NCBI RefSeq assembly: GCF_003945235.1
Contig: NZ_RSDW01000001.1
Coordinates: forward strand, 90,001 to 122,000
Origin: Edaphobacter aggregans
GTDB lineage: Bacteria > Acidobacteriota > Terriglobia > Terriglobales > Acidobacteriaceae
Direction of reading: 5' to 3'
DNA length: 32,000 nucleotides
Numbering within the stretch: position 1 is the stretch's first letter; the number at the start of each line of letters is the position of its first letter. Shown here in pieces: positions 1 through 32,000 of this stretch. The translations under genes were made by a program, and so were the position numbers. Under the pieces are notes generated by a model. It was not told the origin of the DNA and made no database searches. It saw only the letters and a list, made by a program, of their open reading frames with translations.

Positions 1-2
1 AT

Positions 3-500
3 TCCTTCATCCTGATCGAAGACCAGGAACTTACCCCCGCCACTTCCTCCGACACACAAATCAGCCTTGCCCTGACCTCTGCTCTTCACGCCGGCGTCAA
101 GAGCCTGCAGATTCTCCAGAATATGGACATGGGTACGCCCGCCGCGGCGCACCGCGGCTTCGAGTCCAACGTCGCCTCCTTCGTGCTGTGCCCCACGGTA
201 TCCAGCGCCACCGGCGCCCCCGCCGTCAGCGGCACCGACGTCACCGTCAACCTCGTCCCCAACATAGGCATCGGCCAGAGGGCTGTGCTCCTGCTCAACA
301 ACGTCACCTTGACTCCGCCCACGGCCTACGCCTCCACCGGCGTTGTCTCCACTGCCGACGCCCCTTCGATCGTCATCAACATCGCCAACGTCCCCACCGG
401 CACCTACCTCGTCCGCGTGCAGGTCGATGGCGCCGAAAGCCAGCTGACCTTCAACGCCGTCACGCACGTCCTTGAAGGCCCCACGGTGGCCATGCCATGA
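3..500 (+). CDS. hypothetical protein, 5'-truncated at window edge (C-terminal ~165 aa); beta-sandwich-looking C-terminus; member of the CIS operon
   Basis: Frame 3 is open from nt 3 (SFILIEDQELTPATSS...) into the listed 123..500 ORF. The stop TGA 498-500 overlaps the ATG at 497 of the downstream ATPase (ATGA coupling). There is no catalytic motif. The role (cap, tape-measure-like or other) cannot be decided without the N-terminus. Confidence 0.6.
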   Translation, partial: SFILIEDQELTPATSSDTQISLALTSALHAGVKSLQILQNMDMGTPAAAHRGFESNVASFVLCPTVSSATGAPAVSGTDVTVNLVPNIGIGQRAVLLLNNVTLTPPTAYASTGVVSTADAPSIVINIANVPTGTYLVRVQVDGAESQLTFNAVTHVLEGPTVAMP

Positions 501-2584
501 GTGCACACATCATGACCGACGAAACGAGCGAAGAAAACATCATGGGCGGGGAAACCATGTCCGACAGTGCATCCGGCGCCAACGGAAGCCTCACCTGGTT
601 CGAGGCGAATCAGCGCTACCTCGCCGCCGCTCTATCCGCACTCCGCGTCCATCTCCAGGCCACGCTGCGCAGAGCAGATGACTCAGCCTGCGAGCCCGGC
701 ACGCAGGCCGAAGACGCTCTCCTCGATCCAGGCGCCTGGACCTTTTCGCAACCTCCCGCGCTAGAGCAACTCTGCTCCGCATTCGAACTCTCCGCCTTTG
801 AGCGCGGCGTCTTACTCCTCGCCGCTGGCGCCGAGATGGACTCACGACTCGCTGAACTGTACGCCTCGCTCGGCCCCAACCCCCGCTTCTTACCCACCCT
901 CAATCTCGCCCTCACCACCCTTCCCGAAGCGCACTGGAGCGCTCTTTCGCCCTCGCGGGCGTTGCGTCGCTGGCAACTCATCGACATTCTTCCCGCCGAC
1001 ACGCTCATCGCATCCGCTTTCCGACCCAACGAGCGTATCCTGCATTTCCTCGCCGGGGTCTCCGGCATCGACGAACGCCTCCATCACCTCGTTCGGCCGG
1101 TATCTCCGCCGGACGCGCTGCCGCTCTCCTACGCTGACCTCGCCAGCCAGGTCGCAGCCGTCTGGACCGACGCCTCGCGCCACTCGGCCGCATCTTCCAT
1201 GGCCCCGCAACTTCCGCTCATCGAACTCTGCGGCGCCGAGCCCGACGCAAACCGCGCCATCGCCGCCGGGGCTGCCGCGACACTCAACCTTCGCCTCTAT
1301 GTACTCTCGCCCCGCAACCTTCCGCAGACCTCCAGCGCCGAAACGGATCTCCTCCTACGCCTCTGGGAACGCGAAGCCGTCCTCAGCGGGACCGCTCTTC
1401 TGTTCGAATCCGAAGACCTGCCCACTGCCGACACCACTTCAGCTACACTCGCGCTCCTGCTCGAATCCCTTCGAGCTCCGCTCATCCTCTCCTCGCGGCA
1501 GCCACATCCTACGCTCAGCCGTCCGCGCGTGGTCTTCTATACCTCCAGGCCAACGCGCGCGGAGCAGGCTGAGCTCTGGCGAACATCGTTGCAGTCCCCA
1601 CACGATGAAGCAAACGAAACCCTTGTAGACACGCTGGTAGCCCAGTTCAATCTCGCTCCCGTCGCCATTCGCTCCGCCGCACAGCGTGCCAGCGGAACCG
1701 CCCATCACACCGAATCACTACACTCCCTCACGCCCGTGCTCTGGGAAGCCTGCCGCATCGAAGCCCGTCCGCGCCTTGAAGGCCTCGCGCAGCGTATCGA
1801 GGCGACCGCCACCTGGAACGACCTCGTACTGCCTGATAAAGAGCGCGAGCATCTGAGGCAAATTTCCCTGCATGTTCGCCAGCGCACTCGCGTATACGAA
1901 GGCTGGGGCTTCGCCGACCGCAGCTCGCGCGGCCTCGGCATCAGCGCTCTTTTCGCCGGCCCCAGCGGCACTGGCAAAACCACCGCAGCGGAAGTGCTTG
2001 CTCACGAGCTCCGCCTTGATCTGTTCCGCATCGATCTCAGCCAAGTCATCAGTAAGTACATTGGCGAAACCGAAAAAAACCTAAGCCGCGTTTTTGACGC
2101 AGCTGAACAAGGCGCGGCCGTCCTGCTCTTCGACGAAGCCGACGCGCTCTTCGGCAAGCGCACCGATGTCAAAGACAGCCACGACCGCTACGCCAACTGC
2201 GAAGTCAGCTACCTGCTCCAGCGCATGGAGGCTTATCGAGGCCTCGCCATCCTTACCACCAACCGCAAGTCCTCGCTCGACCAGGCCTTTCTCCGTCGCC
2301 TCCGCTTCGTCGTCGAATTCCCATTCCCTGAAGCCGCGCAGCGCGCCGAAATCTGGCGCCGTATCTTCCCCCCGCGCACGCCCGTCCACGGACTCAACAT
2401 CGAACGCCTCGCGCGCCTCCGCGTTTCCGGTGGCAACATCCACAACATCGCCATGGGCGCCGCATTCCTCGCCGCCGATGCCGGCCAGCCCGTCCGCATG
2501 GAACACCTGCTCGCCGCCGCACGCACCGAGTTCGCCAAGCTCGAAACCCCACTCAACGATGCAGAGGTCGCCGGATGGATCTAA
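497..2584 (+). CDS. AAA+ ATPase of the eCIS Afp15/Pvc15 type (long N-terminal region plus one C-terminal AAA+ module)
   Basis: 695-aa ORF. Walker A is GPSGTGKT (nt 1958-1981) and Walker B is VLLFDEAD (nt ~2120-2143). A sensor/arginine region ([19 protein letters not shown]) follows. The ~450-aa non-ATPase N-terminus is typical of CIS-associated ATPases. The start overlaps the upstream stop. Confidence 0.85.
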
Positions 2585-2907
2585 TGGGTAGAAGCACACC
2601 AACTCGCCACGCCACCGTCGAGCTTCACATCGACGAGCTGATCCTTCATGGCTTCCCTGCCCGAGATCGCCATCGCATCGCCGCCGCGTTGGAGCGTGAA
2701 CTCTCACGGCTGATCGCCCAGGGCGACCTCGCGCATCTGCCGACCAACTCAATTCAACTCGGCCATCTCGACGCCGGCAGTTTTCGCCTTGACCCCGCCG
2801 CCCAGCCCAGCCACATCGGCCGGACGGTGGCCCAACGCGTTTACGGTCAACTCTCACCGAATGTCAGCGTAACCACTGCACCAACCGGAGGCCAGAGCCA
2901 TGCCTAA
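2575..2907 (+). CDS. small hypothetical protein (110 aa), CIS-operon member
   Basis: The ATG at 2575 overlaps the ATPase 3' end (stop 2582-2584). The 3' end overlaps the next gene's start at 2900. Contains ELHIDELILHGF, with no assignable domain. At 110 aa it is too short to be a tape measure. Confidence 0.5.
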   Translation: MDLMGRSTPTRHATVELHIDELILHGFPARDRHRIAAALERELSRLIAQGDLAHLPTNSIQLGHLDAGSFRLDPAAQPSHIGRTVAQRVYGQLSPNVSVTTAPTGGQSHA

Positions 2908-3502
2908 CATCTCTCCCCGGCTGCAAAATGGTGCCATTCTCACCTTCGACCCCAACACCGGCGTGAAGCTCGGCACCATCATGCTGCAGTACAACCCCGA
3001 CTCGCTCACGCGTTCGCTCAAACCGCAGACCGTAGGCGACGAGCCCGATCGCACTGAAATCCTGCGCCTCAAGGGTCCCCCCATCGAGACCCTGAAGTGC
3101 GATCTCGAAATCGACGCCACTGATCAGCTCGCGGCCGCCGATCCTACTGCCACCAGTCTAGGCATTCAACCCCAGCTTGCCCTGCTCGAGCTCCTGCTCT
3201 ATCCCTCGAGCACCGTACTCACCATCAACGAAGTCCTCTCGCTGCTGGGCACCATCGAGATCCTGCCCATGGAGACCGCGCTCACCGTCTTCGCATGGAG
3301 TAAGAGCCGCGTGACGCCTGTGCGCATCACCGATCTTTCCATCACCGAGGAGGCCTTCGACGTCAACCTCAACCCCATCCGCGCTAAGGTCTCACTCGGC
3401 ATGCGCGTGCTCAGTGTTAACGACGTTGGATTCCTGTCTCCGGCCGGCGCCATGTACATGATCTACCAGACCACCAAGGAAGCTCTCGCTCAACGAGCCT
3501 AA
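2900..3502 (+). CDS. CIS tube-family / tube-baseplate adaptor protein (Afp5/Afp7 N-domain-like)
   Basis: 200 aa, with GGAG 9 nt upstream of the ATG. The motif GTIMLQYNPDSLTRSLKPQ resembles the 'F-x-(F/Y)-NP-(D/E)-x-(L/Y)' signature I associate with tail-tube-initiator-like proteins of CIS and phage tails. Its position directly upstream of the LysM-like and hub genes fits that role. Confidence 0.55.
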   Translation: MPNISPRLQNGAILTFDPNTGVKLGTIMLQYNPDSLTRSLKPQTVGDEPDRTEILRLKGPPIETLKCDLEIDATDQLAAADPTATSLGIQPQLALLELLLYPSSTVLTINEVLSLLGTIEILPMETALTVFAWSKSRVTPVRITDLSITEEAFDVNLNPIRAKVSLGMRVLSVNDVGFLSPAGAMYMIYQTTKEALAQRA

Positions 3503-3517
3503 CCAAACGGAACTGCC

Positions 3518-3883
3518 ATGGATACTGCACTCTCCACTCTCATTCGATCCGCTGCCGGCACCGGCGCTCCCACCAACCAGAGCAGCCGTTACTACGCCGC
3601 TGCGATTAACACCTACACACAGCCCGATGGCACTCCTGTGGTCTATCTCGCGCGCCGCATCCTCCCCCAGCCTTCGGTCTACGTCTCTGTGCAGAACTAT
3701 GCCGTGGTCGAAAACGACCGCATCGATAATCTCTCCGCACGCTTCCTCGGTGATCCACTGCTCTTCTGGATGATCTGCGATGCCAACATCGCCACCGACC
3801 CCGACGAGCTCACATCACAGAAGGGCCGTTCGATCCTCATTCCGCTCGCTTCAGCCATCCCTTCAGGTGTTCGCAATGGGTAG
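3518..3883 (+). CDS. LysM-like / P2 gpX-like tail protein
   Basis: 121 aa. YAVVENDRIDNLSARFLGDPLLFWMICDANI matches the LysM/gpX pattern (h-x-V-x-x-G/N-D-x-hD-x-hA-x-x-a-x-G-D...W-x-I-x-x-AN). Its stop overlaps the next start (ATGGGTAG). Confidence 0.7.
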   Translation: MDTALSTLIRSAAGTGAPTNQSSRYYAAAINTYTQPDGTPVVYLARRILPQPSVYVSVQNYAVVENDRIDNLSARFLGDPLLFWMICDANIATDPDELTSQKGRSILIPLASAIPSGVRNG

Positions 3884-5012
3884 CCCGCTTTATCTCACGC
3901 TGCTGGCCGGGCCGGTCGAGGCGCTGCCCGTGCCCAAACCTGTCATCGACGCTCTCGTCTCCGTCGAGATCACCGAGTCTGCAACAGGCCGCAGTGGTTT
4001 TCAACTCACCTTCACTCTCGGCAACAACTCCATCCTGCAAACCATATTTCTGCTCGCTGCGGACGCTCCGATTCCCGTTCTCCGCGTCGTCCTCGTCGCC
4101 ACGTTTGGGGGCCTCCCGCAAGTCATTATGGACGGTGTCATTGAGCACCAGGAAGTCGTCCCCGATGCGATGACCGGCTCCGCCAAGCTTGTCGTCAGCG
4201 GCCAGGACTTGTCATCCATCATGGACCTCATCGATCTCACCGGCTTGCTCTATCCCGGCATGAGTCCTGACATCCAAGTGCTCACCATTCTGGGCCGCTA
4301 TGCAGCCTTCGGCATCGTGCCTGAGGTCATTCCGATCCTCATCCCTGACATCCCCGTACCGACCGAGGAGATCCCGGTCCAGGACGGAACCGACCTCAAC
4401 TACATCAAGCAGCTCGCTCAGGAGGCCGGATACGTCTTCTATGTCGCGCCCGGCCCGCTTCCAGGTATGAGTCAGGCTTACTGGGGGCCGCAGCTCCGGT
4501 TCGGCATTCCGCAGCCAGCCCTCAACGTCAACATGGACTCCTGGACCAACGTGGAAAGTCTGAATTTCCGCTATCAACCGCGCAATCCGGTCACCCCTAT
4601 GTTCTACATCCAGGACTCCACGACGAATCTTCCCATTCCGATTCTGGTTCCGTCGGTCACGCCGTTCAATCCTCCGCTGGGCCTGGTTGTCCCTACACCC
4701 CAGACCATCGAACCACTCCCCGACGCAGCCAATCTCTCACCTGGAGCAGCTCTTATGCGAGGCATCGCACGCTCCGTAGAAACCGCCGATGTGGTTACCG
4801 GCAACGGCACCCTCGATGTCCTTCGTTATGGCCAGATACTCCGCGCTCGCAGTCTCATTGGCGTGCGAGGCGCCGGCCCTGCTTTCGATGGTATGCACTT
4901 TGTCGACAGCACCACCCACAGCCTTAAACCCGGCGAGTACAAACAGAGCTTTGTACTCAAACGCAACGCACTGATCTCAAATGTCCCCCTCGTCCCAAAC
5001 CTACCGTTCTAA
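3876..5012 (+). CDS. baseplate hub protein, phage late control D / gp27-like
   Basis: The listed ORF is 3780..5012. The internal ATG at 3876 (MGSPLYLTLLAGPVEALP...) overlaps the upstream stop and is the likely start. TDLNYIKQLAQEAGYVFYVAPGP matches the gpD/VgrG 'D-x-x-F-h-x-x-LA-x-E-x-G' segment. The position before the gp5-like spike also fits. Confidence 0.75.
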   Translation: MGSPLYLTLLAGPVEALPVPKPVIDALVSVEITESATGRSGFQLTFTLGNNSILQTIFLLAADAPIPVLRVVLVATFGGLPQVIMDGVIEHQEVVPDAMTGSAKLVVSGQDLSSIMDLIDLTGLLYPGMSPDIQVLTILGRYAAFGIVPEVIPILIPDIPVPTEEIPVQDGTDLNYIKQLAQEAGYVFYVAPGPLPGMSQAYWGPQLRFGIPQPALNVNMDSWTNVESLNFRYQPRNPVTPMFYIQDSTTNLPIPILVPSVTPFNPPLGLVVPTPQTIEPLPDAANLSPGAALMRGIARSVETADVVTGNGTLDVLRYGQILRARSLIGVRGAGPAFDGMHFVDSTTHSLKPGEYKQSFVLKRNALISNVPLVPNLPF

Positions 5013-5138
5013 GGAGGTCTGTCACAAAAAGCTTATCCCGGAGGCAACGTGCGGCACGACTTCACCCGCGCACTAGGTTTCTTTCACGAAATTGAGCTTT
5101 AGCTCCGGCCCCGGCCGCAACCCACAAAGGAACACGCG

Positions 5139-5642
5139 ATGCGAAGGTACTACGGCAAATATCGTGGCACGGTAATCGACAACGTCGACGCGCAGAATCA
5201 GGGACGCCTGATGGTTCAGGTGCCCGCGCTCTCCAATGTCGTTCCGTCCACCTGGGCCTTGCCCTGTCTGCCTTTTGCGGGCATAGTTTCAGGTTTCTTC
5301 GTTTTACCCGCCCTCCAGAGTGCAGTCTGGGTTGAGTTCGAAGGTGGCGACATCCGCAAACCCATTTGGACCGGCTGCTTCTGGGCCGAGAACGAGATCC
5401 CTGCGCTCGCGCTCGCTGGGCCGCCTGCAGTTCAACAACTCGTCATACAGACCACCGAGGGCAACACGCTCCTTGTCAGCGACGTCCCCGGCCCCACCGG
5501 CGGCATTCTGCTCCAAACCTCGGCCGGAGCTTTTATCTCCGTATCCGACACCGGGATCATCATCGACAACGGCCAGGGCGCCACTATCTCCATGACTGGA
5601 CCCGCTGTGACCGTCAACGAAGGCGCAATGGAGGTTATCTGA
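5139..5642 (+). CDS. spike protein, gp5/Vgr OB-fold (phage baseplate assembly protein V family) with short C-terminal beta-helix
   Basis: YYGKYRGTVIDNVDAQNQGRLMVQVP...WALPCLPFAG...VWVEFEGGDIRKPIWTGCFW is the classic gp5/gpV OB-fold signature. The C-terminus has repetitive beta-helix-like strands (ILLQTSAGAFISVSDTGIIIDNGQGATISMTG). Confidence 0.85.
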   Translation: MRRYYGKYRGTVIDNVDAQNQGRLMVQVPALSNVVPSTWALPCLPFAGIVSGFFVLPALQSAVWVEFEGGDIRKPIWTGCFWAENEIPALALAGPPAVQQLVIQTTEGNTLLVSDVPGPTGGILLQTSAGAFISVSDTGIIIDNGQGATISMTGPAVTVNEGAMEVI

Positions 5643-5643
5643 C

Positions 5644-5964
5644 ATGCCCGGCTTTCTCATACAACAAGGTGCCACCGTCCTCTGCACGCACGGCGGCCAG
5701 GCTACGCCCTCCGTTCCCAACCCCAGCGTCACGCTCGACGGGATGCCCTCCGCCGTCATCTCCGCGCCCTGGATCGTCGCCGGATGCCCCGGCATTCCGC
5801 CTGCCTTCATCCCGCCCTGCGTTACCGCGCAGTGGATCGTCGGCACCACCCGCGTCACCTCCAACGGCCAGCCGCTTGTCATCATGAGCGGCGTGGCCAT
5901 CGCTACTCCTCCAGGCACACCGCTGCTTCCCCTCGTCACCCAAACCCGGGTCACCGCAATCTGA
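5644..5964 (+). CDS. PAAR-like spike-tip protein
   Basis: 106 aa, starting 1 nt after the spike gene's stop. GATVLCTHGGQA...VTLDGMP...TTRVTSNGQPLV resembles PAAR-like (DUF4280/DUF4150-type) cone proteins. The position between spike and gp25 is canonical. Confidence 0.7.
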   Translation: MPGFLIQQGATVLCTHGGQATPSVPNPSVTLDGMPSAVISAPWIVAGCPGIPPAFIPPCVTAQWIVGTTRVTSNGQPLVIMSGVAIATPPGTPLLPLVTQTRVTAI

Positions 5965-5972
5965 GTCGCGCC

Positions 5973-6338
5973 ATGAACATTGCTTACCCATACAGCTTCG
6001 ACGCAACCGGACACACGGCTCAGACCGACGTGCTGACGCACATCCGCGACATGATCGAGCAGATCCTTTTCACCTCACCCGGCGAACGCGTCAACCGCCC
6101 AACCTTCGGCAGCGGCACCGCTCAGCTCGTCTTCGCGCCCAACAGCGATGTGCTCGCCGCCGCGCAGCAACAGGCCATCCAGGCGGGCCTCCAGCAGTGG
6201 CTCTCTGACGTCATCCGCGTCCAGTCGGTCGATGTCACCGCAATCGACGCGACCCTCACCATCACCGTCGTCTATACCGTCCTCCAGTCGCAGCAACAGC
6301 AAACGGAGCAATTCGTCTACGGAGGGGCGCAGGCATGA
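5973..6338 (+). CDS. baseplate wedge protein, GPW/gp25 family
   Basis: Uses the internal ATG at 5973 of the listed ORF 5784..6338 (MNIAYPYSFD...). IRDMIEQILFTSPGERVNRPTFGSG is the gp25 signature. The stop overlaps the next start (ATGA at 6335). Confidence 0.85.
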   Translation: MNIAYPYSFDATGHTAQTDVLTHIRDMIEQILFTSPGERVNRPTFGSGTAQLVFAPNSDVLAAAQQQAIQAGLQQWLSDVIRVQSVDVTAIDATLTITVVYTVLQSQQQQTEQFVYGGAQA

Positions 6339-8827
6339 TCTACTTCTGCTCCGACAAGAACCGCCGCTCCCTCGTGCTCGCCAGCCCTGCTCTCAACGGC
6401 ATCGATTTCCTCGAAGTCATCGGCCCCAGCGGCTGCGGCACGCAACTCGCCCTTACACTGCTCAAAGACGCCCGCACCCTCACACTCACCCCGGACAACA
6501 TCGTCATCACCGGCGGCGCTCCCATCCAGGTCGTTTCCATTTCTTCCGCCACTGACGATGCCCCCTTTGTTCTCACTGTCAACCTCGCTGGCCCCGGCGA
6601 CTTCTCCCTCTATCAACTCGCTGTCGTGGCCGGTCCAGGCATCTCCGATCCCCCCGACGGCTTTGACCCTCAACTCTCCACCGTCAGCTTCTCCTTCAAG
6701 GCAGGCTGCCCGACCCCCGCCGACTGCCTCCCCGATAACTGTTGCCCCGCGCCCGTCAGCTCCGCCCCGGATATCAACTATCTTGCCAAGGACTACGGAG
6801 CCTTTCGCCAGGTCATGCTCGACCGCATCGCCGTGCTCGTGCCCACATGGACCGAAACCCACGCCGCCGACCTCGGCGTCGCCATGGTCGAAACCCTCGC
6901 CTATGCCGCCGACCACCTCAGCTATCAGCAGGATGCCGTCAGTACCGAAGCCTACATCGGAACAGCGCGCAGCCGCATCTCGCTCCGTCGCCACGCCAAG
7001 CTTGTCGACTACACCGTTGGCGAAGGCTGCAACGCCCGCGTCTTCGTCGCGCTCACTCTCGCTCCTGGCCTCGACAACATCTTCGTCCCCGCCGGTACCA
7101 CCTTCTACGTCCAGCAGCCCGGCGTTCCCGTCTCCGTGCGCTGGACCGACATCCTCGCCCAGCAGCTCACCTCCAGCCCGAACCCGATCTTCTCCAGCAT
7201 GGAAGACTGCATGCTCTTCTGCGAACAGAACAACATGAACTTCTACACTTGGGGCGACACGGATTGCTGCCTCGCTCCCGGCGCCACCGAAGCGACTCTC
7301 CTCGGCCACAAACACACGCTACAACCCGGCGCTATCCTCATCTTCGAAGAAGTCCTCGGCCCCGCCACCGGTAACCCCGCCGACGCCAACGCCGCCAACC
7401 GCTGCGCCGTCCTTCTCACCGGGGTCTACACTACCGACTATAAGGGTCGCCCCCTCACCGACCCCCTCACCGGCTACGCCATCACCCGCATCACCTGGGC
7501 CGCTGCCGATGCCCTGCCATTCCCCCTCTGCATCTCCTCTACCACCGACAGCGACCACGGCTCGGTTCCCGTCTATGGCGTCACTGTCGCGTACGGCAAC
7601 ATCGTCCCCGCGGACCACGGCATCACTGTTACCGACGAAGCCCTTCCCCCCGTCCCCTCCGCGCCTCCTGCACCACCCGAAGGCAGCGGCTGCACCTGCG
7701 GAACGTCCACGCCCCCGCCAGCTCCCATCCCACGATTTCATCCGCAGTTGGCCAACGCTCCCCTCACTTTCAGCCCGAAGTTCAATGGCTTCAGCCCTGT
7801 ATCCAATGGGCTTACATCAGCTACTGCTTTCCTCGCTCCAGACCCAAAGAGCGCCAATCCGCAGGTCTCCCTGAATAGCAGCGACTCCGTCTCCTGGACC
7901 CCGCTTACCGATCTTCTTTCCAGCTCCGACTCCGACCCCGTGTTTGCTGTCGAAGTCGAGCGCGACGGCACCGCCTTCCTCCGTTTTGGCGACAACCAGT
8001 ACGGCCAGGCCCCTGACTCCGGCCTCACTTTTACCGCCACCTACCGTGTCGGCAACTACTCGGTCGGCAATATCGGCCGCAACACCCTCGGCCACCTCAT
8101 CATTGGTCCAGACTTCCCCTCGCCGCCGGGCACAATCGTCACCGTCCGCAACCCCCTCGGGGCGGCTGGTGGCGTCGACGCGGAGAGCATGAACCACATC
8201 GTCCAGTACGCCCCCTTTAGCTACGAAACCCAGCTCCGATGCGTTACCGAGGCTGACTACGGCGACGCAGCAGCTCAACTCCCCGGCATCAGCGAAGCCC
8301 GCGGCACCCTGCGCTGGACCGGCAGTTGGTACACCGCCTTCGTCTCCGTCGACCCCGTTGCCACCATCACCACCGCACTCGTCAAAGAGACCACCTCCGG
8401 CCTCAACCTCCTGCGCATGATGGGCACCGACCTCTCCGTCGAAGGTGCAAAGCTCGTCGGCCTGCGCATCGAGATGGAAATCTGTGTTGACTCCAACCAC
8501 TTTCAGGGCGATGTCTTCGAAGCCCTCACGCAGGTGTTCATTACCGGCAATCGCTGCAACGGCCAGCCCGGCCTGCTCAACGCTACCAACTTCACCTTCG
8601 GCGAAACCGTCTACGCCAGCCCGCTCATTGCAGCCGCCCAGGCCGTCGAAGGCGTACTCGCCGCCATGCTCACCGTCTTCGCGCGTATGGACGCACCCGT
8701 CGGCGCTCCTGACGGTGTCGCGACCGGCTACCTCACCATGGCCCGGCTCGAAATCCCGCGCTGCGATAACGACCCCAATCACCTCGACCTCGGCACCTTT
8801 GTGCTCCACATGGATGGTGGCAAATGA
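6335..8827 (+). CDS. baseplate wedge protein, baseplate J / gp6-like (Afp11-like), 830 aa
   Basis: NYLAKDYGAFRQVMLDRIAVLVPTWTETHAADLGVAMVETLAYAADHLSYQQDAVSTEAYIGTARSRISLRRHAKLVDY matches the baseplate-J N-terminal core. It is preceded by NGIDFLEV and a Cys cluster (C125, C131, C136, C137). Confidence 0.8.
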   Translation: MIYFCSDKNRRSLVLASPALNGIDFLEVIGPSGCGTQLALTLLKDARTLTLTPDNIVITGGAPIQVVSISSATDDAPFVLTVNLAGPGDFSLYQLAVVAGPGISDPPDGFDPQLSTVSFSFKAGCPTPADCLPDNCCPAPVSSAPDINYLAKDYGAFRQVMLDRIAVLVPTWTETHAADLGVAMVETLAYAADHLSYQQDAVSTEAYIGTARSRISLRRHAKLVDYTVGEGCNARVFVALTLAPGLDNIFVPAGTTFYVQQPGVPVSVRWTDILAQQLTSSPNPIFSSMEDCMLFCEQNNMNFYTWGDTDCCLAPGATEATLLGHKHTLQPGAILIFEEVLGPATGNPADANAANRCAVLLTGVYTTDYKGRPLTDPLTGYAITRITWAAADALPFPLCISSTTDSDHGSVPVYGVTVAYGNIVPADHGITVTDEALPPVPSAPPAPPEGSGCTCGTSTPPPAPIPRFHPQLANAPLTFSPKFNGFSPVSNGLTSATAFLAPDPKSANPQVSLNSSDSVSWTPLTDLLSSSDSDPVFAVEVERDGTAFLRFGDNQYGQAPDSGLTFTATYRVGNYSVGNIGRNTLGHLIIGPDFPSPPGTIVTVRNPLGAAGGVDAESMNHIVQYAPFSYETQLRCVTEADYGDAAAQLPGISEARGTLRWTGSWYTAFVSVDPVATITTALVKETTSGLNLLRMMGTDLSVEGAKLVGLRIEMEICVDSNHFQGDVFEALTQVFITGNRCNGQPGLLNATNFTFGETVYASPLIAAAQAVEGVLAAMLTVFARMDAPVGAPDGVATGYLTMARLEIPRCDNDPNHLDLGTFVLHMDGGK

Positions 8828-11724
8828 GCAGTGCCTGCAACCTTCCCGAAGACGTCCTCTGCGGCTGCTGCGCGGGCCTCACGCAGGAAACGCCCCAGGC
8901 TATCACCAACCGGCCTGCGCTCTCCGCGGTCACCTACCGCGCTGGTACCTACTCGACCTTCCTCGGCAGCATGCTCGCGTCGCTCTCCGATCCTGGCCTG
9001 CCCGCGCTCTCCGCTCTCCGCACCCGCGATAGCTCCGACTTCACCATTGCTCTGCTCGATGCCTGGGCCGTCAGCCTCGACATCCTGACCTTTTACCAGG
9101 AGCGTTTCGCGAACGAAGCCTTCCTTCGCACCGCAGTCGACCAGCGCTCCGTCTTCGAACTTGCTCGACTCATCGGCTACGTCCCATCCCCTGGTGTCGC
9201 CGCCTCCGCCGTGATCGCGTTCACGCTTGCCACCGCCGCTGGCTCGCCCGACAACGTCCTCATCGCTGCCGGCACTCGTGTCCAAAGCATTCCCGGTCCC
9301 GGCCAGATGCCCCAGGTCTTCGAGACCTCCTCTGATCTCACCGCAGTCATCGCGCTCAATGCCCTTCCTGCGCAAACCGAGATCCCCTGGCAGCTCAACC
9401 CCGGCGACACAACCACCTGGATCACCGGTTCCTCCAACAACATCAACGTCGGCGACGCGCTCCTATTCATCGCTACCTCTTCCTCAGGCAGCCCCATCGC
9501 CAATGGTCCCGCCGACCTCCGCTTCGTCTCCCGGGTCCACATCGACCCTGTTTCCGGCAACACACAAGTCTGGTGGAACGCCGGCATCTCGAACACTGCC
9601 ACCATCGCAACCAGCGACGTCGCGATTTACATCTTCCGCAAAAAAGCTGCCCTCTTCGGCGCTCAAGCTATTAACCCCTTCCTTCTTCCCCCCGATACAC
9701 TTAAAAACATCCCCGGCCACCCACCCGCCCCTGCAACAACCTCGACGCTCCTATCCGCGATCCCCGCAGCCGAGCCCAAGGCGATCACCATCGCAGGCAC
9801 CATCAGCACCTCCCTCCTCGCCACCCGCTTCGTGAAGTCCCCGACCGACTGGATCTTCCAGCCCGTGACGAACGGTGTCATCAACCTCGACGCCGCCTAC
9901 ACTGGTCTCTCTCCCGCGGGCACCGCTCCCGCGCAGCTCCAGTGGCTTGTGCTCACCAACTCTAATGAAACCGCAGTCTTCCAGATCAGTAACGCTTCAG
10001 AATCCAACCCCAACCTCTACGCTCTTACCGCCAAAACCTCCCAGCTCACCCTGTCCACTCTCGCGGTTCTGGGCGGCAACCCCGGTTCGGGACTGAACGA
10101 CGTCCTGACGACCTTCTCCAACGACACTCGCATCACCACCGCCTACGTCAGCAGCACCCTCCTAACCCCCGCCACCCTCCCCATCACCCAGTGGACCGGC
10201 CCAACCACCTTCACTCTCGCCCCTGGCATGATCGTCCCCGTCCAGGGTGGCTCGGTCGCTGTGGTGGGCGGCCAGAACATCGCCGCCCACGGGCCAATCG
10301 GCATCTCCGGCAAGCGGGTGCGCCTGCAGGTCAGCTCTGGCAGCCTCGCCATCTTCGGCCCCGCCAACTCCTCCGGCGTTCTTCCTGTCTCGGACAACCA
10401 GATCTTCCTCGTCAACGTCTTTCCACCTACGACCGACTCCACCGGCCTCCTGCTCTGGTCAGTCAGCACACTCTCGGGCGTCTCCGGTACACTCTCCCTC
10501 GCCGCTAACAACCTGCAGCTTCTTCCCGCCGACAAAGCCGACCCGCTTGCAAGCGAAGCCTCCCTCGTCGATGTCGTTTCCGTCACCGGCGACATCACGA
10601 CGCTCAGCCTCCACTCTGCACTTTCCGGCATCTACGACGCCACCACCGTCACCGTCAACGCCAACGCTGTCGAGTCCACCCACGGCGAAACCGTACAGGA
10701 ACTCCTCGGTAACGGCGACGGAACCAACAGCGCCCTTCAGTTCACGCTCAAACAGTCGCCCCTCACCTATGTCACCGCCGCCACTGGCAACGGCACCCAA
10801 TCCACCTTGCAGGTCTGGGTCAACGGCCTCCAGTGGCACGAGGTCGCCAACCTCCTCACTGCCGGTCCCGCCGACCGCGTCTTCACCAGCCGTGTCAGCC
10901 CCGCGCTCAGCCGCATCGTCCAGTTCGGCGACGGCACCGACGGCGCCCGCACCCCCACCGGCCAGATGAATGTTCGTGCCGTTTACCGCAAGGGCATCGG
11001 CAGCGCTGGCATGGTCAACGCCAACCAGCTCTCCCAGCCCCTCGACCGCCCCCAGGGCCTCAAGTCCGTCACCAACCCCAGCCCCGCCTCCGGTGCCGCC
11101 GACCCCGCCACCGCCGCCGCCGCCCGTCAGAGCGCCCCCCTACCCACGCTCACCATCGGCCGCATTGTCTCGCTGGAGGACTACCAAAACTTCGCCCTCA
11201 ACTTCGCAGGCATCGCTAAGGCACTCGCCACCTGGACCTGGTTCGGCACCCGCCGCGGTGTCTTCCTCACCGTCGCTGGCGCCAACGGTGCAGTCCTCCA
11301 GGGCGACGACCCGGTCATCCTCAAGCTCATCGCCGCCATCCAGTCTGGCGGAAACCCCTTCATCCCTCTTCAGGTCGTCTCCTTTGTCCCTGTCCTCTTC
11401 CAGATCGGCGCCTCCGTTAAGGTCGACACCTACAACTACGACTCTGGCCAAGTGCTGGCCCAGGTTTGGTCGAACCTCCAGACCGCCTTCGCTTTCGCGC
11501 AACGCCAGCTCGCCCAGAACGTAGTCGCAGGCCAGATCGTCGAGCTCATCCAGAACACGCCCGGGGTCATCGCAACGCAACTCGCGTCCCTCAACCCCAG
11601 CGGTGAGCCCTCTTCCGGCTCACCCCCTGCCATCCTCTGTGCCTCCGGCCCACTTCCCCCGCAGGGCGCGCAGATGCTCCTGCTCGACCCCGCCTCCCAG
11701 GGCATGATCGGAGTCTGGTCATGA
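8824..11724 (+). CDS. second large baseplate wedge protein ('putative baseplate assembly protein', Afp12/gp7-position), 966 aa
   Basis: The start overlaps the upstream stop (ATGA). The N-terminal Cys cluster CNLPEDVLCGCC is followed by a J-like core: TYRAGTYSTFLGSMLASL...FTIALLDAWAVSLDILTFYQERFANEAFLRTAVDQRSVFELARLIGYVPSPGVAAS. It looks paralogous to the preceding gene. Confidence 0.75.
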   Translation: MSSACNLPEDVLCGCCAGLTQETPQAITNRPALSAVTYRAGTYSTFLGSMLASLSDPGLPALSALRTRDSSDFTIALLDAWAVSLDILTFYQERFANEAFLRTAVDQRSVFELARLIGYVPSPGVAASAVIAFTLATAAGSPDNVLIAAGTRVQSIPGPGQMPQVFETSSDLTAVIALNALPAQTEIPWQLNPGDTTTWITGSSNNINVGDALLFIATSSSGSPIANGPADLRFVSRVHIDPVSGNTQVWWNAGISNTATIATSDVAIYIFRKKAALFGAQAINPFLLPPDTLKNIPGHPPAPATTSTLLSAIPAAEPKAITIAGTISTSLLATRFVKSPTDWIFQPVTNGVINLDAAYTGLSPAGTAPAQLQWLVLTNSNETAVFQISNASESNPNLYALTAKTSQLTLSTLAVLGGNPGSGLNDVLTTFSNDTRITTAYVSSTLLTPATLPITQWTGPTTFTLAPGMIVPVQGGSVAVVGGQNIAAHGPIGISGKRVRLQVSSGSLAIFGPANSSGVLPVSDNQIFLVNVFPPTTDSTGLLLWSVSTLSGVSGTLSLAANNLQLLPADKADPLASEASLVDVVSVTGDITTLSLHSALSGIYDATTVTVNANAVESTHGETVQELLGNGDGTNSALQFTLKQSPLTYVTAATGNGTQSTLQVWVNGLQWHEVANLLTAGPADRVFTSRVSPALSRIVQFGDGTDGARTPTGQMNVRAVYRKGIGSAGMVNANQLSQPLDRPQGLKSVTNPSPASGAADPATAAAARQSAPLPTLTIGRIVSLEDYQNFALNFAGIAKALATWTWFGTRRGVFLTVAGANGAVLQGDDPVILKLIAAIQSGGNPFIPLQVVSFVPVLFQIGASVKVDTYNYDSGQVLAQVWSNLQTAFAFAQRQLAQNVVAGQIVELIQNTPGVIATQLASLNPSGEPSSGSPPAILCASGPLPPQGAQMLLLDPASQGMIGVWS

Positions 11725-14036
11725 GCCTCAACGCCGAACAACTCTTCGCTCTTCTCCCCTCGGTCTACCGCAACCGTGACGGTGACATCGGCGACCCGCT
11801 CCAGTCGCTCTACGCCGTGCTCGCCCAACAGCTCGGCATCGTCGAAGACAACATCCAGCAGCTCTACGACGACCAGTTCATAGAAACCTGCGCGCCCTGG
11901 GTGATCCCTTACATCGGCGACCTGATCGGTTACAACTCGATCTATGAGATCGCTACTACCTCCGACAGCCGCGCCGAAGTCGCCAACACCATCGGCTACC
12001 GCCGCCGCAAAGGTACCCTCCTTGCGCTCGAGCAGGTCGTCGCCGACGTTTCCGGCCGCACTACAGTAGCTGTCGAAGAGTTCCGCCGCCTCATCACTAC
12101 CGAAAGCATGCGGTTGGTCCGCCCCCGCCACGACTCCACCCTCACCCTCCGCCGCACCTCCGCGCTCGACCGCCTCAACACCGCCTTCGACCCCGCCAGC
12201 CGCACAATTGACGTACGCCGCATCGCCCCTCGTCTCCGTATTGCGCCCGACCCCGACCCCGCTCCGCTCGACATCAGTCTGCATGGCCCCGGCCGCTCCA
12301 ACATCCCGGACATCGCTATCCATCTCTGGCGCCTCAAGAGCCGCCCCGTCGTCAACGCTCCCGCTTTCCGGGTCGGAGCAGGGCGCTTCATGTTCAGCCC
12401 CCTCGGCGCAAACCTGCCGCTCTTCTCAGACCCACCCGCCCGCGCCTCCTTCAGCGGCCTCACCACCCGCATCGACGTCCCCGAACCCATCGACCGCATC
12501 GAGTTCGCCCGAAGCCTCCACCATCCTCACTCTCCCCAGTTCTACGGCTCCGCTGCCAGCATCCTCCTCATCGCCGACGGCGTTCCCATATCCGCCTCGC
12601 AGATCGTCTGCGCCAATCTCTCCGAACTCACCCCGGGCGGCCCCTGGTGCACCGTCCCCGCCGGCCGCATTGCCATCGATCCCGAACTCGGCCGCATCGC
12701 CTTCGCGCGCGATCTCCCCCTCCCACAATCTCTCCGCCTCAACTACTCCTTCGGCTCCGCAGCCGAAATCGGCGGTGGTCCCTACGACCGCTCTGCCTCG
12801 CTCACCGCTCTCAATCCCGCCCAGGCCTCCTTCTTCTCCCTTATAGGCACAACCACGCCATCACTCGAATCCGCCGTTGCCGAATGGAACATTCTCGTCG
12901 CCGCCACCCCTAACTTAACCGGCATAATCGTCCTTCCCGGCTTCGAGCAGTTTGCCATCGACCTAACCGGACTGGCCGCCATCCAGCTTCCTGCCGGTTC
13001 TAATCTCACCCTCGTCTCCGGCCAACCCGTCCCCTCCGGCGGCCTCTTCGACATCATCTGGAATCACTCCTGCGCCACGCTCACAGGCAGCATAGAAATC
13101 GTCGCCTCCGCCGTCCCCGTCCAGTCGACGGGCGAGGGACCAGCCGCCGGTCAGCTTCTTCTCAGCGGCCTCTGGCTCGCCGGTCAGATCTCAGTCTCCG
13201 GCGGCACCGCCACCGTCCAGGTCCTCGACTCCACCCTTGTTCCCGGCCTCGCCCTGACCCCCGCAGCCGATCCCGTCTCGCCCGGCGACCCTAGCATCTG
13301 TGTCACTGCCGTGGAAGTCAGTCTCACCGTCCTGCGCTCGATCACCGGCCCCATCGCCGCCGACTCGGGAGGCTCCACCCGCGTCTGCTCCAGCATTGTC
13401 GATGCTACCTCGCCCTGCTGCGTCGCCTACGCCGCGCCTGACCTCGCCTCTGCCGGCGCTGACCTCCACATTGAAGACAGCACCGTCGTCGGGAAAGTCC
13501 ACACCCGCACCATTCCGCTCGCCTCCAACACGATCTTTTTTGCCCGCCGTCCGTACCGCGACCCCTGGCCCGCCGCCGTCTGGGCCAGCCGCCGCCAAAC
13601 CGGCTGCGTTCGATTCTGCTGGCTCCCGTTCGACTCCATCACCCCGCGTCGCTATCTCTGCCTTCCACCCGACGCCGCGAGCGAAGCCTCTCTTACGCCC
13701 AAATTCATCAGCCTCCGATTCGGTCAGCCGGGCTACGCGTTGCTCAGCGGCGACGTCCCTCTCGCGATCTGGCATGGCGCCGACAACGGATCCCAGATCG
13801 GTGTGTATTACCAGATTCAGGAAACCGAGGCTGTTCGCAACGTCCAGCTCCGCGCCCCGGAGTACCTTCCCGTTGCGCTCGAGAGCGGCATCTTCCTCCA
13901 CCCCTCGCACCCCCTTCAGCGCGAGGGTCGGCTTCCCAGCATAGTTTATGGACGGCTCGTTCCGCCTCCGCAATGTTGTGACGACACAGACAATGACAGG
14001 CCGGCGTTCTACGGCATTGGCACTGCGCTGGTCTAA
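11721..14036 (+). CDS. phage tail protein, N-terminal P2 gpI-like domain, long C-terminal extension (771 aa)
   Basis: The start overlaps the upstream stop (ATGA). LLPSVYRNRD...DPLQSLYAVLAQQLGIVEDNIQQLYDDQFIETCAPWVIPYIGDLIGY resembles the gpI/tail-protein domain that follows the gpJ-like genes in P2-type baseplates. Confidence 0.7.
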   Translation: MSLNAEQLFALLPSVYRNRDGDIGDPLQSLYAVLAQQLGIVEDNIQQLYDDQFIETCAPWVIPYIGDLIGYNSIYEIATTSDSRAEVANTIGYRRRKGTLLALEQVVADVSGRTTVAVEEFRRLITTESMRLVRPRHDSTLTLRRTSALDRLNTAFDPASRTIDVRRIAPRLRIAPDPDPAPLDISLHGPGRSNIPDIAIHLWRLKSRPVVNAPAFRVGAGRFMFSPLGANLPLFSDPPARASFSGLTTRIDVPEPIDRIEFARSLHHPHSPQFYGSAASILLIADGVPISASQIVCANLSELTPGGPWCTVPAGRIAIDPELGRIAFARDLPLPQSLRLNYSFGSAAEIGGGPYDRSASLTALNPAQASFFSLIGTTTPSLESAVAEWNILVAATPNLTGIIVLPGFEQFAIDLTGLAAIQLPAGSNLTLVSGQPVPSGGLFDIIWNHSCATLTGSIEIVASAVPVQSTGEGPAAGQLLLSGLWLAGQISVSGGTATVQVLDSTLVPGLALTPAADPVSPGDPSICVTAVEVSLTVLRSITGPIAADSGGSTRVCSSIVDATSPCCVAYAAPDLASAGADLHIEDSTVVGKVHTRTIPLASNTIFFARRPYRDPWPAAVWASRRQTGCVRFCWLPFDSITPRRYLCLPPDAASEASLTPKFISLRFGQPGYALLSGDVPLAIWHGADNGSQIGVYYQIQETEAVRNVQLRAPEYLPVALESGIFLHPSHPLQREGRLPSIVYGRLVPPPQCCDDTDNDRPAFYGIGTALV

Positions 14037-14089
14037 GGGCCCGCAAGAACCGGGCAGAATTTTTTCATCAGGAATGGTCAGGGGGTCTT

Positions 14090-16561
14090 ATGAAAGGTGA
14101 CTTCAGTCGAATCCGGTTCAACCCAGGCAAGCAATACACCGCTGTGCTCGAGCAGCAGGGGCGCGTCTCCCTCGATGCTGACACTAACGAACAAGCCGCG
14201 ATCAACGACTATCTCCGCCGCACTGAAACCGTCGACGTAATCGGTGCCTTTGGCGCGCCCGAGCACGACCCCGGCTTCGCTATCACCGTCTCTGGCAACG
14301 AAATCCTCATCGGCACCGGCCGTTACTACGTCCAGGGCCTGGTCTGCGAGAACCGCGTTGACGCATTGCCTTATATCAGCCAGCCCTTCCTGCTAAATCC
14401 CTCCCCGACTGACTCCACCCTCCTCAACGAACTCGCCCAAGCCGACGGCAACAGCGCCATCCAGGTCTATCTGCAGGTCTGGCAGCGACTCGTCACCGCG
14501 CTCGACGACGCCTGTCTCCGCGAGCCCGCGCTCGGCCAGGCCGACACCACCGCGCGCTTGCAAACCGTCTGCCGCGTGGTGGCCAGCCTTGTTCCGCCCC
14601 CGCAGCCTTCGCAAATAGTCAACAAACTCCCCATCTCCAGCATCTTTCGCGAGCCCATCCTCGAGGCCCGGCAAAACCTTGCCGCGTTGATAAAAGAAAA
14701 CGCTGCCCTCCTCACCAGAGCAGTCACGACCCCGGCCGCTAATACTACGTCTGTCACCGCACTTGTGCCGGCTGTGGACTGCTGCACGTCGATGTACGGC
14801 CTTATCCCCACCCTCAGCACCGGCACCATGAGCGCCAGCACCGCCGCCGCCGGCTCCGACTGCTCCTGTCAGCCCATTCCCGCCGCAGGATACCAGGGCC
14901 TCGAAAACCAGCTCTATCGCATCGAGATCCACAACGGTGGCACCGAGGCCACGGCCTCCTTCAAGTGGTCGCGCGAAAACGGCTTCGTCGTCAGCGCCAT
15001 CACCACCTTTACCGGCAACACGATCGTCGTCGAATCACTCGGTCCTGACGCCAACCTCGGCTTCCAGGCCAACCAGTGGGTAGAAATCACCGACGACTCC
15101 GACCTCTTCGGTGAAACGCCCAACAGCCCCGGCCTCCTCTACCAGATCCAGAGCATCGACTTCACCGTCCCTTCCATCACCCTCACCTCCCCGGTCATCG
15201 GAATCAACACTGCGCTCAACGCCCGCGTACGCCGCTGGGACCAGACTGGCCCCTCCGCAACCAGCGCAGGTGTTCCCCTCTCCATTAGCACGCCGCTTAT
15301 CTTGGAAAACGGCATCGAGGTCACCTTCCGCGCCGGCACCTACCAGGCCGGTGACTACTGGACGGTCCCCGCCCGCACCGCCTCCGGCCAAATCGACTGG
15401 CCCCCCTGCGGCAGCAACGGCGACCTCTTTCAGCCGCCCCACTCCACGCTCGTCTACAACGCCCCGTTGGCCTGCATCCACTGGGACCCCAAGCAGCAGA
15501 AGGCGCTTGTCGAAGACTGCCGCCGCTTCTTCTTACCCCTCACAGAAATCAACGCTGCCGCTGCCTCCAATGCGCTTCATGTCACCGCCATGAACTGGTC
15601 CAACGACTCCCTCATGACCGCCGACGTATGGGTCGCCCAAGGCCTCACCGTCACGCTCGACGGAACTCCGACCAGCCCCATCTCGAACGGCGACTTCATC
15701 GTCACCCTCGAAACCATCTTCGATCCCTTCCAGGCGACGAACACCGGTATCGGTCTCGCCAGCCGCGCAATCAATCTGCAGCTCCCCTCTACTTACATCC
15801 GCACCTGTTTCGCCCTCGACTCGACCATAACGGTCAAAGGCCCATCGATCTCCTGGACCCTACCCTATCTTCAAGCGGCACCACTCCAGATCCTTACCGT
15901 CAACGCCATCAACACCGGCCTGCTGTTCGGTGCCGCGTTCGGTCAGTATGCTCGCGTCAGGGTCCGGCTCCTCGGCAATACCATCTCCTCCGGAGTAGCC
16001 AATGGCCAGCTGTTTCTTGATGGCCAATGCCTCGGCCAGCCCATAACCAACGCGGATGGCACCACCCGCATCGACCTGCAGCTTCCTTCCAGCACCGGCG
16101 AGCGATACAGCGACTTCGAGTCCTGGTTCTACCTCGCTCCTACCCTGCTCATCGCAGACCTCACCGTCGCTTATCCCGCCCTCTTCGCCATTGCACCGAA
16201 CGGCAACCTCATCGGGGTAGCAGCAACTGGGCCGGTCACCGGCTTCGAAAACGGCGTCAACCCTTTCGCGACGATCACTGCCAACTACCGCGCCCTCGTC
16301 GATACTCAGGTCACTCTCTCCCTCCTGGACGCCAACGGCCAGGCTTCGCAATGGGCCAATATCGACTCCCCCGTAACCATCCACGCCGGCGAAGTCTTCA
16401 CCAACGCCGCCATCAACGTCACCGGAAATCCAATAACCAACGGGCAATTTACCACCGTCACCATCACCGTGCAGGCCAGCATCACCACCGCGATAGGCCC
16501 GCTTCCAGCCACTCCGGTCACCTTCACCCTGACCGGCGGCTCCTACGAACAAATCAACTAG
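14090..16561 (+). CDS. large CIS-associated protein in the tail-fibre position (recalled as DUF6519-like), 823 aa
   Basis: The N-terminus MKGDFSRIRFNPGKQYTAVLEQQGRVSLDADTNEQ and the motif NQLYRIEIHNGG...SFKWSRENGFV match my memory of a conserved family found after CIS baseplate genes. The match is unverified. The C-terminal half is beta-rich with no catalytic motif. Confidence 0.6.
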   Translation: MKGDFSRIRFNPGKQYTAVLEQQGRVSLDADTNEQAAINDYLRRTETVDVIGAFGAPEHDPGFAITVSGNEILIGTGRYYVQGLVCENRVDALPYISQPFLLNPSPTDSTLLNELAQADGNSAIQVYLQVWQRLVTALDDACLREPALGQADTTARLQTVCRVVASLVPPPQPSQIVNKLPISSIFREPILEARQNLAALIKENAALLTRAVTTPAANTTSVTALVPAVDCCTSMYGLIPTLSTGTMSASTAAAGSDCSCQPIPAAGYQGLENQLYRIEIHNGGTEATASFKWSRENGFVVSAITTFTGNTIVVESLGPDANLGFQANQWVEITDDSDLFGETPNSPGLLYQIQSIDFTVPSITLTSPVIGINTALNARVRRWDQTGPSATSAGVPLSISTPLILENGIEVTFRAGTYQAGDYWTVPARTASGQIDWPPCGSNGDLFQPPHSTLVYNAPLACIHWDPKQQKALVEDCRRFFLPLTEINAAAASNALHVTAMNWSNDSLMTADVWVAQGLTVTLDGTPTSPISNGDFIVTLETIFDPFQATNTGIGLASRAINLQLPSTYIRTCFALDSTITVKGPSISWTLPYLQAAPLQILTVNAINTGLLFGAAFGQYARVRVRLLGNTISSGVANGQLFLDGQCLGQPITNADGTTRIDLQLPSSTGERYSDFESWFYLAPTLLIADLTVAYPALFAIAPNGNLIGVAATGPVTGFENGVNPFATITANYRALVDTQVTLSLLDANGQASQWANIDSPVTIHAGEVFTNAAINVTGNPITNGQFTTVTITVQASITTAIGPLPATPVTFTLTGGSYEQIN

Positions 16562-16581
16562 TATTCGGAGAAATCGACCCC

Positions 16582-17502
16582 ATGCGCGCTGTCTGGTCCT
16601 TCTGGAGCAAACCCTTCCAGGGCGAAAAGGGCCGCTCCTGGCAAAGCCCGCTGCATCACTTGCTCGCCTGGGGTCTATCCATGCGCCTTGCGCGCAAATA
16701 CTTCCCAGAAACTGCCCTCGTCACCGACACGCCCGGCAAAGCGCTCCTGGTCGACGCTCTCGGCCTCCCCTTCACCCACGTCTCCACGGAGCTCGACGAC
16801 TACCGCCGCTGCGACCCTGGCTGGTGGTCGCTCAGCAAAGTAGTCGCCTACCGTGCCCAGCAACAGCCCTTCATCCACCTCGATACCGACGTCTTCCTTT
16901 GGAAGCCCCTGCCCGCCGCCATGCTCGCCGCATCGGTCTTCGCCCAGTGTCCTGAAGACCATCCCCCGCTCGACACCTATTGGGGTCCCGATGAAGTCGA
17001 GCGCGCCTTCACCCAGCACAACCTCACCGTGCCCGTCGAGTGGGAGTGGGTGCGCTCGCGCTCCCCATACGGCTTCCGCGAGGCCAACTGCGGCATCATG
17101 GGCGCAAACCGCGTCGACTTCATTCAGTACTTCGCCAGCCTCTCGCTCGATCTCATGACCAACCCCGCCAACGCTCCTGCCTGGGCCGAGTTTCCCTATC
17201 TCAGCGGCTACATGATGCTCACGGAGCAATTCCTTCTCAACGCCTGCTTCGAATTCCATCGCTCCCACCCCCAGTCGCCCTTCCGCGGCATGCACATGCG
17301 CTACCTCTTCCCCTCCTTCGGCGAAGCCTACAACCACGAAGCTGCCTCCCGCGTCGGCTTCACCCACCTCCTCGGCGACGCTAAGCGCGACCCCGCCATC
17401 GCCCGTCGCCTTGAACAACGCACGGAACAGGAAGACGGCAGCTTCTACCGCCACTGTGTGCAGCTGAGCCGCCACAACCCTTTCTCCCGCCACGCTCTCT
17501 GA
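16582..17502 (+). CDS. hypothetical protein with DxD motif, GT-A glycosyltransferase-like (recalled as DUF6734-like), 306 aa
   Basis: The listed ORF 16027..17502 overlaps the previous gene. The real start is probably the ATG at 16582, with GGAG 11 nt upstream, 20 nt after the upstream stop. N-terminus is MRAVWSFWSKP. PFIHLDTDVFLWKPLP carries a DxD-type motif. The family assignment is from memory only. Confidence 0.55.
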   Translation: MRAVWSFWSKPFQGEKGRSWQSPLHHLLAWGLSMRLARKYFPETALVTDTPGKALLVDALGLPFTHVSTELDDYRRCDPGWWSLSKVVAYRAQQQPFIHLDTDVFLWKPLPAAMLAASVFAQCPEDHPPLDTYWGPDEVERAFTQHNLTVPVEWEWVRSRSPYGFREANCGIMGANRVDFIQYFASLSLDLMTNPANAPAWAEFPYLSGYMMLTEQFLLNACFEFHRSHPQSPFRGMHMRYLFPSFGEAYNHEAASRVGFTHLLGDAKRDPAIARRLEQRTEQEDGSFYRHCVQLSRHNPFSRHAL

Positions 17503-17513
17503 GGACAGACCAG

Positions 17514-19538
17514 ATGTTCGCCGCCAAGATCTCGCGGTCGCCTCTAAAAAGTGACAAGCCTTCGGATCGCCGGTTTGGGCAGCTTGGCCTGGTTCCGTCT
17601 AAGCAGCTATCCCCACTTGTTCCAGATGAACCCACGCGCAACCCTCGGCTAGCGGCTGGCGGGCCCATTCTCCCAGGTTCGTCCTCACCCCTCGCCGCTC
17701 CACTGCTTAAGCTGTCACCGCTGCGGCCAAACCTGATCCGTCGGAAGCTGGAAGTTGGCGCTACGAATGACCCGCTCGAAGCAGACGCCGACCGCGTCGC
17801 AGACGAAGTGCTCGGCATGCCTCACCCGGGCAACTCGGCCGGGTCGCATCCCAATTGTGCTGCAGGCCAATGCGATTGCGCCAAATGTAGCGCGAAGCAC
17901 CATGAAAATGGCAGGCTCACACGCAAAGCGCCAAGCGGCACACCAGGCTTGGCCGCCATTTCCGCCCCTCCGCTTGTTCAGCGGGTTCTGAGTCAACCCG
18001 GCAAACCACTGGATCACAGCGCCCGTACGTTCTTTGAGCCCCGTTTCGGCTACGATTTCTCCTCCGTTCGGATTCACAGCGGAGACGAAGCAGCCGAGTC
18101 AGCCAGTTCCATCGGCGCGTTGGCCTTCACCTCCGGCCATCACATCGTTTTCGGCCGTGACCAATACTCGCCCGCCAGTTCAGCCGGATCGCGCCTGCTC
18201 GCACATGAACTCGCCCACGTCACCCAGGATTGCGGAACGATTCGCCGCCAGCCTGAACCTCACCGCAACGCGCAGGTTGCCTGCGTGGTCCGACTCGGAG
18301 GCTGCATCCAGACTCGCGATGCTGGTATTCCTTCCCCTGACGACATCACCCGTTACAACGCCGAATGCCGCAGTAAGTCCCAATACACCGGTGCCGATAT
18401 AACACCCACCGACCAGGAGTGCGCCAATCCTCCGAAGGAAGAGCTCTCAACCGGAGAAAAGATTCTGCTCGGCGCTTTCATCTTCCTCGGTGCTGCTGCA
18501 GCTGCAGCTGTCATCATTGTGGCCGGCGAGGTGATCATACCCATTGTCGTTTCCAGCGTAGTAGAAGCGGGCACGACGGCGTGGGTCTTCTATCTCGCAA
18601 ATGCCATCGCCGTGAACGAAATCGGCGTCTTCGCGATAGGTTTGGTCCTGGCCTGTGAAGGCAACATCGTAGGATTAGCCAAAGCCATGGTAGACGACCC
18701 CGCTCAGGCAGCCGTTCTGCTCGCGCAGATTTATATCCTCCACGTCCAGATCTCGATCGCAAATGGCCCACCCCGCAACGCCACCGTGCCCGCTAAACTG
18801 CTGCCCCCCGACGAACAGACCGAACCCAATACGATCAAGTTCAAAACTGCCGGTCCACCCCAGTTCGAAGACAACGAAGGCACGACTGGACCATCTCCCT
18901 CAAAGGCAGGCACCACAACGGCCCCTCGGCCATCTGCCCAAAATCCAGCAGTGGCGGCTGATCAAGCCGAGTTCGACTCCCTCGAACAGCGCATCCAAAA
19001 CTACCGCTCCAATCCCAAAACTCCGGGACGCGTCGACGTTCCCGCGACGCCCAGGGTTCCCGGTGATCCCAAAGCCCCAAACACTCCAGTGCAGGGTGGA
19101 ACCGTTGCGGTAGCCAAAACAAACGTCACTGGATTGGGGCAAAAATACTACGGTGGAGCATCCCCACAAGCTCTGCCGCCAGGGTACAAAGGGCAGCCCG
19201 GCACATCTGGCGGTCAAGTTCTTACTCCGACCAACCCGCTCTCCACAGATCACGCCGAACAAGTTGCCCTGAACAGCCTTCATGGAGACTTAAGCGCTCT
19301 GCTCAAGGACGCGACGCCCGCGCAACGCGCTGCTCTCCTCCAGGGCAAAACCGTCTGGGTTCTCGTCGAGCAGGAACCCTGCTCTTCCTGTGCATCCGGC
19401 GTCGGCACTCAGGCCTCACCTGGCGTTCTGAAGCAGTTCAGCGATCTCTACCCAGAGCTGAAAATCGAGATCAGAAATCTGAGAACCTCCAGCCGCATCG
19501 TGTTGGGCGGCGGCTCCGCTACCGTGAAAAAGCCATAG
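17514..19538 (+). CDS. putative CIS cargo/toxin: DUF4157 (HExxH) N-domain, hydrophobic helix block and C-terminal deaminase-like domain, 674 aa
   Basis: GAGGA lies 8 nt upstream, and the gap to the previous gene is 11 nt. DUF4157 hallmarks are RRKLEVGATNDPLEADADRVADEV, GKPLDHSARTFFEPRFGYDFSSVRIHSGDEAAESASSIGALAFTSGHHIVFG and LLAHELAHVTQD (HExxH at nt 18204-18218). The hydrophobic block spans residues ~317-416 (nt 18462-18761). The C-terminus has TDHAEQVAL (nt 19251-19259) and VWVLVEQEPCSSC (Cys codons 19380-19382 and 19389-19391). Confidence 0.75.
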   Translation: MFAAKISRSPLKSDKPSDRRFGQLGLVPSKQLSPLVPDEPTRNPRLAAGGPILPGSSSPLAAPLLKLSPLRPNLIRRKLEVGATNDPLEADADRVADEVLGMPHPGNSAGSHPNCAAGQCDCAKCSAKHHENGRLTRKAPSGTPGLAAISAPPLVQRVLSQPGKPLDHSARTFFEPRFGYDFSSVRIHSGDEAAESASSIGALAFTSGHHIVFGRDQYSPASSAGSRLLAHELAHVTQDCGTIRRQPEPHRNAQVACVVRLGGCIQTRDAGIPSPDDITRYNAECRSKSQYTGADITPTDQECANPPKEELSTGEKILLGAFIFLGAAAAAAVIIVAGEVIIPIVVSSVVEAGTTAWVFYLANAIAVNEIGVFAIGLVLACEGNIVGLAKAMVDDPAQAAVLLAQIYILHVQISIANGPPRNATVPAKLLPPDEQTEPNTIKFKTAGPPQFEDNEGTTGPSPSKAGTTTAPRPSAQNPAVAADQAEFDSLEQRIQNYRSNPKTPGRVDVPATPRVPGDPKAPNTPVQGGTVAVAKTNVTGLGQKYYGGASPQALPPGYKGQPGTSGGQVLTPTNPLSTDHAEQVALNSLHGDLSALLKDATPAQRAALLQGKTVWVLVEQEPCSSCASGVGTQASPGVLKQFSDLYPELKIEIRNLRTSSRIVLGGGSATVKKP

Positions 19539-19653
19539 CTTCGCTGTAGCCTTCGTCGAGTAACATCCGTGCAATTTCCCTTTCCTAAGAAAACCAGATG
19601 GAGACCCTGACAAAGCAGCAAACCGAGTTCTGGTAAGAACAACGGAACCAGCT

Positions 19654-21225
19654 TTATCTGCACCCAGCTTTACCCGGTTTCCCCTGATGGAAGGTAAACG
19701 TAATGCCGGTCGGAGAAAACGTCAGCGCCGACGATCCGCCAGGCGTGACACCTGCCTGCACGCCGGTGCTGAACCCAACTCCTAACCGACCGCCGTCGCA
19801 GAAGGTATGCACCGTGGCCTCCACCGAAGCGCCCAGACCAAACTGGAACTGCGTCGGCTGTGGGACCGAAGGCCCTCCCGCTCTCGGCGCAACGCTGCCT
19901 GCCTGCACCCCCGCTGTCGCCGATCCCAAATTAGCCGTAAATCTCGGATCCTCATCAGTGCCCACTTGAACCGTTGCCAGCGACCCGCCGGCCGCAATCG
20001 AAGCCTGCTGTACATTGCTCGGCACACCCTTGTTGTTCTCCGCCGCGGGTTGGGGAAATCCTTCGGTCTGCGCCTGGATCGTCGGCGCGGTCAGCAGCGA
20101 TAGCGTAACGTCGCCCGAGGGGCCATGGCTGCCAGCCCATTTGAACTGTTTCGCCGACGCATCCCACTGCGCTGCCGCCTGGTCGACCACCACGCCCACC
20201 CCAGACCCACGCACATGCTGCGAGTGCGGCGAAACAACCGTGTTCTGCGGGTCGTAACCCACCAGCGTTTGGTGAGTCACATCCGGTCCCTTGTCGTCCG
20301 CCCCACCGGAACCCGCCTTGGGCTTCGACAGGTCGTCCCGGAAGTCCACCGCGCCTCCACTCGTCGGCGCAGGCTGGTCATGCGCACTCCCGGCGTCTGA
20401 TGCCTGCGCACGGAGAAACGAATCAATAACAAACTGCCGAAAACTCTGCTGTTGAAATCCCGGTAGCCACAGGCTGCGCGCCGTGTCTTCCACTAGCCGC
20501 GGCGAGGGGCGCTCGCCCAGTCGCAATGGAGGTAACGTTGGCGCAGGTGCAAGCACCCCAGGCAACAGAGATCGCCGCAAAGCCTCCAGATCCGCCGGCA
20601 GCGGAAACAACGTCACCGGCGTTAGCGCTGCGGGAGTCCGCAGCCGCGTGCTGGGCTGTGGGTCATCCGTGCCCTGCCGTTGCACCAATGCTTGCGAAGC
20701 GGCCTGCGGTCCCGCGTTTCCAGCCAGCACCGCCTGCGCATTTCGCTCCAACGGATGGTCGCGACCTGAAAGCTGCACCTCGCCATCGCCCGCGCTTGCC
20801 CCGCGTTGCTGTGCGACATGCACCAACTCATGCGCGAGCAAAGCCTGGCCCGCGGGCGTGCCGGGCTGGTATCGGTGCCCACCAAAAACCACGTGGTCCT
20901 TCCATGTAAAGGCAGCCGCCCCCGCAGCCTCTGCCGCTGCAGCAGCCTCCCTGTCCGTATGAACCCTTACGTGCCCTAGGTCGCCAAAATGCGGTTCCAG
21001 TCGTTGCCGAACGTCCGGTTGGAGCGGCGATCCCGGCGACCGCCAACCCTCCCGCACAGTTTCCGGAACACGGAGGCCGGCGTCGCTGAACCCTGAACTG
21101 CGCTTCGGTTGCGGGGCAAACGCCCTCAGACTGCCTGGACCGGCTGTCTCTCGCCAGATCCGCCGTGCAAACGCCGGCGCACCCTGCGACCTCATCCTTT
21201 CAGGCCTGGAAACGAGTGCGCCCAT
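19654..21225 (-). CDS. DUF4157 (HExxH) domain protein with uncharacterised Gly/Ser/Thr/Gln/Val-rich C-terminal region, 523 aa
   Basis: GGAGG lies 6 nt upstream of the ATG at 21225. GSPLQPDVRQRLEPHFGDLGHVRVHTDREAAAAAEAAGAAAFTWKDHVVFGGHRYQPGTPAGQALLAHELVHVAQQ is a canonical DUF4157 core (HELVH at nt 20818-20832). I recognise no domain in the C-terminal ~330 aa. Confidence 0.75.
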   Translation of the reverse strand: MGALVSRPERMRSQGAPAFARRIWRETAGPGSLRAFAPQPKRSSGFSDAGLRVPETVREGWRSPGSPLQPDVRQRLEPHFGDLGHVRVHTDREAAAAAEAAGAAAFTWKDHVVFGGHRYQPGTPAGQALLAHELVHVAQQRGASAGDGEVQLSGRDHPLERNAQAVLAGNAGPQAASQALVQRQGTDDPQPSTRLRTPAALTPVTLFPLPADLEALRRSLLPGVLAPAPTLPPLRLGERPSPRLVEDTARSLWLPGFQQQSFRQFVIDSFLRAQASDAGSAHDQPAPTSGGAVDFRDDLSKPKAGSGGADDKGPDVTHQTLVGYDPQNTVVSPHSQHVRGSGVGVVVDQAAAQWDASAKQFKWAGSHGPSGDVTLSLLTAPTIQAQTEGFPQPAAENNKGVPSNVQQASIAAGGSLATVQVGTDEDPRFTANLGSATAGVQAGSVAPRAGGPSVPQPTQFQFGLGASVEATVHTFCDGGRLGVGFSTGVQAGVTPGGSSALTFSPTGITFTFHQGKPGKAGCR

Positions 21226-21331
21226 AGCACACCTCCGCTAAGCCTTCCGCCTCAACCTTAGTCCCCCAACACGTGAACGGCAAGGCTTCACTTATTGCCG
21301 TCGGCCTAAGTCCCAGAGAGTACGGTCTAAC

Positions 21332-24300
21332 TCAACGCACCGGCACCGTCTCTGGATCGACCGCTGCGCTCGCCCCCACGGCCGACACTCGCGCCAAAGC
21401 AATCTTCGCCATCGGATACACGTCGCTCCCAAGTACGAAATCAGCTCCCCGATGCGCCAGCACAGTTTGAAAATCAGCAACGGCCAGCGGACCCTTATCG
21501 ATCCCCACATGTGCCAGACCCCGCAAATAAGGCGTCAGCGACACCTGGTCATACTGCTCAACTCGAGTCAGCGCATTCAAAGCACCAGCTGGGTCCTTCA
21601 CGCCAAGCGCCACGGCTGCCTCCATGTCCGGAACGTAATATTCCATCACCGCCGTATTCTGCGGATAGCTTTGGAGCAAGTCGGTCATCATCTTCTCTGC
21701 GTACACACGATCGCCACACAGAGCCGATGCCATCCCCGCGTTGAAGCTCGCGATTGGCCCACTGGCCAGTTCCTTCGTCTCACGAACCATCGTAAGAGCT
21801 TCGCCGCAACTTTCGGCGAGTGCACGATCCAGTGCACCCTGCGCCAGCATGTACGCTCTCGTCCCTGTGGTATCTGGAAGCCCTCCCGTCGTCTTCCACA
21901 CCGCTGCTCCTGCGACCATCTGTTCCGTATTGTCCAGATAGAGCCCGTAATCCACGAGTCGCCCATAGCTTGTCGCTTCGCCTCGATGCAATGCACGCGC
22001 CTCAACCGCGACAATATCGTCTTTGCCCGCGAGATAAGCCGCTGCCAGCGAACTCCCACCCGACGCAACTCCCAACCGCTGGCTCTGACTCTCCAAATGC
22101 AATGCGTCATCGGAACGGTCCAATCCAATCATCGCCAACTCCGCTTCGCGATACGCATCCGCCCGATAAGGATCCTCCCCATATGCCTGTTGCGCAGCCA
22201 GCAATGCCTCTACGAAATGTCCTTCGGCACGAAGAACCCGTGCCAAACCCACCATCCCTTCACTATCGTTTGGATAGAGCTCCGCATACTGCCGAATAGA
22301 CGTCGCTGCGCGGCCATAGTCCCCACTGGTGTTCATCTCATAAGAGAACTCAGCCAGTCGTCTCACACTATCGCTCGCCTGCCTGGCCGCATCCTGTGCC
22401 AAACTGGCCGCACTCGCCGCAGCTACCTCCGCCTTCTCTTCCCGATACAACCAGGCCAGCTGCATTTGGGCCTGGGCAAATCTCGCGTCAAGACCCACCG
22501 CTTGCTGATACGCCATAAGCGCGTCCGCTGTTCGCCCTTGTCGCATCGCGGTCTCGCCCAGAGCATAAGCATGAAGCGCAGCGATATTAACTGTCGCCTC
22601 ATTCTCCAGCGAAACGCTCGTCTCTTCGATCGTTCCAGTAGCCTCACCCATCTCCGCTCGCATCGCGCGAGCAAGCTTTCCGATCGCGGCAGGAATCTCT
22701 GCCGGTGTATCTGCCGTCTCCGCAACACTGGCAAGCTTATCGTTCGACTCGGTACTCAACACATCCACGCTGATGACGTAAGGTTCAGTTCCTCCACCCC
22801 GGACCTCTCCATACAGATAAGCCTTCGCCCCCGTCATCTGCGCTACCTTCCGAGCCGACACATTTGCTGCAGCTTCCCCATCTTCAGCTTCTATCTGCCG
22901 TGCTCCCGCCTGATACGCATCACCCCCACGTACCTTCAACGCCTGGGACTGCCTCAGTTCAATCTCCAGGCCCTCCAATACCGCACCATCCAACATCGAA
23001 TCGTTTGTCTTATTCTGGACAACCGTAAGCAGCAGGGCCTCGTCAGGACTCAGCACCGCAGGCCGGAATCGTCCACTCCGCACTAGCAGAAAAGCCCCAA
23101 CCACAACCGCGGCAATCACCACCGCAGCAAGCGCCACCTTCAGTATGATTCTGCCTCCCGACCCCGACAGCTCGGGAGCTACTTGCTCCTCCACTTCAAC
23201 CTGTTCGACGTGAGTTTCATCAACACGAACCTTGGTCTGAATCACTCCTGACTGGCTCTTCGCTGTAACAGCGACGCGCTCCTCGGCCAGTACCGTGCCA
23301 GAGTCGGCATCGGCCATTCCCTGCGAAGAGTTTGAAGCACCCACCTTCCAAAGCCGCGTGCCGTCGTCACTAGGAACCGGCATGCCCCCACTTTCTGTTG
23401 CCATTGCGGCTGTCCTTGCAGGCAGACGCAACGGACGAATCACTATGTCGCCCGAACTCGACCCACTTCCATCGGATAGAGCCGCATATTCCCCGGAATC
23501 TCTACGCATCGGGCCCCTAGGCCGAGCTGTCGGCTCCGGCGCTGGTACCAGAGGAACCGCTCCGGCCCCTCTTTTCAGCCACCCTCCCTTGCCGAGTTTC
23601 TCCGCAATCTTCTCCAACGCCTCCCGCAACTGCTCTGCCGTCTGAAAGCGCTCCCTCTTGTCCTTCAACAAGCACCGAAGAATCAGACGCTCCAGTTCAC
23701 GCGGGATCGACTCATTCCAACTCCGCACCGGCTCGGGATCGCGCTCCAGCAGTTGCACAAACAACAGGGCGCTCGTCGTTCCCCTGAAAGGAACCTGCCG
23801 CGTCGCCATCTCATACATCACTACGCCCAGCGAGAACAGATCTGACCGAGCATCCAGTGCCTCCCCCCTGGCCTGCTCCGGCGACATGTAAGCCAGCGTC
23901 CCCACCGTCGACCCGGCAACCGTCAAGTCCAACGACCGTGACGCCCATCCCCCATGCTTCTCCAGGTTGATCTTCGCCAGCCCAAAGTCCAACACCTTGG
24001 CCTGTCTTGAGCCATTCGACTTGTTCACTAGAAAGATATTCGCCGGCTTGATATCCCGGTGAACGATTCCCTTCCCATGCGCCATCGTCAACGCATCAGC
24101 CACCTCCTGGGAGTACCGTACGATCTCTTCCGCCGAAAGCGCCTTACGCGCAATCTTGTCCTTTAGCGTCTCCCCTTCCATCAACTCCATCACGAGGTAG
24201 GGATCGCCATCCCGCTCACCGATATCGAAGATCGTGCAGATATTCGGATGGCTCAAGCCTGATGCCGTCCGCGCCTCTTGCAGAAAACGCTCCCGCATCC

Positions 24301-24451
24301 CCGGCATCTTGTAGTCATTATGCAGCAGCTTTACCGCCACCTCGCGATGCAGCCGCCCGTCCCACGCACGAAAGACCAGGCCCATACCTCCACCGCCCAG
24401 TTTGCCCAGGATCTCGTACGGCCCCAATCGTTGGCCTATCTCCGGACTCAT
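21332..24451 (-). CDS. transmembrane Ser/Thr protein kinase with extracytoplasmic TPR-like sensor region
   Basis: Kinase motifs are the G-loop GKLGGGGMGLVF, VAVKLL, HRDIKPANIF, DFGLAK and YMSPEQ. One TM helix (IILKVALAAVVIAAVVVGAFLLV) is followed by ~570 aa with TPR-like repeats. The ORF opens at GTG 24508, but ATG 24451 (MSPEIGQRLGPYEI) is preferred. Confidence 0.85.
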   Translation of the reverse strand: MSPEIGQRLGPYEILGKLGGGGMGLVFRAWDGRLHREVAVKLLHNDYKMPGMRERFLQEARTASGLSHPNICTIFDIGERDGDPYLVMELMEGETLKDKIARKALSAEEIVRYSQEVADALTMAHGKGIVHRDIKPANIFLVNKSNGSRQAKVLDFGLAKINLEKHGGWASRSLDLTVAGSTVGTLAYMSPEQARGEALDARSDLFSLGVVMYEMATRQVPFRGTTSALLFVQLLERDPEPVRSWNESIPRELERLILRCLLKDKRERFQTAEQLREALEKIAEKLGKGGWLKRGAGAVPLVPAPEPTARPRGPMRRDSGEYAALSDGSGSSSGDIVIRPLRLPARTAAMATESGGMPVPSDDGTRLWKVGASNSSQGMADADSGTVLAEERVAVTAKSQSGVIQTKVRVDETHVEQVEVEEQVAPELSGSGGRIILKVALAAVVIAAVVVGAFLLVRSGRFRPAVLSPDEALLLTVVQNKTNDSMLDGAVLEGLEIELRQSQALKVRGGDAYQAGARQIEAEDGEAAANVSARKVAQMTGAKAYLYGEVRGGGTEPYVISVDVLSTESNDKLASVAETADTPAEIPAAIGKLARAMRAEMGEATGTIEETSVSLENEATVNIAALHAYALGETAMRQGRTADALMAYQQAVGLDARFAQAQMQLAWLYREEKAEVAAASAASLAQDAARQASDSVRRLAEFSYEMNTSGDYGRAATSIRQYAELYPNDSEGMVGLARVLRAEGHFVEALLAAQQAYGEDPYRADAYREAELAMIGLDRSDDALHLESQSQRLGVASGGSSLAAAYLAGKDDIVAVEARALHRGEATSYGRLVDYGLYLDNTEQMVAGAAVWKTTGGLPDTTGTRAYMLAQGALDRALAESCGEALTMVRETKELASGPIASFNAGMASALCGDRVYAEKMMTDLLQSYPQNTAVMEYYVPDMEAAVALGVKDPAGALNALTRVEQYDQVSLTPYLRGLAHVGIDKGPLAVADFQTVLAHRGADFVLGSDVYPMAKIALARVSAVGASAAVDPETVPVR

Positions 24452-24740
24452 GCCTCTCGATTGCCTTCCATCTTGATCTCTCAAAGACGCCACGTATGTT
24501 GCGATCACTGCGCAATCATAGCCACGGCATCTTTCTGTTCTCTTCTTTACTTCTGACCCGTTCCGCGCATCAACAACCCGTACCTCCCAAATTGAAACGA
24601 CTTAAGATGCGTCACCTCGCCTCTATAACGCGACACCTCGAATCAACGATTTACCAACATGGTATGCACCCCATCTCCTCCGGTCTCTACAACCATTGAC
24701 GTAGAAAGACATTCCAGTTCCGTGCCACACCAACCCCTCC

Positions 24741-24746
24741 TATAAT
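24741..24746 (+). promoter_or_regulatory. candidate -10 box (TATAAT) upstream of the HAD hydrolase gene
   Basis: A perfect TATAAT lies 27 nt upstream of ATG 24774. No convincing -35 element sits at 17 nt spacing. Confidence 0.25.
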
Positions 24747-24773
24747 CACAATGTGCCCGCCCCCGACCAACGC

Positions 24774-25475
24774 ATGCGCCAACCCGCCAACCAAACGCTG
24801 CTCATCGACGCAGACGATACCCTGTGGGAGAACAACATCTACTTCGAGCGCGCCATCACCGCGTTCATCTCCTATCTCAACCACCGCACCTTCTCAGCCG
24901 AGCAGGTCCGTGAGCATCTCAACCACTGCGAGCACGCCACCATCAAAGCTCACGGCTACGGCCTCAGCAGCTTCCGGCGTTCGCTGATCAACTGCTTCGA
25001 GCAGCTCAGCGACTCTCCCATTACCCCCGAAAAGCACGACCGCATCGTAAGCTTCGCGCAGGCCATCGCCGATCAGGAGATTGAGCTCCTCCCCAACGTC
25101 GCCGAGACCCTCGCCGACCTCGCCACCCGCCACCGCCTCATCCTCGTCACCAAAGGCAACCCCGACGAGCAGGCCGACAAACTCCGCCGCTCCGGACTGG
25201 CCCCCCATTTCGCCGCCGTCGAAGTCCTGCCCGAGAAGCACCACGAAGCCTACCTCTCTCTGGCCAGCCATCACGGCTGCGAAGCCTGCATCACCTGGAT
25301 GATCGGCAACAGTCCGCGCTCTGACATCAACCCCGCCCTCGCCGCCGGACTCCACGCCATCTTCATCCCGCACGACTTCACCTGGGTCCTCGAACACGAG
25401 GTCGTCAACCAACCTCCCGCCGGCCAGAATCTCCTCGAATTGGCCGCCTTCGCCGATCTCCGTCGTTTTTTTTAG
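24774..25475 (+). CDS. HAD-superfamily hydrolase
   Basis: Motif I is LLIDADDTLWEN (DxDxT-like). Also LILVTKGNPDEQ (motif II/III region) and MIGNSPRSDINPALAAGL (motif IV-like). The ORF opens at GTG 24753, but ATG 24774 is preferred. Confidence 0.75.
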   Translation: MRQPANQTLLIDADDTLWENNIYFERAITAFISYLNHRTFSAEQVREHLNHCEHATIKAHGYGLSSFRRSLINCFEQLSDSPITPEKHDRIVSFAQAIADQEIELLPNVAETLADLATRHRLILVTKGNPDEQADKLRRSGLAPHFAAVEVLPEKHHEAYLSLASHHGCEACITWMIGNSPRSDINPALAAGLHAIFIPHDFTWVLEHEVVNQPPAGQNLLELAAFADLRRFF

Positions 25476-25576
25476 CGCCTATCGGTGCGAAAAGTTGAAG
25501 AACTGTAATGTTCCGCCGACTCATCCGTCAGCATGAGTGTTCGGAGCTGAAGCCCCGACAATTTAAGGAGCATAAA

Positions 25577-25669
25577 ATGAACAGCACAATCTGCCCTTGC
25601 GGATCAGCCTGCACTTGCCCAAAACCCTGCCCATGCAACGAAGACTGCAACTGCCCTGCATGCAACTAA
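25577..25669 (+). CDS. metallothionein-like Cys-rich micro-protein (30 aa, 9 Cys); not in the supplied ORF track
   Basis: AAGGAG (25565-25570) lies 6 nt upstream of ATG 25577. Translation is MNSTICPCGSACTCPKPCPCNEDCNCPACN*. It has four evenly spaced CxC pairs (CPC-x3-CTC-x3-CPC-x3-CNC) plus a final Cys. All Cys codons are TGC, consistent with host GC3 bias. Confidence 0.6.
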   Translation: MNSTICPCGSACTCPKPCPCNEDCNCPACN

Positions 25670-25675
25670 CATCGT

Positions 25676-25700
25676 GCGGTGCGGACATCCTCCGCACCGC
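25676..25700 (+). terminator. GC-rich hairpin (10-bp perfect stem, 5-nt loop) between the micro-ORF and the sigma-factor gene; possible terminator or attenuator
   Basis: GCGGTGCGGA (25676-25685), loop CATCC, then TCCGCACCGC (25691-25700), followed by the pyrimidine/T-rich tcctcttc. It begins 7 nt after the micro-ORF stop. Confidence 0.45.
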
Positions 25701-25718
25701 TCCTCTTCAAAGGATTCC

Positions 25719-26252
25719 ATGGCATCAAGCCCAATCACCGGCCTAATCGACCAGAGAAAGCAGTTCCTCAACTTCGTCGAACGCCGCGTAGCCACCCGTG
25801 CCTGCGCCGAGGACATCATCCAGGCCGCGTACATTCGCGCCATGGAGCAGGCCTCCACCCTCCGCAGCGACGAATCCGCCGTCGCCTGGTTCTACCGCAT
25901 CCTCCGCAACGCCGTCATCGATCACTACCGCCACCTTTCCGCCGAAGATCGCGCTCTGGAGCAATGGGCCCGTGACCTATCCACTGAAGTTCAACCCGAC
26001 TCCTCCACCCAGAAGATCGTCTGCCAATGCATCGACAGCGTCCTCTCCACCCTTAAACCCGCCTACAGCCAGATCCTTCGCGAAGTCGACCTAGCCGAAG
26101 GCTCCCTCGAGTCATTCGCCAAACGATCCAGCATCACACCCGGCAACGCCGCCGTCAGAGCCCACCGCGCCCGTCAAGCGCTCAAGAAGCAGCTCATTCA
26201 AACCTGCCGCACCTGCGCCAAACACGGCTGCATCGACTGCACCTGCCCCTAA
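25719..26252 (+). CDS. ECF (sigma-70 family) sigma factor with Cys-rich C-terminal extension (CorE-like)
   Basis: Region 2 is DIIQAAYIRAMEQ...WFYRILRNAVIDHYR. Region 4 is AYSQILREVDLAEGSLESFAKRSSITPGNAAVRAHRARQALKKQL. The linker carries CxC (VCQCI, nt 26022-26030) and the tail is TCRTCAKHGCIDCTCP (5 Cys plus His, nt 26202-26249). ATG 25719 is preferred over GTG 25674, which lies at the foot of the hairpin. Confidence 0.8.
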   Translation: MASSPITGLIDQRKQFLNFVERRVATRACAEDIIQAAYIRAMEQASTLRSDESAVAWFYRILRNAVIDHYRHLSAEDRALEQWARDLSTEVQPDSSTQKIVCQCIDSVLSTLKPAYSQILREVDLAEGSLESFAKRSSITPGNAAVRAHRARQALKKQLIQTCRTCAKHGCIDCTCP

Positions 26253-27433
26253 GCCCTGCACTTCATCGCAGGATTATTCATCCCACCAAATAACTCCGCC
26301 TGCTTCAGCAGAATCGCCGCCTTCGTCTTCAAGTCCGACTGCAGATTCCAGTCCCCCATCTCATGGGTCCCACCCAGCAGCACACCATCTCGCCGCGAAA
26401 ACATATAGGTATTCTCATAAAGAGTCGCATAGGTCACCTCCGGCTGAGGAACCAGAAACGTAAGCTGTCCACGAATCGGCGTTAACTCCGCATCGTTGAA
26501 CAGCGCCTTAGCGCCTAGCCCCGTGCAGTTGAAAACCAACCGCTCCGACAGCGCCTTTACCTCATCCAGACTCCGCATCTCCCGCACTACCACCTTGCCG
26601 CCAGCAATCCGAACGTCCGTGAGCATCGCCGGCAGATAGATCGGCGGCTCCACAATCATCCCATCGAACTGCCGCACAAGTTTTGTCCCAAACGGATGTT
26701 CCCCTACGCTCAAATCTTTGATCTCAGGCAACAAGTCCTGAATCAAGCCAAACTGCCCACCCGTAATAGGCGAACGCCAAGGCTGATTCGCTATGAAGTA
26801 ATTCCGCATCCACCGAATCCCATACCGCGGGTCCGTCATAATCTGATACCGCCGATACCCATACCGAGCCGCCTTCACAAACTGCTCCGTAAACTCCGGT
26901 GTAAGCGTCTTGTCCGGGTCATACACGCTAGCCGGAAACCACTGTCCTCCCGCAATATTCGAAGTCGTCTCCGGTGGCAGAACCTTCGCATAAATCGTCA
27001 CCTCAAATCCAGCCTCTTGCACCAGCCGAGCCGTAGCCAACCCCACCGCTCCACACCCCAGCACCGCCACCGGCCCCACATGGCCAGGCAGTCCAAGATC
27101 AACCGCCAACTTCGAAGTCCCCCAACTCAACGTGATCCCCCCGCCGCCGTGCCCGTAGTTATGCACTACCGCAGTCTCGCCCACCATCTCCTTCGCCACT
27201 CTGAAACCCGAGGGCCGAAATGGCCGCAGTCCCACTACGGTCCGAATCTCCCGCTCCGGCGCAATCCGCACGGGAGGCAGGTGACAAGCCCGAACCGGCA
27301 GATTTTCCGGCACCATCATCCCAGCCGTTATCGCTCCTACCGGCTTCCTTACACACCCCACAAGCCCGCCGCCCGCCGCAAGAGACACCGCCGCCAAGTT
27401 CGCGTTCCGCAAGAAAACACGCCTGTTCATCAT
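26249..27433 (-). CDS. FAD-dependent oxidoreductase of the D-amino-acid oxidase (DAO) family, Tat-signal lipoprotein, motif order circularly permuted
   Basis: Tat motif NRRVFLR and lipobox LVGC (Cys31 in ORF numbering). GLRPFRPSGFRV...VVHNYGHGGGGITLSWG (nt 27143-27163) lies upstream of the Rossmann motif VAVLGCGAVGLATARLV (nt 27041-27058). Downstream are SNIAGGQWFP, YLPAMLTDVRIAGGKV, VFNCTGLGA and IRGQL. The ORF opens at TTG 27445, with ATGs at 27433 and 27430. Confidence 0.8.
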   Translation of the reverse strand: MMNRRVFLRNANLAAVSLAAGGGLVGCVRKPVGAITAGMMVPENLPVRACHLPPVRIAPEREIRTVVGLRPFRPSGFRVAKEMVGETAVVHNYGHGGGGITLSWGTSKLAVDLGLPGHVGPVAVLGCGAVGLATARLVQEAGFEVTIYAKVLPPETTSNIAGGQWFPASVYDPDKTLTPEFTEQFVKAARYGYRRYQIMTDPRYGIRWMRNYFIANQPWRSPITGGQFGLIQDLLPEIKDLSVGEHPFGTKLVRQFDGMIVEPPIYLPAMLTDVRIAGGKVVVREMRSLDEVKALSERLVFNCTGLGAKALFNDAELTPIRGQLTFLVPQPEVTYATLYENTYMFSRRDGVLLGGTHEMGDWNLQSDLKTKAAILLKQAELFGGMNNPAMKCRA

Positions 27434-27521
27434 TCGATTGCCCAAGTATGAGATTCGTGCCCTACCTCCACCCTACACGAACCTCCCTACACCGCCGCAA
27501 ACCAAAATCCCAAGCGAATCT

Positions 27522-29264
27522 CTACGGATAAGGAGGCCCTTTCGCCAGCACAGCCTCCAGCTTGCGATCATGGCCATAGAGGTCATCGAAGAAGTGAACG
27601 GTCCCATCCTCCTCCGCCACCGCTGTCACATACAGAAGCAGAACCGGAACGGGAGTCTTCAAATTTACCTGCTGATTATCCTTTCCCGAGTCCATCGCAG
27701 CCTGCGCCCTCTCCACCGTCCACTGCTGCCCCCCGTCTGGCTGATCCCGCAACAAAAACGCCGCCAACTCCGCGGGCTTCTCCACCCGTATGCACCCCGA
27801 ACTGAAGTCCCGTCGCGACTGCGAGAACAGCTCCGTAGACGGAGTACTGTGCAGATACACACTATGCGAGTTCGGAAACATGAACTTGATCAACCCCAAC
27901 GAGTTCTTCGGCCCCGGCTTCTGCCGGATCGAATACTTCCCCGACCTCAACCCCGCCGCCACATCGCCGCTCGCCGCAACCGGCCGCCCACCCGAATCCG
28001 TAACCTCAAACCGCTGGCTCTCAATGTAGCCGCTGCTCTTCTCGATCCCCGGAATCACCGACCTCCGCAAAATGCCCGGCGGCACATTCCAGTAAGGCCG
28101 AAACACGATGAACTTGATCGTGTCCGTAAACACCGGCGTCTGCGTAGGAGCAGCCTTCCCCACCACAACATTCATCGCCAGCGCGACCTTCTCCCCGCGC
28201 TCAAAAGCCCTCAGCCGAAACTCCGGAATATTCACCACCACCGGGGGCTGCGGAAACTCCGGCGGCAGCCACCTCCACCGCTCCAAAGCATTCGCCAGCT
28301 GTTGCACACGAACCGCCAGCGGAACATTCAACGCCTTCACCGTAGCCGCCCCCAGTTTCCCATCCGCCGCCAACCCATGCCTCACCTGAAAGCTCTTCAC
28401 CCCATCAGCAACTGCCGCGTCATAAGCCTGCACCTCTCCACCCGCCAGCATATCTCCCAACAACCGCAGCCGAGCCACCAGCGGCCCAACACCCGCATAG
28501 GCATCGCCCACCCCAACACCTTTCGTCACCTCCGGAACCTTCGGCCCATCACCCTTACCTTCAAGCTGCAGATACTGCTGCAGCGCCGCTTCCGTCCTCC
28601 GATACCCATCAAAAGGAGGCTCCACGCTATCCAGCACCGCCTGCACATCCGTCGCACGTACCACTTGCTGCAACACAAACTGCGGCAAATCATACTTCTT
28701 AGCCTGCACATCGATCCCAAAGTTGAAATGCTTCGGATTCACCCGCCCAATCCGCAAATCCGAGATATACCGCATCGCCGCAACCGTCAGCGCCGCATCG
28801 AACTCCGCCTTCTTCGCATCCGTAGCGCCACCCAGCGCCCCAACCCGCCCACTCCACCGCGAAGCATCATAATCCGCAGGATTCAATCCCTTCTGCACAC
28901 TAGCCTCAACCGCCTGAATCACCCCCAGAGCCGGCGCAGTAGGTTGATTCCCATTCAACCAAAGCGGAGCATAATTCGTAGCCTCATACACCGCTTGAAC
29001 ATGCTTGCGATAGTCGGAAAAGTTAGGCCGCTCCATTCCCTCCAGCCGCCCACTCGCTGCAATCTCCCTTAGCCGCGCCGACATCGCCGCCGAAACCGGA
29101 GCCATATCCTGTTCCTGCGTGGCTGCAGAAGCGCCCTTTGCCGCCGAACCGGCAGTACTTGCAACCTCAACCGGCCTCGAAGTCTGCGACGAAGAGCTGC
29201 ACCCAGCCAGCCACACCACCATCACCGGAACGCGAAGAAGCACCCCACGCATCGAACCAATCAT
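27522..29264 (-). CDS. murein L,D-transpeptidase (YcbB/LdtD-like) lipoprotein with PG-binding domain
   Basis: The YkuD catalytic motif is VYLHSTPSTELFSQSRRDFSSGCIRV. The PG_binding_1-like segment is VKSFQVRHGLAADGKLGAATVKAL. Lipobox is WLAGC. The ORF opens at GTG 29291, with ATGs at 29264 and 29252. Confidence 0.85.
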   Translation of the reverse strand: MIGSMRGVLLRVPVMVVWLAGCSSSSQTSRPVEVASTAGSAAKGASAATQEQDMAPVSAAMSARLREIAASGRLEGMERPNFSDYRKHVQAVYEATNYAPLWLNGNQPTAPALGVIQAVEASVQKGLNPADYDASRWSGRVGALGGATDAKKAEFDAALTVAAMRYISDLRIGRVNPKHFNFGIDVQAKKYDLPQFVLQQVVRATDVQAVLDSVEPPFDGYRRTEAALQQYLQLEGKGDGPKVPEVTKGVGVGDAYAGVGPLVARLRLLGDMLAGGEVQAYDAAVADGVKSFQVRHGLAADGKLGAATVKALNVPLAVRVQQLANALERWRWLPPEFPQPPVVVNIPEFRLRAFERGEKVALAMNVVVGKAAPTQTPVFTDTIKFIVFRPYWNVPPGILRRSVIPGIEKSSGYIESQRFEVTDSGGRPVAASGDVAAGLRSGKYSIRQKPGPKNSLGLIKFMFPNSHSVYLHSTPSTELFSQSRRDFSSGCIRVEKPAELAAFLLRDQPDGGQQWTVERAQAAMDSGKDNQQVNLKTPVPVLLLYVTAVAEEDGTVHFFDDLYGHDRKLEAVLAKGPPYP

Positions 29265-29407
29265 GCGCACATTAAGCACACTGCACCTCACAAAGGTTGC
29301 AGTTTGCTTTGACCGTGCTTTTGCCTCTGCAGTTGCTTCTGCCGTTGTCTTTGTTTTTCTCGCTTGGCATCCCGCAGGGATCTGCTTGGCCGTCGCCTTT
29401 GTTTTAC

Positions 29408-30511
29408 CTACTTCTCATCCCCATAAATTCCCACCTCCACCGTCCCACCCTCAGCAATCTTCGCCCGATACATCCCCTGCGTATTAAAACTCCAGGCCAT
29501 CTGTCCATCCGGAGCGATCGCAATCACACCGCCATCTCCATGAATCGCGCCCAACTCCTTCTGCACCACTTCATCCACCGCAGCCTGCAGCTTCATACCC
29601 TTGTACTGCACCAGCGAGCAGATCGTCCGAGCCACCGTCAGCCGGATAAAGTACTCCCCCGTCCCTGTAGCCGAAACCGCACACGACTCATTCGATGCAT
29701 ACGTACCCGCGCCAATAATCGGCGAATCCCCAACCCTATTCCACTTCTTTCCCTGAGTCCCACCCGTCGAAGTCCCCGCCGCAATATTCCCCTCGCGATC
29801 CAGCGCGACCACCCCGACTGTCCCGTACTTGTGAGCATTCGGTGGCTCAATGTCCGACACCGGAGCCGCAGGCTCAGGCGGAGCACCCGCAGGCCGCTGC
29901 GGCAGCGGAGCCCCCTCCTTCTTCAGCTGCTTAATCAAGCTCTGCCACCGCCGCTCCGTAAAGAAGTAGCTCGGATCCACCTGCTCCACCCCAACTGAAG
30001 CCGCAAACGCATCCGCCCCGCTCCCAATCAACATCACATGCGGAGAGTTCTCCATCACCGCCCGTGCCAGCGAGATCGGATTCTTCGTCCGAGTCACCCC
30101 CGCCACGGCCCCAGCCTTCAACGTAGCCCCATCCATCATCGCCGCGTCCAGCTCATTCTTCCCATCCGCCGTAAACACCGCACCCTTCCCGGCATTGAAC
30201 AGCGGATCGTCCTCCATAATCCGGATCGCCGCCTCCACCGCATCCATCGACGAGCCGCCCTTATCCAGAACACTCGCCGCAGCCTGAATCGACCGCGTCA
30301 GCGCCGCCCTATAAGCCGCATCCGTCTCCTTGCTCATCGACTTCCGCTCGATCACCCCCGCGCCCCCATGCAGCACCACCGCCCAGCGATGATCGCCCTT
30401 CGCCGCAGCAGCCGAAGCAGCCATCACCGTCGTTCCCGGCTGCACCATCACACCTGAAGCCACCAGCCCGACAAACACCAGAAAAGCGCAAATACGCACA
30501 TAGCGATTCAT
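29408..30511 (-). CDS. isoaspartyl peptidase / L-asparaginase (Ntn-hydrolase), secreted
   Basis: Motifs LHGGAG, HKYGTVGVVALD (Thr nucleophile) and SATGTGEYFIR, plus an N-terminal signal peptide MNRYVRICAFLVFVGLVASG. ATG 30511 has GAGGGAG ~7 nt upstream. The ORF opens at 30544. Confidence 0.85.
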   Translation of the reverse strand: MNRYVRICAFLVFVGLVASGVMVQPGTTVMAASAAAAKGDHRWAVVLHGGAGVIERKSMSKETDAAYRAALTRSIQAAASVLDKGGSSMDAVEAAIRIMEDDPLFNAGKGAVFTADGKNELDAAMMDGATLKAGAVAGVTRTKNPISLARAVMENSPHVMLIGSGADAFAASVGVEQVDPSYFFTERRWQSLIKQLKKEGAPLPQRPAGAPPEPAAPVSDIEPPNAHKYGTVGVVALDREGNIAAGTSTGGTQGKKWNRVGDSPIIGAGTYASNESCAVSATGTGEYFIRLTVARTICSLVQYKGMKLQAAVDEVVQKELGAIHGDGGVIAIAPDGQMAWSFNTQGMYRAKIAEGGTVEVGIYGDEK

Positions 30512-30729
30512 ACCAACTCCCTCAAAACGTCCAAATGAATCCACGAACCAGCAGTGTAACGCGCATCCTTGCTCTTCCCCACATTCCCGGGCGGCATTCC
30601 TTATCTCACGCGGAAACTGTACTCTTTCCCCATTTTCATCTAATGTATTGCCGTACCTTGTTTCCGCCGTTCCGGGCCTGAGTGAAGCGCGACCGCGTTC
30701 CCCAAAATCTCTAGGAAGGTATATCCATC

Positions 30730-31431
30730 ATGAAGAAAACCGCATTGCTCACATTGCTTTGCATGAGTGCGACCCTCCCGGCCCTGGCGCAAACCAAATT
30801 CGACGAACGCCTGGGCACCTCAACCGAAGTGCTCCGCCAAATGCTCGCCAGAACCGACGCCATTCCAAGAGATCTGCTTAACGAGGCGAGATGCGTCATG
30901 GTTTATCCCAACGTTAAAAAAGTAGGCGTCGGCCTGGGCGTAACCTACGGTCGAGGCGTACTCACCTGCCGCACTGGCCCCCACATGCAGGGCGAGTGGA
31001 GCGCTCCCGCGATGTACACCATGGATGTCGGCAGCTTGGGTGTGCAACTGGGCAGTTCCTCAACCGATTTTGTATTGCTCGTTATGAGCCAGCAGGGCGC
31101 GGACAAAGTTCTCGCTGGCGGGTTGAAGCTTGGCGCGGACGCCACGGCCATCGCTGGTCCATCGGGGGCCAGGGCAATCGGACACAACGACGTTAACGCG
31201 GATATCTACACCTACTCCAGGGCAAAAGGCGGCCTGTTCGCTGGAACCTCCTTAGGGACCGCATCCATGAAGTCCGACGATACCGCGAATAAGAATATTT
31301 ACGGCAGGCCTGTCGATGTACAGCAAATTGTCCGCGACGGCGCTGTTACCACTACGGCAGCAGGACAACCTCTGATCGATGTCCTGGAAAAGAATATCCC
31401 GGGAAGAGAAGAGACTCATAAACACAAGTAA
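30730..31431 (+). CDS. SYLF (Ysc84/DUF500) lipid-binding domain protein, secreted
   Basis: Signal peptide MKKTALLTLLCMSATLPALAQ. VGVGLGVTYGRGVL...WSAPAMYTMDVGSLGVQLG...DFVLLVMS...KLGADATAIAGP...IYTYSRAKGLFAG-type repeats are typical of the SYLF domain. Confidence 0.75.
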   Translation: MKKTALLTLLCMSATLPALAQTKFDERLGTSTEVLRQMLARTDAIPRDLLNEARCVMVYPNVKKVGVGLGVTYGRGVLTCRTGPHMQGEWSAPAMYTMDVGSLGVQLGSSSTDFVLLVMSQQGADKVLAGGLKLGADATAIAGPSGARAIGHNDVNADIYTYSRAKGGLFAGTSLGTASMKSDDTANKNIYGRPVDVQQIVRDGAVTTTAAGQPLIDVLEKNIPGREETHKHK

Positions 31432-31458
31432 GTTCAGTAAAGCGGTGCACTCTGCATT

Positions 31459-31500
31459 GGGTTGGATGTCGTCAATCAAGACCGTCCAACCCTTTTAATT
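31459..31500 (+). terminator. candidate rho-independent terminator after the SYLF gene
   Basis: GGGTTGGA (31459-31466) pairs with TCCAACCC (31485-31492). The loop is 18 nt and is followed by TTTTAATT. Confidence 0.45.
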
Positions 31501-31727
31501 CCTGATTCGACAGAAAGCACCAATCACTTCCCTGCCAACTCAAGCCCAACGAGACCGTCTGGTGTACGCACGGCTGCGACCAGATGCGATGAAGTTATCG
31601 GTCATCAACTGGTGTCCGTAAGACATTTATTTCCCATAATTTGCAAAGTCTTTCATCTTGCGGTGAGGGCAGGAACGGGGTACGCTTGGCCACTTCCCCT
31701 AATCTCGAAGTTCGGAGTTTTTGGCCT

Positions 31728-32000
31728 ATGATCGTCAACTTAAGTAAGTGGATCACTGCTTCACTCCTTGCCGTGGCTTTGCTCACCTCTAACCCAGCGC
31801 ATGCAGACAGCATCTGCACTGGCATCGCTGGCAACCTAGTCGCGAATTGTGGCTTCGAAAACGGATCCTCCGCTGGTCCGAATAGTTCAACCACCCCTGT
31901 GGGATGGACTGTAACTAACCCTTTCACCTATGAACAAGTCGTCAATTCTGCCTCGCTCGTCAACAGCGGGTCGTATGCGTATCGATTCGGGAATTTCGAG
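31728..32000 (+). CDS. secreted hypothetical protein, 3'-truncated at window edge
   Basis: ATG 31728 opens a frame that stays open to the window end. Translation is MIVNLSKWITASLLAVALLTSNPAHADSICTGIAGNLVANCGFENGSSAGP...VGWTV. It has a signal peptide and an NCGFENG...W motif common at the start of jelly-roll/CBM-like domains. Confidence 0.6.
   Translation, partial: MIVNLSKWITASLLAVALLTSNPAHADSICTGIAGNLVANCGFENGSSAGPNSSTTPVGWTVTNPFTYEQVVNSASLVNSGSYAYRFGNFE

Follow-up and report, generated by a model that had tools for sequence, protein, structure and literature searches.

Gene organization of the locus

The window, meaning the entire 32,000-nucleotide stretch of DNA that was analyzed, contains a contractile injection system (CIS) operon whose last gene, located 3' of the baseplate genes, encodes a putative effector protein (Table 1). 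The 674-aa product was found to be identical to Edaphobacter aggregans WP_125483475.1 (through identity to cluster member P0157), which is annotated solely as a "DUF4157 domain-containing protein". Five other ORFs of the operon, of 695-966 aa, are larger than the effector. Neither a sheath gene nor a clear tail-fibre gene was identified within the window using Pfam and PHROGs. The effector gene follows the DUF6734 gene after a gap of 11 nt, and its ribosome-binding site overlaps the TGA stop codon of that gene (17500-17502).

Downstream lies a second, convergent PF13699 effector-type gene, the 523-aa product of which retains an intact HExxH motif, carries a C-terminal region of no recognised family, and had no PHROGs or NCBIfam match. 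This gene is kept beside the effector gene at a related locus, L004. The stop codons of the effector gene and the convergent gene are just 115 bp apart. No immunity ORF was found at the locus, and none was conserved downstream across the 14 related loci examined; the arrangement is not that of a classical polymorphic toxin with a downstream immunity gene.

Selection on the effector gene was evaluated against a 97%-identical ortholog (on L001), and dN/dS was 0.22 overall, i.e., the gene is under purifying selection. By region, the ratio was 0.55 for residues 1-160, 0.04 for the PF13699 domain, and 0.57 for residues 421-520. The hydrophobic block had 0 nonsynonymous and 5 synonymous changes, which indicates constraint.

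Table 1. Coordinates of genes and protein features in the window, with the evidence used for each.
Feature	Coordinates	Strand	Evidence
CIS operon upstream of effector gene	497-17502	+	Pfam, PHROGs
AAA+ ATPase	497-2584	+	
Tube	2900-3502	+	
410-aa ORF of CIS operon	3780-5012	+	
Spike OB domain	5139-5642	+	
gp25	5784-6338	+	
Baseplate wedge proteins	6335-8827 and 8824-11724	+	
771-aa ORF of CIS operon	11721-14036	+	
DUF6519	14090-16561	+	
DUF6734	16582-17502	+	
Ribosome-binding site GAGGA	17501-17505	+	Read from sequence; 8 nt 5' of ATG
Effector gene	17514-19538	+	ORF list, 674 aa from ATG
N-terminal region, residues 1-84	17514-17765	+	Pro/Ser-rich, basic; composition
Conserved motif NDPLEADADRVADEV, residues 85-99, before PF13699	17766-17810	+	Motif position
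PF13699 (DUF4157, eCIS_core, PVC-metallopeptidase), residues 165-239	18006-18230	+	Pfam E 2.7e-29
HExxH of PF13699 (H231, E232, H235)	18204-18218	+	
Cys-rich segment, residues 246-305, four Cys	18249-18428	+	Common to relative P0029, E 1.9e-21
Hydrophobic block, residues 315-419, three to four transmembrane-like helices	18456-18770	+	Hydropathy
Pro/Thr-rich flexible linker, residues 420-479	18771-18950	+	Composition, relaxed dN/dS
Deaminase-like domain, residues 480-674	18951-19535	+	AlphaFold2 models, PDB fold matches
H580-A581-E582, predicted zinc ligand and catalytic Glu, start of helix 2	19251-19259	+	Invariant, n=58 relatives
P622-C623-S-S-C626, predicted zinc-binding PCxxC	19377-19391	+	C623, C626 invariant
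Second PF13699 effector-type gene, convergent, 523 aa	19654-21225	-	Pfam E 3.6e-26

Domain architecture of the effector protein

The N-terminal region (residues 1-84) contains 13 Pro, carries a net charge of +9, and consists of 64% disorder-promoting residues, as judged from composition only. By likeness to the N-terminal regions of Cgo1 and Cgo2, it is a candidate loading sequence. A segment of about residues 62-130 is common to several PF13699 relatives. The PF13699 domain itself scored 101.6 bits, where 22 is the Pfam cut-off, and its HExxH motif is intact. No tape-measure Pfam match, and no NCBIfam match whatever, was obtained for the protein.

The hydrophobic block was called at about residues 311-419 from Kyte-Doolittle hydropathy using a 19-residue window and a threshold of >1.2. 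Six relatives contain a SitA5-escort-like block, which the hydrophobic block parallels; homology of the hydrophobic block in the window protein to that block, or to any translocation module, was not demonstrable. Beyond the block, residues 421-520 include 17 Pro and 75% disorder-promoting residues, and residues 510-539 had low confidence in the first structural model (ten-residue pLDDT means of 52-77, with residues 520-525 below 50).

An earlier note on this DNA had described the 11-nt gap and the gene's own GAGGA site, the N-terminal DUF4157 domain, a hydrophobic block of ~100 aa in the middle of the protein, and a Pro/Thr-rich linker, all of which were recovered here. The motifs that it quoted were likewise found at the residues given: NDPLEADADRVADEV, FEPRFGYDFSSVRIHSG (residues 174-190), AHELAHVTQD (residues 230-239), TDHAEQVAL (residues 578-586), and VWVLVEQEPCSSC (residues 614-626), and its numbering of His580, Glu582, Cys623, and Cys626 was correct. 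The size of the C-terminal domain, put at ~140 aa in that note, was revised to ~195 aa to include an N-terminal helix (residues 481-498) that is conserved in relatives and modeled with high confidence.

Fold of the C-terminal domain

AlphaFold2 models of the C-terminal domain had pLDDT values of 88.4 and 92.9. The modeled domain starts with the N-terminal helix, which is followed by two strands and an ordered insert of 31 residues. The HAE helix comes next, then an extra helix, one strand, and the PCxxC helix; another helix, a C-terminal beta-hairpin, and one further strand complete the domain. HAE opens a helix in the model, and PCxxC is positioned at the junction between strand 3 and the following helix, as in the deaminase fold. 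Among 58 divergent full-length relatives, the sole invariant columns were G548, S550, H580, A581, E582, C623, and C626, and H580 was nearly invariant in a 33-sequence alignment of the domain. The PCxxC motif runs on as CSSCAS (residues 623-628), forming a CxxCxS motif whose Ser varies within the family. The conservation of the motif residues, taken with purifying selection on the gene, is a pattern beyond chance.

Structural comparisons were performed using Foldseek. For the first, untrimmed model, the top 20 PDB matches were all deaminase-fold proteins, the best being DddA (8e5d_A, E 0.037). For the model with a pLDDT of 92.9, the top 32 matches from 350,542 PDB chains were all deaminase-fold proteins, with a best E of 0.11. 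DddA and APOBEC3 enzymes predominate among the structural matches, which also include Rib2, ADAT2/3, ADAR2, the DYW RNA-editing domain (TMt 0.50), and dCMP-type deaminases. Within the BFVD viral library, the top two matches were dCMP-type deaminases (best E 4.4e-3). The check by AlphaFold and Foldseek that had been suggested agreed with the fold in that all top PDB matches were of this type, and fell short in strength, with a best E of 0.037 in the PDB, no match at E<1e-3, and TM-scores of just 0.3-0.5.

Comparison of the family profile with PDB profiles retrieved ADAT2 (E 0.16) with both motifs in register, HAE being aligned with HAE of ADAT2, and PCxxC with EPCimC of ADAT2. In the Pfam comparison, PCxxC aligned with the corresponding region of PF14424. 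Three deaminase Pfam families matched below threshold, centred on the HAE and PCxxC motifs. None of the individual comparisons between the window protein and known deaminases, by sequence or by structure, was statistically significant; support for the fold exists because the searches agree with each other and not because of any single score. The most fitting reading of the C-terminal domain is a zinc enzyme of the cytidine-deaminase fold, on which the methods agree although the evidence from each is weak. The invariant HAE, C623, and C626, the register with ADAT2, and the uniform top 32 PDB matches support the same proposal in the earlier note.

Comparison with known deaminase clades

The Pfam family most often matched by close relatives of the domain was PF14424 (BURPS668_1122), which was found in 12 of 14, in one of them above the Pfam cut-off. 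Relative P0007 scored 38.4 bits, confined to model positions 109-144. The window protein scored 13.0-17.2 bits against a cut-off of 29.6 and so remained below the gathering score. The likeness to PF14424 covers ~36 positions around PCxxC, and just 4/58 relatives matched the family at E<1e-3. Members of PF14424 deaminate cytosine in ssDNA. They are likewise of the C-terminal-hairpin type, with helix 2 separated from strand 2 by an insert and with a CxxCxS motif in helix 3; the window domain has counterparts of both traits in its 31-residue insert, which runs from strand 2 to the HAE helix, and in CSSCAS. According to Iyer 2011 (Table 1, PMC3239186), the mark of the BURPS668_1122 clade is RxxDxExK in helix 2. 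The clade was ruled out by the DxE of this mark, helix 2 of the window domain being DHAEQVAL, with HAE and with no Lys after the Glu.

Kinship with DddA/SCP1.201, which had been suggested for the domain alongside SsdA-type toxins, was not borne out at the sequence level. No Pfam match to PF14428 (the SCP1.201/DddA clade) was obtained for the window protein, its HAEQV has Val at the fifth position of [HD]xEx[KQ], and strand 3 ends in VEQE with no Asn. An hhalign comparison with an approximate DddA-tox sequence gave a probability of 0.7%. DddA, like the predicted window domain, is a compact bacterial toxin deaminase; it acts on dsDNA, and it is delivered by a contractile machine, being a T6SS effector with a cognate immunity protein, DddI. 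No solved SsdA structure was present among the fold matches listed.

The OTT_1508 clade was ruled out by the model, which has a 5-residue turn and no helix between the strands at 128-133 and 139-143, and also by LVEQEP, without GxxK, before CxxC. The MafB19-like clade (PF14437) was rejected at 17.0-20.3 bits against a cut-off of 27. [quoted passage not shown] Because the tests that define PF14424, DddA/SCP1.201, MafB19, and OTT_1508 were all negative, it is placed in a clade without a curated model, which comprises 340 representatives at 50% identity and has no Pfam or NCBIfam model.

Relatives in other genomes

PF13699 is carried by 41 of the 58 relatives of the deaminase-like domain, and a few others have PT-HINT or RHS polymorphic-toxin modules in its place. 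CIS clusters that contain or adjoin relatives were located in one MAG each of Anaerolineae and Gemmatimonadales and on metagenome contigs, and the gene order there is often AAA, toxin, tube. The Anaerolineae locus (L002) is syntenic, with the same CIS gene set. The position of the gene as the last in the operon, the PF13699 domain, and the relatives inside CIS clusters of other phyla make the suggested role as a CIS cargo plausible.

Comparison with described CIS-associated toxins

Deaminase toxins fused behind a PVC-metallopeptidase domain have been described as delivered by PVC-type systems (Iyer 2011, PMC3239186; Zhang 2012, PMC3482391). According to these purely computational papers, such toxins occur in a fibrobacteres/acidobacteria grouping, the chloroflexi, and other phyla, they have no adjacent immunity gene, and the metallopeptidase role of PF13699, including autoproteolytic release of the toxin, is predicted only. 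As in the window protein, an N-terminal HExxH PF13699 domain is combined with a variable C-terminal toxin domain, possibly a nucleic-acid deaminase, and the clusters contain phage baseplate or VgrG-like genes together with a CDC48-like AAA+ ATPase. No intervening hydrophobic block is mentioned in the available text, and the clade linked to the PVC-metallopeptidase there is OTT_1508, of the Helix-4 division, whereas the window domain is modeled with a C-terminal hairpin and has no GxxK.

Geller 2021 (PMC8213781) gives PF13699 as an eCIS marker (odds ratio 2614), lists several deaminase Pfams as eCIS-enriched, and reports that EAT11 (AmyniDRAFT_7433, Amycolatopsis nigrescens), in which DUF4157 is joined to a deaminase, kills E. 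coli and yeast. EAT11 shares with the window protein the N-terminal DUF4157, a predicted C-terminal deaminase, and an eCIS association; it differs in phylum, and neither deaminase activity nor particle loading is reported for it in the available text. Because cargos of this type had been predicted in 2011-2012 and one was shown to be toxic in 2021, the window protein does not represent the new cargo class that the earlier note had envisaged.

The three-part combination, for which that note knew no match, is not unique either. The hydrophobic block is also present in 46/63 relatives having both PF13699 and the deaminase-like domain, and in Tme (BN159_7576, Streptomyces davawensis; PMC11126660), a nuclease takes the place of the deaminase in an otherwise identical layout. 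Tme resembles the window protein in being associated with a CIS and in having an N-terminal DUF4157, a hydrophobic region with several predicted transmembrane helices, long linkers that are disordered, and an enzyme domain at the C-terminus that targets nucleic acid; on the basis of hydropathy, the Tme-like pairing of DUF4157 with transmembrane-like segments is found here. It differs in its length (>2,200 aa), tape-measure homology, coiled coils, and EndA-like nuclease payload, and it is encoded by the largest ORF, directly 5' of the baseplate genes, whereas the 674-aa window protein is encoded at the 3' end.

In Cgo1 and Cgo2 of AlgoCIS, DUF4157 lies between an N-terminal region that is disordered and a C-terminal domain that varies, a plan that the window protein resembles. 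Both were found experimentally in the tube lumen, and loading requires their N-terminal regions (Xu 2022, cited in PMC11297309; bioRxiv 10.64898/2026.05.27.728243), while DUF4157 is dispensable for loading in AlgoCIS and HExxH is dispensable for the toxicity of Cgo1 (PMC11297309; bioRxiv 10.64898/2026.05.27.728243). Both end in domains other than deaminases, and these accounts describe no hydrophobic block for them. The N-terminal regions of Cgo1 and Cgo2 are system-specific and have no sequence likeness to that of the window protein.

Proposed function and alternatives

The window protein is a probable CIS-loaded deaminase toxin. It is reasonably likely to be an effector of the upstream CIS with the modular plan of known cargos, in which a basic, putatively disordered N-terminal region and DUF4157 precede a variable C-terminal payload. 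The payload would here be made up of the hydrophobic block, the linker, and a zinc-dependent domain of the deaminase fold, probably converting C to U on DNA. The N-terminal region would steer the protein into the tube lumen, with loading carried out by the AAA+ ATPase of the operon, and contraction would eject it into or onto the target cell. There, the hydrophobic block would insert in the membrane and aid entry of the payload to the cytoplasm, and processing or release of the payload may fall to the PF13699 peptidase. His580, Cys623, and Cys626 are predicted to bind zinc, and Glu582 to shuttle protons. Cytosine would be converted to uracil in the target nucleic acid, most probably DNA, with ssDNA as the best single guess, and deamination would lead to mutagenesis and lethal damage. 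Since there is no immunity gene, the targets may be non-kin, or the producer may lyse; the missing immunity gene is consistent with what Iyer 2011 and Zhang 2012 state of PVC-type toxins.

It is possible, if doubtful, that the domain represents a CIS-specialised deaminase clade with distinct catalysis and that the block is a self-contained membrane-translocation module by which an injected enzyme passes through the cytoplasmic membrane of the target. The 31-residue insert and the extra helix would then, for example, set an unusual substrate or sequence context. Such a protein would be of use as a compact new scaffold for base editing, and its block as a portable module for delivery.

We regard it as unlikely that a CIS effector with a true deaminase fold acts here on RNA (cytosine or adenine in tRNA, rRNA, or mRNA) or on free nucleotides, whereby it would poison translation or nucleotide pools rather than mutate the genome. 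The best sequence match covering both motifs, ADAT2, is a tRNA adenosine deaminase, Rib2, ADAT2/3, ADAR2, DYW, and dCMP-type enzymes are among the structural matches, and the nucleic-acid targets proposed by Iyer 2011 include RNA (PMC3239186). However, ssDNA cytidine deamination was shown for PF14424, the nearest Pfam clade, DddA and APOBEC3 are the predominant structural matches, and the comparisons are too imprecise to assign a substrate.

Less likely still, the protein is not injected, and the block anchors it in the producer membrane, where it acts in cis, or makes it a membrane-attachment factor. It could then serve differentiation, the stress response, or regulated cell death as a CIS-associated factor, roles that have been put forward for the cytoplasmic CIS of Streptomyces and the effectors Tme and Sle1. 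The three to four transmembrane-like helices are under purifying selection, Tme associates with the membrane of the cells that make it and affects the biology of their colony (PMC11126660), and a deaminase-like domain fused to Sle1 altered sporulation of the producer itself. The absence of an immunity gene would fit as well, and an extracellular mode is not established for a window in which no sheath or clear tail-fibre gene was identified. On the other hand, the layout matches that of the lumen cargos of a true extracellular CIS, the PT-HINT/RHS polymorphic toxins that bear a few of the domain relatives are exported weapons, and an AAA+ unfoldase would struggle to load a constitutively membrane-inserted protein.

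It is very improbable that the C-terminal domain is something other than a deaminase, with HAE and PCxxC part of an unrelated domain for zinc binding or redox chemistry and the resemblance due to convergence or an artefact of weak matches: no comparison with a known deaminase reached significance, hhalign against the approximate DddA-tox sequence found nothing, a thioredoxin-like protein appeared among the weak profile matches via CxxC, and TM-scores were <=0.5, but five independent weak signals point to one fold with the catalytic motifs in register, deaminase-fold proteins fill the top 32 of the PDB chains searched, HAE and PCxxC take the positions expected of the fold, and the family-invariant residues are only the catalytic tetrad, A581, and a G-x-S motif.

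Probable Effector Gene and Its Protein Product

The probable effector gene is real, and its 674-aa product is identical to WP_125483475.1 / RSL14636.1 of Edaphobacter aggregans, for which the sole public annotation is "DUF4157 domain-containing protein". Selection was measured against a 97%-identical ortholog on the metagenome contig L001. The dN/dS ratio was 0.22 for the whole gene, 0.04 for the PF13699 domain, and approximately 0.55 in the N-terminal region and linker; the hydrophobic block contained no nonsynonymous and five synonymous differences. All motifs quoted in the earlier note were confirmed at their residue numbers, including His580, Glu582, Cys623, and Cys626, and so were the 11-nt gap (the upstream gene ends at 17502) and the GAGGA ribosome-binding site, which lies at 17501-17505 with the ATG 8 nt further on. 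The DUF4157 domain was recovered with Pfam as PF13699 (now "eCIS_core") at residues 165-239 with an E-value of 2.7e-29, the hydrophobic mid-protein block was located by hydropathy at residues ~311-419, and the Pro-rich linker following it was found by composition to consist of 75% disorder-promoting residues. Nothing in a promoter and terminator scan around the gene exceeded the shuffled background. The PF13699 domain is flanked on one side by the Cys cluster CAAGQCDCAKC (residues 114-124; 17853-17885) and on the other by a four-Cys segment (residues 246-305; 18249-18428) common to the relative P0029, and both clusters could serve as additional sites for metal binding or disulfide formation.

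Gene Neighborhood

The genes considered here are listed in the table below. The effector gene was found to be the final plus-strand gene of the CIS operon, as previously proposed, and no sheath gene was detected within the window.

Features identified in the window
Feature	Coordinates	Strand	Details
CIS operon	497-17502	+	Pfam + PHROGs
AAA+ ATPase with winged-helix domain		+	CIS operon member
Tube protein		+	CIS operon member
410-aa ORF		+	CIS operon member
Spike OB domain		+	CIS operon member
gp25		+	CIS operon member
Baseplate-wedge proteins (2)		+	CIS operon members
771-aa ORF		+	CIS operon member
DUF6519		+	CIS operon member
DUF6734	16582-17502	+	CIS operon member
Effector gene	17514-19538	+	674 aa; ORF list
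Second PF13699 gene	19654-21225	-	523 aa; convergent; intact HExxH (AHELVHVAQQ)
Ser/Thr protein kinase with TPR repeats	21332-24508	-	1058 aa; adjoins effector pair
ECF-type sigma factor	25674-26252

Only 315 non-coding bases (2585-2899) separate the AAA+ ATPase and tube genes. Immediately before the effector gene, the DUF6734 gene encodes HLDTDVF, a DxD-like sequence that we take to resemble a nucleotide-sugar transferase motif. DUF6734 also lies beside the effector gene in L001 and L004, both from closely related strains, and was not found at the other related loci. The second PF13699 gene probably encodes a second effector. Its C-terminal ~340 aa are Gly/Ala/Gln-rich and gave no Pfam, PHROGs, or NCBIfam match, and in L004 it likewise adjoins the counterpart of the effector gene, with 95% identity. 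The stop codons of the two convergent genes are 115 bp apart, which leaves no space for an immunity gene. None was found at the effector gene, none was conserved at the related loci, and no downstream ORF was conserved among those loci. A LpoB-like stretch in the kinase was sub-threshold (E 1e-4). Geller et al. (PMC8213781) describe kinases and regulators as frequent neighbors of eCIS loci.

Sequence Relationships of the Deaminase-Like Domain

With the single protein sequence as query, three Pfam deaminase families were matched below their cut-offs, namely MafB19-deam (17 bits, cut-off 27), dCMP_cyt_deam_1 (14 bits, cut-off 25), and Toxin-deaminase, PF14424 (13 bits, cut-off 29.6). A word-indexed search returned three relatives from the single sequence and 13 from a profile, and an exhaustive profile search returned 340 representatives at E <= 1e-3, of which 25 reached E <= 1e-30. 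When 58 divergent relatives were aligned over their full length, no columns were invariant other than G548, S550, H580, A581, E582, C623, and C626. PF14424 was matched by 12 of 14 close relatives, one of them above the cut-off (38.4 bits), and this likeness was limited to model positions ~109-144, which comprise the PCxxC strand and helix. A PDB sequence search with a four-sequence profile gave no matches. The best PDB match of a 33-sequence family profile was human ADAT2 (E 0.16, not significant), in which HAE aligned on HAE and EPCssC on EPCimC, with a comparably long spacer between the HAE and PCxxC motifs. A PDB search with the single domain gave only a weak match, to T4 dCMP deaminase (E 0.19); the alignment paired the catalytic HAE of that enzyme with LHGD at H591, and this register was rejected because H591 is not conserved in the relatives. 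Members of the family have a small core (~150 aa) and are common in metagenomes from soil and sediment. The family escapes the Pfam gathering thresholds and NCBIfam, which has no model for it.

None of the clades named in Table 1 of Iyer et al. 2011 accommodates the domain cleanly. BURPS668_1122 (PF14424) shares the strand-2/helix-2 insert and CxxCxS (here CSSCAS), scored below threshold, and differs in that the domain has HAE instead of DxE. MafB19 (PF14437) also scored below threshold. OTT_1508, the clade tied to the PVC metallopeptidase by Iyer et al. 2011 (PMC3239186), is part of the Helix-4 division and carries GxxK, neither of which is true of this domain. Kinship with the DddA/SCP1.201 type, which the earlier note had raised, was not supported at the sequence level: [HD]xEx[KQ] and the strand-3-ending Asn are absent, there is no profile similarity, hhalign giving a probability of 0.7% for the family profile against an approximate DddA-tox sequence.

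Predicted Fold

AlphaFold2 models had a pLDDT of 88.4 for residues 480-674 and, after trimming and with a deeper alignment, 92.9 for the shorter domain. The modelled order is two strands, a 31-residue ordered insert, the HAE helix, an extra helix, a strand ending in PC, a short helix, another helix, a beta-hairpin, and a last strand. The predicted topology corresponds to the "C-terminal hairpin" form of the deaminase core described by Iyer et al. 2011 (PMC3239186). In fold searches against the PDB, the best 20 matches of the first model were all deaminases (DddA, APOBEC3, APOBEC2), with AID and ADAR2 lower among the matches, and the best 32 of the trimmed model were all deaminase-fold proteins, including Rib2, APOBEC1/3A/3G/3H, DddA, a DYW domain, and ADAT2/3. 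The best E-values were 0.037 and 0.11, respectively, none being significant even after trimming and deeper alignment, and TM-scores were 0.3-0.5, reaching ~0.5 for the trimmed model. The two best BFVD matches were dCMP-type deaminases (top E 4.4e-3). No single comparison of the protein with known deaminases (Pfam, PDB sequence, PDB fold, or BFVD) was significant, and all of them pointed to the deaminase fold. On the basis of this agreement, with the catalytic residues in register throughout, the C-terminal domain very probably has the deaminase fold.

Hydrophobic Block

The hydrophobic block is not peculiar to the effector gene, as it is present in 46 of 63 relatives carrying both PF13699 and the deaminase-like domain. 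Its position varies: some relatives have it where the effector does, between the two domains, and others have it after the deaminase-like domain. In many relatives (among them P0037, P0050, and P0054; loci L009, L011, and L012), PF13699 is followed by the deaminase-like domain at ~310-450 and then by the block, so that the deaminase-like domain is internal rather than C-terminal. The C terminus of P0050 is a CFI-box-CTERM domain (NCBIfam NF041770, E 1.9e-24). P0029 and the effector are collinear over their whole length (32% identity, E 8e-92), and P0029 also has the Cys-rich segment ahead of the block. Six relatives (P0040, P0029, P0031, P0126, P0087, and P0027) have in common a block matching SitA5_escort, a region of a polymorphic toxin family (NCBIfam NF050093); residues 654-775 of P0040 matched at E 6.5e-22, under the curated cut-off. 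These matches hint that such blocks could be shared delivery modules. With the block of the effector itself, phmmer returned a single weak relative, and its score against a profile of the six relatives was only 3.9 bits; homology to the SitA5_escort-like block is therefore unproven.

The closest characterized analogue is Tme of Streptomyces davawensis, which combines DUF4157 and a C-terminal EndA-like nuclease with disordered linkers and several helices predicted to be transmembrane (PMC11126660). Given this and the frequency of the block among relatives, the three-part layout is not without precedent. [quoted passage not shown] Natural Sle1-type effectors with a terminal cytidine-deaminase-like domain have also been reported (PMC13277306).

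Probable Cargo Role, Proposed Substrate, and Alternative Explanations

PF13699 was carried by 41 of the 58 relatives of the deaminase-like domain, and two polymorphic-toxin modules were found in the same set, PT-HINT in four and RHS in one. As the carriers include proteins of these three kinds, the domain appears to act as a mobile toxin cassette. A Pfam scan of eight relatives lacking PF13699 found almost no domains. In L002, an Anaerolineae MAG, the homologous gene lies between the AAA+ ATPase and tube genes of a syntenic CIS cluster; relatives are also flanked by CIS genes in L003, L009/L010, L011, and L012/L013, and additional PF13699 genes are frequent neighbors. The layout of the effector matches that of the AlgoCIS cargos Cgo1 and Cgo2, in which an N-terminal disordered region is followed by DUF4157 and then by a variable C-terminal domain. 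Both cargos are located in the tube lumen, their loading requires the N-terminal regions and not DUF4157, and AlgoCIS cargo loading is mediated by the AAA+ ATPase (bioRxiv 10.64898/2026.05.27.728243). Residues 1-84 of the effector are Pro-rich with a net charge of +9 by composition.

The explanation that we consider reasonably probable is that of a CIS-loaded effector with a membrane-acting block and a zinc deaminase acting on cytosines, probably of DNA. The N-terminal region would direct loading by the AAA+ ATPase; after ejection, the hydrophobic block would mediate membrane insertion or translocation, and the zinc deaminase domain would attack cytosines of the target nucleic acid, probably DNA, with PF13699 in an accessory or processing role. 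Because PF14424 members deaminated cytidine in ssDNA when assayed with a base-editor reporter (bioRxiv 10.1101/2023.05.21.541555), DNA cytosine is the best guess for the substrate, though still only a guess. An RNA or nucleotide substrate is unlikely; ADAT2 and dCMP-type deaminases are among the closest matches on the one side, and the PF14424 likeness is on the other. A membrane-anchored role in cis in the producer is more doubtful still, with the membrane association of Tme to be set beside the AlgoCIS-like layout and the PT-HINT and RHS carriers. That the C-terminal domain is no deaminase at all is very improbable, given the concordant fold searches, despite their individually non-significant scores.

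Relation to Previous Work

The claim of a new cargo class fails, because eCIS/PVC deaminase toxins have already been described. Deaminase toxins adjoining PVC systems "entirely lack associated immunity proteins" according to Iyer et al. 2011 (PMC3239186), and the C-terminal domains of PVC-metallopeptidase toxins include nucleic-acid deaminases according to Zhang et al. 2012 (PMC3482391). In Geller et al. 2021 (PMC8213781), DUF4157 was established as an eCIS core marker, and EAT11 (DUF4157 plus a deaminase) killed E. coli and yeast, toxicity being the only assay described there. The eCIS-associated toxin domains listed in that study include the YwqJ, XOO_2897, and DYW deaminase Pfams; YwqJ-deaminase was strongly enriched in eCIS, and DYW_deaminase had a single eCIS occurrence that was not significant after correction (q = 0.07). 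In Danov et al. 2024, DUF4157 occurred in 51.5% of the toxins predicted for eCIS, and most of these had no further annotated domain. Within the eCIS literature covered, no eCIS deaminase cargo proven to deaminate or to load into the particle was found. The genus table of Geller et al. contains four Edaphobacter genomes with no eCIS match, as read from unlabelled columns, so the locus was probably not catalogued there.

The remaining novelty is modest and consists of an unannotated deaminase-like clade; the gene is a worthwhile experimental candidate and not a conceptual surprise. The activity of the family would reveal the nucleic acid attacked by such cargos, and whether the hydrophobic block found in so many relatives serves for translocation bears on the engineering of particles for enzyme delivery. 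The family might also yield another small deaminase for the base-editing toolbox.

Base Composition of the Window

The two strands of the window (1-32000) differ extremely in composition, with an overall GC skew of -0.256 (C 12339, G 7302). Third-codon-position skew, taken on the coding strand of each gene, was between -0.25 and -0.67 for plus-strand genes and between +0.36 and +0.70 for minus-strand genes, and intergenic skew was between -0.08 and -0.45. At near-neutral sites, the plus strand is thus C-rich in either gene orientation. Skew of this size far exceeds ordinary replication skew. The two PF13699 effector genes had a GC3 of 0.63 and 0.67 and third-position skew magnitudes of 0.32 and 0.36, compared with a GC3 of 0.78-0.81 and a skew of -0.56 to -0.67 in the eCIS genes at 6335-16561. 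The lower GC3 and weaker skew suggest that the effector genes were acquired more recently or were cassette-exchanged. In codons 1-160 of the effector gene at 17514-19538, skew was nearly nil (-0.06).
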